Part shown: piece after piece, positions 1-64,000 of the stretch | Numbering within the stretch: position 1 is the stretch's first letter | Layout of the letters: the number at the start of each line of letters is the position of its first letter | Origin: Shigella phage ESh22 | Sequence record: ON528732 | DNA length: 64,000 nt | Reading direction: 5' to 3' (one strand) | The notes under the pieces: generated by a model | Told to the model about the DNA's origin: nothing | What the model saw: the letters and a program-made list of their open reading frames with translations, nothing else | The model's database searches: none | Program-made: the position numbers and the translations under genes

Positions 1-253
1 CAATGTCAATACCAATTTTAGCGTAACGCTCTTTGATATCATTATCGTTCATCCAAACGAGACACCAATGATTTCTAACAGACTCTTCAAGCTTATGTAC
101 ACAATCTTGGAATGTTGGGGTATCACCTCTTGTACCAATCATGGCGATTACACCATATAGAAACTCACCATTGCCATATGTCACTTGGGCTACACCAATA
201 TCTTTCTCATTATCTGAGAATACGGCTACAATGGTTTTACCATTAAGTTCCAT
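1..253 (-). CDS. hypothetical protein, partial (N-terminal part only; 3' end lies beyond window start)
   Basis: Minus-strand ATG at 251-253, frame open to position 1; start overlaps the end of the upstream small ORF; no motif recognised. Confidence 0.4.
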   Translation of the reverse strand, partial: MELNGKTIVAVFSDNEKDIGVAQVTYGNGEFLYGVIAMIGTRGDTPTFQDCVHKLEESVRNHWCLVWMNDNDIKERYAKIGIDI

Positions 254-413
254 TAGAGATTACCTCTTTAATTTGTTGTAAGATTGCTTCTGAAGCTTCT
301 TCCCATAAGGTAGAGTTTTCAATTGAATCTTTAACCTGTGCAATACCAATATTAAAACGGGTATCACCATACTCTTCAATCAAGTTAAGAAGCTTCTGTT
401 TGTCCACAATCAT
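243..413 (-). CDS. small hypothetical protein (56 aa)
   Basis: Hand-translated minus-strand ORF (MIVDKQKLLNLIEEYGD...), below the ORF-track size cutoff; its ATG overlaps the TGA of ORF 410..679 (ATGA); same strand as flanking operon. Confidence 0.35.
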   Translation of the reverse strand: MIVDKQKLLNLIEEYGDTRFNIGIAQVKDSIENSTLWEEASEAILQQIKEVISNGT

Positions 414-679
414 TCCCTCGTTTTTAACGTTGCGTAGATTTCTTTGGAATCTTCACCGAACCAGATATAGTGATTCTCTTTGATTTCAGGATGGTTGTCA
501 ACACGAATCTTACATTCTCTTCCAACATGTTTTAACTGTGCCGTGATTCCCTGTATGAATAGGTGACACATGATATCATCCATGATTGTTGGTAAGAAGT
601 CAATTCTCATGTAAGTGTTGCTTGGTCTTGGGAGTAGTAGATAACCTTCTACATAGAACGTTTCATTCTTCTCTGTCAT
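410..679 (-). CDS. hypothetical protein (89 aa)
   Basis: ORF track; ATG at 677-679 overlaps the stop of the upstream o-spanin ORF (ATGA). Confidence 0.5.
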   Translation of the reverse strand: MTEKNETFYVEGYLLLPRPSNTYMRIDFLPTIMDDIMCHLFIQGITAQLKHVGRECKIRVDNHPEIKENHYIWFGEDSKEIYATLKTRE

Positions 680-945
680 TGCTGCTTATTCCCTAACAAA
701 ATCATATCAATCAAATTGTTTGCCTTGATAGCACATTCATAGAATCCATCACGATAAAACTCCATAGCACTAGCAAGGTCTTCACCCTTAGTACCTTTGA
801 CAGTGTACCTAGTTTCTTCCTGAGTGTACTTGTCACTCTCACTTACTTGGGAGTTTTTGAAGGTACTGTTCACCTTGTTCATTGAACACCCTGACATAAG
901 ACTCAGTAGCACAAATATTAAGAAACTCTGTCTTAGTTTTTTCAT
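676..945 (-). CDS. outer-membrane spanin (o-spanin, Rz1-like lipoprotein)
   Basis: 89 aa with signal peptide and lipobox (LSLMSG-C); gene starts inside the 3' part of the i-spanin ORF in another frame (overlap 839-945), the classic overlapped spanin architecture. Confidence 0.65.
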   Translation of the reverse strand: MKKLRQSFLIFVLLSLMSGCSMNKVNSTFKNSQVSESDKYTQEETRYTVKGTKGEDLASAMEFYRDGFYECAIKANNLIDMILLGNKQQ

Positions 946-1186
946 AAGTTAATACCTCTTTTGTGTGTTTGTTTTTAGCAAGCACATCTTTCAAATCGTT
1001 TTTGTAATTAGCGCTAAGGTTTGCTAAACCTTCTTGGTAAGCATCCTTAGCAACACTAACCAATCTCTGATTAGTCAACTCTTTCTCGTTAACTTGGCTG
1101 GTCTTGTAAGTATAACCTCCCCAAGCACCAACACCTAACAGAAACATGATTACAAAAGCAGCTTGACAAAATTCTTTAAATGTCAT
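839..1186 (-). CDS. inner-membrane spanin (i-spanin, Rz-like)
   Basis: 115 aa with N-terminal transmembrane helix (FVIMFLLGVGAWGG) then charged, helix-rich periplasmic domain; contains the embedded lipoprotein ORF; near the endolysin. Confidence 0.65.
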   Translation of the reverse strand: MTFKEFCQAAFVIMFLLGVGAWGGYTYKTSQVNEKELTNQRLVSVAKDAYQEGLANLSANYKNDLKDVLAKNKHTKEVLTYEKTKTEFLNICATESYVRVFNEQGEQYLQKLPSK

Positions 1187-1204
1187 TTAACTTCTCCTAG
1201 AAAT

Positions 1205-1229
1205 GAAAAAGGCTCCCGAAGGAGCCTCT
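1205..1229 (-). terminator. intrinsic terminator (GAGGCTCC-TTCG-GGAGCCTC hairpin + U5), placed directly before the RBS of the next gene
   Basis: Minus-strand reading: perfect 8-bp GC-rich stem, tetraloop, then TTTTT; between ORF 1239..1703 and the i-spanin start. Confidence 0.6.
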
Positions 1230-1238
1230 ATATTAACC

Positions 1239-1703
1239 TTAACCTAGAACTTTAGCAAGCACATTTGCAGCCATTGTTGAGGCTTTAGCAGCAGCGTTAA
1301 CCCCAGCTTTAATGGTGCTGTCCTTGATAGCTGATACCGTTGCAGCATCAGTAAACAGATAAGTGGTAGTCTTTTCACCACTTGTGAAGGAAAGCATAAG
1401 AGCAGTTTCCAGATTGAAGGAACGGTATGGTGCTCCCTGTTTTACAATCCCTGCTGCACCAAGTTCTGAAGCCATACCCATATCATAGATGGTCATCAGA
1501 TTTTCTTTGTGGGCAGTTGTAGAACCAACACCTTTAACGTGTTTAGAAACATTCAGCAGAGCACGATACTCACGAATTTCTCCGTCAGCTTTGACGTTTA
1601 CTGCTCGGAAGATTTTACCTTCAAAGTTGTCTTTGATGATACGACGAACAACTTCAGATTTGTTTCCGGTTGCATCGATAGCTACTGTGATAATATTTTG
1701 CAT
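1239..1703 (-). CDS. hypothetical protein (154 aa)
   Basis: ORF track; followed by an intrinsic terminator; no motif recognised. Confidence 0.55.
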   Translation of the reverse strand: MQNIITVAIDATGNKSEVVRRIIKDNFEGKIFRAVNVKADGEIREYRALLNVSKHVKGVGSTTAHKENLMTIYDMGMASELGAAGIVKQGAPYRSFNLETALMLSFTSGEKTTTYLFTDAATVSAIKDSTIKAGVNAAAKASTMAANVLAKVLG

Positions 1704-1714
1704 GGTTTTATCTC

Positions 1715-2410
1715 TCAGTTTTTAACTAACATTGTTTTAATGTGTGGAAGGATTCTTTCGACCTTTGCCACGTTCTTTACTGTATCTTCTATAAAGCATA
1801 CTACATCATAGTAAGGTAGAATGCAAGACTGAAGCATACGAACTTTCAAACTTTCTGCACTAATCTCATTGTCACCGAATCCACGCATAAATAGTAGGAA
1901 GTCACTGTCTGTGTTCTCATTCAGGAAGAGATGTGTAACCACTCTTTGTGATTCACCACGAGCAGTTAAGAATCCTATATCAGCATTCTGTGAGATTCCA
2001 CATAGGATGTTAAAAACATAAGTTGGTTTAGCCCTGTGAGAGTCTACCAAGTTTGTGTACTGTGAGTAAGTACCATCATCTAACAAGGTTGCATTAAGAC
2101 TTTTGTCAAAGCTTGTAAGAACTCCGTCAATATCTGCCAGAACCATTTTACGTTTTGCTTCTAAGTCTTTTGCAACTAAGATGAGGCTGTTACGATTTAC
2201 ATACACAGTCTTACCAGTTAGCAAATCTTGACAAGGAATCTTTGTCATCGTTGAGTGAAAATCTTCAAAACGACACACAACATATCTTGCTGTATCTGCA
2301 AAGTCAGCTTTAACAGTTTCTGACCAGCTTGCAGAACTGATATCTAAATCCAAAGGTTTGATATCATAAGCATGACACAGCACCTTATCAAATTGTTTTG
2401 ATTCGCTCAT
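1715..2410 (-). CDS. HAD-superfamily-like hydrolase (possible nucleotidase/phosphatase)
   Basis: 231 aa; 'VLADIDGVLT' resembles HAD motif I (DxDG[TV]); assignment by motif only. Confidence 0.4.
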   Translation of the reverse strand: MSESKQFDKVLCHAYDIKPLDLDISSASWSETVKADFADTARYVVCRFEDFHSTMTKIPCQDLLTGKTVYVNRNSLILVAKDLEAKRKMVLADIDGVLTSFDKSLNATLLDDGTYSQYTNLVDSHRAKPTYVFNILCGISQNADIGFLTARGESQRVVTHLFLNENTDSDFLLFMRGFGDNEISAESLKVRMLQSCILPYYDVVCFIEDTVKNVAKVERILPHIKTMLVKN

Positions 2411-2936
2411 ATTTTACCTTTTTAATGTTTGTTGCAAACTCACATTGAGCAAGCAGTTGCATGTTATTGTACACGTCTTGAGAGTATTGTCTAGCCTTTG
2501 GAATCTTATATTTGTAACCAGCATTATAAGATGCTAAGACACGCTTCATAGAATACTTTCCATTTGGGTGACCATGTACATTTGTCCAGAAAAGAAGTTC
2601 CTTGTGAGCCTCTTTAGCTGAGTAATGGAAATCACTGATAAGCTTTCTCTTTGCAACGTTAGGTGAAATCTTGTTACGCTTTACAACAGTCTTCAAATGA
2701 TTCTGGAACACTCCATAATCGTGAGTCTTTTTATTAACAACCTTGACACCTAATTGTGACTCTTGTAAGGCTATAGCTGCTAATGGGATTCCCCAACCTT
2801 GTCCCATCTCTTTCTCGCCATAATTGTAAGCCTTTAACATGTTAACTTTCTGGCTAATTGTTAGTTCTGGACAATCTGACGCTGTAGCAACCTGTGCTGT
2901 TAATAATAAGCACAAACCTAAAATGAATTTCTTCAT
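2388..2936 (-). CDS. endolysin, lytic transglycosylase-like (SLT domain) with N-terminal signal peptide
   Basis: ORF 2388..2960, start trimmed to the ATG (MKKFILGLCLLLTAQVATA) that follows an AGGAGA RBS; 'AIALQESQLG' (catalytic Glu-Ser), 'YGVFQ' and 'SYNAGY' resemble SLT signatures; sits in the lysis cassette with the spanins. Confidence 0.6.
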   Translation of the reverse strand: MKKFILGLCLLLTAQVATASDCPELTISQKVNMLKAYNYGEKEMGQGWGIPLAAIALQESQLGVKVVNKKTHDYGVFQNHLKTVVKRNKISPNVAKRKLISDFHYSAKEAHKELLFWTNVHGHPNGKYSMKRVLASYNAGYKYKIPKARQYSQDVYNNMQLLAQCEFATNIKKVKYERIKTI

Positions 2937-2967
2937 TGGGTCTCCTATTTTGTTAAACATGCAGACA

Positions 2968-2995
2968 ATTATACACCATCCTGCACATTTTTCAA
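2968..2995 (-). promoter_or_regulatory. sigma70-like promoter (-35 TTGAAA, 16-nt spacer, -10 TATAAT) upstream of the endolysin
   Basis: Minus-strand reading of 2968-2995 gives TTGAAA-N16-TATAAT; lies between the terminator at 2997-3021 and the endolysin RBS. Confidence 0.5.
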
Positions 2996-2996
2996 A

Positions 2997-3021
2997 TAAA
3001 AAAGGCTGCCGAAGCAGCCCT
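2997..3021 (-). terminator. intrinsic terminator (GGCTGC-TTCG-GCAGCC + U6) after rIIB
   Basis: GC stem, UUCG loop, U-tract on minus strand immediately 3' of the ORF ending at 3038. Confidence 0.6.
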
Positions 3022-3037
3022 TTAGGATTCTTACTAA

Positions 3038-4147
3038 TTAAACTTCACGTTTACGCTGAGAAATCAGTTCACCAGCAGTACCTACAACTACGTGTAGTGC
3101 TTCTGAACCATCCCACTCTTTAACAACTTCACGACGGCCATTCACGATTGCTGCTACTTCATAACGGGAAGCTCGCATTTTCATATCTTGGTAATCAGTT
3201 GGTACTGATACAACATCTCGTGGGTGTACACGAACTTTCAGGATGGTATCTCCAGAGAAGCTTGTTACATAATCCCAAGCACCAACATGAAGACCCTGAG
3301 AGCAAGTTACGTTACGGTTATTATCAACCATCCAACGTGGCATCTCTACAATGTTACCCAAATCATTAGGAACCTTGCAAGTACGAGAGTCAAACAGTTT
3401 ACCACCACGGCTAGTTACTTTCTTCCAACCAATAATGTAACCTTCTTCGTCAATCTCAACGTCAAGATGTGATACGAATCCCCAAAGTTGTTCTACAGAA
3501 TCTTTGGATGGGTTCTCCATCAGCTTCTCGAAGAACGCTAATAGATGGGTAAATCCTTCATCACCATTCTTCATCATGGTCAGGATACGGTCTACCAGAG
3601 TTGAACGCATCTGAACAGCACCGTAGTACAGGTTATCACCCTTGATAGTGATAGCACCCTGAGTGAAGTTCTCAATAGACTTACGGATATTCATAAGGTC
3701 AAATGCTTTCTTGTACTCACCTGAAACGACTGCTACTTTGATTTCTGCAAAGTTTGGATGAGTTGATTCAACAATCTCAGACTCTGCACCGAAAGTCATG
3801 ATAACAGAATCACCAGTAATCATGTACTCAATCTTGCTGTTACTTTGCATTGCATCATGTAGAGCATTTACTGGTTCGGCTTTGACTTCTTCTTTCTTAA
3901 CAGCTTTTACAACAGTAGTCTTGGAAGTTGCTTTCTTAGAAGTCTTAGCAGCTTTTGCAATAGACTTCAGAGTTTTGGCTAGTTTAGCTGGAGCCTTATC
4001 CAGAGTTGCTTGGTGACGTTCTACAGCACGACCAACAGAACGAGTTGAAGTTTTGTAACGATTTGCAATGGCAGTCTTGGTCAGTTTACCTTCCATTACC
4101 AGTGCATAGATTTCTGCGTCGATTTGTGCTTTAGTTTTAGTAGTCAT
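3038..4147 (-). CDS. rIIB: rIIB-like protein
   Basis: 369 aa, directly downstream of rIIA on the same strand (conserved rIIA-rIIB order); Lys/Ala-rich basic region; assignment mainly by synteny. Confidence 0.5.
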   Translation of the reverse strand: MTTKTKAQIDAEIYALVMEGKLTKTAIANRYKTSTRSVGRAVERHQATLDKAPAKLAKTLKSIAKAAKTSKKATSKTTVVKAVKKEEVKAEPVNALHDAMQSNSKIEYMITGDSVIMTFGAESEIVESTHPNFAEIKVAVVSGEYKKAFDLMNIRKSIENFTQGAITIKGDNLYYGAVQMRSTLVDRILTMMKNGDEGFTHLLAFFEKLMENPSKDSVEQLWGFVSHLDVEIDEEGYIIGWKKVTSRGGKLFDSRTCKVPNDLGNIVEMPRWMVDNNRNVTCSQGLHVGAWDYVTSFSGDTILKVRVHPRDVVSVPTDYQDMKMRASRYEVAAIVNGRREVVKEWDGSEALHVVVGTAGELISQRKREV

Positions 4148-4182
4148 CTTAATATCTCTCTTTAGTTAATTAACAGTTTCGT

Positions 4183-4211
4183 ATTCTAAGGGGCTTTTCA
4201 GCCCCTGTCAA
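4183..4211 (-). promoter_or_regulatory. promoter-like element with hairpin spacer: TTGACA-GGGGCUGAAAAGCCCC-TTAGAAT
   Basis: Minus-strand reading: consensus -35 TTGACA, 17-nt spacer made entirely of a GGGGCUG/CAGCCCC hairpin, -10-like TAGAAT; in the rIIA-rIIB intergenic gap about 30 nt upstream of the rIIB start. Confidence 0.45.
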
Positions 4212-4217
4212 ACTCTT

Positions 4218-6587
4218 TTAAGACCAAGAATTAGTATCTTCTGGGATGTGCTTAACATCAAACCCTAAGAACTTACCAACCTCAACAGGTGATACTTTAT
4301 TCCAGTCTAAGTTAGAAAGCAAGAAGTTTTCTGTGCGACGATGCTCAAAATACTTCTCAATTTTCCTTTTAAGACGGCTCTTAGCTTTGTCAAGAGACTG
4401 TCTCATCTTAGTCTTAGGCCGCATTGCTTTACGTAAGGACTCCAGAACACTGCTAGTACCCTCATAAGCAATAGTCCCAGCAGAGTAAGCCAAACGTCCA
4501 AACATTGCTTCTACAGCGTCTTCGTTACCTTCTAAGAACATCGTAAATTTGATATCCTTGGAGTAAACATAACCTTTAGACTTCTTCTTATTATTAAACG
4601 TAAATTCACGAGAAATAATATGTTTATCAGTCAGGTCACACTTATTTGCAGCCCACTGGTAAATCATGTGACGATGGTAATCTACCCAATGAGAACTGTC
4701 AACATAATCTTTGAAGACTTGTTCAGTTACTTCAATCCAGTCTTCCGGTACTTTCTTCCAGTTTGCTTTACGGAAGACATACACAGACTGCCCAGTTAAC
4801 TCTGTCACGAGTTTAGCAGCAGTCTCTGGAGAACATGAGAACAAGCCACCAATTACTTCATCACTTTGTGCTTTGATGTAAAGTTGTGGTTCTTCAATCT
4901 CATCAAAGTTCTCTTTAACTTCTGAGTAACCTACTTGGTCATCATTGAAGACAAAAGCTTTGTAGAGTTTAACAACTCCACGAGTAATTGTACGTTTCTC
5001 GTAATGGTGCTCTTTAGATGACATATTGTGAACACTTAGCAGACTCTTATCAAGCATGTGTAGCGTTACAAACGCATCAAATTGTTCCTGACTGTTAAAC
5101 AGGAATGCAATACCATTGTAGCGACGGAAGTTTGACTCTTCTTGTTCACGGTCACGGCAAGCACCACGAATAATCTGATTCTTACCAGTTGTCTTTTCAG
5201 TACCATTCTTGTTTCGACGGTCATTGATAAGGAACAGGTAATTGCTCAACTTATCTTTACTCATTGCACCGAAGATACTAAACATTGCAGAGTCTTGTGT
5301 ATGCGTGGCTGAAGTTGCACGAATACGATTCTCAAGACTGCTGTATTTGTAGTATGCAACAGGTTCATACAAGTTACCGATATTAGGAACCTGATTACCA
5401 TCTTTGTCAAGACGGAAGTTACCATTCTCATCTTTTAAGAAGGATGGTGAACCATCAGTCTCAGCCAATTGACCACGGCGAATACCCAAAAGTTTACGTT
5501 CAAGGTCTGCTAAGTTCTGACCTTGCCACTCTAACTTATCATTAACGTGATAGAATATTTCACGAGCATTCTTCCTCATATCATCATAAGCTTGTGCAGC
5601 GTCAATCAACGTGGGTTTGTCTGCAACCTCTTTAATAACATCCTCAACAATAGTTGAAGTAATCTTTTTAACTGCTTCAACAATTTTGTTTTTGGTAGTG
5701 TCGTTCATCTGCAATGCTTCACGAGATGCAGCAATAGCCACTGAACCAATCGGCATGTAGATGTTTACAAGGTCTACAGAACTACGGAAGAACTGAGGCA
5801 GAACCGTTGTAAATTCTGAACCAAGTAATTCACCCATTTCAACAGGGTATGCAATATTCCCCATTACAACGTTGAAGTGAACACTGTTATTGTTTGAGCG
5901 CCAACCCTCTTTGTATTTCATTGCATCATAAACACCATCTTCACGAGAGATTGAAGTCATTGCTGCAAGAATATCGAAGAACTCAATGTTGCAATCTGGT
6001 TTAACTTTAAAGTATGAGAATACATTACTTGCTTCTTCTTGGAACTTAGAAATGCGACTCTCAGAGACTGCTACTCGAACTGCTAAACCATTTGGTTCAG
6101 TTGTTGGGTTAGTAGTCAGTTTAGTAACTTGAGGAATACCATTCTCAAGATATACAGAGTACTTGTTAACAACACCATCAACGTAGCTTGATACAGTGAA
6201 TGATTGAGCAATTGCAAACGGTGACTTTGAACCGATACCCATAGCACCGATGTAGTCATTTGAGTCATTCTTTGTTGACTCTCCGTAGGTCATGTAAAGT
6301 TTCATTACTTTATCATGGGTCAATCCAGTACCAAAGTCTCGAACTTCAAAGTACGGCTCAAAACGAGTTGGTAAGTGAACCAAGAAAGGTTTATCACTAT
6401 TACCTGAATCAATGTGAGCATCTACTGCGTTACAGGATAACTCACGAATTACAGCACGTTCTTTGTAGGTGTATACACCAGAACTCAGAAGACTAAACAT
6501 TTCAGGTGTCATCTTAATCTGAGCTTGAGAAGTTTCTAAAGTGTCTGAACTTTTGATAATCTCTGCGTGGTCATTTACCATACGCAT
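4218..6587 (-). CDS. rIIA: rIIA protein (GHKL/histidine-kinase-like ATPase N-terminal domain)
   Basis: 789 aa; 'IRELSCNAVDAH' (N-box), 'RDFGTGL' (G1 box) and 'GAMGIGSKSPF' (G2 box) match the ATPase motifs recalled for T4 rIIA; followed by an rIIB-like gene. Confidence 0.8.
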   Translation of the reverse strand: MRMVNDHAEIIKSSDTLETSQAQIKMTPEMFSLLSSGVYTYKERAVIRELSCNAVDAHIDSGNSDKPFLVHLPTRFEPYFEVRDFGTGLTHDKVMKLYMTYGESTKNDSNDYIGAMGIGSKSPFAIAQSFTVSSYVDGVVNKYSVYLENGIPQVTKLTTNPTTEPNGLAVRVAVSESRISKFQEEASNVFSYFKVKPDCNIEFFDILAAMTSISREDGVYDAMKYKEGWRSNNNSVHFNVVMGNIAYPVEMGELLGSEFTTVLPQFFRSSVDLVNIYMPIGSVAIAASREALQMNDTTKNKIVEAVKKITSTIVEDVIKEVADKPTLIDAAQAYDDMRKNAREIFYHVNDKLEWQGQNLADLERKLLGIRRGQLAETDGSPSFLKDENGNFRLDKDGNQVPNIGNLYEPVAYYKYSSLENRIRATSATHTQDSAMFSIFGAMSKDKLSNYLFLINDRRNKNGTEKTTGKNQIIRGACRDREQEESNFRRYNGIAFLFNSQEQFDAFVTLHMLDKSLLSVHNMSSKEHHYEKRTITRGVVKLYKAFVFNDDQVGYSEVKENFDEIEEPQLYIKAQSDEVIGGLFSCSPETAAKLVTELTGQSVYVFRKANWKKVPEDWIEVTEQVFKDYVDSSHWVDYHRHMIYQWAANKCDLTDKHIISREFTFNNKKKSKGYVYSKDIKFTMFLEGNEDAVEAMFGRLAYSAGTIAYEGTSSVLESLRKAMRPKTKMRQSLDKAKSRLKRKIEKYFEHRRTENFLLSNLDWNKVSPVEVGKFLGFDVKHIPEDTNSWS

Positions 6588-6619
6588 AACAGGATTCCTC
6601 TTTGTTGTTTGGTGAGGTA

Positions 6620-6649
6620 ACTATATTCTTTTATAGATACCTCTGTCAA
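6620..6649 (-). promoter_or_regulatory. sigma70-like promoter candidate upstream of rIIA (-35 TTGACA, -10 TATAGT)
   Basis: Minus-strand reading TTGACA-N18-TATAGT about 35 nt upstream of the rIIA ATG. Confidence 0.35.
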
Positions 6650-6650
6650 G

Positions 6651-6830
6651 TTACTTTTTAAATTTCTTTCCAGTTCCGTTACAGTAAGGGCAACAATGCC
6701 CAATACCAGCTATTCCAGAACCTTCACACTCATTACATGGTTCAGTCTCTGCAAAGTACTTGCAAAGCAATACTGCAATAGCAACAATACAACCAAGTGA
6801 TAAGATAATCTCTAACCAATAACCTTGCAT
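6651..6830 (-). CDS. small membrane-anchored protein with two CxxCxGxG (DnaJ-type zinc-finger) motifs, 59 aa
   Basis: Hand-translated, absent from the ORF track (<60 aa): MQGYWLEIILSLGCIVAIAVLLCKYFAETEPCNECEGSGIAGIGHCCPYCNGTGKKFKK; hydrophobic N-terminus, then CNECEGSG and CPYCNGTG. Confidence 0.4.
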   Translation of the reverse strand: MQGYWLEIILSLGCIVAIAVLLCKYFAETEPCNECEGSGIAGIGHCCPYCNGTGKKFKK

Positions 6831-7147
6831 ACATTCTCTCCTACAGTTTTGAACAGGATAAAGCTTCTGTCATGAACGATGCTTGAAGAGACTGCAAAAT
6901 TATCTTCAAGGATTCTTTTGTTCGGATTATAGAAGTGTTCACAGAACAGGTCAAGGGCTTCTTGGTGATTTTGTGGAAGACCTTTGATGTAAACCTTCAA
7001 AGTAATCGTTGTATGAATCTCAGAAGCAAGTTGAGTCTGAGCTTCCTGCATAATCTTGTTAACAAACTTATAACCATCTTCAGTACATTTGATGTTTTCC
7101 CAACGTTCTTCTAAGATAAGGTTGATATTCATCTGCTTAATTTTCAT
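6812..7147 (-). CDS. hypothetical protein (111 aa)
   Basis: ORF track; preceded by a terminator-RBS block. Confidence 0.5.
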   Translation of the reverse strand: MKIKQMNINLILEERWENIKCTEDGYKFVNKIMQEAQTQLASEIHTTITLKVYIKGLPQNHQEALDLFCEHFYNPNKRILEDNFAVSSSIVHDRSFILFKTVGENVCKVIG

Positions 7148-7164
7148 AGCATTCTCCAGAAATT

Positions 7165-7187
7165 AAAAAGGCTCCCGTAGGAGCCTC
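7165..7187 (-). terminator. intrinsic terminator (GGCTCC-UACG-GGAGCC + U5); element about 45 nt long, near-identical to the one at 1205-1229
   Basis: Hairpin + U-tract on minus strand after the NAMPT-like gene; flanks (TATTATAAG ... AATTTCTGGAGAA-ATG) conserved with the 1205 copy. Confidence 0.6.
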
Positions 7188-7200
7188 TTATAATACTCAG

Positions 7201-9027
7201 TTAGAGTTGTTTGTCAATGTTATTTCGAACATCACGAAGGTTTACATAACCATATGGTTGAGAGTTGCTAAACACCAACTTCAAAGCACATTCTGGATTA
7301 TCCAGTACACCTTCAAACTCTGCAAAGCCAAAGCCGTCTACAGCTTCCAGTTTATCACCGTCACACATAGGAACTACACCACCAAAAGCAGACTTCTTAA
7401 GACCACTGTCAGTTTTAGGGTCTTTTGCCAGCATGATTTCTTCACCGTCCATCTGAGCAAGAGTAGCCTTGACAGCAAATGCAAAGGTATCACGAGTCAG
7501 GTACTGGTAAGTGTATGAACCAACACCAAAGACCACGTTAGAGCTTGCAAAACCTTTGTCAGCAAGACGACCAAGAATCTCATTAGCTCGCTCAAGGGTG
7601 ATAGAATCACCATAGATTAAACCGATGTGCTCATCCAGTACTTTGTAACCTTTACTGTTCACACGACCACCAAAGATGTTGTAGAGAGTTGGGATAGCCC
7701 CATCAATCTCTGCTGTCAGCATACGCTTAACAACAATATTTCCGGTCTTATTAAAATCTTTCAAGTTAACTGTTTCAGCAGTTTCAAAATCTTCTTTATC
7801 AACAACTAACTCATAACCTTCAGAGATAAGCCATGCAGCAAACCCATAACCCATATCCTGCAACTCACAATACTGAATAAGATTCAGGAGTTTATCATTG
7901 TTCGGTGCAATTTCTTTCATATGTTTGTAGAACATACTCTTGGCATTTTCCCACTCAACAGCACGATAACCAGCAACAATGTGAATGGGGTCTCCAGAGT
8001 CTGGACGTATTACCAGTTTACCTTCACGCTTCAGGATAACTTCACGGAGTTCTGGGAGAATCTCTGTAACAGTACGCCAGAAGTTGTAAGTATCTGAAAC
8101 AACACTTGCAATACCAGTTGGATATACGTCTACCAGTAAATGCTCAAAGGTTTTAACCTCACCACGCCAACGTTTTGCATCCAGCAAGCTATCAGACTGC
8201 ATGATGTACTGTGAATGAATATCTTCCTCTGACAAGTCTTTCATATTCCATGAAATGTTTGCGCACATCACAGAGTGTTCAGTAGCTGGTACAGAGTTGC
8301 CGATATCACTTACTTCCATAAACTGACCATAAGCACGTTTAGCAGTGTAGACAGCAGGGAAGCTGTCAGTACCTTTAAAGCTTGTCAGGTGACCTACAGC
8401 GTTAAAAGCATCATCTGTAAAGCCTGACATACCACGCATTGCAAAATCATGACACTGCCAAGGTAAATGGAAGTCATTATCACAGGTTACATCAGCCCAT
8501 TGCTTACAGATGCGTTTGTAGTGTAATGCAATAGTGGCAATCGTAGAAGCTTTCCAAATTTCAGCAGAGAAAGCATCTTCCAGATATCCAGCTACCCAAT
8601 GGAAGCCCTCTACAGTATTCTTGAAGATAATCATTGGAACACGCATTGGAACCACTGTACCCTCTTCTACAGAGTAGACTTCGACTGGCAGATAGCCTAA
8701 ATCGTGAAGTTCTTCCCAATGCTCACGACCAATCGCATCTGCACCGAGAACACCGTTCATGATTTCTAAGATTTCGTCAACAACTTCTTTCTTATCTCGT
8801 TCAAAGAAGGTAGCATTCCAGTGGTCTACTAAGTAATCTTTAACGAAACGTTGAATACCAAAAGCAACTACACCGTCAATATCAAGTGGAGTGTTAAACC
8901 ACTTATCACCACGAGGTGTAAGATTTAGCATCAGATACTGTGTAGCACTTGGGTACTGGTAGATATGGCCAGCTTTGTAAGCATCCGCATTAAGACCTGC
9001 TGGTACTGCATAAACTGATTTAGACAT
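7201..9027 (-). CDS. nicotinamide phosphoribosyltransferase (NAMPT/NadV)-family protein; possibly a nicotinamide ADP-ribose transferase
   Basis: ORF 7201..9069, start trimmed to the ATG at 9027 (MSKSVYAVPAGLNADAYKAGH...) preceded by a GAGAGAGA RBS; about 609 aa, longer than typical NAMPT; family assigned from N-terminal region and overall pattern recalled for NadV/PncB-like proteins. Confidence 0.7.
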   Translation of the reverse strand: MSKSVYAVPAGLNADAYKAGHIYQYPSATQYLMLNLTPRGDKWFNTPLDIDGVVAFGIQRFVKDYLVDHWNATFFERDKKEVVDEILEIMNGVLGADAIGREHWEELHDLGYLPVEVYSVEEGTVVPMRVPMIIFKNTVEGFHWVAGYLEDAFSAEIWKASTIATIALHYKRICKQWADVTCDNDFHLPWQCHDFAMRGMSGFTDDAFNAVGHLTSFKGTDSFPAVYTAKRAYGQFMEVSDIGNSVPATEHSVMCANISWNMKDLSEEDIHSQYIMQSDSLLDAKRWRGEVKTFEHLLVDVYPTGIASVVSDTYNFWRTVTEILPELREVILKREGKLVIRPDSGDPIHIVAGYRAVEWENAKSMFYKHMKEIAPNNDKLLNLIQYCELQDMGYGFAAWLISEGYELVVDKEDFETAETVNLKDFNKTGNIVVKRMLTAEIDGAIPTLYNIFGGRVNSKGYKVLDEHIGLIYGDSITLERANEILGRLADKGFASSNVVFGVGSYTYQYLTRDTFAFAVKATLAQMDGEEIMLAKDPKTDSGLKKSAFGGVVPMCDGDKLEAVDGFGFAEFEGVLDNPECALKLVFSNSQPYGYVNLRDVRNNIDKQL

Positions 9028-9042
9028 AATTTTATCTCTCTC

Positions 9043-9070
9043 AATAGTGGGGCTTTTCAGCCCCTTCAAA
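9043..9070 (-). promoter_or_regulatory. GGGGCUGAAAAGCCCC hairpin element (identical to the core at 4190-4205), no U-tract
   Basis: Exact 16-nt repeat of the hairpin in the rIIB promoter-like element; sits between the Prs-like gene stop and the NAMPT-like gene start. Confidence 0.4.
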
Positions 9071-9075
9071 GTTTA

Positions 9076-9957
9076 TTACTCAATGTTTGCTACAGTTACT
9101 TGTGAGAACTGATTCAGACCACGGTCTTCAGCATCCCCTAGCGAGTTTGTAGTGTAGATATGGTCAATGCCATTGTCAAGAAGATTTTCAACACCTTTTG
9201 AGAAAATCCCATGAGTTACATAAAGTTCTACACGGCTTGCACCAGCTTCACGAAGATGTTTTGCAGCTTCTACAAAGGTACGACCACCATCACAGATATC
9301 ATCGAGAATCATGACAGCTTTACCAGTTAAGTCTACATCATCAAGGATTCGCATACCAGTGATTTCACCAGTTTTCAGATTACGAATCTTAGCCATTGTG
9401 ATATATGGCTTATCAACCTCTTTAGCAGCCTCTTCAGTCTTCTTGGCTGCACCTGCATCTGGAGCCACTAAGAAATCAATACGTGGGTCACTTGCAAAGT
9501 GTACTGCTGCTTCTTTCTGGGGCAGGTTATGGAAGCACTTAAACAAGTTCTCTGCTACGTTGCTGTGAGTATCTAAAGCACATACTGCATCAAACTCCAT
9601 AGCATTTACCAGATTTGCAAAGACTTTCAATGCTGCTGCATCACCTTTAAACATGTGACGGTCATAACGAGCATTTGGTAAGAAGCCAAATACAGCAGTC
9701 TTCATAGTTGATTTCTGAGGAATTAGTTTGTCAATAGCTTCTTTCGCCAGAGCTAAAGCAAACAGAGTATCTTTGTCGTAACCCTGTACAGTGAGGATTA
9801 CATTCTCAATCTGGGAAGCATTCTGTTCAGCATAGGCTACTAGGTCTTCTGAGAAGTTACCACCAATTTCTCCAGACGGAAACTGGATAATGTTGAACTC
9901 TTCTTGGTGAGCACCTTTTTTACGTGAGTGTAACAGTACACTAATAATAGTTTTCAT
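9076..9957 (-). CDS. ribose-phosphate pyrophosphokinase (Prs)-family protein; PRPP synthetase or ADP-ribose pyrophosphate synthetase-like
   Basis: 293 aa; 'FPSGE', 'FGFLPNARYDR', 'LDTHS' and the PRPP-binding loop 'VMILDDICDGGRTF' follow the Prs pattern; immediately upstream of the NAMPT-like gene. Confidence 0.75.
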   Translation of the reverse strand: MKTIISVLLHSRKKGAHQEEFNIIQFPSGEIGGNFSEDLVAYAEQNASQIENVILTVQGYDKDTLFALALAKEAIDKLIPQKSTMKTAVFGFLPNARYDRHMFKGDAAALKVFANLVNAMEFDAVCALDTHSNVAENLFKCFHNLPQKEAAVHFASDPRIDFLVAPDAGAAKKTEEAAKEVDKPYITMAKIRNLKTGEITGMRILDDVDLTGKAVMILDDICDGGRTFVEAAKHLREAGASRVELYVTHGIFSKGVENLLDNGIDHIYTTNSLGDAEDRGLNQFSQVTVANIE

Positions 9958-9969
9958 ATTTAATATCTC

Positions 9970-10263
9970 TCAATCAAAAGTTACAAAGGTTACAGCCATA
10001 GCTGTTTTGCATTTCTTTGGGTCTACAGTATGATAAATCACTAAACAGTTACCTGTACCGTCTGGAACTGGTTTTGTCCAAGTGCGTTCAATGTTTGGCT
10101 CTCCAAACTCTTTGTAGTAGCCATTAGATTGATGGTCTACCATCTCAAGTGCAAGGGCATCTGGAACGTGACCACGTATCATGTACATTTCACAACCGTT
10201 ACCACCTTCACTAATAAGTTCTTTGATTTCCCATTGTTCTCTAGCCATTATAAGTCGCCTCAT
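9970..10263 (-). CDS. hypothetical protein (97 aa)
   Basis: ORF track; same strand and operon context. Confidence 0.45.
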   Translation of the reverse strand: MRRLIMAREQWEIKELISEGGNGCEMYMIRGHVPDALALEMVDHQSNGYYKEFGEPNIERTWTKPVPDGTGNCLVIYHTVDPKKCKTAMAVTFVTFD

Positions 10264-10756
10264 AAACAGTCTCGAACTTCAACAAGAGAGATATTGCCAG
10301 AACTGCATATTCCTTGTCAAGCATTGGTGGCATATTATTTTTAATATATTCTTTTTGTTCTGCATAGGTCATCTTAGGGGCTTCTAGAAGCTTCTCTCCT
10401 TGCTTCTGGTTATCAAGTTGAGTCTGGATAAACCAGTTAGAGCAATGGTGCTCCCCACCCTTTGTAACGGGCTTATGGTGGCCTAATGTGAAAGATTGCT
10501 TACCAGAGTAACGGCAAAGCTTGTTAAGAGTAGCTATAGTGTTCTTTACAACACAGTACTCATAGAGGTTGTCAATAGTGTAGTGAGGGTAATATGCAAA
10601 GAGGGAACTATCACGGTACTTCCCACGATTCCAAAGAACCATGTGATTAGAGTTTGAAGGGTCATATTGGTGAGACTCAATGAACTCTTGACGCTCATCA
10701 AAATCAAGACGTAAAACAGACATTGCAGCAGCACGTTTAAGGTTTGCGTAGTACAT
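10241..10756 (-). CDS. hypothetical protein (171 aa), His-rich patches (GHHKP, GEHHCS)
   Basis: ORF track; no confident motif. Confidence 0.5.
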   Translation of the reverse strand: MYYANLKRAAAMSVLRLDFDERQEFIESHQYDPSNSNHMVLWNRGKYRDSSLFAYYPHYTIDNLYEYCVVKNTIATLNKLCRYSGKQSFTLGHHKPVTKGGEHHCSNWFIQTQLDNQKQGEKLLEAPKMTYAEQKEYIKNNMPPMLDKEYAVLAISLLLKFETVYEATYNG

Positions 10757-10768
10757 GATTTCTCCAAA

Positions 10769-10796
10769 ATAAAAAGGGAACCTTTTACAGTTCCCT
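10769..10796 (-). terminator. intrinsic terminator (GGGAAC-loop-GUUCCC + U5)
   Basis: Hairpin + U-tract on minus strand between ORF 10809..11120 and ORF 10241..10756. Confidence 0.55.
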
Positions 10797-10808
10797 AATC
10801 ATATACTT

Positions 10809-11120
10809 TTACTGTGTGACTTTCAACACTTTGAAGAAACCTTCTTCACCGATGTTGCTTGTAACGTAATCTGTAGGTTTGATTGAATGGTTCAGACATA
10901 CAATCTTCTTAGCTTTCTTGTCATAAGTCAGCTTAAGTTGTTTTACCTCTTTGTCACTAGCTAGTGACTCATTGTACATCTTTACAGCTTTCTTAAACGG
11001 GATATATTCACCACCAAAAGCTAGAAAACCTGTGCCACAATAATGTGCATTATATTTCTCAACCATAAATTGGCACAGAACTGCAATCTGAATCTTACGA
11101 GTGTTATAAATCTTTTCCAT
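10809..11120 (-). CDS. hypothetical protein (103 aa)
   Basis: ORF track. Confidence 0.45.
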   Translation of the reverse strand: MEKIYNTRKIQIAVLCQFMVEKYNAHYCGTGFLAFGGEYIPFKKAVKMYNESLASDKEVKQLKLTYDKKAKKIVCLNHSIKPTDYVTSNIGEEGFFKVLKVTQ

Positions 11121-11132
11121 GTTGGGTATCCC

Positions 11133-11405
11133 TTATTTGCTACGTTTACGGTTGCGAGCTTTTTTAGCTGCACGTTTAATTGCTGCTGCACCAGACTGAC
11201 GGTGAGCTTGCTTCTTACCACCTTTACCACGTCCAACGTGAATGTAAGGCTGCTGTTCAATCTGGCTTGCAAGAACCTGTGCAACTGCTGAAGCATCTAC
11301 ACCGACCTGCTTACCTGTCATAGAAACAATTGCTGCTGCTTTTGCCAGTGCCGCTAAGAAACCCGCTTTCATGTTACTAAAAATTCCCATTTTAATCTCT
11401 CTCAT
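11133..11405 (-). CDS. hypothetical protein with strongly basic C-terminus (90 aa)
   Basis: ORF track; C-terminal KRAAKKARNRKRSK. Confidence 0.4.
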   Translation of the reverse strand: MREIKMGIFSNMKAGFLAALAKAAAIVSMTGKQVGVDASAVAQVLASQIEQQPYIHVGRGKGGKKQAHRQSGAAAIKRAAKKARNRKRSK

Positions 11406-11726
11406 TTAAAGTTTAATACAGAACTTATTAAGTTCTTCTTCAGTAACTGCGACAACTTTATCATCAACACGTAAGTTTGTCGCGTAAAAATTTGAGAAAT
11501 GTGCTTTGTATTTTACTTTAAATACTCCAGCATCCTCAATACATTTCAATGCTTCCATACCAGTGGAGTCAAACAGACTTTTAGTATAGACTTTCCACTC
11601 TTCAAGGGTTTCTGGATTTACTTTGTAGCTACCAAATAGTGACATGTTACAGTACGACATAACAAACTCACCGCGTTTGAATCCACCGCTACTCTGCTCT
11701 CCATTGACAGTCACCTTGCCAGCCAT
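11406..11726 (-). CDS. hypothetical protein (about 106 aa)
   Basis: ORF 11406..11807 trimmed to the ATG at 11726 (MAGKVTVNGEQ) preceded by GGAGAAAAG; upstream part overlaps nrdG. Confidence 0.4.
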   Translation of the reverse strand: MAGKVTVNGEQSSGGFKRGEFVMSYCNMSLFGSYKVNPETLEEWKVYTKSLFDSTGMEALKCIEDAGVFKVKYKAHFSNFYATNLRVDDKVVAVTEEELNKFCIKL

Positions 11727-12174
11727 ATTCTTTTCTCCACAAGTTTTGGTTGTCTGAACCACGATACGGTTTATTCGTTGGTTTAGAAGCATCATACTTA
11801 CCATCAATCACTACGTCAACATATTTCATCACCTCTTCATTGATTTTTTCATGAAGCTGAAAGCCTGTCCAAAGCCATATAGACTTTTCTGGGTAAACAG
11901 TTTTAATACGTTTACATATGTTGGTGACTTCTTGAATGTTTCTCTCATCCAGAGGCTCTCCACCAAGTATTGACAGCCCACTAATAGCATTATCATTCAT
12001 TAGCTGCATAATGCCATAAAGGTTTGCGTAAGTAAACTCTTTTCCTGCATTAAACTTCCAAGATTCCCTGTTAAAGCAACCCTCACAGTGGTGTCGGCAT
12101 CCAGCTACAAAAAGACTGACACGAGCACCTTCACCGTTAGCTGTATCAAATTTTCGTATTTCCATGTAATTCAT
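11689..12174 (-). CDS. nrdG: anaerobic ribonucleotide reductase activating protein (radical-SAM activase)
   Basis: 161 aa; CxxxCxxC cluster 'CRHHCEGC' near the N-terminus; same region as nrdD. Confidence 0.7.
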   Translation of the reverse strand: MNYMEIRKFDTANGEGARVSLFVAGCRHHCEGCFNRESWKFNAGKEFTYANLYGIMQLMNDNAISGLSILGGEPLDERNIQEVTNICKRIKTVYPEKSIWLWTGFQLHEKINEEVMKYVDVVIDGKYDASKPTNKPYRGSDNQNLWRKEYGWQGDCQWRAE

Positions 12175-12566
12175 TAAATCACCTCAAAATCTACCTTCTC
12201 ATATTTAACAACATACTCTTCACAGTGTTCTTTGATGAAGTCTGTTAGCAATTCATCTTCCTGTGCTCTTGTTATTAAAGCTACGTATTTGGGATTCATG
12301 ATTTGCTGGTGGCTGTGAATCTCGAAGCAACCTACATCTGTACCATCGTCATCAGACCAAGTACCGTGAAGGACTACAACTAACCCGTCAAGTTCTTGAG
12401 GAAGTTGTAGATTGGAATCAATAGCATCTGCAAAGACCTCTGAAGTAATCAAGCACTCTGCTGAGATGTAGAAAGTGCTTCCACGACGATGTTCTTTAGA
12501 AGAACTCCCAAACTCAAGAGCATACTCTACTAAGAACTCTTTCATATCTTTAGTTAGTTTTATCAT
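12174..12566 (-). CDS. hypothetical protein (about 130 aa)
   Basis: ORF 12174..12581 trimmed to the ATG at 12566 (MIKLTK) with AGGAAA RBS. Confidence 0.45.
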   Translation of the reverse strand: MIKLTKDMKEFLVEYALEFGSSSKEHRRGSTFYISAECLITSEVFADAIDSNLQLPQELDGLVVVLHGTWSDDDGTDVGCFEIHSHQQIMNPKYVALITRAQEDELLTDFIKEHCEEYVVKYEKVDFEVI

Positions 12567-12660
12567 TTTTATTTCCTGCAAAGTGTGTGTAAAGTAATCC
12601 TAAACAGAATCCTAGTGTAGTCGAACCTATTAGTGTTATCAATAAAAATTCTTTTATCAT

Positions 12661-12918
12661 TTAGTACCACCATATTGACTGATTGTTATCACAAGTATAC
12701 AAGTACTCTGTACCAGTTTGTGGGACTAGGATTGTTGTATTCCCTGCCTGAACTGACACATAATAAGTGTACTCTCTACTCTGTGAAGTTTGTTGACAGT
12801 GGTTTGCCTCCATCCAGATAGAAGTGTGATAAGCATAGTATGCAGCATAACCTATCATAGCTACTAAGAGAATGCCAATAACCCACATCCAAAAGTTATG
12901 CCAGAAGTCATAACTCAT
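12661..12918 (-). CDS. small membrane protein (85 aa), aromatic-rich transmembrane segment
   Basis: ORF track; WMWVIGILLVAMIGYAAYYAY hydrophobic segment. Confidence 0.45.
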   Translation of the reverse strand: MSYDFWHNFWMWVIGILLVAMIGYAAYYAYHTSIWMEANHCQQTSQSREYTYYVSVQAGNTTILVPQTGTEYLYTCDNNQSIWWY

Positions 12919-13097
12919 GGTGTTACCTCTTGATAGACTTTCCAGAACTCACCTGTTAACTTCTCATCGTACCAAGTGCCATTTGAAGTCTGCCAAGAGA
13001 CTACATAGCCATTGTCAAGAATGTATTTCAGTTTTGCTTCAAGAGTTGTGCCACCAACTTTACCAACAAACAGGTAGACTTTCCCAACTTCCAACAT
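12915..13097 (-). CDS. hypothetical protein (60 aa)
   Basis: ORF track; ATG at 13095-13097 follows a terminator-RBS block. Confidence 0.4.
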   Translation of the reverse strand: MLEVGKVYLFVGKVGGTTLEAKLKYILDNGYVVSWQTSNGTWYDEKLTGEFWKVYQEVTP

Positions 13098-13111
13098 TTT
13101 ATTCTCTCCAA

Positions 13112-13153
13112 TAAAAAAGGTAGTGCAAGCCTATCAAGACCTACACTACCTTG
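13112..13153 (-). terminator. intrinsic terminator (long imperfect hairpin + U6) after nrdD
   Basis: AAGGUAGUG...CACUACCUU stem followed by UUUUUU on minus strand, directly 3' of nrdD. Confidence 0.5.
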
Positions 13154-13161
13154 TCAATTAC

Positions 13162-15306
13162 TTACATAGATTTTCTGTCTTTAATCTCTGCAATTTTTGC
13201 ATCGTTCATTCTTGAGGTTCCCTTGATTTTAGTCCAACCAAGATACCCACAAACACGGTTAATAACAGAGATATCATGTGAGTGACACTTAGGACATTCT
13301 TCAACATCTGCACTTGGACGGTGACCACAATTTTCACAGATTGCTAAGTCAAAGTTAACACCTTGATAGAAGCCCTTACCCATACCCCTTGTAACACATG
13401 CTTCAATAGCTTTATGATTCTCTGGGTTAGCAATACGAACATATTGAATATGCCCTCCATTGCAGGAATGGAAGAAAGGTTCTTCTAAGTCTTGCTTCTC
13501 AAATGGTGTAATATCTGCTGCTACGTTCATGTGGAAGCTGTTTGTAAAGTACTCTTTATCGGAGACACCTTTAATAACTCCAAACATGTGACGAAACTGC
13601 TTCAATTGCGTACCACAAAGGCTCTCAGCAGGTGTACCATAAAGGGCATATAAGAATCCATCTTCTTGCTTAAACTGCTCCAGCTTGGTGTTTAGGTGCT
13701 CCATAACTTGATGTGCAATACCTTCTGAAGATGACTCATGAAGTCTACCTTCTCCAGCCAAAACAGAAAGCTCATCTAGTGCGGTAACACCAAAAGAAGC
13801 TGTGAAGGATTTCACAGTATCCCAACCAATCTTGTCAGTTGGTTTCTTATGACCTTTGTACAGTCCACCTTGAGTAAACGCCAGAGGGTTAGAACTTGCT
13901 GGCATGTTAGCAATCATTTCATAACGCTTCTGGTGGAATGCTCGAATCATTTCAAGGTACTTGTCAATCTCTTCAAAGAAATCAAGTTGATTCTCCTTAG
14001 CATACTGATAAATCATTGGCAAGTTCAGTGAGACAGCACCAATGTTAGCACGTCCTACATAGAACTCTCCACCATCTTCATCAAGGTATGGTGACAGATA
14101 AGCCCTGCAACCCATCGGTGAAATCACTTTACCCGAGCGTTTAAAAGCATCTGCTGCAGCACCATGACCAGATACACTCAGGAAGTCTGGGTACATTGCT
14201 TTAGAGCAACACTCAATAGCTTTTCCATAAAGTTGACCTTGCCAGATATCCAGAGAGTGTCTTTTCTCATCATAGATATATACCAGTTTAGGGAATACTA
14301 CTGGTTTCTTGGCTTTACCTTGACCATTCATACGAACATCCAAGATAGTCTTAGCAATCATATATTGTAGACGGTTATCATGATTTGATATATCTGGTTC
14401 AAGTAATCCAAATGTTAAAGTTGTAAAAGCAAAGTCACCACGACTGCAAGGGACAGTGTTAAGTTTCATCTCAAGGGATTGAAAGCCCTGAGTTAACTCA
14501 ATTTGTAACTGGTTCTTGACATAGTGGTAAATCTTGTCTTGAGGGATTCCATAAGCAATAGCCATTTCCTCATGATACTTCTGAGACTTCTTAGCATATG
14601 GTACTAAAATCTTATCAATCTCTGGGATAGTGAATCCACCAAATTGCTGTGCAGTTGCTGATAGAACAACGTCACCGATAACCTGTAAAGCTGACAGAAC
14701 AGACTTTGGTTCACAGTATTCAATACCAGACATTTCAAAGCCACCTTCCAAGACTTTGCCAATATCAAATAAGCAACAGTTGATTCCACCAAATACCAAG
14801 TCTCTTAGGTCGTGAATGTAGATAAATCCATCTTCAATAGCTCTTATTTCTTCTGGTGTTAAGTGATACTGTTTAAAGATTTCTTTTGTCAGGTATCCAC
14901 GAATAATAGAACCCTTTGTAGAGATTAAGCTACTGTCAAAGTTAGCATTCTCACGGTCACCTAAGAAGAGAGTGTCTTTAGTCTTCTGATACAGATAATC
15001 CCAATTCTGTGCCACCTCTTTACGGTAGTTACGATACGTTGAGTATGACTCATAAATCTCATGGTTAGTGACAGCCAGAGCACCTTCTACAATACTGTGA
15101 ATGTCATCTACAGAGATTAGTAAAGCATTCTGATTAGATGCCTTTGCAAGAATCCTCTTGAAAGCTGCTTCTAAAGCATGGATAACTTCTAGTGGAAGTT
15201 CTTTGTAGCCAACACGATTAGCTGATTTCTCAACGGCTGTCAAGATTTTGTTAATATCTGGTTTTTCCAGTGAGCCGTTCTTTTTGATAATTTGTACTTT
15301 AACCAT
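13162..15306 (-). CDS. nrdD: anaerobic ribonucleoside-triphosphate reductase (class III, glycyl-radical)
   Basis: 714 aa; C-terminal Cys cluster (CENCGH...CPKC) and glycyl-radical motif 'RVCGYLG'. Confidence 0.85.
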   Translation of the reverse strand: MVKVQIIKKNGSLEKPDINKILTAVEKSANRVGYKELPLEVIHALEAAFKRILAKASNQNALLISVDDIHSIVEGALAVTNHEIYESYSTYRNYRKEVAQNWDYLYQKTKDTLFLGDRENANFDSSLISTKGSIIRGYLTKEIFKQYHLTPEEIRAIEDGFIYIHDLRDLVFGGINCCLFDIGKVLEGGFEMSGIEYCEPKSVLSALQVIGDVVLSATAQQFGGFTIPEIDKILVPYAKKSQKYHEEMAIAYGIPQDKIYHYVKNQLQIELTQGFQSLEMKLNTVPCSRGDFAFTTLTFGLLEPDISNHDNRLQYMIAKTILDVRMNGQGKAKKPVVFPKLVYIYDEKRHSLDIWQGQLYGKAIECCSKAMYPDFLSVSGHGAAADAFKRSGKVISPMGCRAYLSPYLDEDGGEFYVGRANIGAVSLNLPMIYQYAKENQLDFFEEIDKYLEMIRAFHQKRYEMIANMPASSNPLAFTQGGLYKGHKKPTDKIGWDTVKSFTASFGVTALDELSVLAGEGRLHESSSEGIAHQVMEHLNTKLEQFKQEDGFLYALYGTPAESLCGTQLKQFRHMFGVIKGVSDKEYFTNSFHMNVAADITPFEKQDLEEPFFHSCNGGHIQYVRIANPENHKAIEACVTRGMGKGFYQGVNFDLAICENCGHRPSADVEECPKCHSHDISVINRVCGYLGWTKIKGTSRMNDAKIAEIKDRKSM

Positions 15307-15322
15307 TCTAACTCCTGATATG

Positions 15323-15345
15323 AAAAAGGTCTCCGAAGAGACCCT
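15323..15345 (-). terminator. intrinsic terminator (GGGUCUC-UUCG-GAGACC + U5) directly before the nrdD RBS
   Basis: Hairpin + U-tract on minus strand; about 17 nt upstream of the nrdD ATG. Confidence 0.55.
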
Positions 15346-15349
15346 TATT

Positions 15350-15556
15350 TTAATTTTTGTTTAAGAGATTATCAAGGAAGTTTTTAACCTTGGTACTCCA
15401 TCCAAACTGAATGTCTAGAATTTCAATGATTAGCCATACTAGCATAAACCCGAACATTAAACCTTGTTTAAAGTCAATGAACATGTTCAGCAAGAAAATT
15501 ACCCAGAGAAGCATAGGAGCATCTTCTTTGAAGCCTTTAAAGATTTTATCCAGCAT
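15350..15556 (-). CDS. small membrane protein (68 aa)
   Basis: ORF track; two hydrophobic segments. Confidence 0.45.
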   Translation of the reverse strand: MLDKIFKGFKEDAPMLLWVIFLLNMFIDFKQGLMFGFMLVWLIIEILDIQFGWSTKVKNFLDNLLNKN

Positions 15557-15791
15557 TATTCACCTCTGCCATGAAGTTTTGTAAAGTACCTACAGGAGTT
15601 AAAACTGTATCTTCCGTTTTCATGATGAACGGCATTTGACGAACTGGCATTTTTGCAATGCCCATCAAATCTTGGAGTTCATAGTCTTTGCCAAGCATTC
15701 TTACAATGTGGTCAATCCCACGAGCTTGAGCAAAATTCTTTGCGGTTACACACTGAGGGCAACCGTCTTTTGAATAAATTACATAAGTCAT
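15546..15791 (-). CDS. glutaredoxin/NrdH-like redoxin
   Basis: 81 aa; CxxC active site 'CPQC' near the N-terminus; sits between nrdB and nrdD. Confidence 0.65.
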   Translation of the reverse strand: MTYVIYSKDGCPQCVTAKNFAQARGIDHIVRMLGKDYELQDLMGIAKMPVRQMPFIMKTEDTVLTPVGTLQNFMAEVNNAG

Positions 15792-16864
15792 TAAGGAACC
15801 TCTAAAAATCCTGAAGATAAATCATCTACAACTGTGTTAAGCAAGTAAGCACCATTTTGCTGTTCTTGGTTAGCATTTTGCTCTTTGTCGATTTCCATCT
15901 TCTTAATCATGTAAGCAAGTGGAGCTTCTTTAGGAGCTACGAAATCTCTTGGGATTCCAAACATATCATACAGCGGTGCAGCATTATAGTAAACCCATTC
16001 GTGAAGAAGTTTTGTGTTTAAACCTACAACTGCTCGACCTTCAGAGAAGATATAGTAAGACCACTTCTCTTCACATTCAACAACTTCGTCCAGAATAACT
16101 TTAATCTCTGGCATAATCTGTCTGAATGCTTCCTGCCAGTTCTCATCCTTCAGAGTTTCTTTCAACACTTCGATATCAATTTTGGTGTGAATAATTTCAT
16201 CAAGCATAATCTTTTGAACAGCTTGTGCAATACCTTGGAACTTATCTTGTGCATCCAGTGCAAAAGTACATGCAAAAGATGCCATGAAGGAAATGCCTTC
16301 CAAAGCAGTCACTGCAAAGAGAGCCTTTAAGATTGCCTTATGGAAATGTAAAGGGTCTTTATCTGTCAGTTCCTGACGAACGTAACTTAAACGATAGTTG
16401 ATACCTTCGTCAAGTAGTTCTTGTAAAGTTCTGTTCACTGTCTTCAGACGGTCTTGAACAGCAACGTTATTGTTAATCTCATCAAGGATTGTTTCAGGAT
16501 TCTTGATACACTGACGAACAATCTCAGAATAAGTTAAAGCATGAAGGTTCTCAATTTCAGATTGCTTCATGATTGCAGTTGCATAAATGTCATCAGAGAT
16601 AAACGGTGCAAAAGCGAATGCTAAACTCTTGGCAACTTGGGTATCTGCTTCCCATTGCCATTTAAGAATTTCAAGCATAACCCCAGACATTGACTGAGGG
16701 ACACTCTCAAAGTCTAAGCGTGATTGCTCAAATGGAAATTCCTCTTCAGACCAGTCTTGAGCTTTCTGCTGCTTATACAGTTCAAAGATTTTTGGATAGT
16801 ATTTATTAAGTGAATCAAAAGTCTTACGTTCTTCACCTAAGAAGATTGGATGTGAATTAATCAT
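15791..16864 (-). CDS. nrdB: ribonucleotide reductase class Ia small subunit
   Basis: 357 aa; ferritin-like di-iron region with spaced Glu/His residues; immediately downstream of nrdA. Confidence 0.8.
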   Translation of the reverse strand: MINSHPIFLGEERKTFDSLNKYYPKIFELYKQQKAQDWSEEEFPFEQSRLDFESVPQSMSGVMLEILKWQWEADTQVAKSLAFAFAPFISDDIYATAIMKQSEIENLHALTYSEIVRQCIKNPETILDEINNNVAVQDRLKTVNRTLQELLDEGINYRLSYVRQELTDKDPLHFHKAILKALFAVTALEGISFMASFACTFALDAQDKFQGIAQAVQKIMLDEIIHTKIDIEVLKETLKDENWQEAFRQIMPEIKVILDEVVECEEKWSYYIFSEGRAVVGLNTKLLHEWVYYNAAPLYDMFGIPRDFVAPKEAPLAYMIKKMEIDKEQNANQEQQNGAYLLNTVVDDLSSGFLEVP

Positions 16865-17136
16865 TCTGGTAATTTTCCTGTTCTGAACATATCTCTCGCA
16901 GCTTGTCTTGTAAGGACTAGCCAGTTTTCCATATTAAATAACTCAGGTGCTCTAACATATTCTTTGCCGCCATTAAAGCAGTCAATATATCTCACACATT
17001 TCTTCCAAGAATCATCATCCTGCTTTACCATTACCTCTGTACTGGCAACATAGTAAAGTGTATTTCTTGGCTTATACATCAGATAAACAGATTTGCCTTC
17101 TGCTTTATTTCTTGCGGATTCTATTAAGTCTATCAT
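16861..17136 (-). CDS. hypothetical protein between nrdA and nrdB (about 92 aa)
   Basis: ORF 16861..17247 trimmed to the ATG at 17136 (MIDLIES) with GGAGAG RBS; upstream part overlaps nrdA. Confidence 0.45.
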   Translation of the reverse strand: MIDLIESARNKAEGKSVYLMYKPRNTLYYVASTEVMVKQDDDSWKKCVRYIDCFNGGKEYVRAPELFNMENWLVLTRQAARDMFRTGKLPE

Positions 17137-17191
17137 AGACTCTCCAAAGTTAATTTTAGAGGGTCTTTTACGACCCTCATAGTTATTGAAA

Positions 17192-19426
17192 CTAAACACC
17201 ACAACCTTCACAGTAAGTATCTTGTAGTGCTGACTTACCAACACCAATACGACTGTTAAGGTAATACATGGTTTTCATACCAACTGAGTTAGCATAAATC
17301 ATGTACTTCAGAGCTTGCTCTAATGATACCTTCTTAGACTTCGAGTAGTCAACATAGAAATCTGAAGAGATAGCTTGACCAGTGAATTTTTGAACAATTG
17401 CATAGCAATCAATCATATCAAATGTGTCAATATCCCAAGCAATTTCATAGACATACTTCAACTCTTCGTAGTCTGGTACGATAAACAGTACGTTACCAGT
17501 TGCAGACTTTTTAGTTAAAATAAAGTCACGGATTGGGTACAAGCCATTTGTCGTATTAGTTGCTAGTGAAGAACTCTCGTTAGGCATGTAAGCTTCTAAT
17601 ACAGAGTTTCGGATTCCACCATTTTCTTTGATACGTTGTGCTAAGTCATCCCAATCATATCTTAGTTTTGCATCATGTTTTTCATCAATCTTCTTGTTAG
17701 CTGTCTTAGTTGGAACCCAACCATCAGGGTACTTAGTAAACTTCATGTACTCAGGTACACCACGCTCTTTAGACAGTCTCAGTGAAGCCTCATGCAGATA
17801 GAATGAGTGCATCTCTGCAAGTTCATGTAGCTTCGTTTTACCAGCCCTTGAAGAGTAGTTCACGTAGTTCTTTGCAAGGTAATGAGCCACATTTGTAAGG
17901 CCAATCCCAACAGAGCGACGTTTCTGTACATGGTTACACATCGACGGATACGGGTAATCCATAAGGTCAATAACGGAGTCAACCATTGCAAGAGCATAAT
18001 AAGCAACGTCAGCGTATTCATCTTCTGAAATTCTCCCTGCAACCAAACTAGCTAGGAAGCAAAGAGCTACTTCACCATCTTCTTTAGCAGCATTGTAGCT
18101 GTAAAGGTCTGTCTCTTTCTCAAATCCATAAACTGGCAATATAATTTCCATGCACAGGTTAGACATTTTCAAAGGTTCTTTGAACGGCGTATGTGTGTTT
18201 GCGTTGTTCGTAAAGAACGGATAAACACGACCAGTTGCATAACGTTGCTGGATAAACAACTTAGCAATCTCACGAGCTTTTACTCGTTTATGTTTAACAC
18301 CAGTGTGAACCGCATGTCCAACAGCCATTGCAAACTCATCTGCACTTGCTGTATAGAACATATCATACAATTTTGGAGCGTCCTTGTAAGAGAACAGTAG
18401 CCAATCTGTATCGTACTGCACACATTGCCAGAAGTAATCGTTTGTTCCAAATGAGTAATCCATCTCATTAATACGCTTTGAAGTAACCGTTGTAGGGTGC
18501 TTCAGACGAAGTAAATCTTCAATCTGAGGGTCAAGAGCAGTGTAGAAGTTGTTCGCTGAACCACCTCGACTCTTTTGTTTATTAGCCTCTACAGCAGCAC
18601 GTACAAGCTTATAATAAGGGAGTTTCCCCATATGCTCAATGGTATTCTGACGAATCCCGTCACCAATCGTTCTGGTCTCCATAAGCATACCAATACCAGC
18701 TTGCTTTGTAGTCATATCATAAGCTACCTTTGTAGCAATACCAAGTGATTCAGCGGTATCGTTAGCTTTAATCAAGCAGCATGAAGCATAACCTGACTTA
18801 GTAGCTCTCAAACCATTCAGGTAAGGAGTTGGAGCATTAATTTTCAAGTCTGACAGATAAGTATACAGCTTGATAACATCCTCTAAGCGACGGTGCTTAG
18901 GCTGTCTCTCAAAGGCTTTCATAGCCATTCCCATAAACATAAACTGAGGTGACTCAAAGAGTTGTCCAGTTTTAATGTCACGGATTCCGTACTTGTCACG
19001 GAACTGTTTCAGTACTGCATAACCATATGAGATATCTTTTGAGTGAACGATGAAGCCTTGAAGGTATTCTAACTCTTCTCGTGAGTAATCCATCTTCTCC
19101 CATAAACCTGACTCTTCCATATTCTTAACAAATACGTAAAGATTTGGAACTTTAGTGAATCCACCAAAAGCTTCTTTATAGATAATACCTAACAGAAGTC
19201 GTCCAGCCATGTCAGAGTATTCTTGACTTTGCTTATCAATACAAACGTCAATCATAGCTTGGTGCATCTCTTTAGTGGTGCAACCTTCATAGACACGTTT
19301 CATAGCTTCCATTGTAACTTCTGACCAGATAATACCTCGTTTGTCAGCCCATGAAGCCCACTTATTCAAACGTTCAGGCTCGAATGTTACAACGTTTCCG
19401 TTAGATTTGCGAATAGTTTTAATCAT
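17192..19426 (-). CDS. nrdA: ribonucleotide reductase class Ia large subunit
   Basis: 744 aa; N-terminal ATP-cone-like segment (MIKTIRKSNGNVVTFEPERL), C-terminal Cys pair '...CEGCGV'. Confidence 0.85.
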   Translation of the reverse strand: MIKTIRKSNGNVVTFEPERLNKWASWADKRGIIWSEVTMEAMKRVYEGCTTKEMHQAMIDVCIDKQSQEYSDMAGRLLLGIIYKEAFGGFTKVPNLYVFVKNMEESGLWEKMDYSREELEYLQGFIVHSKDISYGYAVLKQFRDKYGIRDIKTGQLFESPQFMFMGMAMKAFERQPKHRRLEDVIKLYTYLSDLKINAPTPYLNGLRATKSGYASCCLIKANDTAESLGIATKVAYDMTTKQAGIGMLMETRTIGDGIRQNTIEHMGKLPYYKLVRAAVEANKQKSRGGSANNFYTALDPQIEDLLRLKHPTTVTSKRINEMDYSFGTNDYFWQCVQYDTDWLLFSYKDAPKLYDMFYTASADEFAMAVGHAVHTGVKHKRVKAREIAKLFIQQRYATGRVYPFFTNNANTHTPFKEPLKMSNLCMEIILPVYGFEKETDLYSYNAAKEDGEVALCFLASLVAGRISEDEYADVAYYALAMVDSVIDLMDYPYPSMCNHVQKRRSVGIGLTNVAHYLAKNYVNYSSRAGKTKLHELAEMHSFYLHEASLRLSKERGVPEYMKFTKYPDGWVPTKTANKKIDEKHDAKLRYDWDDLAQRIKENGGIRNSVLEAYMPNESSSLATNTTNGLYPIRDFILTKKSATGNVLFIVPDYEELKYVYEIAWDIDTFDMIDCYAIVQKFTGQAISSDFYVDYSKSKKVSLEQALKYMIYANSVGMKTMYYLNSRIGVGKSALQDTYCEGCGV

Positions 19427-19444
19427 TATTTGAATCCTACAGGT

Positions 19445-19470
19445 GAAAAGGGTCTCCGAAGAGACCCCTT
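19445..19470 (-). terminator. terminator-like hairpin (GGGGUCUC-UUCG-GAGACCC + U4) before the nrdA RBS
   Basis: GC-rich hairpin with short U-tract on minus strand, about 18 nt upstream of the nrdA ATG. Confidence 0.45.
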
Positions 19471-19475
19471 AGAGA

Positions 19476-19811
19476 TTAAATGCTAAAAATCTTTTGATTA
19501 TCCCAGAGTTCGTAGAATCTTTGAGATACTTTGGTAATTGAGCCTTTAGACATTGCATTGCAATACCAGCTACCATATTGGTCACTGAAGATTCTTTCAA
19601 GTTTTTCATGGATATTGTCATCAATCCTTGCAATTGAAAAGTTACCACGAACTTTAGAAACAACACGACCAAACTTAATATCACTACGACCTTTGCAATC
19701 TTCTGTATACATTACAAAGTCACCGAAGTGGAGTGGTTCTCCATATTTGTCAACACCTAGTTCTACACCAGATTTAACATCTTCAATAGTCAACTTTTTA
19801 GCTTTAGACAT
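19476..19811 (-). CDS. hypothetical protein (111 aa)
   Basis: ORF track. Confidence 0.45.
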   Translation of the reverse strand: MSKAKKLTIEDVKSGVELGVDKYGEPLHFGDFVMYTEDCKGRSDIKFGRVVSKVRGNFSIARIDDNIHEKLERIFSDQYGSWYCNAMSKGSITKVSQRFYELWDNQKIFSI

Positions 19812-20127
19812 GGTATCTATCCAGATTTCGTTTTAAATAAGTCCACTGCTCATCTGTGCGTTCTACACCAATAAACAGAGGAGCTACAACTACTTGACCA
19901 TAAGTATTTCTGTGCTGACAAATCTCATAAGAGAACTTTTTATCAATGTTAAAGCCATATTTGTACAGGACAGCTTTAAGAACTTGTTCGTTATCCAGAA
20001 GTGTATCTGGAGTTTCACCATATTTCGCTAACAGTGAATCATTCATGAATACTGTCATAGAAATATTATAGTTTGAGAAATGGCTCTCCTGAGCCACCTC
20101 TGCTTTATTAGTGTTCTGTGAATCCAT
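19804..20127 (-). CDS. hypothetical protein (107 aa)
   Basis: ORF track. Confidence 0.45.
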   Translation of the reverse strand: MDSQNTNKAEVAQESHFSNYNISMTVFMNDSLLAKYGETPDTLLDNEQVLKAVLYKYGFNIDKKFSYEICQHRNTYGQVVVAPLFIGVERTDEQWTYLKRNLDRYHV

Positions 20128-20863
20128 TATAACCTACCCCTTTTAACCAATTCTTCAGGTTATTTGCATCATAGTTCAACTTCGGGTATGAGGTCGTATG
20201 GAACTTCTCACCATCGTAGTAAACGATATCTGCAACCCACAAGTCATTATCTCTACAGAAATCTCTATCAGCTTTAGAACTGATTGGAGTAATTTCTGTG
20301 AAGTTATCTACACCAAGGCTTCTCAGACTTCCTAGTAAGCCCTGACAGATAACACATGTGTCAGATACTACCACGAATAACTCTTTAGATTCAACCTCTG
20401 CGATAAACTCTGCAAGCTGAACTTTTGGGAGATTAGACTGCTTCATAATCTTACCATCTGATTTACGTACTACTGCAAACCACTCTTTACCTTCAACCAT
20501 TGACGGGCGTAGATAGCATTCATCACCAGTACGTTTCTCAATGTCAAACATACGTTGTACAGCTTCTTGATAGTTATCTGTATATTTCAGGTTGTTATTC
20601 TGGCAAACAGCTTCCATAGCACCATCGTGGTCATGCTGTGACAAGAATACCAAACCATCTAAAACATACTGCAAATCAGCCTGAGCATCAAGGGTTTCAA
20701 CAGGGTCTTTTGCTTCAACTGCTGACACTAACTCTTTAGCTTCTTCCAACATACAAAGAGATTGACTCTTCAGTGATTCCCAATATTCAGGGCTGTATAG
20801 AACCTTTGGAGTATTACCACAACGAAGATTCCAATTTACTACGGATTCTCTGGAATTAAACAT
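20108..20863 (-). CDS. two-domain protein: MazG-like NTP pyrophosphohydrolase segment + thioredoxin-like CxxC segment (tentative)
   Basis: 251 aa; N-terminal 'LEEAKELVSAVEAKD...ETLDAQADLQYVLDG' resembles the MazG acidic helix pattern; C-terminal 'VVVSDTCVICQGLLGSL' has a CxxC in a thioredoxin-like context. Confidence 0.35.
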   Translation of the reverse strand: MFNSRESVVNWNLRCGNTPKVLYSPEYWESLKSQSLCMLEEAKELVSAVEAKDPVETLDAQADLQYVLDGLVFLSQHDHDGAMEAVCQNNNLKYTDNYQEAVQRMFDIEKRTGDECYLRPSMVEGKEWFAVVRKSDGKIMKQSNLPKVQLAEFIAEVESKELFVVVSDTCVICQGLLGSLRSLGVDNFTEITPISSKADRDFCRDNDLWVADIVYYDGEKFHTTSYPKLNYDANNLKNWLKGVGYNGFTEH

Positions 20864-21072
20864 TAAACCTCCTGAAACAATTCCTGTTTAGACAAAATAT
20901 AATCCAGACGGGCTTTCAGTTCAACACGTTTGTTAATCAGGTGCTGAATTTGAGACTCCAGAGCATCCATCTCTGTTTCAGTGGCTTCTTTAGCCTTTGC
21001 AATAACCGTCTTCAGATTATCCAAGCCAGCTTCGATTTTAGCTTGATGGTCGTGCTTGATAGATTTAAACAT
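20863..21072 (-). CDS. small coiled-coil protein (69 aa)
   Basis: ORF track; heptad-like charged sequence. Confidence 0.4.
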   Translation of the reverse strand: MFKSIKHDHQAKIEAGLDNLKTVIAKAKEATETEMDALESQIQHLINKRVELKARLDYILSKQELFQEV

Positions 21073-21577
21073 GATTTTCTCTCTCGTTAAGCTTCATGAT
21101 TTTGTTAATACGTTTCTCAGCTTCTTCATAAGTTTCTTTTGTAAGGAACTTGATAGCTGCAATATTGGCATTGTAGAAGAGTCTGAGTTTCGAGTCAATC
21201 CTTTTTGTCATAACATCGAACTTATGTTGGAGATTTGCTTCTCCGTAGACTAATCCACCTCGTGTATAATAGGTTTGCACAATGTAGAAGTCAAACTCTT
21301 TCATACCAAAAGCTTCAATATCTTTCTTAATGTACTCAGAAGAAGTCTGGTAAACCATCCAGTCACTCTCTTTGGTGACAACCTTACGTCTGGTCTTTCC
21401 AGCAACCTTCTTCTTAGTGATACTATTGAACTGTTTTTTACCCAAATAGTACTGACCAGTCTTTTTGCAGTAGACTAGATAAACGAAGCCAAAGTACTTT
21501 GCAGGGTCAATTTCACCACATAATGATACCCAATGTCCGTAAGTAGGGCAATTACCAAAACCTTTAATCTTTATCAT
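21065..21577 (-). CDS. GIY-YIG-like homing endonuclease (tentative)
   Basis: 170 aa; 'GFVYLVYCKKTGQYYLGKK' fits the GIY-(10-11)-YIG spacing; adjacent to an HNH endonuclease. Confidence 0.4.
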   Translation of the reverse strand: MIKIKGFGNCPTYGHWVSLCGEIDPAKYFGFVYLVYCKKTGQYYLGKKQFNSITKKKVAGKTRRKVVTKESDWMVYQTSSEYIKKDIEAFGMKEFDFYIVQTYYTRGGLVYGEANLQHKFDVMTKRIDSKLRLFYNANIAAIKFLTKETYEEAEKRINKIMKLNERENHV

Positions 21578-22110
21578 TCATAAGTTTCTCCGTGATTTGC
21601 AAACTCTCTATGGAGTTCTTCTCTTTTCTTTCTAACAACATTTTCAGCCTCAGCTACAGAATCAAACAGTCCGAGGTGATAGCAAACTTTATTATGTTTA
21701 ACCTGCGCAACCCATCTGCATCTTTGCTTGTGGTAATAGACACCCTTCACACCAGACTTGTTGTCTTTCCTCTTAGTTGCGTTGCAGTTATTATCTGACC
21801 TGCTGCACTCTCTTAAATTGTCGAACCAGTTTTCGTGCCTAATACCGTTCTTATGGTCAACTAATTTAGGTAGGTAACCTTTTATGTATAAAAATGCTAA
21901 CCTGTGTGCTGCGTACCTTTTACCAAAAAGTTTTATATAAACATAGCCGCTATGGTGTTTAACTCCAGCTACAGAGCCAGCTTTAGCCTTACCAGTTCTA
22001 TCTACTAACCAAGTAAAGACCCCTGTTTCGGGGTCATAGTGTAGGTATTCTTTAAGAATCTGCTGAGTTAACATTTGGTGTCCACCCATACTTATCAAAA
22101 GTGAAATCAT
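21574..22110 (-). CDS. HNH homing endonuclease with AP2-type DNA-binding domain
   Basis: 178 aa; 'VDHKNGIRHENWFDNLR' HNH motif; 'GVKGVYYHKQRCRWVAQV...GLFDSVAEAE' AP2-like domain; ORF start overlaps the 3' end of the exonuclease gene, so the true start may be an internal ATG. Confidence 0.7.
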   Translation of the reverse strand: MISLLISMGGHQMLTQQILKEYLHYDPETGVFTWLVDRTGKAKAGSVAGVKHHSGYVYIKLFGKRYAAHRLAFLYIKGYLPKLVDHKNGIRHENWFDNLRECSRSDNNCNATKRKDNKSGVKGVYYHKQRCRWVAQVKHNKVCYHLGLFDSVAEAENVVRKKREELHREFANHGETYE

Positions 22111-23098
22111 CTTTCTTGTTTCTTTCCTGATAGGCTAAGAAGAAGTGTTGCTGCATTAACTCTAAAGGTGTTCTGGTAATTGTCTGGCCATCCCATGAAA
22201 CATAAGTATAAGAGTCTTTCTTAGCGTAGAGTTCGTAAATTGCATCAAGACATTCTTTATAAGTGGTTTTACCTTCAAGAGCTTTCATTACTGCAACTTT
22301 ACCAGCACCTTTTAAACCAAAGTAGTTATCTGCATTATCACCAGCGACAGCTTGGTAGCAGAGGAATTTAAATCCCACTCCGACCGCCTTCTTAGCTTTT
22401 GGTGTAGATTTTATTGGACAATCCCAAATCTCACCAACGTTATTATCAGCAATAAAAATCAATGGGTTTTTCTCATAAGTCATATCAATGCAATAAGTAC
22501 CTTCAGCTTGACGAAGGTCTTTGTCAATACTCATGAGGGCAGCTTTTTTACCCATCTTCTCAGCTTTCGCAATAACGATAGAGTCAGCTTCAAATCCATC
22601 AAGAATCAGCTTAAACTCAGGTCGTGACAGAAGATACTCACGACAAGCAACTAGGTGCGTAGGTGTCACCGCTTCTTTTCTGTTACCTTGATATTGGTGT
22701 TCAAGACCTTTGATATCCTTGTGTTTGTGAACACCTTTCTCAGTAAGGTAACCCATCCATTTTCGCTCTTTACCAACGACTTTCAACCACTCCTGAAGAA
22801 CCTGCTGAGTCGCCATAATAGCTTCTTTTTCACTCTTGGCTTCCTTCCAAGTCTGTCTTTCCCATTCATCTTCATCAAAGTCAAGTCCAAGTTCCTCTGT
22901 AAGAACTCTCTGGTCAGCTAACCATTGTGAAGATAACTTAGCACTATCAAAGTCATCAGACTCTTCAGCGGTAAGTTTATTCACATACTTGTACTTTGCT
23001 TTTTCAACTACACAAGCACCCTTGTAAGCAATGCTGTCTGCGTCAATGAAGACGTGTGTAACGCTTTCTGGGAGCTTTGTAAGTGTATACTGATTCAT
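22052..23098 (-). CDS. 5'-3' exonuclease / flap endonuclease (FEN/RNase H-like)
   Basis: 348 aa; N-terminal 'VFIDADSIAYKGA' acidic motif typical of FEN family; in the replication block. Confidence 0.5.
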   Translation of the reverse strand: MNQYTLTKLPESVTHVFIDADSIAYKGACVVEKAKYKYVNKLTAEESDDFDSAKLSSQWLADQRVLTEELGLDFDEDEWERQTWKEAKSEKEAIMATQQVLQEWLKVVGKERKWMGYLTEKGVHKHKDIKGLEHQYQGNRKEAVTPTHLVACREYLLSRPEFKLILDGFEADSIVIAKAEKMGKKAALMSIDKDLRQAEGTYCIDMTYEKNPLIFIADNNVGEIWDCPIKSTPKAKKAVGVGFKFLCYQAVAGDNADNYFGLKGAGKVAVMKALEGKTTYKECLDAIYELYAKKDSYTYVSWDGQTITRTPLELMQQHFFLAYQERNKKDDFTFDKYGWTPNVNSADS

Positions 23099-23111
23099 TG
23101 TACCTCCATAC

Positions 23112-23143
23112 GAAAAAGCCCTATACGTTCTGTACAGGGCTTT
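23112..23143 (-). terminator. intrinsic terminator (AGCCCU-loop-AGGGCU + U5)
   Basis: Hairpin + U-tract on minus strand between the SSB-like gene and the exonuclease gene. Confidence 0.5.
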
Positions 23144-23160
23144 GTAGTAACTACTGAGAA

Positions 23161-24006
23161 TTAATCTTCAGTATCGAAATCATCATCATCATCCGGTGTT
23201 GGTAGGTCGTCATCGTCATCACCACCTTTATCATCATCAGAATCTTTTGCATCTTCTTCAGAGATTTCACCGTTGTCTTCAACACCTGCGAGACCAAGCA
23301 GTGCCAGTTCGTCTTCATCAAGTTCAGTCTCGGTTGCACCACCAGTACCACCAGTGTATGGAACCAGAGTATCAATGATAAACTGCTCCTGAATTGGCTT
23401 AGTCAGAACGTTACCTTCGAAGGTGTAGAAGTGAGTCGAAAGAATCACACTACCAAAAGAACCATTACCGACTGCAATATCTGGACAGACAACATCGTAA
23501 GTCTTGTCATCGTCATGCTTGTCAGATTTTGCTGCCTTAATTTTCTTCATAGGTTGCTTAACCGCAACACGTTTACCGTTCAGTTCTTCAACCAGCATCA
23601 CAGGAAAACTCTGTTTTGCTGACCATACAGCACCATCTTTGTAAGCTGCTGAACGGCTAACCTTCAGGATGTAATAAGTGTCAGCTTCGAATGGAGGCTC
23701 ACAACCAAACTTCTCTTCAAAGTCATCTGCATCAACAGTCTCTGTAGTGACCTTATCCCAACCATCTGGATTTTTTTTAGACTTGGTGAACTCTTTAAAG
23801 AGCTTGTTACCGTCTTTTGCCAGAATTGAAACGCTGTAATTACAGTCTTTGCCTGGGAAATGTTTGTCTACAGACTTGCCCTTCTGAGGGCGTGGAATAG
23901 TATTCAGGTAGTAGAACCAAACATCTTTCAGCAGGTAACGATAAGTTTCAAGTTCTTTACCGTTGTATTTTTCTACCGGAGATTTCATTTTAACAACTTT
24001 AGACAT
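23161..24006 (-). CDS. candidate single-stranded DNA-binding protein with poly-acidic C-terminal tail
   Basis: 281 aa; C-terminus '...DDDKGGDDDDDLPTPDDDDDFDTED' resembles the acidic tails of T7 gp2.5/T4 gp32-type SSBs; in the replication block. Confidence 0.35.
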   Translation of the reverse strand: MSKVVKMKSPVEKYNGKELETYRYLLKDVWFYYLNTIPRPQKGKSVDKHFPGKDCNYSVSILAKDGNKLFKEFTKSKKNPDGWDKVTTETVDADDFEEKFGCEPPFEADTYYILKVSRSAAYKDGAVWSAKQSFPVMLVEELNGKRVAVKQPMKKIKAAKSDKHDDDKTYDVVCPDIAVGNGSFGSVILSTHFYTFEGNVLTKPIQEQFIIDTLVPYTGGTGGATETELDEDELALLGLAGVEDNGEISEEDAKDSDDDKGGDDDDDLPTPDDDDDFDTED

Positions 24007-24095
24007 TTTAATACCTCTTTCTCAAATTAACTATCAATTCAAATCTTATTGGGAGTACAATCTTACATGCTTCATACCCCCATGTCAAACATTTT

Positions 24096-24233
24096 AAGCA
24101 GCTTTCTTGGCAGCTTTACGAGCAGTCTTACCAGTGCGAACTCGCTTCGTTTCGTAATGTTCAGCAGACTTACCAGCAGTTGCTTTCAGGGAATCACCAA
24201 ATACTGCTTCAAATGCTTTAGAGTGTTTCATTT
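24096..24233 (-). CDS. small basic protein (45 aa)
   Basis: Hand-translated MKHSKAFEAVFGDSLKATAGKSAEHYETKRVRTGKTARKAAKKAA; its ATG overlaps the stop of the upstream ORF (ATGA). Confidence 0.3.
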
Positions 24234-24506
24234 TGTGCTCCGATATATTTCATATTCAAATGTTTTTAAAGTCAAGGTAAAAAGATAAATTGTTTCAGCT
24301 TTGTCAATTGACAGTGCAAACAAGTCTTTATCTTCACGGCTTTCATGTTCATAAGTAACATCATGCCCCTTGTTGATTAGTACTTTAGCGAACTCTTCAA
24401 TCTTAGTCAAGCAATCTTTTGCAAATTTTTTAGTGCTATTTTCTGAATAGAAGGGCGTGATGCCCTCCTTCAGATAACTATCAGTCAGTTTCAAACGGGC
24501 AGTCAT
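24228..24506 (-). CDS. hypothetical protein (about 92 aa)
   Basis: Downstream part of ORF-track 24228..24773; only the segment after the primase-helicase stop (24481) is likely coding; candidate ATGs at 24506/24509/24515. Confidence 0.35.
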   Translation of the reverse strand: MTARLKLTDSYLKEGITPFYSENSTKKFAKDCLTKIEEFAKVLINKGHDVTYEHESREDKDLFALSIDKAETIYLFTLTLKTFEYEIYRSTK

Positions 24507-26469
24507 CATCACCATCCTCATTGATTGCAGGAGGAATTGTAGAACTCTGACGTTGCTCTTGAGTATACAACTCTCCAGTGTCACGGTCAAATGCTTCATC
24601 TTCATAGTGTGGCATGGTATCATCGTAATGGTCTTCAGCATCACCAATACCATACTGCTGACGGATATTCTCTGCTGCACCATCAATATCAACACCACAA
24701 CCAGCAGCCTTGATAAGACGGCCTGTTTCTGGATTATACCAAGTGTGACCAGCAATACCAGTGGATTTACCATGACGACGACATTTAGTTAACTTGATTT
24801 TTGTCAAGTTTTTCTTAACAGGGTCTGGGTCAACCTTGTTGCGCATTAACAAAATGTTGTTCATAGAAATCTGGAAGTATGCACCAGAACCCTTGATATC
24901 TTCTTCAGAGATATCTCCACCTTCAGAGTTAGCTTTCTGACCACCTGCACTCTTACGAACGTGACAGACGTTTACCTGAGCATACTGATAACGCTTGCAA
25001 CGACGCAACAGTTCAGACAGGACTTCTTCTTCGTCAGTATCAGAGCGTGACAAAGCCAATGTAATTGGGTCAAGGATGATAATCTTACAATCAAGACTAT
25101 TAACAAGATAGTCAACAAATTCTAGCAAGTTGTCTTGGTCAATTGCCCCTTGATGGTCTACGATGTGAATACGACGACCTTTTGACAAATCCGCATGTGC
25201 TCCTTTTAGCTCATCCCAATCTCGCTCATCGTAAGGAATCTCTGAAATCTGCTTACTTAGATGGATTGCACAGAGCATTTCCATAAGTTCTTCGTAAGTA
25301 TCTTCTACAGGAATTACACCAATGTTGTACTCAGTATCTTTCCATGCTGTATAAATCATTTCACGAGTATAGGCAGATTTACCAACAGATGACGGTGCAG
25401 CCAGTGTAGTGATTTCGCCTAACCCATAACCACCATAAGTTAACTTGTTCAAATCCCCGAAAGATTCTGGAAAAGGAATCAAAGGAATCTGACCACGATT
25501 CTTCATTGCTTCGAAACCATCTGCAAAGTTCTTAATACCAGCAGGGCAGTAACGAGGTGCATTATAGATTCTCTGCTTAAACCCTTCTAAGACTGTATCT
25601 TTGTCTTTAAAGAATTTAGTCCACCACTCACTAAGGTCTTTGACACCTTCAGGGTACTGGAACAGTCGAACCTTTTCAATAGGAAGGATACCAGCAGCTT
25701 CCTTAGTTACCTTGGCACCTGCTTCATCGTTGTCGAAGCAAAGGTAAATCTCATCAAAGGATGTGATGTACTGATAATTCTCCTTGATAGACTTAACGTT
25801 TGCACCAGATGGGACAGATACGTGACAGTAGTTCTTTCTACGTGACTTATCCTTAATTGCCAAAGAAGTCATATAGACTGCTGTAGCACACTCCATCTCA
25901 CCTTCCCAGATGAATAAGCGATTACCACCTTCAGGTGCAATCCATGAACCGAACATAGCCAGTTCACCTTTGATATCACCTACACCACCTGAGAAGTCTT
26001 TTAACTTACCACGAAGCTGTTCTTTAGGGTGGTCATCAGGGTATTTGTGACGAACTCGATAACCAACATGCTTCAATTTCCCATCTTCATCCTTCTTATA
26101 AGTTGGATAGAAATGAGCGTCAATATCTCCATTCTCATCTACGTCAACTTTAATACCAAGACGTTCTAAAACCTTTGCAGGAATCTTCCTGTCTTTTAAA
26201 TCCATTGCTTCGAGGTTTTCTTTAACATCATCTAAATCCATACCACGAAACTTACGATTTTTACTATCAGAACCTGTAGACATTGTGCTAACAATTTGAC
26301 CTTTATCAAAATCCCACTCTGGAAAACCTTTACCACAACTAAAACAAGTCATTGAATATGAGTCGTCGTCGTGATGATAAATTGAACCTGCATCTGAAGA
26401 ATCACATTTAGGACATGCACAATGTCCTACAAATTGACCAGCTTCTTTTAATTTTCTTGGTTTAGCCAT
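24481..26469 (-). CDS. DNA primase-helicase (T7 gp4-like: zinc-ribbon primase + DnaB-type helicase)
   Basis: ORF 24481..26511 trimmed to the ATG at 26469 (MAKPRKL) with AGAGGTG RBS; N-terminal Cys4 cluster (CACPKC...CFSCGKGF); helicase P-loop 'AAPSSVGKSA'. Confidence 0.75.
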   Translation of the reverse strand: MAKPRKLKEAGQFVGHCACPKCDSSDAGSIYHHDDDSYSMTCFSCGKGFPEWDFDKGQIVSTMSTGSDSKNRKFRGMDLDDVKENLEAMDLKDRKIPAKVLERLGIKVDVDENGDIDAHFYPTYKKDEDGKLKHVGYRVRHKYPDDHPKEQLRGKLKDFSGGVGDIKGELAMFGSWIAPEGGNRLFIWEGEMECATAVYMTSLAIKDKSRRKNYCHVSVPSGANVKSIKENYQYITSFDEIYLCFDNDEAGAKVTKEAAGILPIEKVRLFQYPEGVKDLSEWWTKFFKDKDTVLEGFKQRIYNAPRYCPAGIKNFADGFEAMKNRGQIPLIPFPESFGDLNKLTYGGYGLGEITTLAAPSSVGKSAYTREMIYTAWKDTEYNIGVIPVEDTYEELMEMLCAIHLSKQISEIPYDERDWDELKGAHADLSKGRRIHIVDHQGAIDQDNLLEFVDYLVNSLDCKIIILDPITLALSRSDTDEEEVLSELLRRCKRYQYAQVNVCHVRKSAGGQKANSEGGDISEEDIKGSGAYFQISMNNILLMRNKVDPDPVKKNLTKIKLTKCRRHGKSTGIAGHTWYNPETGRLIKAAGCGVDIDGAAENIRQQYGIGDAEDHYDDTMPHYEDEAFDRDTGELYTQEQRQSSTIPPAINEDGDDDCPFETD

Positions 26470-26659
26470 TGACACCTCTACGACGCAGTTCTGCTTTAAG
26501 ACCATTCTCAATCTTATCTAATTCATGAATTTCTTCTGCAATCTCTTTCCGACGAGAAGCGACCCTTTCAAGTCGCTCCATCATTACTTCTTTAGAAAGA
26601 GATGAGAGTTCTACACTACGGTGGTCAACAACTTTCAAGTTATTATCTCTCATCTTCAA
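26462..26659 (-). CDS. small coiled-coil protein (65 aa)
   Basis: ORF track. Confidence 0.4.
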   Translation of the reverse strand: MKMRDNNLKVVDHRSVELSSLSKEVMMERLERVASRRKEIAEEIHELDKIENGLKAELRRRGVNG

Positions 26660-26666
26660 TATCTCT

Positions 26667-27404
26667 CTATTTTATGATGACTTTCAGTTTATCTGCAAGT
26701 TCATCTATTGTTCCGTTGTTCTGAATAATATCTCTTTCGAAGCGTGTAGAGATACCTTTTTCAGAATGGTGTGAAGCAACCTGCTCAATACCATTTCTGG
26801 TCACTTCGATGATTTGACTATTATAGCTCTTGATAAATTCCGCTTCAATATCAAACCTCAAATCACAAATTAGGATTACTGGAATGTGGCCTTTTCTTTC
26901 TGTTTCACCATAAAACTTTTCTATTCTTTCTGCAAGGTCAATAATCCAGAAACGCTCCCCAAGGATTTTACGAATAACCTCACTACCCCAAACTTGTTGG
27001 ATTTGTCGTGAAGAGAAGATGTATTCATTCCTGAAACCCATCCTTGTCAAGAGAGTCGGTTTAGCAACCTTCTTCAGTTCTTTGATAAGTCTGTCTGTGA
27101 TTTCACCACAAAGTTTCTCATCATTATGTATACCTTTATCTTTCAAGTGTCTGAAGAAAGAATATTTAACGTTACTATGCACATTTGAGAATGTTAAGTC
27201 AAATTTCTGAGGTTTCTCTTTGGTGTCGCCATACAAGTCTTGCCAATCTAAGTCAAAGATATCTCCAGCAGTTGCTTTAAGATTATCTGCGAACGCAAAG
27301 ACTTTAACAGTGTAGCCTTCTTCAATCAAGTGGTTCTTAACGATGGTGCAGGAAGTATCTTTACCAGAACGTGCCTTACCAGTGAATGCAATAATACTCT
27401 TCAT
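26667..27404 (-). CDS. P-loop nucleotide kinase (dNMP kinase-like)
   Basis: ORF 26667..27434 trimmed to the ATG at 27404 (MKSIIAFTGKARSGKDT) with GAGAGG RBS; Walker A 'GKARSGKDT'. Confidence 0.55.
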   Translation of the reverse strand: MKSIIAFTGKARSGKDTSCTIVKNHLIEEGYTVKVFAFADNLKATAGDIFDLDWQDLYGDTKEKPQKFDLTFSNVHSNVKYSFFRHLKDKGIHNDEKLCGEITDRLIKELKKVAKPTLLTRMGFRNEYIFSSRQIQQVWGSEVIRKILGERFWIIDLAERIEKFYGETERKGHIPVILICDLRFDIEAEFIKSYNSQIIEVTRNGIEQVASHHSEKGISTRFERDIIQNNGTIDELADKLKVIIK

Positions 27405-27421
27405 AATATACCTCTCATAAT

Positions 27422-27452
27422 AAAAAGCCCCCAATTAAGGAGGCTTGGGGAA
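27422..27452 (-). terminator. intrinsic terminator (CCCCAA-loop-UUGGGG + U5) before the kinase RBS
   Basis: Hairpin + U-tract on minus strand. Confidence 0.5.
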
Positions 27453-27462
27453 AACAATTGTA

Positions 27463-28266
27463 TTAGTGAATCTGGTTAGAGTCCAGTTTTTCTTTTTCAG
27501 AGATAGCCTGAAGAGTCTCAACAAACTCATCACCGAAGTGGATAGCAATTTTCTCTTGGAGTACTGCTGCACCAGTCTGCATAATGACTTCGCGTAGTGC
27601 TTCACCACTTACATCACCAGCAATCTGTTCAACAAACTCGATAGGTGCATCAATCAGTTGAGCGACTTCAAACAGAGCGTGGATACCCATTACAGTGATG
27701 ATTGATGGGACCAATGCGGTAAGTTTAACCTGAATCTCATCAAGTCCATGTTCAGCTTCACGCGCAACAACCTCTTTAAGTTGCTCACTAGTAAGGGCCA
27801 CCATCTCCAGCACTCGCTCAAAGATATCTACGAATCCCCAATCAAGTTGTTCATAGCGTGGAAGTTTATCTTGAACACGCTTCTCAAGAACAGCCATAAC
27901 ACTTGCAATTGAGTTGATAATCAGTTCAAAGGTAGCATCTTCAGAGAAGTTAAGGATTCCTTCTTTCTCTTCCTCAGAAAGAACTTTGAAGTCACCAGTC
28001 TGCATGTTGTCAAAGATATAACCAGCAAAGGCATCTACACCAACCGCTACAGATGCCAGAGCTAGTTTACGGTCACTTAGAAGGAGTTTAACTTGCGAGC
28101 GAAACGATGACTCATCAGAGATATCTCCATTAACCTGATATGATTCAGGCATTACCTTGGAACTAAATGTGTTGCTACGCATTACAATAGCAAGACTTTC
28201 AATTGTATTGAGCATAAAGTTGCTATCAATACCTTTTGAGGACAGCATTTCATTTACAGTAGTCAT
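27463..28266 (-). CDS. hypothetical protein (267 aa)
   Basis: ORF track; first or second gene of the minus-strand transcription unit leaving the divergent region. Confidence 0.5.
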   Translation of the reverse strand: MTTVNEMLSSKGIDSNFMLNTIESLAIVMRSNTFSSKVMPESYQVNGDISDESSFRSQVKLLLSDRKLALASVAVGVDAFAGYIFDNMQTGDFKVLSEEEKEGILNFSEDATFELIINSIASVMAVLEKRVQDKLPRYEQLDWGFVDIFERVLEMVALTSEQLKEVVAREAEHGLDEIQVKLTALVPSIITVMGIHALFEVAQLIDAPIEFVEQIAGDVSGEALREVIMQTGAAVLQEKIAIHFGDEFVETLQAISEKEKLDSNQIH

Positions 28267-28267
28267 A

Positions 28268-28690
28268 TTAATTCTCTCTTATTTTGTTAATAGTTAGTCG
28301 TGATAATCTTAAGCTTTCTTGTGAAGAGAAGTCAAGTCCTTTTTCAGACCTTGGGAAGTAATTCCTGTCCCATGTATTCTCTGCATCCTGAAGCAGTTGT
28401 GATAGACTATCTAAATCCGTTCCATTTTGCAACTTATTTTTTAAGGTATCTATCAAAAAGATAGTATCTTTTGCTTTACGTCTTTCTGAAGATATCTCTT
28501 TCATGTGCTCAAAGACTGAACACTTCATCTTATCGTCGTACCCTTCTGACAACTCTATCTCATGCTGCACATCAACCATACGTCGATGATGGAAAGCATA
28601 TTCCTTCTGTGCTTCTAAGTCAAGCCTTTCAAGTTTCTCTAAAGCATCAATGAAGTTTTGTATATCTGGGTGAATGTACATCCTCTGCAT
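28268..28690 (-). CDS. hypothetical protein (140 aa)
   Basis: ORF track. Confidence 0.5.
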   Translation of the reverse strand: MQRMYIHPDIQNFIDALEKLERLDLEAQKEYAFHHRRMVDVQHEIELSEGYDDKMKCSVFEHMKEISSERRKAKDTIFLIDTLKNKLQNGTDLDSLSQLLQDAENTWDRNYFPRSEKGLDFSSQESLRLSRLTINKIREN

Positions 28691-28949
28691 AATTGCCTCT
28701 ACTAAGTTTCTATAAAGATTTTAATCTCTTATCTTTACGTATTCTATACGTATAACTTTAAAGCTTTTAAAAGACTATTAAAAATCTTTTAAGGGTTTTA
28801 AAGAATCTGTATAGTTAACCTGTAAAGAGAGTCTATTAAGATAAAACCCACTCCGCAAAGATTAACACCTTGTCAAGTGCTTTGTCAACTTGCTTTTTCA
28901 TAAAAATTGGAGTAGGGTATTAAGCAGTATGATTTGAGAGGGAGTTAAA
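28691..28949. promoter_or_regulatory. divergent intergenic control region (259 nt, AT-rich) between the minus-strand early block and the plus-strand polymerase block
   Basis: Strand switch; two TTGTCAA direct repeats 10 nt apart (TTGACA on the minus strand), several TTTAAAG repeats; GAGGGAG RBS before the polymerase ATG. Confidence 0.45.
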
Positions 28950-31649
28950 ATGAACAATGTAGATTTTGAGAACTTACATTTGGTTGGTGATACAGAAACT
29001 GACGGGTTGCTGCTTGAGTTTACAAAAGCTCACGTTATGGCATTCGCAGATTACAAAGATGATAGTGATGAACCTGCTGTGTGGGTTTTCACTGATGAGC
29101 CTATCCTTGGTCACAAGTATACAAAATACATCAAAGGTGGTTTGCGTGAAGGTGTGGAGTTTGCATTGAAAGCCAAACGCCTTTGTATCCACAATGGTCT
29201 TGGTTATGACTGGTGGGTGTTCAACCATATTGCACCTGACCTGTGGAACTTTGATAATCCTAAGTGTAAACCTTGGAGTGACTTCTTTCAGGATTCACTT
29301 ATCCAATCTCGTGTGCAGTGGATGGATAGACCTACACCAAAAGGCTACAAGGGTGCTCATGGCTTGGCTGCATGGGGTGCTCGTGTCGGTGTTCGTAAAC
29401 CAGAGATTGAAGAGTGGGGTGTGTGGAACGCTGATATTCTTAACCGTGTTGTTGAGGATATTCGAATCAACGCCAAAGCAAAACGTGCTATGGATAATGA
29501 ATACCTTAAGCTTAAGAAGTGTGGTGTAGATACTTACGAAACCTACATGCGAGCTAAAGAGACTTCTTTCTGGATGAGTCAACAAGCTATTAATGGTTGG
29601 AAAGCTAACATTGACCTTATGAAGTCCTGTGTAGAAGAACTGGATAAGATGACTTCTGAGTTAGCCTCTGAAGTTGAACCGTTCCTACCTCCGACTATTA
29701 AGACGAAAGGTAAAGTAACTGGTGAAGAGTTTGCCAAGGCATGGAATGAGTATGTTGAAACATTTGGTCATGTAGATGGTTTGAAACGTATCACAAAGTA
29801 TCCAAAGACAAAGTATCGTGAGCAGATGCGTGAAGGGGAACTGAAGACGTACCCTATCAAGCCATATGGGAAACCAACTACAAAGATTTTCAACATTGAG
29901 AAACGTAATTGCTACACTCCAACTAACACTGTCACTGGCGAAGAGTACAGGGAAGGTTTTGTAGCAATGAAAGATGCTCGTGCAATCTGCAATGAGTTGA
30001 ATGCTAAGGTTGGCAAGAAGTGTAAGGATTGGAAGCCAGTTAAGACAGTTAAAACTGTGAAGTACTACAATAACCACGTAGTAAATCACTTTGAAATGGA
30101 GTCAAGCCGTTACACAGGTCTTGTTGATGCACCTTATACACCAATTGAGTTTGAAGTTTCACGTATGACTCAAGTTGCAGTGGTGAAGGAATACTTGAAA
30201 TCTGTTGGCTGGATTCCTGATGATTGGAACTACAAAAAGGATTCTGATAACCGTCCAATCAAGGTATGCCGCTTCAAAGATAATAAGAAGATGATTCGTA
30301 AACATCCTAAGTGGGATGAGATGGTTGAACGTTGTGGATTGAACTACATTGAGCATGAAGGGGTTCATTACATTGAGTATAACTGGTCTGTTAGGAAGTA
30401 CACAGATTTGCTTGAGCCTTGCTTGATTCGTACTTCACCTAAACTTACTGAATCTTCTTATGACACCATTGAAGGTGAACTTGGACAAAAGATTGCGAAG
30501 TACTATACTTTGATGCACCGACGTAGAACTATTGAGAACTCAAAAGATGACGAGAAAGGTTGGTTAAACCAGATTCGTCCAGATGGTCGCTTGAGTGCTG
30601 GTGCAATGGTGTTTGGTACTTCAACTGGTCGTATGACACAGTATGGTATTGTGAACGTACCTTCTGGGGCTGCTGTTTACGGGGAACCAATGAGGGCAGT
30701 CTGGATTTGTGAAGAAGGAACCAACGTAGTATCCGTTGATATGAACTCTGCACAGCTTGTGTTACTGTGTAACTTTATGGGTGATAAAGAGTTCACCAAA
30801 GCAGTAACAGAAGGTAAGGAAGAAATTGAGTTTATTCGTCAAGAAGATGGTCGCTATTACTGCAAACACTTCGACGAATACCTTAACCCAGAAGTTGACA
30901 AGTATCTGCGTTATGACTCTGAAAACGACTTGTACGTAGTCTATTCAGGCACTGATGCTCACACACTGAACAGTATTTACTTCAGCTTGAATGATGAGCA
31001 GGATATCTTGACTTGTCGTATGACTCAGGATGAGAATCTTCTCCATGAGATTAGTAAGGGTCGTAAGAAAGCTAAGAACGGTATCTATGCACTGCTGTTC
31101 GGTGCGGGTGATGAGAAGTTTGCTAAGACCATCAAAGCTTCAACTACTCAAGAAGGTGCATTGACTAAGCAGACTTACTTTGTTCGTTTGCCGAAGATTA
31201 AGAAACTGATTGATAACTTAGAAGCTGACTTTAAAGCAACTAAGAAAGCTCTTGAAGAGGTCTTTGGTAAAACTGCTGCAATTGCTAAAGGTGGATTTGT
31301 TCAGGTTGCTGGGGCGTGGTTGTGGTGTAAATCTCCACACAAACTCTTGAACTATCTGTTGATGGGTTCAGAAGCACAAGTTCAGAATGAAGCAATCAAC
31401 CTTGCTTGTCGTCGTATGATTGATGAAGGTTTGATGAAACTAAATGGTCGTAAGCCAGCTATCGGTGCTCGTTTACTTTGTGCTTACCACGACGAAACAA
31501 GCTGGGAATGTCCAGAAAGCATGACAGCAGAAGTTAAGGCAGTAACTGACTGGTATTATGGTCAAGCTTCTAAAAACTTGGGACTGAAGAAGGATACTTT
31601 GGTAACGGGTACTGGTAAGGTTGGTAAATCGTGGCTTGAAGTCCACTAA
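28950..31649 (+). CDS. DNA polymerase, family A (Pol I-like) with 3'-5' exonuclease domain
   Basis: 899 aa; Exo I 'GDTETDGL'; polymerase motif A 'VVSVDMNSAQLVLL', motif B 'RKKAKNGIYALLFGAG', motif C 'YHDE'. Confidence 0.85.
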   Translation: MNNVDFENLHLVGDTETDGLLLEFTKAHVMAFADYKDDSDEPAVWVFTDEPILGHKYTKYIKGGLREGVEFALKAKRLCIHNGLGYDWWVFNHIAPDLWNFDNPKCKPWSDFFQDSLIQSRVQWMDRPTPKGYKGAHGLAAWGARVGVRKPEIEEWGVWNADILNRVVEDIRINAKAKRAMDNEYLKLKKCGVDTYETYMRAKETSFWMSQQAINGWKANIDLMKSCVEELDKMTSELASEVEPFLPPTIKTKGKVTGEEFAKAWNEYVETFGHVDGLKRITKYPKTKYREQMREGELKTYPIKPYGKPTTKIFNIEKRNCYTPTNTVTGEEYREGFVAMKDARAICNELNAKVGKKCKDWKPVKTVKTVKYYNNHVVNHFEMESSRYTGLVDAPYTPIEFEVSRMTQVAVVKEYLKSVGWIPDDWNYKKDSDNRPIKVCRFKDNKKMIRKHPKWDEMVERCGLNYIEHEGVHYIEYNWSVRKYTDLLEPCLIRTSPKLTESSYDTIEGELGQKIAKYYTLMHRRRTIENSKDDEKGWLNQIRPDGRLSAGAMVFGTSTGRMTQYGIVNVPSGAAVYGEPMRAVWICEEGTNVVSVDMNSAQLVLLCNFMGDKEFTKAVTEGKEEIEFIRQEDGRYYCKHFDEYLNPEVDKYLRYDSENDLYVVYSGTDAHTLNSIYFSLNDEQDILTCRMTQDENLLHEISKGRKKAKNGIYALLFGAGDEKFAKTIKASTTQEGALTKQTYFVRLPKIKKLIDNLEADFKATKKALEEVFGKTAAIAKGGFVQVAGAWLWCKSPHKLLNYLLMGSEAQVQNEAINLACRRMIDEGLMKLNGRKPAIGARLLCAYHDETSWECPESMTAEVKAVTDWYYGQASKNLGLKKDTLVTGTGKVGKSWLEVH

Positions 31650-31710
31650 TAGTGTTGACAAGGTGCTCATGGAAGAGTACCATATACTCTATATTGTATA
31701 GGAGACTTGT

Positions 31711-31911
31711 ATGACTATTTCAGAAATTGAAGTTCAACTGCAATGTGCTGGATATTCTCAAAGTGAGATTGAGGCTATGTGCATCATCATTTGCAGTAGC
31801 CATAAGCACCTCAAGCTTTCTAATGAAAATCTTTTCAAGGTTGATATTTTTATCGCTGGGGGCAAGATTATCAAGGATAAGACAGGCTACCTTAAAGGTG
31901 AACGTCTATGA
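31711..31911 (+). CDS. hypothetical protein (66 aa)
   Basis: ORF track; AGGAGA RBS. Confidence 0.45.
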   Translation: MTISEIEVQLQCAGYSQSEIEAMCIIICSSHKHLKLSNENLFKVDIFIAGGKIIKDKTGYLKGERL

Positions 31912-32120
31912 GCCACCGTGGAAGAACCCATCTCGCCATGATGCAAGGTGCTTCAAAAGATACTATCAAGAATCGGAAGAAAACTCTTTTTGACAGAATG
32001 AATAGACTCATTGATAATGCGAGCCTACCTAACTCTGAAAAGGTTTTCTTGAAAGGGAATCTGAAGAGTATTGCACAGGAACTTATTGACATTGAATTTT
32101 GGAGAAATCAAAATGAGTAA
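31908..32120 (+). CDS. hypothetical protein (70 aa)
   Basis: ORF track; ATGA start/stop overlap with the upstream gene. Confidence 0.45.
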   Translation: MSHRGRTHLAMMQGASKDTIKNRKKTLFDRMNRLIDNASLPNSEKVFLKGNLKSIAQELIDIEFWRNQNE

Positions 32121-32361
32121 AGAGCAAGAAGCAATAGATATCTTTAAAAATGACGATAAGTCAATAGCTTATATCTCAGAAGCTTGGTGCAGAGGGCTAG
32201 GTTATGACTGGTATCTTTTCCTATGTGCTAAAAAGGATGTTAAACCAGTTGATGAAACCAGATTCAAAGAACTGTATAATATCTGTCAAGAAGGTTATGA
32301 AGAACATTACGAAGGTTCTTTGAATCCTGTAAATTCAAAAGCTTCAGATTTATTTTATTGA
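32113..32361 (+). CDS. hypothetical protein (82 aa)
   Basis: ORF 32071..32361 trimmed to the ATG at 32113 (MSKEQEA) with GGAGAAA RBS. Confidence 0.45.
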   Translation: MSKEQEAIDIFKNDDKSIAYISEAWCRGLGYDWYLFLCAKKDVKPVDETRFKELYNICQEGYEEHYEGSLNPVNSKASDLFY

Positions 32362-32371
32362 GAGGTTTGAA

Positions 32372-32617
32372 ATGTTAAAATTATTGATACCAGCTTTAGT
32401 AGTCCTACTGGTTGGATGTAACCCTTCTTATGAGAATAAGGATGCTTCTTACAGACTTCCTCCAGAAATGCAAGACTGCAAGATTTATAAACTTAATGGT
32501 GATGCCATTAGCAGGGATGTTATTGTAGTTCGCTGCCCAAATTCTCAGACTACAACTTCTTACAAGTATGGAAAGAATAGTCAGTCACACACCACAGTTT
32601 TTGATGGAGGATATTGA
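32372..32617 (+). CDS. small lipoprotein (81 aa)
   Basis: Signal peptide with lipobox 'LLVG-C'; GAGAGG RBS. Confidence 0.5.
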   Translation: MLKLLIPALVVLLVGCNPSYENKDASYRLPPEMQDCKIYKLNGDAISRDVIVVRCPNSQTTTSYKYGKNSQSHTTVFDGGY

Positions 32618-32618
32618 T

Positions 32619-32825
32619 ATGCAGGTTCTGGTAAACTTTATCTATAAGTATGAAAACATCTTCAGCACTATGACTGAAGGTCAACGCAATCCAGTTATCC
32701 CACGAGAAGGGGAGACTGTTGAGATTAATGATTGGAACCACAGAGTTGCAGAGGTCAAGCATAAACTTAAAGATGATTATGACCACCAAGTTGTAAATGT
32801 GTATTTAGAAGGTAAGTGGCAATGA
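32619..32825 (+). CDS. hypothetical protein (68 aa)
   Basis: ORF 32568..32825 trimmed to the ATG at 32619 (MQVLVNF) with GGAGGA RBS. Confidence 0.4.
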   Translation: MQVLVNFIYKYENIFSTMTEGQRNPVIPREGETVEINDWNHRVAEVKHKLKDDYDHQVVNVYLEGKWQ

Positions 32826-32916
32826 GAATCTTACATATCATCTCTGAAGATTTTGGAGGGTGCTCTTGGCACTCATTTTTCACAAAAGGTTGTCTAGCTT
32901 GTGAGGCACGTAATAA

Positions 32917-34017
32917 ATGACAATTCTGTACAAACAAAATAAAGATGGTTCTTTCAACGTCTGGTCATGTGTTGCTGTAGGTGATAAAGTCGTCACAACT
33001 TATGGTAAAGAAAATGGCAAGATGATGTTTGAAGAGTACACAGCAGAATCTAAGAACATCGGTAAGAAGAATGAGCGTAATGCTGAACAGCAAGCTCTCT
33101 TTGAAGTTTCTGCAAAGTACAAGAAGCAAGTAGACCGTAAAGGTTATGCTTACACAAAGTCTGAAGCAGAGAACGTTGAAAAGGTTGGTGTACAGCTTGC
33201 TCACGATGCTGTAAAGATTAGTCACGCAAAATACCTGAAGTTCCCTGCTGACGCTCAACCTAAACTTGATGGTGTTCGTTGCAGGATTTCAAGAGATGTT
33301 GATACAGTAAGCTTCACGGCTTATTCTCGTGAAAACACTGTTTATAATGTACCAGCAGAGCTAATCCCAGATTTGTTCCTAATGCTGAAGTGTCACCCAC
33401 AAGTTGAAGATTTTGATGGTGAGATTTACGCTCATGGTTGGGACTTAGAGGATATTGTATCCATGATTAAGAATACTGACAATCCAGACCGTCACCTTCT
33501 TAAGTTCTACTGGTATGATATCTGTGATAATACCAAGACTTGGCCTGAGCGTCGTGAAGTTATTGACAATTCACCTCTTGTTGAACTTGGTGAAGCTTGC
33601 AGGGTTGTTCCTGTACAGACTATCCGTGTTAATTCTTGGGAAGAGTTCGACAAAGCACATGATAATTGGGTTAAGCTGAAGTTTGAAGGGGCAATGTACC
33701 GTTCAATCTCCCCAGAATCCTTCTATGAGTGTGGTCACCGTTCTTACTTCCTGATTAAACACAAGAAGATGCACACTCAGGAGTTTAAAGTCACTGGTGT
33801 GAAGACTGACAAACGGGGTCATGGTAAGTTCGTTGTAGAGACTCTTCCTAACGTCTTTGTAGATGTTTCATGGAAAACTACCCATGAGAAGAAGAAGTAT
33901 CTTGCTGAACATCCTGAAGAGTTTATCGGTAAACCTCTGACGGTTCAGTTCCAGAAGATGACTCGTAAGGGGTCTTTACAGTTCCCTGTTGGGCTTGTTA
34001 TTAGAGATTATGAGTGA
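32917..34017 (+). CDS. ATP-dependent DNA ligase
   Basis: 366 aa; adenylation motif I 'KLDGVRC' (KxDGxR); size similar to T7-type ligase. Confidence 0.7.
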   Translation: MTILYKQNKDGSFNVWSCVAVGDKVVTTYGKENGKMMFEEYTAESKNIGKKNERNAEQQALFEVSAKYKKQVDRKGYAYTKSEAENVEKVGVQLAHDAVKISHAKYLKFPADAQPKLDGVRCRISRDVDTVSFTAYSRENTVYNVPAELIPDLFLMLKCHPQVEDFDGEIYAHGWDLEDIVSMIKNTDNPDRHLLKFYWYDICDNTKTWPERREVIDNSPLVELGEACRVVPVQTIRVNSWEEFDKAHDNWVKLKFEGAMYRSISPESFYECGHRSYFLIKHKKMHTQEFKVTGVKTDKRGHGKFVVETLPNVFVDVSWKTTHEKKKYLAEHPEEFIGKPLTVQFQKMTRKGSLQFPVGLVIRDYE

Positions 34018-34174
34018 TTACACTATGGGGATTGCAATTGCAGTAGTGATTATCGGTATCTTATTTTTCTCTTGGTTATACATGTAGAAAGTTGTTGACA
34101 TGAGATTCTTAGTGGGTATACTAGCAATATACAAGATATTATATAGGAACCCACTAGTTAGTTTGGAGGTAATT

Positions 34175-34555
34175 ATGAAAAAGCTTGCACTATGTCTCTT
34201 TGCAGTACTAAGCTTCAATGCTTATGCGGTTATGCCAAATATGGACTACGGTAAAGTTAAACTGGAGTCTTGTGAGCTTTCTCAAAAGATTGTTTCTAAG
34301 TCTGGAGAGTTAACTAAACCAATCACTCAAGAAACTTTTCAGGAAATGACAGACCGTACAACTGACCTCATCTACCACACTATGGGTGGTTACTACAACG
34401 ATGTGGCTGATATGATGGTTTCTGAGAATATTGATGTGCTAAGTTCTGAACAGATTTCTGAAACTAAAGCTGTAGAAGAACGTGTTACACAGTCTGTTTT
34501 AGATGGGTTTGAGTACTTTATCATTAACCGTCACTGCATGGGTCTGCCACAATGA
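34175..34555 (+). CDS. secreted/periplasmic hypothetical protein (126 aa)
   Basis: ORF 34100..34555 trimmed to the ATG at 34175 with GGAGGT RBS; signal peptide MKKLALCLFAVLSFNAYA. Confidence 0.45.
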   Translation: MKKLALCLFAVLSFNAYAVMPNMDYGKVKLESCELSQKIVSKSGELTKPITQETFQEMTDRTTDLIYHTMGGYYNDVADMMVSENIDVLSSEQISETKAVEERVTQSVLDGFEYFIINRHCMGLPQ

Positions 34556-34755
34556 AAAAGAACATCTGTAGAATCGACTATGGTGAAGTTGTTGACGACG
34601 ATGGAGTAGTTATTTACAGAGTTTGGGCTAAGGATTTTAATACAGTTGTAGAGGCTCTAGACCACTTCGTCAACGGGACTCGTGAGAATGTAAGAGCAAC
34701 CAGTATAGATTCCTTAATAGACACTTCGCGTAAACGGAGGAAGAAGGATGAATAA
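34552..34755 (+). CDS. hypothetical protein (67 aa), basic C-terminus
   Basis: ORF track; ATGA overlap. Confidence 0.4.
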   Translation: MKKNICRIDYGEVVDDDGVVIYRVWAKDFNTVVEALDHFVNGTRENVRATSIDSLIDTSRKRRKKDE

Positions 34756-35047
34756 AGTCTTCGACCCTTATGCACCCCAAGATGATTGGGAAGCTGATAG
34801 AGAGTCTGAAATGGAAGCATACATAGCTGGAATGGATGTGGATGAGATGAAGTTCTATATCTCTGAGAAACTACACATTCACATGAAAAGAAACAATCTA
34901 TCACAAGTTCAGGTAGCAAAGATTTGTGAGATTTCTCAAGCAAGAGTTTCAAACATCTTAAACGGTAGCGGTAAAGTTTCTCTTGACTACATGATTAGTG
35001 TTTGTGATAAACTTGGTTTAAACTTCAACTTAAGTAAGGCAGATTGA
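34748..35047 (+). CDS. helix-turn-helix DNA-binding protein (XRE/Cro-like HTH)
   Basis: 99 aa; 'LSQVQVAKICEISQARVSNILNG' matches the HTH_XRE pattern. Confidence 0.5.
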   Translation: MNKVFDPYAPQDDWEADRESEMEAYIAGMDVDEMKFYISEKLHIHMKRNNLSQVQVAKICEISQARVSNILNGSGKVSLDYMISVCDKLGLNFNLSKAD

Positions 35048-35049
35048 TT

Positions 35050-35409
35050 ATGAAACGTAAGAATGCAATTTTCAACGACAACTTTGCACTTGGTTTCTAC
35101 GGGAAACCGACGAGTGCTGAGAAGTCATTTGGTGAAGAACTCTTGGGAGTCCTGAAGCAGATGTATCAAGAAGGAAGAATCAAGCATACTGAGAAGAGGC
35201 GTATTGCTGGTTATATGACAATTGGCTCCGCTATCTCTAACATTAAGCTTGAGACAACTTGTGCTCATGATGTTCGTAACAAGTTCATCAAAGAACTGGT
35301 TGGCAATATTGATGGTGTATCTGTTAAGGCTATCTGGCTAAATGTTGATGGGACTAACTACACCACGTTCACCTTTAAAAATGAGGATATTAAATGTCTC
35401 TTCCCGTAA
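35050..35409 (+). CDS. hypothetical protein (119 aa)
   Basis: ORF 35044..35409 trimmed to the first ATG. Confidence 0.45.
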   Translation: MKRKNAIFNDNFALGFYGKPTSAEKSFGEELLGVLKQMYQEGRIKHTEKRRIAGYMTIGSAISNIKLETTCAHDVRNKFIKELVGNIDGVSVKAIWLNVDGTNYTTFTFKNEDIKCLFP

Positions 35410-35897
35410 AACTGAACTTGTACTTTGGATACAATGTATTACAAGATTGTATTCTAAGCCTCCCTAAATCAGATTATCGTGCTGATTTAGGTTCTGTGAA
35501 ACGTGCTGCTCACTTCAACAACGTGATTTTTGGTCTCCAGAGTCTTTATCGTTGGCTTGAAGAAGACGGTCGCCTTAACGAGTACCTTCATAACCTAAAG
35601 ATTGCCAGAGAGAAAGGTCAAATGGGTTATGAGCTTCTTCCAAGACTCTACAAAGTTGGTAGTGTTAGTGAGCAACGTTGGAATGAGCAAGCTGTTGAGA
35701 GCTATAAGAGAGCCAATATAACTATTGGTACAAGAGCTTGGAAGGAATATGACGCTCTGCGTGAAATTATCTATCAAACAGTTGGTAAGAGAGTCTCTCA
35801 AGGTCTTTCTTATGACCAAAAGATTGACTGGAAGACTCAGAAGTGTATAAAATTCTTCAAGTTTGATAATGACAAAAACACCTTTGTAGAGGTATGA
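35394..35897 (+). CDS. hypothetical protein (167 aa)
   Basis: ORF track. Confidence 0.45.
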   Translation: MSLPVKLNLYFGYNVLQDCILSLPKSDYRADLGSVKRAAHFNNVIFGLQSLYRWLEEDGRLNEYLHNLKIAREKGQMGYELLPRLYKVGSVSEQRWNEQAVESYKRANITIGTRAWKEYDALREIIYQTVGKRVSQGLSYDQKIDWKTQKCIKFFKFDNDKNTFVEV

Positions 35898-35898
35898 C

Positions 35899-36420
35899 AT
35901 GCAAAAGATTGGAATCAACTTACTGCTCCCAGAAGCATCAATGTTGAGAGGTATTATCACCACTCACCTTGAAACCAAAAAGTCACAAGAAGGTGAAATA
36001 CTGATTAAAACAAACTATGATGCAGGAACTATTGAGTTGGTTGATGAAGATACTGGGGACTCACTTTGTATTCTTCCTGCTCATCTGTTCGCAACTGAGT
36101 TCAGAGATGCTAAATCAATCTCTGTAAAGACTGAAGCAAGCATTGACTTGTATGAAGGGACTCAGTACCCTAAATCCTTCAAAGCTCTTTTGAACATCTT
36201 CATAGATGATATCAGAGAGGTTGTGAAGCCATACATAGGCCGACATGTAGTTAACGCAACCTGTGAAAACAATTATTACATTCGCTTAGTAGGTGACTTA
36301 GGTTCTATGGACTTCCTAAGCTTTATACCCAAGCACTTTGAAGATTTCTTATCAAGTGAGTGTGATGATTTAGACTTCGTAGTTGATATCCAGCAAACTT
36401 TTAAGGTAAACAAAAAATGA
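35899..36420 (+). CDS. hypothetical protein (173 aa)
   Basis: ORF track. Confidence 0.45.
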   Translation: MQKIGINLLLPEASMLRGIITTHLETKKSQEGEILIKTNYDAGTIELVDEDTGDSLCILPAHLFATEFRDAKSISVKTEASIDLYEGTQYPKSFKALLNIFIDDIREVVKPYIGRHVVNATCENNYYIRLVGDLGSMDFLSFIPKHFEDFLSSECDDLDFVVDIQQTFKVNKK

Positions 36421-36689
36421 AACTTTTTGAGAAGTTTGAGCAATGCTACAACCAAGATGGTGAACCTCTAAAATGCCCCCATTGTGGGGGTACAAATTTC
36501 CAAGGTGAGATTACAGAGATTGTGGCAGGGAACGTAGCAGAAGAGTACACACGTTGCACTGATTGTGACAACATCATCTCTTTCTGGGCTTATGGCAGTT
36601 ATCAACCACAACCACGCTTAGTATTCCATCCAGTAAAAACTGTGAAGAATATTGCTAACTGGTTTATTGTAAAAGGGTTCACACAATGA
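36417..36689 (+). CDS. small zinc-ribbon protein (90 aa)
   Basis: CPHCGG ... CTDCD Cys4 arrangement. Confidence 0.45.
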   Translation: MKLFEKFEQCYNQDGEPLKCPHCGGTNFQGEITEIVAGNVAEEYTRCTDCDNIISFWAYGSYQPQPRLVFHPVKTVKNIANWFIVKGFTQ

Positions 36690-37231
36690 TTAAATTGGTT
36701 TTTGCAAACGGTCTTAACGGGGAGTTTGGTTGCCCCTCTGGTATGCCTTGGCCTCGTAATAAGCAAGATATGCAAGAGTTCAAGAGGATTACTACAGGTC
36801 AATTGGTAGTTATGGGTAATGACACTTTCAAGAGTCTTGGAAGTAAACCTTTACCAGACCGTGATAATCTTGTTCTGACAAACTCATTACCGTATGAAGG
36901 TATAGATTTTGGTAGAGAAGATGTAATGTTTGCTAAGGTTCACCCAGACGCTTTTGGGGCATTCTTAAAACATCTGGATAGTAGTATTGAGCAAGATGTT
37001 TGTATAATTGGTGGAGCAGGTATTCTTATCCAAGCTTTACCATATGCAGATGCAATTTGTCAAACATATATCCGTGAAGTGACTGAAGAAGCAACTGTTA
37101 AGCTGCCTTATAAGGGTTTCTTTGAGCACTTGTATGACGAGTCAACTTTTGCTAGAATACAGTCAAAACCGTCGAAAGATGACAGCGTTGTATTCAACAT
37201 TTATGTTCCACAAGTAAGAGGACGTTTCTAA
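36686..37231 (+). CDS. frd: dihydrofolate reductase
   Basis: 181 aa; N-terminal 'MIKLVFANGLNGEFGCPSGMPW' DHFR signature; immediately upstream of thymidylate synthase. Confidence 0.8.
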   Translation: MIKLVFANGLNGEFGCPSGMPWPRNKQDMQEFKRITTGQLVVMGNDTFKSLGSKPLPDRDNLVLTNSLPYEGIDFGREDVMFAKVHPDAFGAFLKHLDSSIEQDVCIIGGAGILIQALPYADAICQTYIREVTEEATVKLPYKGFFEHLYDESTFARIQSKPSKDDSVVFNIYVPQVRGRF

Positions 37232-37232
37232 T

Positions 37233-38132
37233 ATGTCACAAGCAGATGTAAGCTACAAAGGGATTCTCAACCATGTTCTTTCTGTTGGTGAAGAACGTAA
37301 AACCAGAACTGGAAAGGTTATTACAACGTTTGCACCTCCAGAGTTTCGTTTTGACATGCGTAGTGGTTTCCCATTAATTACTTCAAAGCAAACCTTCATG
37401 CGTCAAGTTTTAGGTGAAGCATTGTGGTTTTTGAATGGTGAAAACAAGTTGGGTGATTTACGCTACAGAACTTGGGGAGAGAACGATGGAGAGCGTTGGA
37501 CTATCTGGACAGATGATTTTGAACGTTGGTTAAAGACAACCTATGCAACTGAAAATGATTGGTTGGAAGACGCAGGTGGGCGAATCTATGGTGTCCAATG
37601 GAGGTCTTTTGAGGGGCATGGTGGGGTTGTCGTTGACCAGTTGAGTAATCTTGTGGATAAGATGAAAAAGTCTCCTACAGACCGTTACATGCTGGTTAAC
37701 GCATGGAATGCAGCAGATATCTCAAGCAACTCTATGGCATTAGCACCTTGTCATGTTCTTTTCCAGATTTATATCTCGAATACTGGAGAGGTTGACTTGA
37801 AATGGTATCAACGTTCATGTGATACGTTCTTAGGTTTACCATTTAACATTGCTTCTTATGGGTTTATCTTGCAAGTTCTTTGTAAGATGACAGGATTAAC
37901 TCCACGTTATCTTGTTGGTACTTTTGGTGATACCCAGATTTATCTGAACCATATGCAGCAAGTTTATCAGTTGTTAGGTAACGAAGATTACCCAGCACCT
38001 AAGTTTGAGATTGATGTTGAGTTAAACAGTATTGATGACCTGAAGCACTTAACAGCAAGTGACTTTATAGGTGGTTTGAAAGATTACCGACATGCTGGTA
38101 AGATTGAAGCTCCCTTGTCAGTAGGTAAGTAG
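37233..38132 (+). CDS. td: thymidylate synthase
   Basis: 299 aa; active-site region 'LAPCHVLFQIY' with catalytic Cys; uninterrupted ORF (no intron). Confidence 0.85.
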   Translation: MSQADVSYKGILNHVLSVGEERKTRTGKVITTFAPPEFRFDMRSGFPLITSKQTFMRQVLGEALWFLNGENKLGDLRYRTWGENDGERWTIWTDDFERWLKTTYATENDWLEDAGGRIYGVQWRSFEGHGGVVVDQLSNLVDKMKKSPTDRYMLVNAWNAADISSNSMALAPCHVLFQIYISNTGEVDLKWYQRSCDTFLGLPFNIASYGFILQVLCKMTGLTPRYLVGTFGDTQIYLNHMQQVYQLLGNEDYPAPKFEIDVELNSIDDLKHLTASDFIGGLKDYRHAGKIEAPLSVGK

Positions 38133-38135
38133 ATA

Positions 38136-38166
38136 CAAAAAAGGCTCCTTTTTACGGGAGCCTTAG
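38136..38166. terminator. bidirectional intrinsic terminator between convergent td (+) and the minus-strand late genes
   Basis: AAGGCUCC-loop-GGGAGCCUU hairpin flanked by A6 on one side and U-rich sequence on the other. Confidence 0.55.
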
Positions 38167-38168
38167 CA

Positions 38169-38543
38169 TTATTTCTTTTTAACATTCTGTGTATTTTGTT
38201 CGGTAATTGCTTGTAAAGCTGATACAGACTGTGCTAAGTTGTTCACACTATCTGAGAATTTATCAAGGGTTTTGGTCAACTTAGCGTTTTCCCCTTTAAC
38301 GTTCTCTAACTGCACTTTCTGGTTTTCCATCCCTAACTGAAGGAGTTTCATATCAGACTGTAAATCACGAATAGCTGAATAGTTACCTTTTGAGTAACCA
38401 TCCAACTGTTGTAACTTTGTGTTGATAGAAACTTCTTGCTTTCCATCAGAGACCTGCATCGTAGTGTACATACCAATTACACTGAAAATACCTACAACAA
38501 TTGCGCCAATGTTGTTCTTAAAAGCCTCTTCAATCCACTTCAT
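38169..38543 (-). CDS. membrane protein with N-terminal TM helix and coiled-coil periplasmic domain (124 aa); lysis-related candidate
   Basis: TM 'IGAIVVGIFSVIGMYTTM' then heptad-rich charged sequence; directly follows a small membrane protein, downstream of the tail-fibre genes. Confidence 0.4.
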   Translation of the reverse strand: MKWIEEAFKNNIGAIVVGIFSVIGMYTTMQVSDGKQEVSINTKLQQLDGYSKGNYSAIRDLQSDMKLLQLGMENQKVQLENVKGENAKLTKTLDKFSDSVNNLAQSVSALQAITEQNTQNVKKK

Positions 38544-38737
38544 TATTTTTCACCCTTAAAAGCCTTTTCCAAGGTATCTACAAATTCATCATCAATAGGT
38601 GTGTCTGTTTTACTCGCAAGGTATCTTGCAAGCTTGAAGAACACTTTTTCAATCATGTATTCGCTAAGAAGAGAAAGTAGAAGCTTCCAGAAGAATGCCC
38701 CAAGATTTTTCAAGAGGATTGCTAGAATGGTTGGCAT
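38543..38737 (-). CDS. small hydrophobic membrane protein (64 aa); holin candidate
   Basis: N-terminal hydrophobic segment 'ILAILLKNLGAFFWKLLLSLL', charged C-terminus; AAGGTGA RBS. Confidence 0.35.
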   Translation of the reverse strand: MPTILAILLKNLGAFFWKLLLSLLSEYMIEKVFFKLARYLASKTDTPIDDEFVDTLEKAFKGEK

Positions 38738-38759
38738 TTAATCACCTTACTTCTTAAGC

Positions 38760-38815
38760 CAAGATGGTGAGAATACCTACTAAGAAATATTAACACCATC
38801 TTGACAGTTAGTCAA
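38760..38815. repeat. inverted repeat (10-bp arms CAAGATGGTG / CACCATCTTG, 24-nt loop) followed by palindrome TTGAC-agtta-GTCAA
   Basis: Perfect 10-bp inverted repeat at 38760-38769 / 38794-38803; palindrome at 38801-38815; intergenic between the tail-fibre stop and the next gene. Confidence 0.5.
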
Positions 38816-38823
38816 CAAGGTAA

Positions 38824-41199
38824 TTATGCAGTTCTTACCCAAGCCATTAGTTTAATGTAAGTGTTAAGAACACTGAATGCTGCACCAGAACCAGTCGCAC
38901 CAGTGTCACCACTGAATGTGTGGTTGTGTCCACCAATGCCTACACCGTGAGCATGAGCACCTACCCAACTTGTTCTACCTGTCCAAGTTCTGGAAGCATA
39001 GAAGTTAACTGGCGCACCATAAGTGAAGTTAGAACCTGTCCAGCTATGCAAACCTTGGCTACCACTCATTGCAAAAGCACCGTCTGCAACGTAGAACGAG
39101 TTATTATCACTTCTAAACCATCCAAAGTTACCAGAGATTTCCATATTACCTCTGTCATGGTCGTGAGCACCCTGACCATCTGTGTACTTAGTTCCATAGT
39201 CAAACCAAGAAGTTGTCCCAGAGAAGCCGTGAGTGTGTGCAGGGATGTGACCAACACTTAATGCAACCGTATCAGCACCACCAAGACCTTTCACATCAGA
39301 GCCATTTTCAGAACCAATCCTAATAGTTCTGTTTGCACCCTCAGTTAAGTAAGTCCAAGTAGTGCCTGGGAAAGCTGTATTTGGGTTGACATTAGAAGCA
39401 AAGAACGTCACAATACCAACTGGATACACTTTCTTAAGGTCTGTAGCATCAGTTACAGCGGAAGCAATACGTTGGTCTACTTCAGCCTTGGTGTAAGCAC
39501 CAAGTTCAGAAGGTGTAGGCTTAGCCTTATCTGTATAGATTTTAGTCCAAAACTCTTCAAAACCAACACTATCCCTTGCTGTTCTATAGTAGATTCCACC
39601 ATTTTTGTATTCGAACCTAAGCTGTGCAGAAGGTGTAGATGCACCAATTCCAAGGTGCATTTGGTAAACTAAGTGAGATGAACCACCACTTGCACTTGTA
39701 ACATTGTACAAACCTGTTTTTGCATCCCAAGCAACACCTGTGCCATCACCTACTTCTGTTCCAGTTCCAGATACACCAGACAACATATATCTTGAGTTTG
39801 CAGCAGATTGTGTGTAGTATCTTGAGTCAAAGTTTGACCAATCGCTTGGTCTTACTTGTCCAACAATATTCACATGTGTATTCACATCTAAATCAGTACC
39901 AATATTGATTGCCTTTCCTGTTACATCATTGTTAAGTACCACATTGTTTTGACCAGCATCACCAATACCCAACCACCATCTCCTGCTCCCATTAGCATTA
40001 TGTGCAGACATGTAGATTCCAGAGTCTTGTACTGTTGCCTGTAGTCTAAAAGGATTGTCGCTGTCAGTATTGATAGTCTGTGGACTAGTAAAAACGTTTG
40101 CAGCATTAGTTCTTGCAAGAACGTTCGTCAAAGAGCTTGGAACATATCTTGTATCAAAGTTAGAAAAGTCACTTGGTTTTACCTGACCAGCTACATTGAT
40201 AGCTTTGTTAAATGAAAACTCTGTAGCAATTTTCAAGTTAACATTTGTCATCTGGTTTGCTAAAACAATCTCAGACTGCGTACCATCTGGTTGACCTACA
40301 TACCAAGTTCCTGTCCCAGCACTGTTATAACCACGCATAAATAATGCAGCATTCTCTGTAACCGCTCTTAAGTTAAGTGCATTACTATCTGCAATAACAT
40401 AAGTCTTACCATTGAAGTTGTTAACCCCAACAAAGTTATTACTTGCATTAAGTTTTGCAAATCTCTGGTCAGCAGCAGTCTGTGTAAAGAATCTTGCATC
40501 AAGGTTATTCCAGTTATTAGGCTGAACCTGTCCATTGATTTCAAAATTCTTATCAACACTAACAGAGTTTGTGCCAAGAGTCAACGTAGCACCCTTGCTA
40601 TTAACTAATGTAACATCAGTACTAGAAGTCAAGTTACCAACTGTGAATCTTAAAGCATTATTTGAATCCCTTGCTTCAATATATGCTCCACCATCTGGTA
40701 AGATACTTTTAAGTGTTAGACCAACACCGTTGATATTAATGATTTGTCTTGCCAAGAAAGTATTTTCAGTTTCCTTCATAGCATATCTTGCATCATTTTC
40801 AATATTAGTTCTCATACCTAATTCATTAGGAGATGGTTTATTAAGTGTGTGATAAACTGTTGCAGACCTTGTGGCATCGTTTACAGTTAATCTTAAAGCA
40901 CTCGCATTAATTCTAAAGGTTTTGGCAGTGTCACCAAGAATAACCTCAGAAGAACCTGTTGGGTCTAATAAGTCTTTTCCACCGTATCTTAATTTAACGA
41001 TTCCAAGATTCCCTACCATATCTCCACCAGTTAGTTGTAAGAATCTTTCTAGTTTGAAAGAGGCAAGGAAATTTGCATAGGTCATTTTACGGTCTTCATC
41101 ACCAAGCATATCAGACCTTTTGATAACTCTTAGGTGAAGTAAATCTTCTGAGCGAACTGTGTCAATACTGTTTAGCTCACTTAGCTTATATTCAGCCAT
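38824..41199 (-). CDS. tail fibre protein (long, His-rich C-terminal receptor-binding region)
   Basis: 791 aa; Gly/Ser/Thr/Asn-rich repetitive body; C-terminal HxH repeats (HIPAHTHGF, GAHDHD, GAHAHGVGIGGHNHTF); ends '...MAWVRTA' like the neighbouring fibre. Confidence 0.7.
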   Translation of the reverse strand: MAEYKLSELNSIDTVRSEDLLHLRVIKRSDMLGDEDRKMTYANFLASFKLERFLQLTGGDMVGNLGIVKLRYGGKDLLDPTGSSEVILGDTAKTFRINASALRLTVNDATRSATVYHTLNKPSPNELGMRTNIENDARYAMKETENTFLARQIININGVGLTLKSILPDGGAYIEARDSNNALRFTVGNLTSSTDVTLVNSKGATLTLGTNSVSVDKNFEINGQVQPNNWNNLDARFFTQTAADQRFAKLNASNNFVGVNNFNGKTYVIADSNALNLRAVTENAALFMRGYNSAGTGTWYVGQPDGTQSEIVLANQMTNVNLKIATEFSFNKAINVAGQVKPSDFSNFDTRYVPSSLTNVLARTNAANVFTSPQTINTDSDNPFRLQATVQDSGIYMSAHNANGSRRWWLGIGDAGQNNVVLNNDVTGKAINIGTDLDVNTHVNIVGQVRPSDWSNFDSRYYTQSAANSRYMLSGVSGTGTEVGDGTGVAWDAKTGLYNVTSASGGSSHLVYQMHLGIGASTPSAQLRFEYKNGGIYYRTARDSVGFEEFWTKIYTDKAKPTPSELGAYTKAEVDQRIASAVTDATDLKKVYPVGIVTFFASNVNPNTAFPGTTWTYLTEGANRTIRIGSENGSDVKGLGGADTVALSVGHIPAHTHGFSGTTSWFDYGTKYTDGQGAHDHDRGNMEISGNFGWFRSDNNSFYVADGAFAMSGSQGLHSWTGSNFTYGAPVNFYASRTWTGRTSWVGAHAHGVGIGGHNHTFSGDTGATGSGAAFSVLNTYIKLMAWVRTA

Positions 41200-41211
41200 T
41201 TATAAATCCTC

Positions 41212-41242
41212 TTTCTAGGGGCTGTGCAGCCCCTTATAAAAT
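41212..41242 (-). promoter_or_regulatory. GGGGCUG-CAC-CAGCCCC hairpin element between the two tail-fibre genes (no U-tract)
   Basis: Same GGGGCUG/CAGCCCC stem as the elements at 4190 and 9049; flanked by a TAGAAAG box and the AAGAGG RBS. Confidence 0.4.
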
Positions 41243-41244
41243 AA

Positions 41245-42420
41245 TTACGCAGTTCTCTTCCAAACATATACAACATAAGAAGGTTGCTCAATATTAAATG
41301 CTTGTCCAGCACCAAATGCACCAGTTGTGCCTGAGTGAGTGTGTTCAGAAGATTGAACTGTCACAGTACCAGAGTGTCCATGCGAACCAATTACAACACT
41401 GTGTCCATGTGCTCCAATATACACACTGTGAGAGTGGTTACCACCAACTGAAGAGTTAACGTTGAATGTATGTGTATGAACCCCATCAAAGTCTGTATAT
41501 GACGCATTACCAATACCTGCATCAGCCGATGCTGTGATAGCGTTCACACCACCCCTGTCAGAACCCCTCAATGGAATCCTGTGGCTGTGACTACCAGCAC
41601 TGCTTACAGAACCATTAACGTTATGAGCGTGGCTTCCAGAGTCATTTGTGGCCTTAGAATCATAATCAAAACTTGATGTGTTCCTAATCCCATAGTCAAA
41701 GCTAGAAATTACTACTGTTGCATTATGAGAGTGCCCACCACCAGTTAGCAACACAGAGTGTGTGTGACTTGGAATGTTATTTTGTGTAAGTGTTGCAGTA
41801 GCAGAACCAAATACTGATTCTACAGGTCTTGTATCTGTGTCATAACCAACAAGAGACCTTCCTTTAGAAACTAACTCCCAAGTACCACCACAAAGTAAAT
41901 ATGTAGTTGGGTTCGCAGGGTTAACTGATAAATGAATAGTACCAATTGGATAGCTATCCTGAATAGCTCTGTATAAAGCATTCACAGCTTTTGCAGTAGC
42001 ATACTTATCAGCATCTTCAGAATAAGAGTTTGAATATGTCCAGTTTTGGATATTAGACAAACCTACTTGAATCTTGTTGGTGTTGTGAGGATTATTCTTG
42101 TCATTAATGTGGTTCTGGATAAGAGTATTGACTTCATCACTTGATAGAATATTAAGATTCTGTCTAGCCTCTTCAACACTGACCACATCTGACAAGTTAT
42201 TAGCAGCCACTAATTGGAGTGCGTTAACAACATTCCCAAGGTCTACGTGAACCTTTGTAACACCGTGTGGGTTATTTCTCAAAGATGCGTGTGGAGCAAG
42301 TAATTGCTCAAGTGTGCATCGCCTATCCTCAATACCTTGCTTAAGGTGAAAGATATCACTTAAATCAATAGGTAATGAGGCTTGAGGTAATGCACTAATT
42401 TGAATTTCACCGACTGCCAT
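41245..42420 (-). CDS. tail fibre / receptor-binding protein with dense HxH repeats
   Basis: 391 aa; 'GGGHSHNATV', 'GSHAHNVNG', 'GSHSHRIP', 'VHTHTFNVN', 'GNHSHSVYIGAHGHSVVIGSHGHSG', 'EHTHSG'; C-terminus '...YVVYVWKRTA'. Confidence 0.7.
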   Translation of the reverse strand: MAVGEIQISALPQASLPIDLSDIFHLKQGIEDRRCTLEQLLAPHASLRNNPHGVTKVHVDLGNVVNALQLVAANNLSDVVSVEEARQNLNILSSDEVNTLIQNHINDKNNPHNTNKIQVGLSNIQNWTYSNSYSEDADKYATAKAVNALYRAIQDSYPIGTIHLSVNPANPTTYLLCGGTWELVSKGRSLVGYDTDTRPVESVFGSATATLTQNNIPSHTHSVLLTGGGHSHNATVVISSFDYGIRNTSSFDYDSKATNDSGSHAHNVNGSVSSAGSHSHRIPLRGSDRGGVNAITASADAGIGNASYTDFDGVHTHTFNVNSSVGGNHSHSVYIGAHGHSVVIGSHGHSGTVTVQSSEHTHSGTTGAFGAGQAFNIEQPSYVVYVWKRTA

Positions 42421-42422
42421 TA

Positions 42423-42722
42423 TTAGCTCCCTTTATATTCATATGTGTAAAGGTTAGTAGTGCTGGTGTGTGCAGTCCCTGTTACTGTGTCAATTAATTC
42501 CCAACCATTGGCAACTAAATCAGGTTGCTCCGTAGCAAATGAACGAACCTCTCCAACCGTACCATTTACTTTATTAAGCAAATAGTTGATAATATAGTTG
42601 AACCACTGACGACCCATAGGCTCACCCCTTAATAGGCCAGTGGCTTGAATTTCTGGAGGTGGTAAAACTTTAAGCTGGTTACCATCAGCATCCACTGTGT
42701 CTGTAGACCATGAAAGAGACAT
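42423..42722 (-). CDS. hypothetical tail/baseplate-associated protein (99 aa)
   Basis: ORF track; inside the structural operon. Confidence 0.45.
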
Positions 42723-43618
42723 TATGAACTTCCTTCTTGTTGAGATTTATCTTTTCTGCCTTTGACGATTTGGGCGACTTCTGCCATAACCCCATAATCA
42801 CCACCCGCTACTGTTTCTTTACCAGCAATAAAATAGTCGTTGCTATTGTTTGTTTTGCTGACTTTTAAATAATCTTTACTGGCACTGCCACCAGTTTTAT
42901 CAACTCTGACATAACCATCTCTTACACCTGCATCTGCAAAACTACCTAATTTATTTGCTTCTAGGGAGCCACCTGTGTTGTTCGTAATTAGACCCTTGTT
43001 AGTGTTGGTTACGAACCAGTTGTTGCTCTCATCAGTGATTGCCAGAGATGAATCAGCAACCTCTACAGGAGTCCAAGCAGTACCATTTAAGGTAACATCT
43101 CTAAGGATAACTGCTGAACCAATAGTTGTTGCAGCAATCTTAGAAAGCGTGTATGCTGTATCTAACACATTATTACGAGTGTTTACACGGACAACAATCC
43201 CACCAGTCTTTGGCGTAATATGCTCAAAAATCTGGCTGAATGAGGCATCGTAAAGAGTCATGACAGCTTTTTGTAAAAAGCTTGGTGTAGTGTCAGAACG
43301 TCTTAAGAAAATTTGAATGTAGAGGATAGCTCTGTAAGTGTCATCATCAGCACCAATAGGTCTAGGGACTTTAATTAAAGCCCCGATGTTATCAAGTTGT
43401 GTGCCAACACCTACACGAATATTCCTTTCAGTATATAACTGATTACTAATATCCTCTAATAATTGTAACTCATCTGTGATAGATTTCAATAGGCTTGTGT
43501 AGATAAACTTGTCTTTGAATTGAGTTACAGTTCTTTCGTCCAATGTTTTCTCATAAAAGTTTTCAATCTTTTTAAACATTGTTACTCCTTGGCAATTGTA
43601 TACTGTGAGCTTTCCCAA
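42722..43618 (-). CDS. baseplate/tail-fibre-associated structural protein (298 aa)
   Basis: ORF track; position between the baseplate J-like gene and the fibres. Confidence 0.45.
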
Positions 43619-45051
43619 ACAGTGTACTGGTCACCATCAATAGTGATTCTTGAAGTAGTGTACTGGCCCTCAGCAGGTGAGATTGCTTGGTTATTTGAGA
43701 GTGCAACCTTAATCTCATTAATTTCAATACCTTGAAGCACATCATAGATATGTCCATAGATTCTATTAGGGATTACATCATTACCCACTTTCAATGTTCT
43801 ACCATAGGCATTAATGCCTTGAACAATCCTGTCGTGAATATCCTGTTCAGGGATGTTAAGAGTTTCTTCATCGTAAAGAGAGTAAGCAACCTTGACAAAA
43901 ACATATTTAGGCATTGGTCTGCTAAAGTAAACATCATGAGGGAGAGAACCTAAGTCATATGCAGTCCCAAAGATTGAACCAAATGGGCGAATACCAGCAG
44001 GTTTCGTGTCCCAGATTGCCTGTGCAATATTATCATTCTGACCACCAACTACAACAATCTTAAAAGACTTCGGAGGAAGACCATCAGAGTTTGTTGTCTC
44101 AGTGTCATTCTCTACACCAGAAGCGTCAGACACACCTTGAACTCTCTTTACAGCAGCTACAATAGCATCCAGAGTACCCACACCAGTAACAGCCAAAGAT
44201 TCTAAGTAACGTTGTCTCAGTTCTGTGTCAGTTTCCTCATCACGACCAGTTGTCAAGTCATATCTGTTGAAAACACTGTCAAGACCATCTACAGTTGTTT
44301 CAATCTCAATCAAGGTTCCTGCCAGAGTCTGGATAGCTCCAGTTTCATCTGCTACAACGTCACTGATTGAGGTAATCTTTGTAAATGTTAAGAATGTCGT
44401 TGCAGTCACAACCATAGGGTTAGTTCTGGCAATGATATCTCCAGTGTCTTTATAAATTCTTAGCACTGAACCATCATTAATAACTTCAGCCTTTGCAACA
44501 ATACCACCATTGATAGAGTCTGCAAGTTTCTGTAGCAATGTTGTAATGGTGTCAGAGCTAGTCGGCTGATATGAATACTCAATGTTGTCAATGATAATGA
44601 CATAGTTTGCATCTGTTCGTAAAGAGTTAACTTCTAAGTTTGCCTCTACACAATAAGATGGAGTCAGTGTGAAAGTTGACACAGGGTAAAAGATGTTACC
44701 TGCTGTGCTTCTTAATCTTGTAGTGGCTGGTACAGGAGCACCAGAATTACCAGTGAACTCAGCTTGACCTCTTGTAGCCTGTGCCACATATCTGTATACA
44801 GCATTCAAAGCTGTTACATCATCTAAACTGAATCCTTCAGCTTTGTCAATAGTACCACCATCATAGATTTCTGACAAGATTTCATGAACGTCTGCAAGAC
44901 CTCGGCAAACAGAAGCTAAGAATAACCCAAGTTCGCTATCTTCAGAAACATCAAGGTTTGGTGAGATATCTCTATACAGACTTGCTTTAACATCATCCAA
45001 GATTTCTTGATATCTTTTTGTTTGTAAACCTGTATTTGTTAATCCAGCCAT
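43582..45051 (-). CDS. baseplate wedge protein (J-like), tentative
   Basis: 489 aa; size and position downstream of small baseplate genes; no motif verified. Confidence 0.45.
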
Positions 45052-45466
45052 TAAATGTTTACCTCTGTATTAATTTCAACATTGTCAGCAGTTGTCGTTG
45101 CATTAAATCTGACTGACACTTTTCTCATTGCATTGTCCATTGTTGAAGAGTAGTTGTAGATGTTTGTTACATCTCTCGTTTCAACAAGGTAACCTTTCAT
45201 ATAATTATCAAAAATAGAGGTCTTCTGTTTAAACTTAGCAAGCTGCAAATAAGGGAACCCAGCAGAGGTATTAAAGAATACTTCTCCAGCCCTTAGAAGA
45301 CACCTAATATGTAATCTCTGTGCTACCTGTGTAGCTTTATCATCTTCTGGGATAATTCTAATTTGATTACCCGTAATTTTTAAATCTCCGTGAGCTACGT
45401 ATACAGAGTCATTACCCATTTTTGCTACGTAGTCTCCACCAAGATTAATTGCAAAATCTGTCTTCA

Positions 45467-45467
<1 letters not shown>
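45051..45467 (-). CDS. baseplate wedge protein (gp25/W-like), tentative
   Basis: 138 aa; position immediately upstream of the J-like gene. Confidence 0.4.
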
Positions 45468-47422
<1,955 letters not shown>

Positions 47423-47423
<1 letters not shown>

Positions 47424-48229
47424 TAGTAAGTTCCTTTTTTGTTAGGGTTTACAGAATGAGTCTTAAGTGCATTACCTTCACCAGCAGTAAGTTGAGACTG
47501 CCTAATTGCACTTGCAGCATCAGCGTTAGCTTTATCACTAAATGATGTGACACCTTTACTAGTGTTTGCAGAAAGACCGCAATTACCTAAAGCTTTCTGT
47601 TCTGCACTAGAAAGTGGTCTTACTCCGTTAGCTCGCAAGTCATATAATAGTTGACAGTTCAGTTTACCATTTCCAATAGATGTTGTAGTGTTACCTGTAT
47701 TCTTCTTAGAAGTAACTCCATCATCTTTTGTCGTCGCTGTTTTACCAGTTGCAGCAGAAACATCAGTTGTCCCAACTACAGCTTTAAAGTTAATTTCTTG
47801 AAAGGTCATCTGAATACGAAGACCATTAGCAATTGTATGTTCCTTCGAAGCTTTAAACTGTGTAATAATAGAATCATCAATCTTGATACCATCTTTACAG
47901 ACAATTGAAATAATCTGTTTCTGGTCTCTCCACGTTTCAACTGTGCTAATGAAGTTCTCTACAAGTTGACCTTGACGAGTTAATAGAAGGCTACCTTCGT
48001 AGCCCACTACAACAACACCACTAATGGAAATAGTCTTTGGAGAACGCTGTACGTTATCTGTGACTGTTTGACCACTTTGAACCGATTGAGTTGTCACCAA
48101 CATAGGTGAGTCATACTCCATGTTTTCTGTTGCAGATAGTGTAAGGAAAGCATCTACATTATCCCTCAGATGGAAATAAATACCATCCTTTCCAGAATAC
48201 TTGATTTGCATGTTGTTATCCCATAACAT
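47423..48229 (-). CDS. tail/baseplate protein (268 aa) directly after the tape measure
   Basis: ORF track; position. Confidence 0.45.
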
Positions 48230-50463
48230 TATTCATCCTCTGGGTAGCTAGAACTTAACAGAATATCTTCCTGACTCTTATTAGTGATATCCACCATTTT
48301 ATTAGCAATCTGCTTACCATCCAGATTAAAGGAAACATTAAGCGTCTGCTTAGTTTGTAATGGGAATCCAGATGGACTCATCATCATTGGTGTCTGGTTA
48401 AACTTAGTTGCAAAGTTGTTTAAAGACTCAGACAGGTTGTTCATGATGATATCCCAATTTGACAATCCATTATCCACTCTCTGAATATTTCCAGAAGTGT
48501 CAGTGGTATATTGTGCGAACCTCAACTGTCCATTTTGGTCAAAGAACATCGGACGTTTAGCATTGGTAACTCCAGCAATAGCTTCGTTGAAAGGGTTTGG
48601 TGTATTAACATCACTAAATCTCTTCCCAGCATTTGGGTCAGCCGAACTTGAAAGCATAAGTGCAGAACCACCTACACCAAGAGCCATTCTAGTTCCTGTT
48701 ACACCAGCCGTTGTAGCTACTGTCTCTGCTGCTGTTGTCAGACCAAGCTTTTGAGCAATCTTAGCCAAAATACCTTCTTCAAAAATACTCTTGACAAATG
48801 CTACAGTACCACCGAAGATTTTAGCAACTTTCGTGATAGCTGCAATTGCAACACCGATAGCAGTGAACGTTGCAACTAACTCAGCAGAGTCCTTGATAAG
48901 TTTCTGTTGACTTGCACCTAAATCACTGTAATATCCCATTGCTAGGTAGTACAGTCCAGAGATTCGATACATGATATCTGTGATGAAGTCCAGAAGGTTA
49001 CTAGCACCTTTTAACAGGTAGTCAATACCAGTACCAAGAGCTTCAGTAGTCCCAAGGGAACCTTGCAAGAACATTGCAACGGAGTTAGACAACTGTGAGA
49101 TACCATTACTAGAGTTGTTGAAGAGAGCCACTAAGGTGTTATCCCACATCGCTTTTGCTTGACCCATTGATGTAGCAGTCTGCTTAGATACAGCATTCAT
49201 ACCACCTGCTGCGTCAACCAATTCTCTCATCTTCTCAGAGACTTTTGGAAGAACGTCTTTAGCAAGTAGCTTACCATCCTGCATCAACTTATCAAGTTCT
49301 TGTGGAGTCTTACCAATAGCATCAGAGAACAACTGAACAGCACCTGCCAAACGGTCACCTAACTGACCACGAAGTTCTTCAGCCTGAACTTTACCCTTAG
49401 ATGCCATTTGCTGGAAAGCAACCATGATACCTTTCAAGTCTTCATCAGATGCCCCTCTAATACGAGAGAACATTGCAGCGTTCTTATAGAACTCCTGAGT
49501 ACCTTTGAAACCAAGTGCAGGTTGAGCACCAGCAGCAAAGTTTGAGTACTGCTTCATAGTGTCTGTGTAGTTCTGACCAATCTGGTGAGAGAATGCAGCA
49601 GCGAACATTCTAGCTTGCTGTGTATCTGCTCCAAAGATAGCTGTAGAGGCTAACTGTGCAGACTGTCTTTTAACACCTGCATCAATGGTCTTCTGAGCTA
49701 ATTCTAACAAAGCATAGGCAGAAACAAAACCACCAATTAACTGTCTTAGTGAAGAGTTTGCTCTATCCTGTAGCCAAGCTGATTCTTTGACTGCCTTGAT
49801 TCTAGCATTTTCTGCAATAACCCAACGTTTGGTTGTGTCAATGAGTTTTTTAACTTCCATCTCATATTCACCAACCTTACCACTCCCTTTATACTTGTTA
49901 TAGATTCCTTGCAAGTTGCCTCTGAAAGAAGCAGCCATTTGGTTACCCTGTCCACCAATAGTTTCAAGACGACGAGTAAGACCAGAGTAGAAGTTGTTAT
50001 TAAACATCCTTTCCATTTGTCTCTGAGCAATATCAGGTCTAACTCTTGGTGAACCTCCACCCATTGGGGGAACGGTATTCCCACGACCTCTACCAGCACC
50101 ACCACGAATATTAACTTTACCGTCAACGTTCATAGCTTGTCTTAGAGCCTTATTAATTTCTTTGGCTGTCTTCTTCCCTTGTGTCTCTAATTTACGTAGA
50201 GATTTAACACCTTGAGAATCTAAATTGAGAGCGTTGTTTAGGGATTTATTGATTCTGCCCGAAGCAGTCTGAGCGTTTTTAACAAGTCTGTTTAGAGCTT
50301 CTTGAGAACTTTTATTAGGCTTCACGTCAAAGGCTTTGTTAATGTTTCTTTCGATGCGTTGAGCAGATTGCATAGCCATCTTTTCAACTCTCTGTAAACC
50401 TTTTACAACCTTTTCACTGAATCCAAGTTCCACAATAAAACTATCAACTGTATACTGTGCCAT
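48229..50463 (-). CDS. tail tape measure protein
   Basis: 744 aa, Ala/Gln/Lys-rich low-complexity helical sequence; immediately downstream of the chaperone pair and tail tube/sheath. Confidence 0.7.
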
Positions 50464-50690
50464 TAAATTTTACCTGCCTTTCTGAGTTCGTTATAGGCCA
50501 TTTCTTCTTTGTATGACTTCTGGATTTCCAGATATTGACGAAGAGATAATAGGTCAACGAAAGTCATTGAGAAAAGTTGGTCGAGTGTTTCTTTACACCC
50601 TTCCATTCCATAAATGGCAAGCACAAATTTCATCTCATCTGCTTCTTCATAAGTTGATTCTACAGCCCCGTCAGTCAGCGGGGTCTGCAT
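50463..50690 (-). CDS. tail assembly chaperone, -1 frame extension ORF (T-like part of a G/GT pair)
   Basis: 75 aa ORF in the -1 frame relative to ORF 50699..51106; that frame is open from the slippery site into this ORF. Confidence 0.5.
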   Translation of the reverse strand: MQTPLTDGAVESTYEEADEMKFVLAIYGMEGCKETLDQLFSMTFVDLLSLRQYLEIQKSYKEEMAYNELRKAGKI

Positions 50691-50698
50691 AACATACT

Positions 50699-51106
50699 TT
50701 AAGCTTCCTGAGAAGTTAGGCTTTTGAAAATGCTTGCCTCGAAAAAACTTCCGAAGTTTGCCTCCAAAGCAAAGGCTAAGAAGTCAATAAATTCACCGTA
50801 GTTTGCTTGGAAGTAACTATCAATTTTCAGTGGGAAGTCATCAACAGTTGCCCCCTGAAATAGTAATTCTGCCATTGAGTCAATATCTAACTCATCAATT
50901 CTGTCAAAGCAAGCTTCTACCAGTTCTTTGAAAGGAACTTTAGGAGCTTCTGGATTCTCATCTTTACCAGCAAGACTAGTAATCATCTGAGCAAAGGTGG
51001 GTACAACGACCTTACCAAGCTTCATAGAAATTTTGATACCATCTCTTGCACCAAGAAGGATAATTGTCACCTTCTTACCATTAATATGTTTTGTTTCAGT
51101 CTTCAT
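50699..51106 (-). CDS. tail assembly chaperone (G-like)
   Basis: 135 aa between tail tube and tape measure; contains slippery heptamer U_UUU_UUC near its 3' end. Confidence 0.55.
   Translation of the reverse strand: MKTETKHINGKKVTIILLGARDGIKISMKLGKVVVPTFAQMITSLAGKDENPEAPKVPFKELVEACFDRIDELDIDSMAELLFQGATVDDFPLKIDSYFQANYGEFIDFLAFALEANFGSFFEASIFKSLTSQEA
50741..50747 (-). other. candidate -1 programmed ribosomal frameshift slippery site (T_TTT_TTC)
   Basis: Heptamer in the zero frame of ORF 50699..51106 (codons AGT TTT TTC); the -1 frame from here is stop-free and runs in frame into ORF 50463..50690. Confidence 0.5.
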
Positions 51107-51137
51107 TGTGATTCCTTAAAAGTTATGCTATAAAAAC

Positions 51138-51170
51138 ACAAAAGGGGAAGACCTTTTACAGTCTCCCCCT
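51138..51170 (-). terminator. intrinsic terminator after the tail tube gene (GGGGGAGAC-loop-GGUCUUCCCC + U4)
   Basis: Hairpin + U-tract on minus strand between the tail tube and chaperone genes. Confidence 0.5.
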
Positions 51171-51182
51171 TATTAGGATTTG

Positions 51183-51629
51183 TTAAACGTTTGATGCAGG
51201 GATTGTTGAAGTGTAATCTAACTTCTCACAACCGAAAATCCAAGTTTTCGAGTTCTGGTCACGACCTAATTCAATCTGTGGAAGCTCTTGCAACCAAGCA
51301 TTAATACCTGTTGCCAGAACTGAACCAGATGGGTCATAAATTACAAAGTTAGATGAGATATCTTCTTCAAGTTCCATGTCATCTTGTTTAGCTTGAATTG
51401 CAGAAAGCATCTGGTTAGAGAGAGAAGTCTGCATTAGCTCAATCTCAATAGTACCTGTCTTATCTGCATTTCTTGTCAGAGCTACTTGACCACCTGCACC
51501 TACAACTGGCGTAACAAGTGGAGAAGTTCTCTGTAGACGCAAGAATGAGTCTGGGGCAAAGCCTTCAATAGCAATGCCGTTCCAGCTACATACAACGTCT
51601 TTAGGGGAATATTGCTGATACATAGCCAT
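51183..51629 (-). CDS. tail tube protein
   Basis: 148 aa, immediately downstream of the sheath gene (conserved myovirus order). Confidence 0.55.
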   Translation of the reverse strand: MAMYQQYSPKDVVCSWNGIAIEGFAPDSFLRLQRTSPLVTPVVGAGGQVALTRNADKTGTIEIELMQTSLSNQMLSAIQAKQDDMELEEDISSNFVIYDPSGSVLATGINAWLQELPQIELGRDQNSKTWIFGCEKLDYTSTIPASNV

Positions 51630-51644
51630 TCCAATTTACCTCTA

Positions 51645-52997
51645 TTATTCGTAAGCCACTGTACCTTTCAAGTCAACATCCAAGATAGCTCCTGCTAAGA
51701 TACCTGCGAAGGTAACATCTTTCAGGATACGAGCTTTCTTATCTGCCAAAGCAACTTGAGAGGCTTTAGGAACATTAACTGTGTAAGATGACAGGAAGTT
51801 TCTGTTAACTGCTCTTTGTAGAGAGGTTTCAATGACTTGACGAATACGGGTAATACCAGTATCATCATAAGTAATCTTACCACCCTTCTGGTTAATTAGC
51901 AAGTCTCTCAGAGATGTTTTCAAATCAGATTCAAGCCAATCAACACCACGTACAATATCAATCCATTCACCACCAGAAGTGATACCTCTACGCACTACAG
52001 GAACTCCACCATCAAGGTCAATGAAGTTACAGTTACGAGTGTCCAAAGCTGACTTCTGAATACTTGTCAGTGGTCTCTGGTTAGCAGGTTGTAGAGATGC
52101 TGCAACACCAGTTAATTGAGCATTACCCCAAGCAATTGAACCTGCATCATATGGTGCTCCATATGCGATGTAAGCCATTTCTGGGTAGTCATACTCAGAT
52201 TTGTGATGCCACAAGCAAACTGTACGAGTGTACTTATTTTTAGCTAACTGTGCCGGAACATCGGTTGCAGAGGTTAATTCAGTTCCTTGCAAAGCTTTAA
52301 CGTCAGCATTAGCTGTGAAGAAAATCTTCTTACGAGCCTGAATCTCTGAAGCCATTGCCAAGACAAACTGTTGAGTTCTGTCTTCTGCTGAGATGAAGTA
52401 CCAATCTGTTGAATAAGTTTCGATGGACGCCAGAGCAGCGGAAGCTGTGTCAGCAGTTGTAGCTGCAATAGATGTTGTAGCCGTGATAGATGTTACTTTT
52501 ACGAAATCATTATCACCAGCTTTAGTAATAATCATCGTCGCAGAAGCACCAGTACCTGTTACACTAACATTCACACCATCTTTAATTGTTGGGCTTGCTT
52601 CAATCTGTGATTTAAACTCACTCAAGACAATAAGTGCTGTGTCACTTTCTTTTGCAGTGTATTGGAATGGCTGAGAAACACCACCACCAATAGCAACTGT
52701 TAATGAATATTCACTTCCTTCAGCAACTGTATCAGGAATAGAAACGGTATATTGCATAGTTCTTCTACCAATATACAGTTGAGTTACTTTTGGAGTTTGG
52801 CTCCATAGCTGTTTTGCAGCTTTATATGCAGCAGTACTTTCATCAAAGTCTTCAGCCACTTCTGTTAATGAAGTATAACCACGGATTCTTTCTTCAAAGT
52901 TATCTGTTGAAGCAAGGAATAATGGTAAACCAAAACCTTCTCTTGTAGTCCCTGCTGTGTTCAATGTAATATCTACATTAACAATTGGATTCCACAT
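51645..52997 (-). CDS. tail sheath protein
   Basis: 450 aa, directly upstream of the tube/chaperone/tape-measure genes. Confidence 0.6.
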   Translation of the reverse strand: MWNPIVNVDITLNTAGTTREGFGLPLFLASTDNFEERIRGYTSLTEVAEDFDESTAAYKAAKQLWSQTPKVTQLYIGRRTMQYTVSIPDTVAEGSEYSLTVAIGGGVSQPFQYTAKESDTALIVLSEFKSQIEASPTIKDGVNVSVTGTGASATMIITKAGDNDFVKVTSITATTSIAATTADTASAALASIETYSTDWYFISAEDRTQQFVLAMASEIQARKKIFFTANADVKALQGTELTSATDVPAQLAKNKYTRTVCLWHHKSEYDYPEMAYIAYGAPYDAGSIAWGNAQLTGVAASLQPANQRPLTSIQKSALDTRNCNFIDLDGGVPVVRRGITSGGEWIDIVRGVDWLESDLKTSLRDLLINQKGGKITYDDTGITRIRQVIETSLQRAVNRNFLSSYTVNVPKASQVALADKKARILKDVTFAGILAGAILDVDLKGTVAYE

Positions 52998-53597
52998 TTA
53001 TTTTACCCCTTTGGAGTCTACATCTAGATGGATAGTATATTCTGGTGGCTCCTGTCCTTCCTCGTAAACCAATTCACCATCCACAATGACATGTTCAATA
53101 ATACTCCCATGTTCATCTTTTAATACTGAATTTTTTACAAGGGTTACAACAAGAGGTGCAGAATTTTCAAAGTCTGTGTTGAGATAAGTGTAGTCATTTG
53201 GGATAGCCCCTGTGTCAAGTACTGAAGCACCTGTCTCTTGAGCTAATAAATCTCTTGTCGTACTCATCTCTAATCTTTGTTTTAGCTCCAGCATAATACT
53301 GTGAGCACCTTTACCATTTACGGTAATTAATACTGGAATCTGAAAAGCAATTCTGTAACAAACTACATCGTCTTCCACAAACTTATCAAGAACCCATCCA
53401 TAAGGAGTGGTAGCATCTTGACAATAAACCGTAATAAATGGCTGGTCAGGTTTTAAACCTTTGTCATTAGAATTGTCAGAAGGGTAAGCCCTAATAACGT
53501 TTGGTCTGTTATTCTTATCTCTTGCTAAACGGTGACCGATAACATCTACCAAAGTTCTAACAATCCCCTTTTCAAGTTCTGCTGTTTCTAACTGCAT
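52998..53597 (-). CDS. tail completion / sheath terminator protein, tentative
   Basis: 199 aa; position between the head-completion genes and the sheath. Confidence 0.4.
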   Translation of the reverse strand: MQLETAELEKGIVRTLVDVIGHRLARDKNNRPNVIRAYPSDNSNDKGLKPDQPFITVYCQDATTPYGWVLDKFVEDDVVCYRIAFQIPVLITVNGKGAHSIMLELKQRLEMSTTRDLLAQETGASVLDTGAIPNDYTYLNTDFENSAPLVVTLVKNSVLKDEHGSIIEHVIVDGELVYEEGQEPPEYTIHLDVDSKGVK

Positions 53598-53973
53598 TCA
53601 TCTTATCCCTTCTAATGATGATATATTCATAATGGGATGTGTGAGCTAATTGTTCAGACCAATCCATCGTCATGAAGACTTCGTATTCGTGTCCATCAAT
53701 CATAACAATGTCAGATTCAGTCCAATCAACGTCATCAGACGTTCTTAATTTAGCTACAGTGAAAAGGATTCTTGTATCTGTTAATCTGATACCTTCAGGT
53801 AAAACAATCTGAGTACCATTCTTTACAGAACCCTTGATATAAGGTTGAATATTACCTTTGCAGTTAATTGCTACAATATCCTGAGAAGCTACCCAATCAC
53901 CATCGTTATTGTAATAACCATCTTCAGAAACCTTACGTTTAACTACAAAACTGTGTCTGTTCAAGAGCCTCAT
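53572..53973 (-). CDS. neck / tail completion protein, tentative
   Basis: 133 aa; position. Confidence 0.4.
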   Translation of the reverse strand: MRLLNRHSFVVKRKVSEDGYYNNDGDWVASQDIVAINCKGNIQPYIKGSVKNGTQIVLPEGIRLTDTRILFTVAKLRTSDDVDWTESDIVMIDGHEYEVFMTMDWSEQLAHTSHYEYIIIRRDKMNAVRNSRT

Positions 53974-54452
53974 TTCTTAATACCTTTCTTTGTAGAAATT
54001 TTATAAGCAAGGTTATCTCGTAAATCTCCAGTTTCCACAAGAGGGGCATTAAAGCCTTTCTTTTTAACTGTAGATGGAGCGTTAGGAGGCAATATAGCCG
54101 TATTACCAAAACCTCTTTTAATTGCTTTCTGAGCACTCTTTGCAAACGCTTCTAAAGTATCTGAGGGGTCAGTATTAAGACTGTTTAATTGCTTATAGAG
54201 ATTCTTCTTAGTCTGCTCTAACAAGGTCTGTCGAGATAACATCATAGTAATTTCAAACAGCCTACGATAAACTTTACCAGAAGCAGAGGGAACCCCAATA
54301 ACTTCGTGTAAATACATTAAAGCAGGATAAGAAAAACCAGAGCTATGTTGACCTTGTTCTTGAAAATACCCAACTTGAGCATTAGCCGTATGCAAGTTCT
54401 TCATAGCCCCGACTAATTTAGCTCTAGCGGGGTGAATAACCCTTTTAACCAT
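53970..54452 (-). CDS. head completion / neck protein, tentative
   Basis: 160 aa; position. Confidence 0.4.
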   Translation of the reverse strand: MVKRVIHPARAKLVGAMKNLHTANAQVGYFQEQGQHSSGFSYPALMYLHEVIGVPSASGKVYRRLFEITMMLSRQTLLEQTKKNLYKQLNSLNTDPSDTLEAFAKSAQKAIKRGFGNTAILPPNAPSTVKKKGFNAPLVETGDLRDNLAYKISTKKGIKK

Positions 54453-54901
54453 TATTCATCTCGCTCGATAACAAATACACCATTCACACGTTCACAGTAA
54501 TCTCTACCATAATAACGTGCAGCATCACCGTATTCAGTATATTTCTTGACAGAGCAAGGATTTTGACGACGCATATCAATGTCGCACTGATTAATACCTC
54601 CCGCATAAGGGATTCCATTAACAGAGCTTTTAACTAGGTCGTCATATGCAGCTTTTAGAGATTTGAATCTGGAAGAGTTACGTAAATAAACACCACCAAC
54701 TTTCTCATCTCCCATCTTGGCTACTTGAAAGAGTAAATATTTAAGAGCTTTGATGGCTGCTTTATTTTCATCCTTTCCAGATTCTTGGTAGAACCACTCA
54801 AGCACCGACTGTTCAATAAGTAATTCATTATTGTCAGTATCGGTGCAGAGGATTCTAACTCTATCAAGAGGGTTATTGGCTGGGTCGCCTGTGTAACACA
54901 T
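54452..54901 (-). CDS. head-tail adaptor/connector protein, tentative
   Basis: 149 aa; first gene after the major capsid gene. Confidence 0.4.
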   Translation of the reverse strand: MCYTGDPANNPLDRVRILCTDTDNNELLIEQSVLEWFYQESGKDENKAAIKALKYLLFQVAKMGDEKVGGVYLRNSSRFKSLKAAYDDLVKSSVNGIPYAGGINQCDIDMRRQNPCSVKKYTEYGDAARYYGRDYCERVNGVFVIERDE

Positions 54902-54922
54902 TAATAACCCTCCTTATCTGTA

Positions 54923-56029
54923 TTAAGCAGCATCTGAACGAACGTCAACCAGTAACTGAGGACGTGTGCAGTATGGAAGCATGTAAGAGTGAGCTTCGAA
55001 GTCAATACCTTCGTCACGGTCTTTTTCATATTCGAATACGTACAGTTCCTGACCAAGAGTGTTTGCGTAACCCATCTTAGGACATGGAGCATAAGCCACT
55101 TCAAAGATGTTGTTTGCTTCACCCAGCATTGCAACGTTAGGGAAAGCGTGACCTACACCGATATTAACATCGGACACACCGTCAATGCTCACCAGAGTGT
55201 GAGTCTTGTTACGCTTGTCTTTGAACTTACCGTTGTACTGGACAAACTTAACACCACCGTAGTAGAATGTGTTCATATGAGCCTGAACACCATCAGAACC
55301 ACCAGTTCTTAGAGAACCAGTAATCTGCTGCCAAGCCAGAGGGGTCTGCTGTGCAAGGTATGCGTCACGAATCTTCGGATGCTTGGTAAGTTTGCTGAAG
55401 AAAGTTCTGTCAACAACGATGTGAATTTCTTCACCGTTAATTACAGTACCTGTCTTAGCTTCGTCTTCCATGTGCATACGCAGGTCTTCAATGTGCGCAT
55501 CGATATCAGAGTTCGGGTTGTCAAGGTCGAAGTAGATAGTCTTCTTAGTTACATCGAACTGCTTGTACAGGTCTGCGTACAGAACACCGTTAGCGTCAAT
55601 TACTTTACCCTTCAGGGCTTGCATGAACAAGAACTCACGAGTAATATCGAACTTGGTACGAATCTTCATCAGCTTCTTAGCACGTACAACTGCTTCAGTA
55701 GTCAGTTCATTTGCAGTGCCTGGCTGACGTACACCCTGAATTTCGTCAGGAGTGATGCTTTCAACTTCCTTGAAGTACATCATTGGGAAGCTAATCTGCT
55801 TAACACGTTCAGGTGCACTTGTTTCAGCTTTACGACTAGTGCGGTCTACAGCGTCAAGCAAGCTGATATCCCAATCTGTCAAGTCCATCAGGAAAGTAGT
55901 TTGAGTCTGTGGAGCAGAACGGAACAGTCCCAAACCGGAAATATAACCGTAAGTATTTGGGATAGACTGGACTTCACCAGTCAGGTCAGCAAGGAAAAAT
56001 CTGCTTTTTTCAGAATTAGTTAATGCCAT
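54923..56029 (-). CDS. major capsid protein
   Basis: 368 aa; follows protease/scaffold and decoration genes; size typical of HK97-fold capsid proteins. Confidence 0.6.
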   Translation of the reverse strand: MALTNSEKSRFFLADLTGEVQSIPNTYGYISGLGLFRSAPQTQTTFLMDLTDWDISLLDAVDRTSRKAETSAPERVKQISFPMMYFKEVESITPDEIQGVRQPGTANELTTEAVVRAKKLMKIRTKFDITREFLFMQALKGKVIDANGVLYADLYKQFDVTKKTIYFDLDNPNSDIDAHIEDLRMHMEDEAKTGTVINGEEIHIVVDRTFFSKLTKHPKIRDAYLAQQTPLAWQQITGSLRTGGSDGVQAHMNTFYYGGVKFVQYNGKFKDKRNKTHTLVSIDGVSDVNIGVGHAFPNVAMLGEANNIFEVAYAPCPKMGYANTLGQELYVFEYEKDRDEGIDFEAHSYMLPYCTRPQLLVDVRSDAA

Positions 56030-56060
56030 TATAAAATTCTCCAGAATGTCTTATTATTAA

Positions 56061-56438
56061 TTACAGGCCAGTTGGTACGAAATCAATACCTTTTGCTTTC
56101 AGGGCAGACTTAACAGCAGCAGCATCAACACCATCTGCTAATGTCAGTAAGTCCTTGAGTTCAGCGTCACGGTAGATACCAACAACTTTCAACTGACCGT
56201 GGTAAGACAGTTGCAGGTCTGCATAGAAGTTTACGATACAAACAGAGTCAGCCTGAGCTTCTTGACCAGCAGCTACTTTAGAGCCGTCAGCTTTCAGAAC
56301 TTCACCTACACGGTATTCTGTGCTGGCTACAGGAGCATACTCTTTACGAGAGTGACCAGTTGGTGTAATCTGTTCCCATAGAATGATATCATTCAGAGGT
56401 TCTCTTTCACCTAATTTAGTAAAACCTTGATATGCCAT
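56061..56438 (-). CDS. head decoration / capsid accessory protein, tentative
   Basis: 125 aa between protease/scaffold and the major capsid gene. Confidence 0.4.
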   Translation of the reverse strand: MAYQGFTKLGEREPLNDIILWEQITPTGHSRKEYAPVASTEYRVGEVLKADGSKVAAGQEAQADSVCIVNFYADLQLSYHGQLKVVGIYRDAELKDLLTLADGVDAAAVKSALKAKGIDFVPTGL

Positions 56439-56450
56439 TATTTGTGTTCC

Positions 56451-57788
56451 TTATTTGATAAGAGATTTCAAAGCATTCTGGAGAGCCAGTTTGCGTTGGT
56501 CGGTGTTTGCATCAGCATTTGGAGCTTCTTGTTCTTCTTCCAAATCTGCTTCACCGTTATTGCCAATTTCTTCCATTGCTGTAGAATGTTCCAGAACAGC
56601 ACCAGCAGTTTCTTTCAGCTTAGTGATTTCTGAGTCCTTCTCAGACATTGCAGAAGCATGGGACGCGATAGTTTCATTAAGTTTCTGGTTAGCACCTTCC
56701 ATAGCATTCATAAACAGAACACTCAGAGGGTTGTCAAGACCAGCACCTAAAATAGCTGTTGCAGCTTCTTTTGCATCAAACCCAAAAGCTTCAGCAGAAG
56801 CAGAAATCTTGCCAGTTAAATCTGACAGAGTAGCTTCCTGTTCTTTAGCTTTCATTTGAGCAACCTGAAGACGCAAAGCTTCTAGTTCTTGCTTTTCTTG
56901 TTCAGTCATTTCTTCACCTGAATTGTCAACGTTTAAACTTACAGGAGCCTCTTCAGAACCTTGTAAGTAATTTAAGAAATCATCTTGAGACATGATTGAA
57001 TTGATTAAACCAAGTTCAAGAGCTTCCTGAGCAGAATAAACATTCGCCTCAGTATTCTTTACAGCTTCTTCAGAGAGATTACGAGATTCAGCTACAAAAC
57101 CTGTAAAGGTTGAATAGGTGTCATTAATTCTCTTTTGAAGTCTTTCTTTGCTTTCTTCTGAAAGTGCTTGGAAGGGAGAACCCATACCTTTAAACTCACC
57201 AGCTTTAATAACGTTAATTGTAACGCCATTTTTTTCAAAAGCCTTTGTTAATTCTTGGTGAACCATAATTACACCGATTGAACCAACGTCTGCGTCTGGT
57301 GATGAAATAATTTCTTCGGCAGAAGATGCAAGAGCATATGCAGCGGAACAAGCGAACTCATCTACATAAGCGATAATTTTCTTTTGGCCTCTTGAAGCCA
57401 TGATGTGACGTGCCAACTCAAAGCAACCTGACGCTTCACCACCACCTGAGTCAACATGCAGTACGATAGTCTTAATAGATTCATCTGCTAAAGCTTCGTC
57501 GAAGCCTCTGCGTAAACCTTCATAAGAACTCAGACCACCAGTACACATAGCATCCATAAATGTCATACGATGTGTTAGGCCACCCATAATAGGGATAATA
57601 GCAATATCGTCTTTAACTTTTAAAAGACTTCTTGCTTCACCTTTAGGTTTGTCGAAGTTTACTGCTGCTTGTACTTCACCTAGCAAGCGGTTATTTACAT
57701 AAGTCGCTGCTGAGTGAGCTAATGATTCAGTGGCTAGTAAAGGTTGGTTGAATAATCTATCAGCAAGTCTGAAGATATTCGAACTCAT
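56451..57788 (-). CDS. prohead protease (S49/ClpP-like) fused to a scaffold-like coiled-coil C-terminal region
   Basis: 445 aa; 'IVLHVDSGGGEASGCFELARHI' and 'DEFACSAAYALA' resemble the S49 family core; C-terminal half Glu/Ala/Lys-rich coiled coil. Confidence 0.7.
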   Translation of the reverse strand: MSSNIFRLADRLFNQPLLATESLAHSAATYVNNRLLGEVQAAVNFDKPKGEARSLLKVKDDIAIIPIMGGLTHRMTFMDAMCTGGLSSYEGLRRGFDEALADESIKTIVLHVDSGGGEASGCFELARHIMASRGQKKIIAYVDEFACSAAYALASSAEEIISSPDADVGSIGVIMVHQELTKAFEKNGVTINVIKAGEFKGMGSPFQALSEESKERLQKRINDTYSTFTGFVAESRNLSEEAVKNTEANVYSAQEALELGLINSIMSQDDFLNYLQGSEEAPVSLNVDNSGEEMTEQEKQELEALRLQVAQMKAKEQEATLSDLTGKISASAEAFGFDAKEAATAILGAGLDNPLSVLFMNAMEGANQKLNETIASHASAMSEKDSEITKLKETAGAVLEHSTAMEEIGNNGEADLEEEQEAPNADANTDQRKLALQNALKSLIK

Positions 57789-57799
57789 TATTACTCACC

Positions 57800-58132
57800 C
57801 TATTTGTTTAAGTCAACGGACACTGAAGAGATAACATAGATACCTTCTTCAGCAAAGAACTGAGGTTTACTCAAAGCACCTGTTGCCACGCACTTGATAT
57901 TCTCATCCCATAGGCTATAATGTGAAACCGTTGCAGAAGCCGGAACAGTAATGTTTACCGTATCTTCTGAGGCAATTAGACCGTTATCAGGTTCCGAAAA
58001 GAAGATAGCCACTGGCTGAGTAACCTTATTTGCTGTAGGGTCTGCCGTTGGGTCTACATTGTGTAATACAATAGTCGTCGGGGTTAGTGTGGCTAGGATT
58101 TTATTCTTACCATCAATAGTTAATGTTCCCAT
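57800..58132 (-). CDS. hypothetical head protein (110 aa)
   Basis: ORF track; between portal and protease. Confidence 0.45.
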   Translation of the reverse strand: MGTLTIDGKNKILATLTPTTIVLHNVDPTADPTANKVTQPVAIFFSEPDNGLIASEDTVNITVPASATVSHYSLWDENIKCVATGALSKPQFFAEEGIYVISSVSVDLNK

Positions 58133-58632
58133 TAATTAAACCTTACTTTTTGTTTAAGGACTGTTGAATGGTTACCAGATTCATCCACCACATTTACAAT
58201 CATATCATAAACTTTACCTTTGACAAGTACTTTGTAATCATTTTGTGAAAAAATGTATTCAAGTCTGTTAGTAGACTTGTTTACTGTCATTGGAGATTGA
58301 AATGCTGTATCAATGGTAATGAAAGCAGCTTCAACACTATTAACGTTAACACGTTTATTCTCACAGTTATATAACTTTACACCCAAAAGGCATGAACTGT
58401 CAAATGGAATTTTAACAATTTCGCTACAATTGTTTGAAATAAACGGATTTCCGTTCATTGGAGCATCAAGTAACCTGCAAATAGTGAAAACGTCAGAGGT
58501 TCCACCACCACTAATATACCCTGATAGGCTGACTCTTGAGCCAGCCTCTATAGTTAAATCATCAGTGATAATTAAGACACCTCTATAGGAATGCACTCTA
58601 GTAGCATTTGAAATAGAGATAACTTCTGCCAT
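58132..58632 (-). CDS. hypothetical head protein (166 aa)
   Basis: ORF track; directly downstream of portal. Confidence 0.45.
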   Translation of the reverse strand: MAEVISISNATRVHSYRGVLIITDDLTIEAGSRVSLSGYISGGGTSDVFTICRLLDAPMNGNPFISNNCSEIVKIPFDSSCLLGVKLYNCENKRVNVNSVEAAFITIDTAFQSPMTVNKSTNRLEYIFSQNDYKVLVKGKVYDMIVNVVDESGNHSTVLKQKVRFN

Positions 58633-60098
58633 TATTTGTTTGCCTTGTTAGCTGTACTTGGGTCTTTTGCTGAAGGAGTCTTAGCAGTTCCATCTCCAGC
58701 AGTCTTATAACCATCTCCAGAACGACTTTGAGTGTTAGGAGATAATTCTTCAGATACAGGTTTAGATGAATCAGCAGGTGGTAAACCAATATGTTCTCTT
58801 AACTTATCAGACAATGGCTTATCAACTTCCATAGCCCCAACTGCAACGGTCTTCTGAATATAAGCACCAATAGCTTCTAGGTCTGGAGTTTCAATATCAT
58901 CATAAACAATCTCAACGTGTTCTTCGTCATCCCACATATTCAGAGCGTAAGTCTGTGCTACTAGGTCACGGTTAATAACGTTCTTGATTTGCTTCAGAAG
59001 AATATCTACAGACATTGCTAACAAGCTTGTCTTAGAGTCTGCCAAAGAGAATGAACCATATTTTGATTGCCCCATAGCAAGAACATCTGACATAAAGGCC
59101 ATCATAATCTGCTTAGAATATCTGTCAATGATTGAACCTGTATCATAAGCCTTAGCACCCTGTCTAGAAACTAATGAGAACTCAAAGATATCTTCTTTAG
59201 TTTCTGGGTCGATAAATCTAGGCCAGATAATACCTGCTCTATCATTTGCAATTAAATCATTCACGATATCTTTGCAATACTTCACGAAAGCTTTCTTTTC
59301 AGGTTCTGCATTCTCATCCAGATAATCTGGTGGAAGACCAATCTTAGGCATACCCACTAAGTCTCTTGATACACCAACTGCTTCATACTCTTCAATCTGA
59401 ACCTTATATTTCCAAGGTACATAAGCATTAAGGAGTGGTGAACGTCCCTCTGGGTTTCCATATTCATCATCGTACTTGAATAGCAAGAATTTACTTCTAG
59501 GGAGTTTTCTTGTCAATGGTTGTTCTGCAAGATTAATTGCACCAGTAATATAAGAGACATTTCTCAGGTTCTGTCTAACTCCAGTAACTTTTCTGTAGTC
59601 AGCATCAAAATACCACTTATCCAGTGTTGACTGATTTCTGATTGGTAACTTAGCCCAACCAATTAAACCATCATTGTACTTGGAAGGATATTTACCTTTC
59701 TTACCTTGACGTTTCTTATAAACCTTTTCATTTACGCAGAAGCCATAAGTACAGAATGACATAACAGAGTTAATAAAGTCAGCCCAATCATGCTCCATGT
59801 CATTCATTAATGAGTTGAAGAACTCTGCTCTTTCAATTAGCTTCGCATCTTTCTCTTTACCCTTCGGTGGTACGAATCTCCAGTTAACCTTTCTGACAAA
59901 CATTTTAATAATGTTCACAGATGCAGCTACTGCTGGGTCTCGCATCATAAGTTGGAAAGTCTTAATACTTTCTGGGAATCTTAAAGCCTGTCTAGGTTCT
60001 TCATAGATTCTTCCTGAACGAACTTTAAGGCCAAGACTCCCAACCTCACCCATTCTGAATGGAGGAAGGCTTTCTTGTGTTTCTGTGATATCTGCCAT
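58632..60098 (-). CDS. portal protein
   Basis: 488 aa, immediately downstream of the terminase large subunit; size typical of portals. Confidence 0.6.
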   Translation of the reverse strand: MADITETQESLPPFRMGEVGSLGLKVRSGRIYEEPRQALRFPESIKTFQLMMRDPAVAASVNIIKMFVRKVNWRFVPPKGKEKDAKLIERAEFFNSLMNDMEHDWADFINSVMSFCTYGFCVNEKVYKKRQGKKGKYPSKYNDGLIGWAKLPIRNQSTLDKWYFDADYRKVTGVRQNLRNVSYITGAINLAEQPLTRKLPRSKFLLFKYDDEYGNPEGRSPLLNAYVPWKYKVQIEEYEAVGVSRDLVGMPKIGLPPDYLDENAEPEKKAFVKYCKDIVNDLIANDRAGIIWPRFIDPETKEDIFEFSLVSRQGAKAYDTGSIIDRYSKQIMMAFMSDVLAMGQSKYGSFSLADSKTSLLAMSVDILLKQIKNVINRDLVAQTYALNMWDDEEHVEIVYDDIETPDLEAIGAYIQKTVAVGAMEVDKPLSDKLREHIGLPPADSSKPVSEELSPNTQSRSGDGYKTAGDGTAKTPSAKDPSTANKANK

Positions 60099-60110
60099 TC
60101 TTTCTACCTA

Positions 60111-61712
60111 TTAGAATCTCAGCCCTTCGTATGGATTACTTCTTACAATATCTGTATGAGTACCCATTGAAGGTGGCTTGAATAGTTTAACTTCATTAAG
60201 ACTGTTGAAAGCATCACTGGTAGCGTCCACTTGGTCATCCTTAGTACGACCATCACCACAAAAACCTTCTAGTTCTTGGAAATAAGCTTCATTCCAAGAG
60301 CCTCTAACAATTTTAACAAGACCAGCTTCTGAAGCAGCAGAGAAACCCGCAAAACGGGTAACTTTATCTTTATTGGTAGGTTTAGCTCTTGCTCTATAGC
60401 CTTTCTCAGCAAGTTTTCTAATAAGAGATGTTGCGTAGGATTTACCAGCAGCGCCTGGGTCTTGTGGGATAAAAATACCAGTACGTTTACCATCACCTTC
60501 AGCAGTCATATTAATTTGTGTTTCAACTCCAGAAGGTCTATCTCTAAATCTTACTACGTTAATTACATAATAGCAACCATCTTTTTTAGATTTACCCATT
60601 TTCACACCTGCTGTCCAGTCAGGATTAGGGTTAACTTCTGAGGGTAATGTTGCTGCTAAGTCCCAAGCACGAACATCAAATACGTCTGCTGGAACACTAT
60701 CAACAATCTCACACCATTGTCTTTGCCAATAGTTTGAACCTTCTGCACGAGCTTTCCAGTTACCAAAACGAAGACGAGCAACGTTAACTGGTGTGTTGTT
60801 TTCCAATTTACCACGATACTTAGGTTCTAAGAAATCAAGAATTGGGTTGTCATCAATCGTACCAGAAATAAAGGTATATGTTTGAGGAATCTCTAGAGGG
60901 AACATTTCAAGAATCTTATTCTTGTCCCAATCAGAAACCATTACACCATCACTCATAACATACCAACGAATCCTGCCGCATTTAGCTGGGTCTGGATAAC
61001 CTTCTTCATCTAGGAAAGGTTCTACCCAATCATAAATAAAGTGGTCTCTGTCGGGGTTCATTGAGATTTTCATATATGAGTCACCTTCAGCGCCAGAACG
61101 TAAACGTGTCTGAAGATATGAAATCTGTGAAGCCGAGAAGTGTGTACCTTCATCGAAGTAAATAGCTGAGTATTCGATACCTTGGTGACCTTCTGAGTGT
61201 TTTTCAAGTTCCAAATAAGTAAACTTAATAGTCGCCCCTGAAGGGAACGTAATAGTCATTTTCTGTTCGTGTGGGATTCCACCAAACTTACCAAATAGCT
61301 TTTTAGCTGCTGGCCATAAACCACCTTGTAACTGTGTAGTATTTCGACGGAAATATACAGCGTTATAGTTAGGGTCATCAATGAATCTCAAAGAGTCCAT
61401 TAAAAGGGCAGCAGTCTTACCAGCACCAGCAGCACCACCATATAACACCAAGTCAGCATTGGTATTCAAGAATACCTCTTGAGAGCCAGGCTGTGGAGCT
61501 ACATAGTTCTTGTCAGTCATCAATTTAAAGATGAGTCTTACTTGGTCTGGGGTATATCTTAATAAAGTCAGAATTTGAGTTGGAAGGAATTTAGAGGGGT
61601 CTTTACCAAAGGATTTGATAATATCTTTTACTTCTTCAGAAAGCCCCAACTCACCTGCTAGGACTTTCCTTACATCTTCCACTCGCTTCTGCTTAATAAC
61701 ATTTAAGTCCAT
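60111..61712 (-). CDS. terminase large subunit
   Basis: ORF 60111..61727 trimmed to the ATG at 61712 (MDLNVIK) with GAGGTG RBS; Walker A 'LYGGAAGAGKTAAL'; C-terminal nuclease-like acidic residues. Confidence 0.8.
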   Translation of the reverse strand: MDLNVIKQKRVEDVRKVLAGELGLSEEVKDIIKSFGKDPSKFLPTQILTLLRYTPDQVRLIFKLMTDKNYVAPQPGSQEVFLNTNADLVLYGGAAGAGKTAALLMDSLRFIDDPNYNAVYFRRNTTQLQGGLWPAAKKLFGKFGGIPHEQKMTITFPSGATIKFTYLELEKHSEGHQGIEYSAIYFDEGTHFSASQISYLQTRLRSGAEGDSYMKISMNPDRDHFIYDWVEPFLDEEGYPDPAKCGRIRWYVMSDGVMVSDWDKNKILEMFPLEIPQTYTFISGTIDDNPILDFLEPKYRGKLENNTPVNVARLRFGNWKARAEGSNYWQRQWCEIVDSVPADVFDVRAWDLAATLPSEVNPNPDWTAGVKMGKSKKDGCYYVINVVRFRDRPSGVETQINMTAEGDGKRTGIFIPQDPGAAGKSYATSLIRKLAEKGYRARAKPTNKDKVTRFAGFSAASEAGLVKIVRGSWNEAYFQELEGFCGDGRTKDDQVDATSDAFNSLNEVKLFKPPSMGTHTDIVRSNPYEGLRF

Positions 61713-61733
61713 TAAGCACCTCTGCAAATAGAA

Positions 61734-61940
61734 TTATTCAGAAACTTCTTCAGATTCCTGTTTAGGTTCTACACCAAACTTTTCATCTACTAAATTAAGA
61801 AGTTTATCCATCGTTGCTTCTTGTGGGTTAATACCAGTTGCAACAATTAAACGTTCAGCCACAGCCATTACAGTTGCTTGAAGCATTTGAGCCTGTTTCT
61901 GAGTTTCATATAGTTCTTTGTAAACATTAGTCTCGTTCAT
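61734..61940 (-). CDS. small protein upstream of terminase (68 aa); possible small terminase-associated protein
   Basis: ORF track; first gene after the terminator that closes the tRNA cluster. Confidence 0.4.
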   Translation of the reverse strand: MNETNVYKELYETQKQAQMLQATVMAVAERLIVATGINPQEATMDKLLNLVDEKFGVEPKQESEEVSE

Positions 61941-61978
61941 TGTATTTCTCCAAAATTAAAGTTATAGTGATTCTCCTG

Positions 61979-62003
61979 AAAAAAGACGGTGCAGAGACCG
62001 TCA
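61979..62003 (-). terminator. intrinsic terminator (GACGGU-CUCUGC-ACCGUC + U6) between the tRNA cluster and the terminase operon
   Basis: Hairpin + UUUUUU on minus strand, downstream of tRNA-Cys. Confidence 0.55.
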
Positions 62004-62160
62004 AGGAGAAACCACAATGTATGCCAGAGACATACTGTATAGGTCTTCCCATAAAGTATAACTCTACAAAAAAGCCCTGTCTAAAAATACTCTCCGGTAG
62101 CGAAAGGGAGAATACTCATAGCAGGGCATATAATAACTTTGAGAGAGATATTATTTAAAT

Positions 62161-62237
62161 TGGAGTATCGGAAGGGACTTGAACCCTTATATACCTGTTT
62201 TGCAGACAGGCGCATAATCCATTTCTGCCACCGACAC
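62161..62237 (-). tRNA. tRNA-Cys (anticodon GCA)
   Basis: Hand-folded cloverleaf: acceptor GUGUCGG/CCGAUAC, anticodon stem CCUGU/ACAGG with loop CUGCAAA, T-arm AAGGG-UUCAAGU-CCCUU, encoded CCA. Confidence 0.75.
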
Positions 62238-62244
62238 ATTAATT

Positions 62245-62337
62245 TGGAGGAAGATACCAGACTTGAACTGGTACGCCGATTTCTCGGTTACTGGCAGTTT
62301 AGCAAACTGCTCCCTTACCTTTTAGGGTTAATCTTCC
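62245..62337 (-). tRNA. tRNA-Ser (anticodon GCU), type II with long variable arm
   Basis: 93 nt; acceptor GGAAGAU/AUCUUCC perfect 7 bp, anticodon loop UUGCUAA, variable-arm hairpin CCGA-GAAA-UCGG, T-arm ACCAG-UUCAAGU-CUGGU, encoded CCA. Confidence 0.75.
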
Positions 62338-62340
62338 AAA

Positions 62341-63066
62341 TTATTTGTTTAGAGCATCTTTCATCTCTGGAGTTGCGATTGTATCAATCACACCAGTTTT
62401 ACAAGCATCATCAAACCAATCTGGTAAGACATTAGCAAGAAAACCGTTAATATTCGTTTTAAGGTAGTCAGCAATCAGGGCTGCTTCATCTGCAATCATC
62501 TGAGCCACTTCATTAGCGTAGGCAGTAATCTTTGCCATACCCTCATTAATCGCTGTAACAGCTTGTGTAGCGAGTTCAGAGATAGTGTCTAGTCCTTTAT
62601 CAATCGCATCTTGTAAATCGCTTAGAACGCCATTTACAGCGTCTATGGATGTATTAATCAAATCCATAGCTTTGTTACCGTACTCTGTAGCAACTCCCAT
62701 GATTCCACTAAACGGTGTACAACCGACTTGTTCACCTGCTGCTCCCATAACGTTAGAGTAACCTTTAGCTACTTGCATACGTTGTGAAAACTCATCTACA
62801 GACTTCTGTCCATAGTCAGTTAAAGTAGTTGTCGTTGAAGTGGTGCTACCAAGGCTTGTTGTAAAGCTGCTTAGTAAGGCAGTTGTCAAGCCAGCAGCAA
62901 TAAGAATTTGCTGGGTAGCTGGGTCTGATACAGAACCAATAGAAGTTACTAATGACTGAGAAGCAGCAACTGTACCACCAAGAACTGCTGCACCAGTAAT
63001 AAGAGGGTTAGAGAACCCGTTACCGGATTTAAGGAGACTGAAAATCTCTTTACCTTGTCCTGTCAT
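62341..63066 (-). CDS. hypothetical Ser/Thr/Ala-rich protein (242 aa) embedded in the tRNA cluster
   Basis: ORF 62341..63138 trimmed to the ATG at 63066 (MTGQGKEIF) because the upstream part overlaps a tRNA-like gene; stop lies 3 nt from tRNA-Ser. Confidence 0.5.
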   Translation of the reverse strand: MTGQGKEIFSLLKSGNGFSNPLITGAAVLGGTVAASQSLVTSIGSVSDPATQQILIAAGLTTALLSSFTTSLGSTTSTTTTLTDYGQKSVDEFSQRMQVAKGYSNVMGAAGEQVGCTPFSGIMGVATEYGNKAMDLINTSIDAVNGVLSDLQDAIDKGLDTISELATQAVTAINEGMAKITAYANEVAQMIADEAALIADYLKTNINGFLANVLPDWFDDACKTGVIDTIATPEMKDALNK

Positions 63067-63091
63067 CTCTTTCATTATGCACCTATAAAAT

Positions 63092-63167
63092 TGGTAGCCC
63101 ATCGGGATTTGAACCCTGTTCTCATGTTTTTCAGACACGCGCTTTAACCATATAAGCTAATTGAGCT
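63092..63167 (-). tRNA. aberrant tRNA-like gene (anticodon-loop candidate CUGAAAA, GAA/Phe-like); possible pseudo-tRNA
   Basis: Clear T-arm/3' end (GGG-UUCAAAU-CCC ... CCA) and anticodon hairpin CGUGU-CUGAAAA-ACAUG, but no hand-fold gives consistent acceptor and D-arm pairing (5' half and 3' half imply different acceptor stems); 5' boundary uncertain. Confidence 0.35.
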
Positions 63168-63174
63168 GTTGAAT

Positions 63175-63251
63175 TGGGGTGACCTACGGGAATCGAACCC
63201 GTATAGACCATGTTCACAGCATGGGTCATTATCCATTTATGATAAGGCCAC
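63175..63251 (-). tRNA. tRNA-His (anticodon GUG)
   Basis: Acceptor GUGGCCU/AGGUCAC, D-stem UCAU/AUGA, anticodon stem CCAUG/CAUGG with loop CUGUGAA, T-arm ACGGG-UUCGAUU-CCCGU, encoded CCA; no encoded G-1. Confidence 0.75.
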
Positions 63252-63282
63252 ATTTAAGGACTCTCGTAAGAACCCTTAGAAG

Positions 63283-63358
63283 TGGCAGCAGCGTAAGGAT
63301 TTGAACCTTAATCGTTCAGCTTCAGAGGCTGGAGCATTGCCAGTTATGCTACACTGCT
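63283..63358 (-). tRNA. tRNA-Gln (anticodon CUG), isotype by anticodon only
   Basis: 76 nt; acceptor AGCAGUG/CGCUGCU, D-stem GCAU/AUGC, anticodon loop CUCUGAA, T-arm UAAGG-UUCAAAU-CCUUA, discriminator G, CCA. Confidence 0.6.
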
Positions 63359-63364
63359 AATATT

Positions 63365-63443
63365 TGGTACTCCATATCGGATTCGAACCGATACATAACA
63401 CAGATTTTAAGTCTGGCCTCTCTGCCAATTGGAGTAATGGAGT
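63365..63443 (-). tRNA. tRNA with anticodon UAA (Leu-like) but short variable region; atypical, isotype uncertain
   Basis: 79 nt; acceptor ACUCCAU/AUGGAGU perfect 7 bp, T-arm AUCGG-UUCGAAU-CCGAU, anticodon loop CUUAAAA; 7-nt variable region instead of the long arm expected for Leu. Confidence 0.5.
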
Positions 63444-63445
63444 AT

Positions 63446-63521
63446 TGGCGGGGGATGTTGGAATTGAACCAACTTCTTCGATTTCAAAGACCGAGGTTTT
63501 AACCTTGTAAACTAATCCCCT
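63446..63521 (-). tRNA. tRNA-Gln (anticodon UUG)
   Basis: 76 nt; acceptor AGGGGAU/AUCCCCC with G73 discriminator (as recalled for E. coli tRNA-Gln), D-stem GUUU/AAAC, anticodon loop CUUUGAA, T-arm GUUGG-UUCAAUU-CCAAC, CCA. Confidence 0.7.
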
Positions 63522-63747
63522 AACGAACTCTTGTCAGGACATATGCGTTATTACACGTATCCTGATTTTCTGGTAATAGCGTTTCAAATATGATTTGATT
63601 AAATTCAATTCCTGCAAAACCATGAACAACCTTCATAGCTGCTATTGGGTCACATTTCCAACCTACAAGAATGAAGTCAGTGTCCCCAACTTGTGTTGTT
63701 TCAATCTTGTCAGCATCTTTATGCTTTTCAATAATGAGTTTACGCAT
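63520..63747 (-). CDS. hypothetical protein (75 aa) between tRNA genes
   Basis: ORF track; GAAGG RBS upstream of the ATG at 63747; stop abuts the 5' end of tRNA-Gln(UUG). Confidence 0.45.
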   Translation of the reverse strand: MRKLIIEKHKDADKIETTQVGDTDFILVGWKCDPIAAMKVVHGFAGIEFNQIIFETLLPENQDTCNNAYVLTRVR

Positions 63748-63766
63748 ATAATTACCTTCTAGTAAT

Positions 63767-63843
63767 TGGTGCAGAATAAGGGATTCGAACCCCTAACAAA
63801 CAACTTCGTAGGCTGCTGCTCTATCCGTTTGAACTAATTCTGC
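63767..63843 (-). tRNA. tRNA-Arg (anticodon ACG)
   Basis: Acceptor GCAGAAU/AUUCUGC perfect 7 bp, D-stem GUUC/GAGC, anticodon loop CUACGAA, T-arm AGGGG-UUCGAAU-CCCUU, CCA. Confidence 0.75.
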
Positions 63844-64000
63844 AATATTATTTCGAGATTCCTGTCTAGCTTTCTTCTTATCTCTTCTGAGAAAGCGTCT
63901 ACGATGGTCTGTACGCCACTTGTAGTAATCTTCTTCACCATCGTGAGAAGCACAGCAACCACAACTTGCAATTTCAACTTTACCATGTCTACCATAAGGC
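63834..64000 (-). CDS. partial ORF at window end (3' portion only; frame ambiguous)
   Basis: Two minus-strand frames are stop-free over 63844-64000; one encodes a Cys/His-containing segment (GRHGKVEIASCGCCASHDG...), both terminate only inside the tRNA-Arg gene; start lies beyond the window. Confidence 0.2.
   Translation of the reverse strand, partial: LMVDMVKLKLQVVVAVLLTMVKKITTSGVQTIVDAFSEEIRRKLDRNLEIILQN

Follow-up and report, generated by a model that had tools for sequence, protein, structure and literature searches.

Terminator hairpins ahead of start codons in a Felix O1-like phage, several of them butted against conserved promoter-like sequences

Introduction

In T4-like phages, composite elements called promoter-early stem-loops (PeSLs) join a σ70-like -35/-10 pair to a GC stem-loop and a Shine-Dalgarno (SD) site (Arbiol et al. 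2010, PMC2839356; Comeau et al. 2014, PMC4122927). The stem-loop lies between the two boxes, overlaps the -10 or follows just downstream. PeSLs are repeated, concentrate among small ORFans, carry GGGG...CCCC stems, and are tied to the gain and loss of genes as whole units. In phage Felix O1, terminators were listed by Whichard et al. (2010, Viruses 2:710, Table 2; PMC3185647). That paper left the route past these terminators open, either read-through or promoters downstream of them.

The DNA analyzed here, referred to as the window, is a 64,000-nucleotide stretch of Shigella phage ESh22 (ON528732). The phage is a Felix O1-like myovirus (Ounavirinae, Mooglevirus), and Shigella phage ESh21 is 95-99.6% identical to the window; beyond about 21.5 kb a 500-bp insertion and small indels put the two out of register. 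An earlier note on the window had listed ten minus-strand hairpins with T-tracts close to start codons, at 1205, 7165, 10769, 13112, 15323, 19445, 23112, 27422, 51138, and 61979, and had proposed that the genes behind them are expressed by read-through or that the hairpins serve as 5' stabilisers after processing. We ask here how these sites compare with the Felix O1 terminators and with PeSLs.

Results

Each of the ten sites is a GC-rich stem-loop on the minus strand with a T-run directly 3' of it (Table 1), and the coordinate by which each is named marks the final T of the run to within 1-2 nt. All ten are present where the earlier note placed them, and they are, as it said, canonical intrinsic-terminator-like hairpins directly before an SD site and an ATG. 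Its list left out two more, a terminator at 2998-3023 and a bidirectional one at 38141-38164. The minimum free energy hairpins at the ten sites range from -8.4 to -23.9 kcal/mol (z -2.0 to -6.3 against dinucleotide shuffles). When 3023 and 38141 are included, stems measure 6-16 bp and contain 4-6 G-C pairs, loops measure 4-6 nt, and the T-runs of 4-6 nt lie on the coding strand only, the exception being the bidirectional 38141-38164.

Table 1. Coordinates of the hairpins, promoter-like sequences, and associated elements in the window
Feature	Position	Strand	Energy (kcal/mol)	z	Felix O1 orthologue
Terminator hairpin AGAGGCUCC-UUCG-GGAGCCUUU + T5, C(UUCG)G tetraloop	1206..1229	-	-14.8	-4.2	t5
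Weak σ70-like promoter TTGCTA-17-TAATAT (8/12), abuts 1205 stem	1230..1258	-			
SD segment CAUUUCUAGGAGAAGUUAA, leading to ATG at 1186	1187..1205	-			
Additional terminator AAAGGGCUGC-UUCG-GCAGCCUUU + T6	2998..3023	-	-15.1		t2
σ70-like promoter TTGAAA-16-TATAAT (11/12), directly downstream of 3023 terminator	2968..2995	-			
σ70-like promoter TTGACA-17-TAGAAT (11/12), hairpin GGGGCU-GAAA-AGCCCC inside spacer	4183..4211	-			
σ70-like promoter TTGACA-18-TATAGT (11/12), enclosed by hairpin	6620..6649	-			
Terminator hairpin AAGAGGCUCC-UACG-GGAGCCUUUU + T5, 1205 paralogue	7165..7189	-	-16.6	-5.2	
σ70-like promoter TTGACA-16-TATTAT (11/12)	7190..7217	-			
Terminator hairpin AGGGAACU-GUAAAA-GGUUCCCU + T5	10771..10796	-	-11.8		t124
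σ70-like promoter TTGAAA-17-TATGAT (10/12), abuts 10769 stem	10798..10826	-			
Long terminator hairpin (16 bp) + T6	13113..13152	-	-23.9	-6.3	
Terminator hairpin AAGGGUCUC-UUCG-GAGACCUU + T5, upstream of nrdD	15323..15346	-	-12.3		t116
σ70-like promoter TTGATA-17-TAAAAT (10/12)	15347..15375	-			
Terminator hairpin AAGGGGUCUC-UUCG-GAGACCCUU + T4, upstream of nrdA	19446..19470	-	-15.6		t111
Terminator hairpin (12 bp) + T5, upstream of exonuclease gene	23113..23143	-	-17.8		t104
Terminator hairpin AAGCCUCC-UUAAUU-GGGGGCUU + T5, upstream of dNMP kinase gene	27422..27446	-	-13.4	-2.0	
Promoter-like TGGACT-17-TACAAT (9/12), ends 10 nt before 27422 stem	27457..27485	-			
Bidirectional terminator between convergent genes, GGCUCC/GGAGCC stem family	38141..38164	both			t79/t80
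Terminator hairpin (12 bp) + UUUUGUGUUUUU, between tail-tube and chaperone genes	51132..51171	-			t64
Hairpin GACGGU-CUCUGC-ACCGUC + T6	61979..62002	-	-8.4		
Long hairpin + T6 after tRNA-Cys	62055..62125	-			

A strict terminator scan (stem of at least 6 bp, at least 4 G-C pairs, T4 run) with block shuffles as the control returned 15 elements in the window against 1.5 +/- 1.2 in the shuffles, a roughly 10-fold excess. Eleven of these are wholly intergenic and a twelfth (61985-62002) falls in a doubtful 41-aa ORF call; all 12 share the orientation of their flanking genes. A looser scan gave no overall enrichment (18 vs 11.3; 13 vs 12.7; 14 vs 11.4), and its strongest matches were all these terminator sites.

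The elements are conserved from Mooglevirus to Felixounavirus. Compared with Felix O1, the 19445 stem has two compensatory pairs in which both sides changed, and compensatory or wobble-compatible changes occur at 13112 (where those in relative L007 preserve pairing), 6588, 23112, and 61979. The hairpins at 1205, 7165 (across eight genomes), 10769, and 15323 are invariant, so no covariation evidence comes from those four. At 27422 the hairpin is conserved but the sequence upstream of it is not. Relatives at about 45% protein identity carry, at the 51138 position, a hairpin and T6 with a different stem sequence; these were judged by single-sequence folds, as poor alignment makes column-wise covariation unreliable there. 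Given the strict-scan excess, the conservation across genera, and the compensatory changes, a chance or compositional artefact is next to inconceivable and was rejected. By sequence and predicted fold, the ten elements are genuine Rho-independent terminator hairpins, and they are predicted to terminate transcription. A literature search for transcription start site (TSS), 3'-end mapping, Term-seq, or RNA-seq data found none for Ounavirinae phages.

For six of the ten sites, the 2010 paper already lists the Felix O1 orthologue. The published sequence of Felix O1 t5 is identical to window 1206-1229, and t124, t116, t111, t104, and t64 are the orthologues of 10769, 15323, 19445, 23112, and 51138; t2, t76, and t79/80 correspond to 3023, 41200, and 38141 (PMC3185647). 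The same element is annotated 'terminator' in the GenBank records of wV8 and KhF3. Orthologues of 7165, 13112, 27422, and 61979 are absent from the Felix O1 terminator rows considered here.

The window is 5.2% non-coding, and the spacers that hold the ten terminators are only 43-76 nt long. From the last base of the T-run to the ATG we measured 19, 17, 14, 15, 16, 19, 14, and 17 nt at the first eight sites, 33 nt at 51138, and 38 nt at 61979. The 15-45 nt given in the body of the earlier note therefore holds, while the 15-25 nt of its title fits eight of the ten sites and fails at 51138 and 61979. A GGAG, AGGA, or GAGG motif lies 8-12 nt 5' of the ATG at every site. In spacers this short, any terminator necessarily adjoins the ribosome-binding site (RBS), and its closeness to the start codon follows. 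The tight spacing thus does not by itself imply a special terminator-RBS module, as had been proposed. An Rfam scan found tRNAs only, so the cassettes match no riboswitch, leader, or sRNA family in Rfam.

A 'TAtTATAaG' block before the stems had been read as part of the terminator/RBS unit. Instead, it combines a -10 hexamer (TAnnAT) with the A-tract found at the foot of the stem, and a conserved -35 box stands 16-17 nt upstream. At 7165, the -10 runs up to the first base of the stem, and the 3' end of the nadV coding sequence contains the -35. Eight genomes, that of Felix O1 among them, all keep ATTGACA and TAT.AT at this site, while the 5 nt that separate the stop codon from the -10 are free to vary. 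At 15323, the -10 shares bases with the upstream stop codon, and 3 nt separate its end from the G-rich core of the stem; at 1205, the -10 in relatives reads TATTAT, TATGAT, or TAAGAT. Among distinct orthologue sequences, the abutting promoter persists in 8/8 at 7165, 7/7 at 10769, and 7/8 at 15323. The promoter-like sequence at 27422 is kept in 2/5 and is limited to close relatives. At 13112, a TTGACA abuts the 5' arm (13152-13157) and is accompanied only by a poor -10 (TAGGCT) in the loop. No promoter was recognized at 19445, 23112, 51138, or 61979. Since the -35 boxes lie within coding sequence, part of their conservation may come from protein constraint. A reading of the -10-like boxes as mere AT-rich stop-codon context was rejected, because the TAnnAT register is fixed and the neighboring non-coding bases vary.

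A σ70 match of at least 9/12 whose -10 ends 0-10 nt before the stem occurs at 4 of 11 hairpins. Random positions have such a match in 2.6% of cases (binomial P = 1.3e-4); gene starts as a whole, a figure that includes the hairpin sites, have it in 10.8%, making the enrichment over them smaller. Four of the five 11/12 promoter matches in the first 20 kb are located in terminator or cassette spacers. Overall, a σ70-like promoter sequence is conserved at 7165, 10769, and 15323 and present at 4183-4211, 6620-6649, and 2968-2995, with weaker or no matches at the other sites. The -10 at 2968-2995 is invariant among relatives, and the hairpin enclosing the 6620-6649 promoter shows compensatory changes among them. 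The promoter and hairpin at 4183-4211 are kept in Felix O1 in the classic PeSL layout.

Promoters placed this way would start transcription inside the hairpin. With +1 set 6-8 nt downstream of the -10, the hairpin weakens from -12...-17 to about -2...-5 kcal/mol, so that new transcripts starting at the predicted position inside the 5' arm would lack the terminator. The most upstream option at 7165, a G six nt after the -10, leaves a hairpin of -9.2 kcal/mol followed by U5, and by this folding a transcript that starts there could still terminate. Both promoter activity and the +1 positions at the cassettes are predictions from the sequence.

The account we favor, and on balance think probable, is that this compact Felix O1-like genome holds two classes of element, composite promoter/terminator/SD cassettes and promoterless attenuators. 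Each spacer would have to accommodate a terminator and an SD site, which would put the hairpin near the next start codon. The first class would comprise 7165, 10769, 15323, weakly 1205, and possibly 27422 and 13112. In this class, the -35 of a host σ70-type promoter would fall in the 3' end of the upstream gene, with the -10 butted on the stem. Polymerase arriving from upstream would transcribe the whole hairpin and terminate. For polymerase recruited at the cassette itself, the predicted start falls within the 5' arm, and the new transcript, with no functional terminator, would run through the U-tract and the SD site into the next gene. Such a cassette would insulate successive transcription units from each other and start expression anew. 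The second class (19445, 23112, 51138, and 61979) would act as internal attenuators; lacking a promoter, they would leave the downstream genes dependent on partial read-through.

Felix O1 RT-PCR bears on this account from both sides. The transcript classes differ across t5, t104, t116, and t64; the genes that flank the 7165 orthologue (ORF129/130) share a class, as do those that flank the 10769 orthologue (ORF124/125), in what is a crude assay (PMC3185647). The equal classes count against the two-class account at those two sites, to the extent that so crude an assay can.

If all ten terminators were leaky elements within long polycistronic transcripts, with no internal promoters, expression would step down from gene to gene. 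This is rather unlikely for the set as a whole. It would suit the four to six sites without a recognizable promoter (19445, 23112, 51138, and 61979, with 13112 lacking a good -10), which precede essential genes (nrdA, the exonuclease, the tail chaperone and tape measure, and the terminase). Short T-runs of 4-6 nt fit partial efficiency, and attenuators are classically found after the tail-tube gene, a position that distant relatives retain. Against it stand the -35/-10 pairs conserved in fixed register to the stem at 7165, 10769, and 15323 and the strong promoter-like sequences in the neighboring spacers 2968-2995, 4183-4211, and 6620-6649. Nine serial terminators over a 28-kb array without re-initiation would also be expected to leave very little distal transcript. 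The read-through of the earlier note, or some other route, is thus needed where a promoter is absent (19445, 23112, 51138, and 61979), but at 7165, 10769, 15323, and weakly 1205, the conserved -35/-10 pairs make re-initiation the likelier source of downstream transcripts.

The copies at 1205 and 7165 share 44 of 53 aligned columns (83%) from the -10-like box to the ATG. The near-identical block noted earlier is therefore real, and the duplicated cassette it suggested belongs to a family with three copies per genome, the third of which comes after the lysin gene a little beyond the window (L001 4999-5047). Within the window, small repeat families comprise GGCUCC (three copies), GGGUCUC (two), and GGGGCU (three). 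Pfam found no domain in the genes that flank 1205 and 7165 and thus offers no functional link between those genes. The three GGCUCC cassettes hold paralogue-specific loops (UUCG vs UACG) in both the window phage and Felix O1, which argues that there has been no recent exchange among them. Recent gene conversion between 1205 and 7165 was rejected, as in both genera each copy retains its own loop. On the account we favor, these two copies and the one behind the lysin gene are old paralogues under purifying selection.

Small ORFs or HNH genes are gained and lost right beside the 1205, 7165, and 9028 cassettes. The ORFan region adjoining the window holds PeSL-like cassettes, about ten by one count and 14-18 by another, which bound unit-wise, gene-sized indels. 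Such gain and loss invites the view that the elements serve primarily as recombination linkers, patches of homology for gene shuffling as in the PeSL mechanism, with their transcription signals incidental. In that ORFan region, the differences between genomes are whole cassette+ORF units; the junction of a tandem duplication in one genome falls within a cassette, and a further cassette is composed of parts of two others. For the ten sites we nevertheless regard this role as highly improbable: the GGCUCC loops speak against recent exchange, a cassette borders the indels at 1205 and 7165 on a single side, and most of the ten stems are unique.

Conserved GC hairpins that lack a T-run, and therefore cannot be classical terminators, are found at 4148-4217, 9028-9075, 17137-17191, and 41200-41244. 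Their presence, along with the very stable C(UUCG)G or C(UACG)G loops of five hairpins (1205, 3023, 7165, 15323, and 19445), would fit a role mainly in RNA stability or processing, in which hairpins of the C(UNCG)G and GNRA types guard 3' ends against exonucleases, and perhaps 5' ends after endonucleolytic cleavage, and termination is secondary. All ten sites, however, bear the T-run that defines a terminator, on the coding strand only, and no processing sites or nuclease motifs were identified, making stability decidedly improbable as the main function. Stability and termination functions are not mutually exclusive.

The hairpin at 61979 sits in a highly conserved leader ahead of the structural operon, 38 nt before the ATG. 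A promoter-like TAGACA-17-TATACT (62083-62055; 10/12), overlapped by the 3' arm of the long hairpin at 62055-62125, precedes the hairpin and T6 at 62002-61979, and the non-coding block of about 170 nt is nearly invariant. A TerL-based search for distant relatives of this leader returned only genomes with at least 95% TerL identity. In leaders of the lambda pR'-tR'/Q and HK022 put kind, a terminator lies some 50-200 nt behind a promoter, before the late operon, and RNA polymerase is modified by an antiterminator protein or a cis-acting RNA. The order of promoter-like sequence and terminator seen here may be comparable, though the Rfam scan matched no RNA family in this leader. The promoter embedded in the preceding terminator might fire into a non-coding leader ending at the hairpin and T6. 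Rather than marking an ordinary gene end, the 61979 element would then serve the late structural operon as its leader terminator, and a putative antitermination device, either a protein or a cis-acting RNA, would govern late expression and be needed to pass downstream terminators such as 51138. We consider this reading improbable.

Discussion

The window cassettes resemble PeSLs in their parts, a σ70-like -35/-10 pair (at the sites that have one), a GC stem-loop, and an SD site, and in the same three registers of the stem: between the boxes (4148), enclosing the -10 (6588, 38738), or just after it (7165, 10769, 15323). GGGG...CCCC stems occur at 4148, 9028, and 41200 and in cassettes outside the window. 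In the adjoining ORFan region, the cassettes are likewise repeated among small ORFans and tied to unit-wise gene gain and loss; within the window, the repeat families are small. The differences are in lineage and setting. Ounavirinae are not T4-like, and published PeSLs show no sequence homology to the cassettes. Most of the ten sites are set amid conserved genes for nucleotide metabolism and structural proteins rather than in a hyperplastic region, and most have unique stems and a clear T-run. T4-like Aeromonas phages match the generic hairpin core only. Since the genome is of the Ounavirinae and shares only this core with T4-like phages, we treat the cassettes as an analogue that may work like a PeSL, not as members of that group by descent.

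Two further parallels concern single features. C(UUCG)G hairpins were reportedly first noticed in T4 intercistronic regions by Tuerk and colleagues in 1988. In the window, UUCG loops occur at 1205, 3023, 15323, and 19445 and UACG at 7165; unlike the T4 examples, each hairpin is followed by a T-run and is also a terminator, and the remaining sites have 5-6-nt loops. Internal attenuating terminators follow highly expressed structural genes, as T7 Tφ follows gene 10. The 51138 hairpin is placed comparably, after the tail-tube gene and before the chaperone and tape-measure genes, in a position kept in distant relatives; the polymerase at 51138, in contrast to that at Tφ, is the host enzyme.

No new mechanism is revealed here, and most of the terminators were already published for Felix O1. 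The abutting -35/-10 pairs and the paralogous cassette family are noted here and do not appear in the part of the Felix O1 paper considered (PMC3185647). From their layout, the cassettes look like the composite promoter/terminator cassettes of T4-like phages rather than a new type of signal.

For about half of the window sites, the question left in 2010 receives a partial answer, in that conserved host-type promoter sequences overlap the terminators, and the analysis separates sites of probable re-initiation from those that would still require read-through. The antitermination reading of 61979, if true, would explain the transcription timing of Felix O1-type phages without a sigma factor or polymerase of their own. 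These phages are widely used in typing, biocontrol, and therapy of Salmonella and E. coli. In annotation, the cassettes bear on where genes begin and end, which small ORFs are spurious, and how transcription units are drawn, and in engineering, the cassettes would be natural insulated insertion points. More broadly, our findings suggest that composite promoter/terminator cassettes bounding gene-sized indels are not confined to T4-like phages.

Hairpins before start codons are probably ordinary intrinsic terminators

The earlier note had placed a hairpin and T-run before a start codon at ten minus-strand sites, named here by window position (1205, 7165, 10769, 13112, 15323, 19445, 23112, 27422, 51138 and 61979). 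This arrangement is real. All ten read in the order GC-rich stem-loop, T-run, SD, start codon, and the minimum free energies of their RNA folds lie between -8.4 and -23.9 kcal/mol (z-scores -2.0 to -6.3). A permissive terminator scan of the window gave no overall enrichment, and a strict scan found 15 elements vs 1.5 +/- 1.2 in shuffles. Eleven are wholly non-coding, a twelfth lies within a doubtful 41-aa ORF call, and all 12 are co-oriented with their genes. The strict scan picks up every one of the ten sites, as well as a terminator at 2998-3023 (called 3023 here) and a bidirectional element at 38141-38164. These elements have the make-up of ordinary intrinsic terminators.

The tight spacing had also been read as a coupled 'terminator-RBS module'. 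The last T precedes the ATG by 19, 17, 14, 15, 16, 19, 14 and 17 nt at the first eight sites (1205 to 27422), by 33 nt at 51138 and by 38 nt at 61979. Terminator-bearing spacers are 43-76 nt long, and the hairpin with its T-run (25-40 nt) and the SD-ATG segment (~15 nt) together nearly fill them. Genome compaction therefore accounts for the nearness of terminators to ribosome-binding sites, and the short distance is not in itself a sign of coupling.

Most of these terminators are already published for the type phage Felix O1. Table 2 of PMC3185647 lists t5, 'ggctccttcgggagcctttttcattt', identical to window 1206-1229, and t124, t116, t111, t104 and t64, which are orthologous to 10769, 15323, 19445, 23112 and 51138; t2, t76 and t79/80 also appear there. 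GenBank records of wV8 and KhF3 annotate the same element as 'terminator'. A later paper on one Felix O1-like phage gives only counts of predicted promoters (42) and terminators (20), and our literature search turned up no study that maps TSSs or 3' ends in Ounavirinae.

Comparison among relatives indicates that the hairpin structure is under selection. The 19445 stem is GAGCCUC/GAGGCUC in Felix O1 vs GGGUCUC/GAGACCC in the window, with two pairs changed on both sides and none broken. Changes at 13112, 23112 and 61979 preserve pairing, and relatives at ~45% protein identity retain a hairpin and T6 with a different stem at the 51138 junction. Promoter-abutted hairpins are invariant and hence uninformative on structural selection.

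Other conserved GC hairpins form a second class that lacks the T-run; they lie at 4148-4217, 9028-9075, 17137-17191, 41200-41244, ~24000-24100 and 38738-38823. Several sit between or around the -35 and -10 of strong promoter-like sites; at 38738-38823 a 10-bp stem encloses TAATAT. The 41200 hairpin keeps its stem and varies its loop in ~20 relatives. The 9028 spacer is replaced by an HNH gene in Felix O1 and in relatives L009 and L010.

Conserved promoter motifs abut a subset of terminators

The earlier note missed putative promoters butted against the hairpins (see table). Its 'TAtTATAaG' block is a -10 hexamer plus an A-tract, the partner of the U-tract in the pairing at the stem base. A promoter match ends 0-10 nt before the stem at 4/11 hairpins, vs 2.6% for positions drawn at random from the minus strand (P = 1.3e-4); by the same criterion all gene starts have a higher background, 10.8%, which includes the hairpin sites themselves.

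Conservation was scored in orthologous spacers of Felix O1 and seven IMG/VR relatives, counting distinct sequences. The abutting promoter is kept in 8/8 sequences at 7165, 7/7 at 10769, 7/8 at 15323, 3/5 at 1205 (the rest score 8/12) and only 2/5 at 27422. It is absent from all orthologue sequences at 19445, 23112, 51138, 61979, 13112 and 3023. Across eight genomes ATTGACA and TAT.AT are invariant at 7165, and nearly every genome has its own version of the five non-coding bases from the stop codon to the -10.

If +1 lies at the usual 6-8 nt past the -10, transcription at 1205, 7165, 10769 and 15323 would start inside the 5' arm. Folding from the predicted +1 leaves about -2 to -5 kcal/mol, vs -12 to -17 for the full hairpin; the most upstream +1 option at 7165 leaves -9.2 kcal/mol. 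Transcripts from upstream would meet a complete terminator, and cassette-born transcripts would not. The predicted start at 27422 would leave the whole hairpin in the 5' leader. To the published terminators this analysis adds, at about four sites, conserved promoter motifs that overlap the terminator and are predicted to start transcription within its arm.

Features located in the window and in related phages (promoter scores out of 12)
Feature	Position or genome	Sequence or unit order	Strand	Remarks
σ70-like promoter	7165	TTGACA-16-TATTAT	minus	11/12; -10 ends at first stem base
σ70-like promoter	10769	TTGAAA-17-TATGAT	minus	10/12
σ70-like promoter	15323	TTGATA-17-TAAAAT	minus	10/12
Promoter-like match	27422	TGGACT-17-TACAAT	minus	9/12
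Promoter	3023	TTGAAA-16-TATAAT	minus	reverse order: terminator, then promoter
Strong promoter, neighbouring spacer	4183-4211	TTGACA-GGGGCTGAAAAGCCCC-TAGAAT		hairpin lies within promoter spacer
Strong promoter, neighbouring spacer	6620-6649			hairpin encloses -10; compensatory stem changes
ORFan region	L001 12371-18308; L056-L061			L001 is of the window's genome type, the region directly past window position 1; 14-18 PeSL-like cassettes
Cassette units	L056	D G B C H J A E N F O I K L
Cassette units	L058	D C H J A E F I K L
Cassette units	L059, L060			additional units P, Q, S
Cassette units	L061			unit B tandemly duplicated; junction inside cassette sequence
D-to-C cassette	L058			mosaic of two L056 cassettes

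The observation behind the earlier note is confirmed, and its interpretation is partly supported. No promoter abuts the hairpin at 19445, upstream of nrdA, at 23112, upstream of the exonuclease gene, at 51138, between the tail-tube and chaperone genes, or at 61979; for these four sites read-through, as the earlier note proposed, is still the simplest explanation. The conserved promoter motifs at 7165, 10769 and 15323 speak against it there. The Felix O1 RT-PCR classes given in PMC3185647, from an assay too coarse to be decisive, change across t5, t104, t116 and t64 and stay the same across the 7165 and 10769 orthologues.

Site 61979 ends a block of ~170 nt of non-coding sequence between tRNA-Cys and the first structural-module gene (61980-62125, minus). 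The block starts with a long hairpin and T6, whose 3' arm overlaps a promoter-like TAGACA-17-TATACT (10/12); a small hairpin follows, then the 61979 hairpin and T6. The block hardly varies among 23 distinct sequences, which show one compensatory change in it (CTCC/GGAG to CTTC/GAAG); the parts that vary are the segment past the T-run and the next ORF. The 41-aa ORF annotated at 61927-62052 is probably not a true gene. Because the layout before the late operon runs from promoter-like site to leader to terminator, it invites an antitermination reading, which is speculative.

Genome context and annotation

Over its first 8 kb the window is 99.9% identical to Shigella phage ESh21 (ON528731, Ounavirinae, Mooglevirus); identity over the full length is 95-99.6%. 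Annotation was carried over from ESh21 with each CDS checked, giving 92 genes, together with 28 spacers that measure 15 nt or more, and 5.2% of the window is non-coding. Most genes lie on the minus strand. An early/middle array, with the genes for primase/helicase, exonuclease, nrdA/B/D/G, PRPP synthetase, nadV and rIIA/B, extends from ~28.7 kb to position 1, and a structural array from ~62 kb down to 38.8 kb.

A segment of ~500 bp (21,583-22,081) is extra relative to ESh21, owing to a 178-aa ORF at 21574-22110 (minus) with an HNH_3 endonuclease domain (Pfam, E = 1.9e-10) and a weak AP2 match; Felix O1 ORF106 is an HNH gene at the same place. An Rfam scan of the window found seven tRNA genes (62164-63843, minus) and no other RNA family. 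ESh21 CDS calls cover some of them, one overlapping tRNA-Arg, and are probably over-predictions. The AT-rich, 259-nt divergent intergenic region at 28691-28949 separates the two early arrays. Words resembling CTTTTAA/TTTTAAAG recur in it, along with a TTGTCAAGTGCTTTGTCAAC repeat, and the region is presumed to be the site of divergent early promoters and possibly houses other control elements. The 73-nt 'spacer' at 766-838 lacks hairpin, promoter and SD-like features and is overlapped by a longer ORF, 676-945, in a mechanical ORF list, so that, compared with the window, ESh21 may have a truncated form of the annotated CDS 676-765.

Cassette families and their likeness to PeSLs

The near-identity noted between the 1205 and 7165 blocks holds up, with 44 of 53 aligned columns the same. 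The third GGCUCC paralogue lies a short way beyond the window, after the lysin gene. Searching 311 phage records with the 52-nt cassette gave 822 matches, typically three per genome. Each paralogue keeps its own loop (UUCG or UACG) in both genera, so the copies are old and without recent exchange. Pfam found no domains in genes flanking the 1205 and 7165 copies. Extra ORFs of ~60-70 aa, absent from the window, are inserted exactly between the cassette SD/ATG and the downstream gene, using the cassette RBS, at the 7165 orthologue in relatives L006, L007, L009 and L010 and at the 1205 orthologue in L011. Three Felix O1-type cassette copies at 93.5% identity occur in GU169904.1, named Staphylococcus phage SA1; as the cassette is unexpected in a Staphylococcus phage, this suggests a mislabelled or chimeric record.

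In T4-like phages, promoter-early stem-loops (PeSLs) are intergenic cassettes that carry an SD, a σ70-like promoter and a stem-loop, often GGGG...CCCC, which takes one of five registers with respect to the -35/-10; multiple copies occur in hyperplastic regions, and ORFs are shuffled through them (PMC2839356; PMC4122927). Spacers of this phage show the same anatomy, with the promoter motif at some of the sites, and have no homology to the published elements. Unlike PeSLs, the ten sites lie mostly among conserved genes and most have unique stems, and the indels next to 1205 and 7165 are bordered by a cassette on a single side.

In the ORFan region past the window's start, cassettes combine TTTACA, a GGGG...CCCC stem-loop and a CCTAAACTGGAGA SD block, and the clearest family comprises about ten spacers of 63-88 nt with AAAGTGCTTTACATGGGG-loop-AGCCCCAGATAAAGA...CCTAAACTGGAGA...ATG. 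With the SD block as marker, units were counted in Felix O1 and ten relatives, of which the closer ones carry 9-18 marked units each and differ by whole cassette-plus-ORF units (see table). In a full-text literature search, 'PeSLs' occurred only in work on T4-like phages, in work on one cyanophage and in some general phage papers; none concerned Felix O1-like phages. By analogy, and not by descent, the behaviour of the ORFan cassettes is PeSL-like in a different phage lineage, and this behaviour of the phage group is the second part of what the analysis adds.

Follow-up and report, generated by a model that had tools for sequence, protein, structure and literature searches.

A Vs.1-family protein of Shigella phage ESh22 with a predicted Sec signal peptide and a GH23-like domain is probably an early wall glycosidase rather than the lysis enzyme

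The minus-strand gene at 2388..2936 of the window (the whole 64,000-nt stretch of Shigella phage ESh22 DNA that was analyzed) is the Mooglevirus ortholog of phage T4 Vs.1, a member of PHROG 600 ("unknown function"). We consider it probable that its product is a periplasmic wall glycosidase, made early and exported by Sec, that plays an auxiliary part and is not the enzyme of lysis. The original prediction had described an SLT-type endolysin with a cleavable-looking Sec signal peptide and holin-independent export. Such export is the best reading, because the protein combines a predicted SLT/GH23-type fold, in which the catalytic glutamate is intact, with a cleavable-looking Sec signal peptide; its designation as the phage's endolysin is not supported.

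Start codon and transcription unit

The gene and the expression signals around it were as follows.

2388..2936, minus strand: complete coding sequence of the Vs.1-family secreted GH23/SLT-like protein, 182 codons plus the stop codon at 2390..2388 (open reading frame list)
2942..2946, minus strand: Shine-Dalgarno sequence AGGAG, 5 nt from the MKKF ATG at 2936..2934 (sequence)
2968..2995, minus strand: predicted sigma-70-type promoter TTGAAA-16 nt-TATAAT serving this gene (promoter scan, 11/12 match)
3000..3023, minus strand: intrinsic terminator with GC-rich hairpin and T-run, directly upstream of the promoter, ending the rIIB transcript (terminator scan)
1715..2410, minus strand: polynucleotide kinase (PNK) gene, downstream (open reading frame list; PHROG 3970, E = 3e-124)
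1208..1229, minus strand: intrinsic terminator (terminator scan)

Two in-frame starts are available in the open reading frame list, the first ATG giving 190 aa (2960..2388) and the MKKF ATG giving 182 aa (2936..2388). The upstream ATG (2960..2958) is, by sequence comparison, very unlikely to be the true start, because it is replaced by ACG in two Felixounavirus genomes, and so lacks conservation, and because it lies merely 8 nt 3' of the TATAAT -10 hexamer (2973..2968). The GGAG and the MKKF ATG, on the other hand, were unchanged in all four Ounavirinae genomes. The original prediction had itself raised the possibility that translation begins at the upstream ATG, with no export; the MKKF ATG, preceded by AGGAG, is the start that stands.

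The -10 hexamer was invariant and the rIIB terminator conserved in the same four genomes, and the promoter is predicted to be functional. The PNK gene overlaps the 3' end of the target gene by 23 nt, the two forming one transcription unit, and their translation is possibly coupled; the terminator at 1208..1229 probably ends the unit made up of the target gene, the PNK gene, and a 154-aa open reading frame. With its position between rIIB and PNK, behind an early-type promoter, the gene is likely to be expressed early in ESh22, as suggested by the consensus match of the promoter and by analogy with T4.

The export signal

The protein was divided into two predicted parts.

2880..2936, minus strand: predicted Sec signal peptide, residues 1 to 19, MKKFILGLCLLLTAQVATA (sequence features, ortholog pattern)
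2391..2879, minus strand: predicted mature periplasmic domain, residues 20 to 182, all-alpha and lysozyme-like (GH23) (AlphaFold2, Foldseek)

The N-terminus of the 182-aa protein reads MKKFILGLCLLLTAQVATA/SD, where the slash marks the predicted cut. The n-region is MKK (+2), the core FILGLCLLL is Leu rich (9-residue Kyte-Doolittle mean, 3.16), and the uncharged stretch of 17 residues is followed by A-T-A/S-D; over 19 residues, the hydrophobicity mean of the segment is 1.65. The sequence thus has a charged n-region, a core within the 7 to 15 residues, and the small uncharged residues at -3 and -1 of Sec/signal peptidase I substrates, and cleavage by signal peptidase I is expected after A19 (ATA/SD). 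The small-residue pattern at -3/-1 persisted in orthologs despite their divergence (AVA/SD, AVA/TD, TFA/ED, and SYA/VD, with AHS/SE in T4). A hydrophobic N-terminal segment was found in 187 of the 204 N-terminally complete homolog clusters, with a median uncharged length of 17 residues (interquartile range, 15 to 19), and most of the exceptions look like miscalled starts. One Vibrio homolog is annotated as a "conserved exported hypothetical protein." A crude signal-peptide heuristic, used solely as a pass/fail control, passed 5 of the 183 window open reading frames of at least 60 aa, against a mean of 2.4 in shuffles, so a single frame passing it is unremarkable. It is the conservation across homolog clusters and not the heuristic pass that makes the predicted export signal real, and the signal appears to be a trait of the family. 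The cleavable-looking signal peptide with an AxA site was therefore correctly recognized in the original prediction, and both export and cleavage of the 182-aa protein are expected.

Two other readings of the N-terminus were discarded. The heuristic placed the cut between A14 and Q15, an artifact of its taking the first permissible site, and LGLC9 is no valid lipobox, with Leu at -1 and C9 only 8 residues from the N-terminus. Lipoboxes do occur in the distant family homologs P0013 (LSAC) and P0014 (FSAC), which is a likeness to the host Mlt enzymes.

Three alignments were used to assess conservation: A1 (the Ounavirinae clade), A2 (79 homologs), and A3 (74 homologs). They drew attention to a pair of cysteines.

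2871..2873, minus strand: codon of C22, first half of a predicted disulfide; invariant in A1 and co-varying with C165
2442..2444, minus strand: codon of C165, second half of the predicted disulfide (co-variation with C22)

Both cysteines were present in 45 sequences of A2, neither in 31, and one only in 3 (Fisher p = 6.8e-19). This co-variation points to a disulfide formed in the periplasm, which we infer to link C22 and C165, and it lends indirect support to translocation into an oxidizing compartment.

The Sec route without a holin is known from SAR endolysins (P1 Lyz, phage 21 R, and N4 gp61) and from Sec-signal endolysins (Lys44 of Oenococcus phage fOg44), whose muralytic activity, like that predicted here, is delivered to the periplasm or the cell wall via Sec. 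These are the sole endolysins of their phages, however, and are late genes in (pin)holin lysis cassettes. The SAR endolysins also have an uncleaved Gly/Ala-rich anchor, whereas the signal here is Leu rich and of the cleavable type. An uncleaved N-terminus that tethers the enzyme to the membrane as a signal anchor of the SAR type, with activation by release from the inner membrane, is highly improbable in our view. The 17-residue uncharged stretch, whose C-terminal half TAQVATAS is only weakly hydrophobic, would fit such an anchor, and the T4 antiholin RI was long taken for SAR-type, so the distinction is hard to make from sequence; RI itself, however, proved to have a cleavable signal peptide (PMC8385771). 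A SAR domain is a weakly hydrophobic, Gly/Ala/Ser-rich N-terminal transmembrane segment of approximately 20 or more residues, and the sequence found here is not of this kind: the core is Leu rich and not Gly/Ala rich, the 19-residue mean is low, and the uncharged length reaches at least 22 residues in only 19 of the 187 clusters with an N-terminal segment. Moreover, the small-x-small site is kept at the same place in divergent orthologs, and the clade-invariant Cys two residues past it is predicted to pair with the C-terminal Cys, as would suit a mature N-terminus that is free. Since the short, Leu-rich N-terminus with its conserved AxA-type site does not resemble a Gly/Ala-rich SAR anchor, the connection that the original prediction drew to SAR or pinholin control and to an open "holin question" does not follow.

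Fold and active site

The assignment as an SLT-type protein is borne out, by a match that is weak but consistent. The Pfam SLT model PF01464 matched with an E value of 2.7e-4 and 20.9 bits, just under the cutoff of 21.3 bits; among relatives, 9 of 10 matched at E < 0.01, and T4 Vs.1 scored above the cutoff (25.1 bits). The NCBIfam models, including the VirB1-type ones, gave no useful match at E values up to 1. The AlphaFold2 model had a mean pLDDT of 87.8 and a pTM of 0.80, with low confidence for the last ~15 residues. Its top Foldseek matches in the PDB were all GH23 proteins (g-type lysozyme, GH23 chitinase, Slt, MltD, phiKZ gp144, and MltF), with probabilities of ~1.0 but E values of 0.017 or worse and TM scores of 0.45 to 0.56, and in BFVD they were phage SLT-domain proteins, with E values down to 2.4e-8. 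Because the SLT score falls just under the cutoff and the PDB E values are weak, the protein is, as modeled, a divergent member of GH23.

Two codon positions mark the predicted active site.

2757..2762, minus strand: codons of the catalytic Glu-Ser motif E59-S60, AIALQES (homolog alignments)
2718..2720, minus strand: codon of D73 (DYGVFQN motif), which corresponds to D60 of EtgA and D52 of hen lysozyme

Enzymes of GH23 share a Glu-Ser pair, G-x-[FM]-Q, [AS]-Y-N-x-G, and a downstream Tyr, as described for family 1 lytic transglycosylases, and the set is complete in the target protein. E59 was invariant in all 153 aligned sequences (79/79 in A2 and 74/74 in A3), and S60 was present in 77/79 and 74/74, respectively. 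Both wide alignments also had invariant Y137 and Y151 and nearly invariant G75, N138, and G140, while G63 was invariant in A2 and present in 70/74 sequences of A3. D73 was invariant in the Ounavirinae clade; in the wider family, the position was Asp in 35/79 and Ser in 33/79 sequences, and it is Ala in T4. The invariant Glu together with the Ser, the Tyr-Asn-x-Gly, and the Tyr is what one would expect to see in an active enzyme, and the protein is accordingly predicted to have enzymatic activity.

The closest protein of solved structure was EtgA of the enteropathogenic E. coli type III secretion system (PDB 8urn, 4xp8). A PDB sequence search with a narrow 10-sequence profile returned spurious kinase matches only, and the broader 79-sequence family profile was needed to reach EtgA, its best match (8urn_A, E = 1.3e-5). 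In pairwise alignment, the target protein and EtgA were 29% identical (E = 6e-5), with both acidic motifs aligned: E59 with the Glu of AIAWNES (E42, published numbering) and D73 with the Asp of TYDIGIMQ (D60, published numbering). EtgA D60 has been equated with lysozyme D52, and the EtgA group has a conserved disulfide and a "hybrid" lysozyme/lytic-transglycosylase active site (PMC10880428). Both proteins are small and consist of a single GH23-like domain, and EtgA is secreted, as is predicted for the target; unlike the phage protein, EtgA is a bacterial protein, which EscI, the rod protein of the secretion system, targets and activates. The host lytic transglycosylases (Slt70, MltD, MltE/EmtA, and MltF) resemble the target in Foldseek fold class and in sequence motifs. 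The target is very divergent from them, near or below the Pfam cutoff and with PDB TM scores of ~0.5, and, compared with Slt70, MltD, and MltF, it is much smaller, is without accessory domains, and has the lysozyme-like Asp in this clade.

The invariance of the active site also bears on whether the exported protein might be catalytically weak or inactive and bind the wall, for instance as a peptidoglycan shield or as a block to the tail lysozyme in superinfection exclusion of the T4 Spackle kind. In favor of this reading, the protein would be early and periplasmic like T4 Sp and Imm, all family members found belong to large virulent myoviruses that infect Gram-negative hosts, the match to SLT is marginal, and D73 is not conserved familywide. 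The catalytic Glu without exception, the accompanying Ser, Tyr-Asn-x-Gly, and Tyr, and the lack of any similarity to Spackle argue against this reading, and we assign it very little probability.

The Vs.1 family

PHROG 600 matched the target protein with an E value of 2.4e-56 (residues 1 to 170 against profile positions 1 to 176 of 178) and T4 Vs.1 with an E value of 2.1e-68, and tblastn connected the two proteins directly. By tblastn, the family was present in 1,925 phage genome records, T4 (ORF 61.4/Vs.1) among them, with further members in Ackermannviridae and in Vibrio and Aeromonas T4-like phages, and it covers several Gram-negative host genera. Its members are small (~160 to 200 aa; here 182 aa), with an N-terminal signal-like peptide and one SLT-like domain, and the target protein is an ordinary fresh member of a known but unstudied family. 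T4 Vs.1 has 181 aa, a signal-like N-terminus (MRKALLAGLLAISMMAHS/SE), the same E-S, G-x-F-Q, and S-Y-N-x-G motifs, and, as here, an early-region location. The two differ in sequence (~31% identity), in that the T4 protein lacks the Cys pair and has Ala in place of D73, and in their neighbors, which are regB and vs in T4 (gene order regB-vs.1-vs) and rIIB and PNK here.

A comparative genomics study of 2006 had remarked that vs.1 is marginally similar to SLT (PMC1524935); our literature search on vs.1 found only this remark and no functional study. T4 vs.1 has been classed as "early-RNA_middle-Protein" (PMC9697503, supplementary files 4 and 6). Besides the regB/vs context of T4-like phages and the rIIB/PNK context here, homologs were found beside RNR and topoisomerase genes in a Vibrio phage and beside spanin and PNK genes in Cronobacter phage LPCS28, and no neighbor was consistent across these contexts of several lineages. 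In most lineages, homologs sit among early, replication, or nucleotide-metabolism genes and not among lysis genes.

Relation to the lysis genes

Two lysis functions were located in the window.

1186..676, minus strand: spanins (profile search)
38543..38172, minus strand: putative holin, 35 kb from the target gene (tblastn homolog)

The window phage, a Felix O1-like Mooglevirus, shares 99.9% identity with Shigella phage ESh21. Both ESh21 and the relative Sf17 encode a separate GH24 lysozyme of 154 aa that is soluble and cytoplasmic (PF00959, E = 5e-39; PHROG 7, "endolysin"). When the lysis proteins were sought in the 64,000-nt window by tblastn, the GH24 lysin was absent and only the holin homolog was found; in ESh21, the GH24 gene falls within the 22 kb outside the window, which is why the original prediction missed it. 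The lysin of Felix O1 is likewise a GH24 protein, gp35 (PMC3185647), and that of phage Moogle has been described as a "soluble lysozyme" (PMC4319497). Lysis of this phage is thus conventional, by a soluble GH24 lysozyme, a holin, and spanins whose genes are scattered around the genome, and the target gene, unlike that of a SAR endolysin, does not lie in a late (pin)holin cassette as the phage's endolysin. With this set in ESh21 and Sf17 and an early-type promoter in front of the target gene, the endolysin label lacks support.

The target protein could still be a genuine Sec-exported endolysin or co-endolysin that builds up in the periplasm and turns lytic upon collapse of the membrane potential by a holin or pinholin, either alongside the GH24 lysozyme or in its place; we judge this quite improbable. 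A muralytic fold behind a signal peptide would suit that role, and the gene, which has the spanin genes 1.2 kb downstream of it here and whose homolog directly adjoins them in LPCS28, is annotated as a "putative lysin" of the same length in Sf17 and in phage dune. As a clue to a partner, the nearness of spanin genes in two lineages is no more than a hint. The dedicated GH24 endolysin, holin, and spanins of this phage group argue against that role, as do the early-type promoter, the early-RNA, middle-protein class of T4 vs.1, and the location of most homologs away from lysis genes. T4 mutants in gene e or gene t fail to lyse although vs.1 is intact, and the Vs.1 protein is therefore insufficient for lysis. 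In addition, no mechanism is known that would let an enzyme dissolved in the Gram-negative periplasm sense the membrane potential. A precedent, and the closest functional analog among phages, does exist in the Tgl protein of Kayvirus (the phage K group of Staphylococcus), which is secreted, has an early promoter and transglycosylase motifs, causes lysis upon depolarization by nisin, and was called an "additional endolysin" (PMC7150955). By description, Tgl is alike in being a host-exported protein of a large virulent myovirus beside a main endolysin, carrying a signal peptide and having an early promoter of the host type (PMC7150955); it differs in its Gram-positive host and in being lytic by experiment and read as part of the lysis module. 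On this analogy, the target protein might make an auxiliary contribution to lysis.

Proposed role and implications

An early periplasmic wall glycosidase, the reading that we favor, would act as follows. Host RNA polymerase, starting at the gene's own sigma-70-type promoter, would transcribe it early and as one unit with the polynucleotide kinase gene; the Sec pathway would export the 182-aa precursor, and signal peptidase I would remove residues 1 to 19. The ~18-kDa mature protein would fold in the periplasm into a single-domain GH23 (SLT/goose-lysozyme-type) peptidoglycan glycosidase stabilized by the C22-C165 disulfide, with E59 as the catalytic acid and, in this clade, D73 as a second carboxylate equivalent to D60 of EtgA and D52 of hen lysozyme. 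Its cleavage or remodeling of peptidoglycan would begin in early or mid infection and stay at a sublytic level, much like that of the host soluble lytic transglycosylases and EtgA. A point against the proposal is that a muramidase present early and freely soluble in the periplasm should endanger the cell. The soluble and lipoprotein lytic transglycosylases of the host are periplasmic and are tolerated by the living cell. That the action is sublytic is our own supposition, and weakening of the wall in advance, local hole making, and defense against superinfection are candidate purposes.

A wider reading, tentative and on balance unlikely, is that the Vs.1 family is an overlooked envelope-remodeling component of large virulent Gram-negative myoviruses (T4-, Felix O1-, and Vi1-like), an early-secreted and locally targeted EtgA-like glycosidase. 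If so, it would differ both from a redundant lysin and from an enzyme of the housekeeping type. Its task might be to make openings in the wall mesh for the spanin complexes whose genes lie beside it in some lineages or, alternatively, to prepare the wall for rapid lysis, for lysis inhibition, or for superinfection exclusion.

At the level of annotation, since the lysis system is conventional, no case for holin-independent or pinholin-type lysis should be built on the SLT protein with its predicted signal peptide. For lysin mining, the mature domain, predicted to be compact, adapted to the periplasm, and stabilized by a disulfide, could merit assay as an antibacterial. Overall, a small wall glycosidase whose catalytic Glu is invariant, predicted to be secreted and to be made before lysis, is conserved in 1,925 phage records that include T4, and T4 genetics offers a direct route to testing the function of Vs.1.

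Start codon and family

The window comes from a Felix O1-like myovirus (Ounavirinae, Mooglevirus) whose genome measures 86.4 kb, of which the window includes approximately 64 kb. Over bases 1-8000, identity to Shigella phage ESh21 is 99.9%, and that to Sf17, phiSUSP1, and their relatives is about 84%. The first-ATG ORF (2960..2388, minus strand) encodes 190 aa, and the 182-aa form from 2936..2388 (minus strand) begins MKKFILGLCLLLTAQVATASDCPEL. AGGAG lies 5 nt 5' of the MKKF ATG, and neither the GGAG nor this ATG varies when the window is aligned with Sf17, phage dune, and Salmonella phage FGS030. The annotations of Sf17 and dune use the identical 549-nt CDS. The upstream ATG is replaced by ACG in two Felixounavirus genomes and in the window begins only 8 nt past a TATAAT hexamer. 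Thus, the start codon chosen in the original prediction was correct, and the upstream start without export, which that prediction had set against its own claim, was rejected.

The protein matched PHROG 600 ("unknown function") end to end (E = 2.4e-56), and by tblastn the family was found in 1,925 of 50,697 phage records. Approximately 250 Ounavirinae were among the matches at 60% identity or more, while matches at ~27-38% identity included T4 and its relatives, Ackermannviridae, and T4-like phages of Vibrio, Aeromonas, and Acinetobacter; all host genera listed for the matched phages are Gram negative. The T4 match is ORF 61.4, gene vs.1, located between regB and vs; its product has the same layout and also belongs to PHROG 600. 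A literature search found no functional study of T4 vs.1. The protein extends a family that is known but unstudied, and its architecture, that of a small secreted GH23 enzyme, is likewise of a known type.

Vibrio chagasii also has a copy of the family in its chromosome (P0094, "conserved exported hypothetical protein"; CALSIQ010000044.1, L006 3096-8525). A phage-type integrase lies ~4 kb away from it, and a 125-aa glycyl-radical gene (GrcA-like, PF01228) 1.3 kb away. T4 vs.6, a near neighbor of vs.1, encodes a Gly_radical protein (PMC1524935), and therefore two "vs-region" genes co-occur in this bacterial island.

Signal peptide and disulfide

At the N terminus, the n-region carries a charge of +2 and precedes a Leu-rich core (9-residue Kyte-Doolittle mean, 3.16); the uncharged stretch comprises 17 residues, and the predicted cut site reads A-T-A|S-D. 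A crude signal-peptide filter was passed by 5 of 183 window ORFs versus a shuffle mean of 2.4, and a single ORF passing it is weak evidence by itself. Support at the family level is much stronger. Small residues at -3/-1 are kept in sequence-divergent orthologues (AVA|SD, AVA|TD, TFA|ED, and SYA|VD; AHS|SE in T4). A profile search of 1.84 billion representatives gave 601 clusters at E <= 0.001 (326 at E <= 1e-10), and 187 of the 204 N-terminally complete homologue clusters carried an N-terminal hydrophobic segment; most of the others look like miscalled starts. The median uncharged length was 17 (IQR, 15-19), which is the length of a signal peptide rather than of a membrane anchor. An uncleaved signal-anchor or SAR form is disfavored by this length, by the N-terminal composition, and by the conserved cut site, and T4 RI, formerly thought to be of the SAR type, turned out to be cleavable (PMC8385771).

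Within the clade, C22, which lies two residues past the predicted cut, never varies, and neither does C165. Across the alignment of 79 homologues, both cysteines were present in 45, neither in 31, and only one in 3 (Fisher p = 7e-19), and the corresponding counts in the alignment of 74 were 13/59/2. Co-variation of two cysteines marks a structural disulfide, and in E. coli-like hosts such bonds are made in the periplasm; thus, a periplasmic C22-C165 disulfide is predicted. The N terminus contains no valid lipobox, and signal peptidase would probably cleave after A19. The originally predicted signal peptide was supported by the N-terminal features, the orthologues, the clusters, and the cysteine pair. 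Two metagenomic homologues (P0013 and P0014; 40-42% identical) carry a textbook lipobox (LLSAC, FFSAC) at the position of LLTAQ in the window protein. Within the family there is therefore a switch between a soluble periplasmic state and lipoprotein anchoring, like that among host Slt and Mlt enzymes.

Two other small ORFs of the window drew attention. An 85-aa ORF (~11136-11390, minus strand), whose N terminus MGIFSNMKAGFLAALAKAAAIVSM passes the crude signal/TM filter, may encode a small membrane protein. Upstream of rIIA, a 59-aa ORF (6651-6830, minus strand) would encode a small zinc-ribbon-like protein anchored in the membrane, with two CxxC pairs (CNECEGSG...CPYCNGTG) after an N-terminal TM segment; in Sf17, the annotation of the counterpart reads "predicted membrane protein."

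Fold and active site

Pfam SLT scored 20.9 bits (E = 2.7e-4), just below the cutoff of 21.3, and matched 9 of 10 relatives, with T4 Vs.1 above the cutoff at 25.1 bits. When conservation was scored in the alignments of 79 and 74 diverse homologues, E59, Y137, and Y151 were invariant in both, G63 was invariant in the first and present in 70/74 of the second, and S60, G75, W117, N138, and G140 were invariant or nearly so. These residues correspond to the motifs by which family 1 lytic transglycosylases are known, namely Glu-Ser, G-x-F-Q, S-Y-N-A-G, and Tyr. The invariant catalytic Glu argues against an inactive wall-binding or exclusion protein, a reading that is disfavored. An AlphaFold2 model from 74 sequences (pLDDT 87.8, pTM 0.80) had only GH23 proteins as PDB neighbors (cod and swan g-type lysozymes, a GH23 chitinase, Slt, MltD, MltF, Cj0843, and phiKZ gp144), with modest matches (E of 0.017 or worse, TM 0.45-0.56), and it matched viral predicted structures labeled "Transglycosylase SLT domain" with E values down to 2.4e-8. 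These results show a GH23 fold with its motifs, as the SLT-type assignment had proposed.

The best solved relative by sequence was EtgA (8urn_A; E = 1.3e-5 with the 79-sequence profile; 29% identity in pairwise alignment), a secreted peptidoglycan glycosidase of the EPEC type III secretion system. E59 aligned with the Glu of the EtgA AIAWNES motif and D73 (DYGVFQN) with the Asp of TYDIGIMQ, which are E42 and D60 in the numbering of PMC10880428. That study equates D60 with hen lysozyme D52, notes a disulfide conserved within the EtgA group, and considers EtgA a "hybrid" between muramidases and lytic transglycosylases, leaving its product chemistry unsettled. D73 is invariant in the Ounavirinae clade, present in 35/79 sequences family-wide, and Ala in T4; the sequence is therefore compatible with either a transglycosylase or a lysozyme, as the original prediction had anticipated.

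A separate lysis set

The original prediction took this protein for the phage's endolysin. The carefully annotated Sf17 has a 154-aa GH24 "lysin" (gp17), a "putative holin" (gp55), and i-/o-spanins (gp115/gp116), and the counterpart of the SLT-type protein is gp112, "putative lysin," besides gp17. The corresponding genes are as follows.

38543..38172, minus strand: putative holin homologue, 95% identical to Sf17 gp55 (tblastn)
ON528731.1 38876..39340 (L008 15077-15541, minus strand): 154-aa ESh21 "lysin," the real endolysin candidate, in the ~22 kb outside the window
1186..839, minus strand: i-spanin, 115 aa, N-terminal TM segment, PHROG 1152 Rz-like (E = 5e-36)
945..676, minus strand: o-spanin, 89 aa, signal and lipobox LMSGC

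The ESh21 lysin matched PF00959 (Phage_lysozyme/GH24; E = 5e-39) and PHROG 7 "endolysin" (E = 2e-55) and has no N-terminal hydrophobic segment; no match to the Sf17 lysin was found in the window by tblastn. The GH24 protein of Felix O1, gp35, has been named lysin, with the holin not adjacent (PMC3185647). The holin homologue (124 aa) has one TM segment, NIGAIVVGIFSVIGMYTTM, at its N terminus and a long periplasmic tail resembling a coiled coil; it lies directly after the tail-fiber genes and matched PHROG 4038 "unknown function" and no Pfam holin family; the holin assignment in this phage group is only a prediction. The spanins form a two-component pair in the overlapped arrangement (676-1186, minus strand), although ESh21 annotates both regions as "hypothetical" and shortens the o-spanin. 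With a GH24 lysin, a putative holin, and spanins, the lysis apparatus is conventional and complete without the SLT-type gene, which was mistaken for the lysin because the GH24 gene lies outside the 64-kb window. The suggestion that export of the protein bears on the holin problem falls with that identification.

Transcription and gene neighborhood

The gene lies in the following setting, in which both the first terminator and the promoter are conserved in four genomes.

3023..3000, minus strand: intrinsic terminator ending the rIIB message, directly 5' of the gene
2995..2968, minus strand: promoter TTGAAA-16 nt-TATAAT, 11/12 match
1239-1703, minus strand: conserved 154-aa ORF between the polynucleotide kinase (PNK) gene and the spanins, PHROG 2267 (E = 2e-50), no Pfam match
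1229..1208, minus strand: second, strong terminator after the 154-aa ORF

This unit looks like an early one read by host polymerase. T4 e and t mutants do not lyse despite an intact vs.1, and therefore the Vs.1 protein is insufficient for lysis. T4 vs.1 was classed as "early-RNA_middle-Protein" in time-resolved omics (PMC9697503 supplement), so that its protein is detected well before lysis, and homologues elsewhere lie in the T4 early region or are surrounded by genes for replication or nucleotide metabolism. A true exported (co-)endolysin has a precedent in Kayvirus Tgl, which is secreted, has an early promoter, and is lytic on depolarization (PMC7150955), but we regard this as improbable for the window protein.

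The gene overlaps the PNK gene by 23 nt and lies 1.2 kb upstream of the spanins, in the order Vs.1-like, PNK, 154-aa ORF, i-spanin, o-spanin (676-2936, minus strand). In Cronobacter phage LPCS28 (Straboviridae; L012 3498-5561), the Vs.1-like gene is followed immediately by spanin, spanin, and PNK, and in Aeromonas phage avDM6 (L016) the homologue lies ~2.4 kb upstream of pseT. On the T4 map, pseT and pseT.2/pseT.3 are linked as PNK and the spanins are in the window. Distinct phage families therefore share the PNK-spanin-Vs.1 neighborhood, with no functional reason being obvious; since the linkage of the Vs.1-like gene to these genes is broken in T4 and many others, spanin proximity is only a hint to the purpose of the protein.

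Proposed role

We infer that the gene would be transcribed early, its precursor exported by Sec and cleaved after A19, and the product folded oxidatively with the C22-C165 disulfide. The resulting soluble periplasmic GH23 glycosidase would cut glycan strands at a level that the cell tolerates, as it does the cutting by host Slt/Mlt enzymes and EtgA. The interest of the protein now lies in the role that a conserved, early-secreted wall glycosidase would have for T4-like and Felix O1-like phages.

Follow-up and report, generated by a model that had tools for sequence, protein, structure and literature searches.

A GGGGCU/AGCCCC stem-loop recurring at three gene junctions of a Felix O1-like Shigella phage, with one copy in the spacer of a predicted rIIB promoter

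Gene junctions carrying the stem-loop

The window, meaning the whole 64,000-nucleotide stretch of Shigella phage ESh22 (ON528732) analysed here, derives from a Mooglevirus of the Ounavirinae, a Felix O1-like phage and not a member of the T4-like Straboviridae. A megablast search with positions 3000-10000 matched Shigella phage ESh21 (Ounavirinae, Mooglevirus) with an identity of 99.9%; Felix O1-like relatives, about 270 of them, followed at 75-85%. Across its full length the window aligns with ESh21 in two blocks of ~99.5% identity, with 95.3% over 22082-24364, and is oriented as the reverse complement of the ESh21 record.

Three gaps between genes encoded on the minus strand of the window contain a short G/C-rich hairpin: the rIIA/rIIB junction (site 1), the junction of a PRPP-synthetase-like gene with a NAMPT gene (site 2), and that between tail fibre 1 and tail fibre 2 (site 3) (Table 1). 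On the plus strand the identical 16-nt sequence GGGGCTTTTCAGCCCC is found at 4190-4205 and 9049-9064, letters and positions agreeing with an earlier note on this DNA, and the variant GGGGCTGTGCAGCCCC at 41218-41233; the note had recognised this variant as well, but had set its end 3 nt too far, at 41236. The corresponding coding-strand RNA is GGGGCUGAAAAGCCCC at sites 1 and 2 and GGGGCUGCACAGCCCC at site 3. All three sites share one layout, consisting of a stop codon, 11-12 nt, the hairpin, a ribosome-binding site and an ATG, so that the described placement between a stop codon and the next ribosome-binding site holds throughout.

At site 1 the TAA of rIIA (4220-4218) is followed by 6 nt and then by TTGACA, and the hairpin begins 12 nt past the stop codon, giving a coding strand of UAA-AAGAGU-UUGACA-GGGGCUGAAAAGCCCC-U-UAGAAU...AAAGAGAGA-N8-AUG. 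The site 2 hairpin begins 11 nt past the tandem UAAUAA stop (9078-9073) of the PRPP-synthetase-like gene and stops 6 nt short of the NAMPT ribosome-binding site GAGAGAG (9042-9036), with the ATG at 9027 (UAAUAA-ACUUUGAA-GGGGCUGAAAAGCCCC-ACUAUU-GAGAGAG-N8-AUG). At site 3 the distance from the tail fibre 1 stop (41247-41245) is likewise 11 nt, and 5 nt separate the hairpin from the tail fibre 2 ribosome-binding site AGAGGA (41212-41207), the ATG lying at 41199 (UAA-UUAUUUUAUAA-GGGGCUGCACAGCCCC-UAGAA-AGAGGA-N7-AUG).

Table 1. Stem-loops at the three junctions and predicted signals upstream of rIIB.
Feature	Position	Strand	Remarks
Site 1 stem-loop, A-GGGGCU-GAAA-AGCCCC-U	4189..4206	minus	-13.5 kcal/mol; 7 bp including the outer A-U
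rIIB promoter -35 box, TTGACA	4206..4211 (4211-4206)	minus	11/12 match for the promoter
rIIB promoter -10 box, TAGAAT	4183..4188 (4188-4183)	minus	17-nt spacer here, 18 nt in Felix-like phages
Predicted rIIB transcription start	4175..4178	minus	predicted from standard sigma-70 geometry, 6-8 nt past the -10 box
rIIB ribosome-binding site, AAAGAGAGA	4155..4163	minus	8 nt before the ATG (4147-4145)
Site 2 stem-loop, GGGGCU-GAAA-AGCCCC	9049..9064	minus	-12.8 kcal/mol
Site 3 stem-loop, A-GGGGCU-GCAC-AGCCCC-U	41217..41234	minus	-12.7 kcal/mol

The pattern GGGGCT-N4-AGCCCC has three matches in the window against 0.00 expected from 100 shuffles, and widening the loop to 3-30 nt adds 0 further matches within the window. 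A genome-wide search of the kind that the earlier note had proposed recovered the same three copies from the complete ESh21 genome, together with one long-loop copy that lies outside the window. Folding places each of the three hairpins at -12.7 to -13.5 kcal/mol, dominant in its local ensemble, and contexts of 111-141 nt showed no extended duplex with the flanks, the stem staying at 6-7 bp. An Rfam 15 scan of the whole window at the gathering score returned seven tRNAs only, with no match at sites 1-3.

No contiguous U-tract follows any of the three hairpins in the window, their coding-strand tails (UAGAAUAC, ACUAUUGA and AGAAAGAG) holding 2, 3 and 0 U in the first 8 nt, and no A-tract precedes them. 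The noted lack of a U-tract is thus true of all three copies in this window, while sites 2 and 3 of the Felix-like relatives carry a short U4. A terminator acting on the antisense strand was considered and rejected, the plus-strand tails GUCAAACU, UUCAAAGU and UAUAAAAU likewise being without a U-tract.

The exact 16-mer also has matches in at least 120 stretches of IMG/VR contigs, for the most part in other kinds of phage or other contexts; visual inspection shows a T-run after many of these copies and, immediately after many others, a ribosome-binding site and ATG. Since it is a generic hairpin of many unrelated phages in this exact-match scan, the 16-mer alone marks no family. The composite TTGACA-hairpin-TTA is, in IMG/VR, confined to contigs of ~51-94 kb that are largely already-identified Ounavirinae.

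Relatives of the three junctions were assembled as 30 rIIB loci and 28 tail-fibre loci from IMG/VR, to which Felix O1, HK3 and LPML1 were added from GenBank. All three sites occur at the same gene junctions in ~30 relatives spanning Felixounavirus, Mooglevirus and Suspvirus. Site 1 was found in 27/29 sequences as TTGACA-(A)-GGGGCT-(GAAA|GCAA|TTGA|TCAA)-AGCCCC-T-TAGAAT, and site 3 in 29/29. Of 23 relatives, 18 keep site 2, its stem unchanged and its loop in nine versions; in the remaining 5 loci (L129, L132, L145, L148 and one further locus) and in Felix O1, where it is ORF128, an HNH endonuclease gene stands in place of the whole spacer. Because this gene replaces the site wholly in Felix O1 and five relatives, whatever site 2 contributes is dispensable. 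A distinct, reused element, as first described, is therefore present: it is conserved and intergenic, and serves as neighbour to the non-structural genes rIIB and NAMPT and to a late tail-fibre gene.

A predicted rIIB promoter and its PeSL-like layout

The window contains nine sigma-70 sites matching at 11/12 or better, versus 1.75 in Markov shuffles, and site 1 is among the three sites of this class that are fully intergenic. Its 17-nt spacer consists of the 16-nt hairpin plus one T, as the earlier note had it. In the relatives, the -35 box is constant except for one TTGACT and the -10 box is only TAGAAT or TAAAAT, with the bases directly downstream varying freely. From its sequence match and conservation, site 1 is the sole credible sigma-70 promoter among the three sites, its activity being predicted. 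In Felix O1, the RT-PCR data of the genome paper place the rIIB peak at 10 min and the rIIA peak at 25 min (Whichard et al. 2010, PMC3185647), differing times that fit a separate promoter for rIIB; the available part of the paper names no promoter before rIIB.

The claim of a hairpin embedded in promoter boxes does not extend to the other two sites. The proposed TTTGAA/ACTATT boxes at site 2 and TTTATAA/TAGAAAG boxes at site 3 fail the sigma-70 scan and are not kept as boxes in relatives. A special class of promoters with structured spacers, serving early and late genes at all three sites, would account for the conserved 11/12 match of site 1 with a hairpin for its spacer, and for the -35-like TTTACA or TTTGAA that precedes several copies; we nevertheless consider it very improbable. 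ACTATT (site 2) and TAGAAA (site 3) lack the key A2 or T6, the relatives read ATTTTG, ACTTTG, TTTTAA or CTTTCT at the equivalent positions, and the RT-PCR results available for Felix O1 assign ORFs 127-129 to one expression class (peak 25 min) and ORFs 76 and 77 to one class (peak 60 min) (PMC3185647).

A promoter regulated by cruciform extrusion was also set aside, arms of 6 bp being too short for extrusion.

Site 1 closely resembles a kind of cassette described from the T4-like phages RB49/phi1, PST and nt-1, the promoter-early stem-loop or PeSL (Arbiol et al. 2010, PMC2839356; Comeau et al. 2014, PMC4122927). In a PeSL the stop codon of the upstream gene is followed by a sigma-70 promoter, a Gn-loop-Cn stem-loop located most often in the stretch separating the -35 box from the -10 box, a ribosome-binding site and an ATG, and each lineage has a stem consensus of its own, with no binding protein known for it (PMC2839356, PMC4122927). 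In RB49/phi1 reporters, lacZ read-through fell by about as much with the stem-loop as with rrnB T1, and PeSLs were found to mediate recombination with crossovers localised to the loop, indels or mini-circles between copies counting among the traits of the class (PMC2839356, PMC4122927). Our scan of RB49 recovered TTGACA-GGGGATCGGTGATCCCC-TATACT, TTGACG-GGGATCGCGAGATCCCC-TATACT and TTGACG-CGGGGAGAAATCCCCGT-TATACT, which were taken as PeSLs. Site 1 has the same architecture (TTGACA-GGGGCTGAAAAGCCCCT-TAGAAT), with the hairpin filling a 17-nt spacer: the boxes lie 17 nt apart with a Gn-loop-Cn stem-loop between them, the stop codon precedes the -35 box, and a ribosome-binding site and ATG follow. 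On this architecture, site 1 is classed as a new, Ounavirinae member of the PeSL kind. The literature search found no paper naming both 'PeSLs' and 'Felix'.

Sites 2 and 3 share the stem-loop with PeSLs but lack the sigma-70 promoter, and are promoter-less stem-loops of the same family as site 1. A further apparent difference is that sites 1-3 flank conserved core genes, and not ORFans in the hyperplastic regions in which the repeated PeSL family is concentrated. The two phage groups are alike in having a lineage-specific stem consensus, and in the group of the window phage there are additional composites in which a hairpin overlaps or follows a -10 box. In the window, TTGACA-16-TATTAT adjoins the terminator after NAMPT (7217-7166) and is kept in relatives, TTGACA-17-TACCAT overlaps a hairpin at 31655-31683, and a 10-bp inverted repeat encloses TTGACT-17-TAATAT in its loop (38815-38760); at 31186, ESh21 reads TTGACA-AGGGGCATAAAAGCCCC-TACTTT. 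Outside the window, in the early ORFan region of ESh21 and Felix O1, GGGG...CCCC cassettes are repeated ~10 times, and in some of them the loop includes a -10 box.

Variation in the stem and the loop

For the Felix-like subgroup, the stem has a diversity of 0-0.014 and the loop one of 0.25-0.31, compared with 0.02-0.06 in neighbouring intergenic sequence and 0.11-0.42 at third codon positions. Low diversity in the stem and flanks combined with high diversity in the loop indicates that the stem and the rest of the spacer are under purifying selection and that the loop is essentially free. The loop as a mutational hotspot was considered and dropped, since its diversity is only ~1.5-2.5x that of third codon positions and fits neutrality plus inversion.

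Among 34 distinct hairpins the six pairs are essentially invariant, and because of this invariance a covariation test within the clade is nearly uninformative. The sole covariation, in four sequences of the Felix O1-type site 3, replaces the outer A-U by G-C together with a G-C to G.U change. An AACCCC variant of site 1 (L143, L152) forms a weaker hairpin on the sense strand. The Felix-like relatives have AUUUUGAGAG after the site 2 hairpin and UUUUAAGAGG after that of site 3, each with a short U4 tail; the Moogle-like lineage to which the window belongs has lost the tail and retained the hairpin.

More distant Ounavirinae are more informative as to whether RNA or DNA is the level that matters. 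LPML1 and L150 show 56-59% identity in rIIB; between rIIA and rIIB they retain TTGACA and carry another hairpin, AAGUGGUC/GGCCACUU, around a -10-like TCTAAT. Paralogous cassettes, at least 10 of them, occur in LPML1 as UUUUGUAAA-GGGG(UUU|AUU|GUU)-N4-...CCCC-UUUGAAGAAC, in which pair 5 shows the compensatory states U-A, A-U and G-C, as well as U.G wobbles for which pairing is possible on the sense strand alone; the early-region cassettes of ESh21 read GGGGUUUA/UAAGCCCC. The compensatory changes and sense-only wobbles of the LPML1 and ESh21 cassettes favour a sense-strand RNA over a DNA palindrome read by a protein.

This bears directly on whether the element is a sequence-specific binding site, either as an operator bound by a dimeric protein or as an RNA stem that a factor of phage or host recognises, with the bound protein or factor co-regulating rIIB, NAMPT and tail fibre 2, for instance by shutting off rIIB through binding in the promoter spacer. 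An identical stem at three unlinked sites, nearly invariant in ~30 genomes around four free central nucleotides, has the look of classic half-sites and a spacer, and at site 1 the palindrome lies exactly in the promoter spacer; the recurrent stem of the LPML1 lineage, GGGGUCU/AGACCCC, suggests concerted change, and covariation within the clade is minimal (one pair, four sequences). We regard such a binding site as unlikely, however: the inner stems of related cassettes vary in ways that break the DNA palindrome, the Felix O1-type site 3 and site 2 of L130/L131 alter or shift the half-sites while keeping the fold, and sites 2 and 3 offer no promoter to regulate. No candidate protein was identified, and the stems of PeSLs in T4-like phages are likewise lineage specific without a known binding protein.

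The freely varying loop and the short stem also bear on the earlier suggestions of an RNase III processing site or an antiterminator target; neither the RNase III site nor a loop-reading target of the boxB type holds up. Lambda nut sites include a hairpin, boxB, and sites 1 and 2 of the window resemble it superficially, having a G/C stem, a closing U-A and a GNRA loop (GAAA); the resemblance goes no further, as the relatives have UUGA, UCAA, UAAA, UUAU, GUAC and other loops, and no boxA-like CGCUCUUA occurs within 80 nt of the sites, the best matches having 2-3 mismatches of 8. RNase III needs roughly two helical turns, and the 6-7 bp stem, with no longer duplex formed by the flanks, falls well below the ~20 bp or more that this implies. 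With tRNAs as the only Rfam families in the window, an RNA-processing or antitermination signal of either type is highly improbable.

The loops themselves show a distinctive pattern of change. Pairs of loops that are reverse complements of each other occur on identical flanks at all three sites (TTGA/TCAA, TTTA/TAAA, TTCA/TGAA, TTAT/ATAA and ATCA/TGAT). At site 3, the coding-strand loop is GCAC in the window, ACAC in L153/L154 and GUGU in ESh21, the last being the exact reverse complement of the L153/L154 loop despite the ~99.5% identity between the window and ESh21. A canonical UACG terminator loop is similarly flipped, to CGUA, in L130. The simplest explanation for the reverse-complement loops is recurrent inversion of the loop.

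Such flips raise the possibility that the elements are hotspots for recombination or template switching at the DNA level, forming cassette boundaries for module exchange, a role already proposed for PeSLs, with any effect on transcripts being secondary. The flipped loops lie on identical flanking haplotypes at all three sites, the comparison of ESh21 with L153/L154 included; the HNH endonuclease gene sits precisely in place of the site 2 spacer in several phages; and site 3 separates the highly variable C-terminus of one tail fibre from a conserved N-terminus. Recombination with crossovers in the loop is also on record for PeSLs (PMC2839356, PMC4122927). We consider this an unlikely account of the sites, however, since strong purifying selection on the stem and short spacer beside core genes argues for a function in expression and not for a scar, the sense-strand bias of the wobbles points to RNA, and the flip in a canonical UACG terminator marks loop inversion as a general by-product of inverted repeats.

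Terminator context and a proposed role in expression

The canonical terminators of the window have UUCG or UACG loops and U5-7 tails. Many gaps in the window (1187, 7148, 10757, 15307 and 19427) show a stop codon, a hairpin with U5-7, a ribosome-binding site and an ATG in succession and no promoter between. Sites 1-3 form the U-poor end of a continuum with these gaps, and 17137-17191 is U-poor as well. In Felix O1, the site 3 orthologue gggggctgtacagccctcttt is already annotated as terminator t76, rho-independent by TransTerm (Whichard et al. 2010, PMC3185647, Table 2).

Sites 1-3 are like intrinsic terminators, t76 included, in placing a G/C-rich 6-7 bp sense-strand stem with a tetraloop shortly past the stop codon of a gene, and differ from them in the window by having neither a U-rich tract nor an upstream A-tract. 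Without the U-tract, classical intrinsic termination by E. coli RNA polymerase should be weak, and at sites 2 and 3 any termination must be leaky because the downstream genes have no promoter of their own. A second comparison is with the intercistronic stem-loops that stabilise mRNA, such as the REP hairpins of malE-malF, hairpins at 3' ends being able to block PNPase and RNase II. By analogy, sites 1-3 are stable structures between cistrons for which a U-tract would be unneeded, and the upstream segment could gain a protected 3' end; they are, however, much shorter than REP elements and contain no REP sequence.

The reading that we favour, with moderate confidence, is that sites 1-3 are sense-strand RNA stem-loops that attenuate the upstream transcripts or protect their 3' ends, fused at rIIB to a promoter for restarting transcription. 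The polycistronic early/middle and late transcripts would each carry a G/C stem of 6-7 bp with any 4-nt loop, the hairpin forming as RNA polymerase reads through from the upstream gene. It would then serve as a pause site or leaky attenuator and also stand in the way of 3'-to-5' exonucleases, so that the upstream cistron would be expressed or stabilised more than the downstream one. Residual read-through would suffice for NAMPT and tail fibre 2, and at rIIA/rIIB the site 1 promoter would start a new rIIB transcript downstream of the hairpin. A stem-loop inside a conserved promoter spacer, with the predicted restart downstream of it, would make site 1 a compact terminator/promoter cassette of the PeSL type.

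A more specialised part for the GGGGCU/AGCCCC stem itself, as a lineage-specific recognition or recombination element of the Ounavirinae, is suggested by the identical stem at three unlinked junctions across genera, the GGGGUCU/AGACCCC variant of a distant lineage and the flipped loops, but has a low probability in our estimate. If it were a recognition element, a phage or host factor might read the stem and thereby coordinate rIIB, NAD-salvage and tail-fibre genes; if it were a recombination element, hairpins extruded from DNA might drive PeSL-like module exchange, such as tail-fibre swaps and the gain or loss of homing endonucleases, in a second, unrelated phage subfamily.

By their own statement, the authors of the Felix O1 genome paper had no explanation for the passage of transcription through its many intergenic hairpins (PMC3185647). 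The literature matches listed include no transcriptome of a Felix O1-like phage, the 2010 RT-PCR table being the only such data found. The conserved, hairpin-filled promoter predicted before rIIB and the promoter-less stem-loops at the PRPP-synthetase/NAMPT and tail-fibre junctions offer one testable answer. That answer would involve no new kind of mechanism, and would amount to conserved and fairly ordinary regulatory punctuation. It would also mean that PeSL-type cassettes, so far described only for T4-like phages, organise Felix O1-like genomes as well, which may be useful in annotating and engineering the phages used for therapy and typing of Salmonella, E. coli and Shigella.

Further promoter and hairpin composites

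Downstream of NAMPT, a promoter-like TTGACA-16-TATTAT stops 1 nt short of the canonical terminator hairpin, AAGAGGCUCCUACGGGAGCCUUUU, an arrangement that relatives keep as TTGACA-16-TATGAT-AAGA-hairpin. A transcript started here would have its 5′ end within the hairpin and would escape the terminator. Two other composites occur in the window (Table); in the minus-strand one, the -10 box lies within the loop of a 10-bp inverted repeat, CAAGATGGTG..CACCATCTTG. The intercistronic hairpin GAGGGUCGUAAAAGACCCUC, the fourth that lacks a U-tract, is located in a 55-nt gap, directly 5′ of a GGAG ribosome-binding site.

Table. Coordinates of the features (window numbering unless an accession is given)
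Feature	Coordinates	Strand	Location	kcal/mol
TTGACA-16-TATTAT with AAGAGGCUCCUACGGGAGCCUUUU	7217-7166	-	3′ of NAMPT	
TTGACA-17-TACCAT, GGUGCUC..GAGUACC overlapping -10 box	31655-31683	+		
TTGACT-17-TAATAT	38815-38760	-		
GAGGGUCGUAAAAGACCCUC	17159-17178	-		-13.8
HNH homing-endonuclease gene (Felix ORF128)	NC_005282 83214-83705		Felix O1	
Site 1 loop	4196-4199			
Site 2 loop	9055-9058			
Site 3 loop	41224-41226			

About 12 repeated intergenic cassettes of 63-88 bp separate small ORFs in the early region of the close relative ESh21 (ON528731 26053-31251, outside the window), and of Felix O1 (8.4-12.8 kb). They take the form (A)GTGCTTTACA-T-GGGGYTTA(loop)TAAGCCCC-AGATAAAG...CCTAAACTGGAGAWTCTAAA-ATG, the loop holding a -10-like TAGTAT, and their string GTGCTTTA resembles the T4 MotA box. 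These cassettes correspond to the 57-bp repeats described in the Felix O1 paper (PMC3185647).

Local differences among relatives

The PRPP-synthetase-like gene closes with a tandem stop, UAAUAA (9073-9078, minus strand). An HNH homing-endonuclease gene lies between this gene and NAMPT in Felix O1 and four related loci (L129, L132, L145 and L148), where it replaces the whole spacer, including the site 2 hairpin. Relative to ESh21, the window has approximately 500 bp (21583-22081) that ESh21 lacks, and the following 2.3 kb (22082-24364) share only 95.3% identity, versus ~99.5% elsewhere, suggesting that 21583-24364 is a patch of local replacement or recombination. Under the name 'Listeria phage LPML1', record OK283618.1 (L183, L185 and L186) contains an Ounavirinae genome; it encodes rIIA/rIIB, NAMPT and nrd proteins and has promoters of the TTGACA type. 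The Listeria host given for it looks doubtful.

Probable loop inversion in the stem-loops

Across window sites 1-3, the intergenic GGGGCT-N4-AGCCCC stem-loops, and loci L123-L180 of Felix O1-like relatives, the 4-nt loops include reverse-complement pairs with otherwise identical flanks: TTGA/TCAA, TTTA/TAAA, TTCA/TGAA, TTAT/ATAA and ATCA/TGAT. At site 3, between the tail fibre genes, the coding-strand loop is GUGU in ESh21, GCAC in the window and ACAC in relatives L153 and L154. Over 41126-41328 the window shows three mismatches to ESh21, each of them inside this loop. A canonical terminator also has a flipped loop, UACG versus CGUA in relative L130. The simplest explanation for the loop pairs is recurrent loop inversion (flip-flop).
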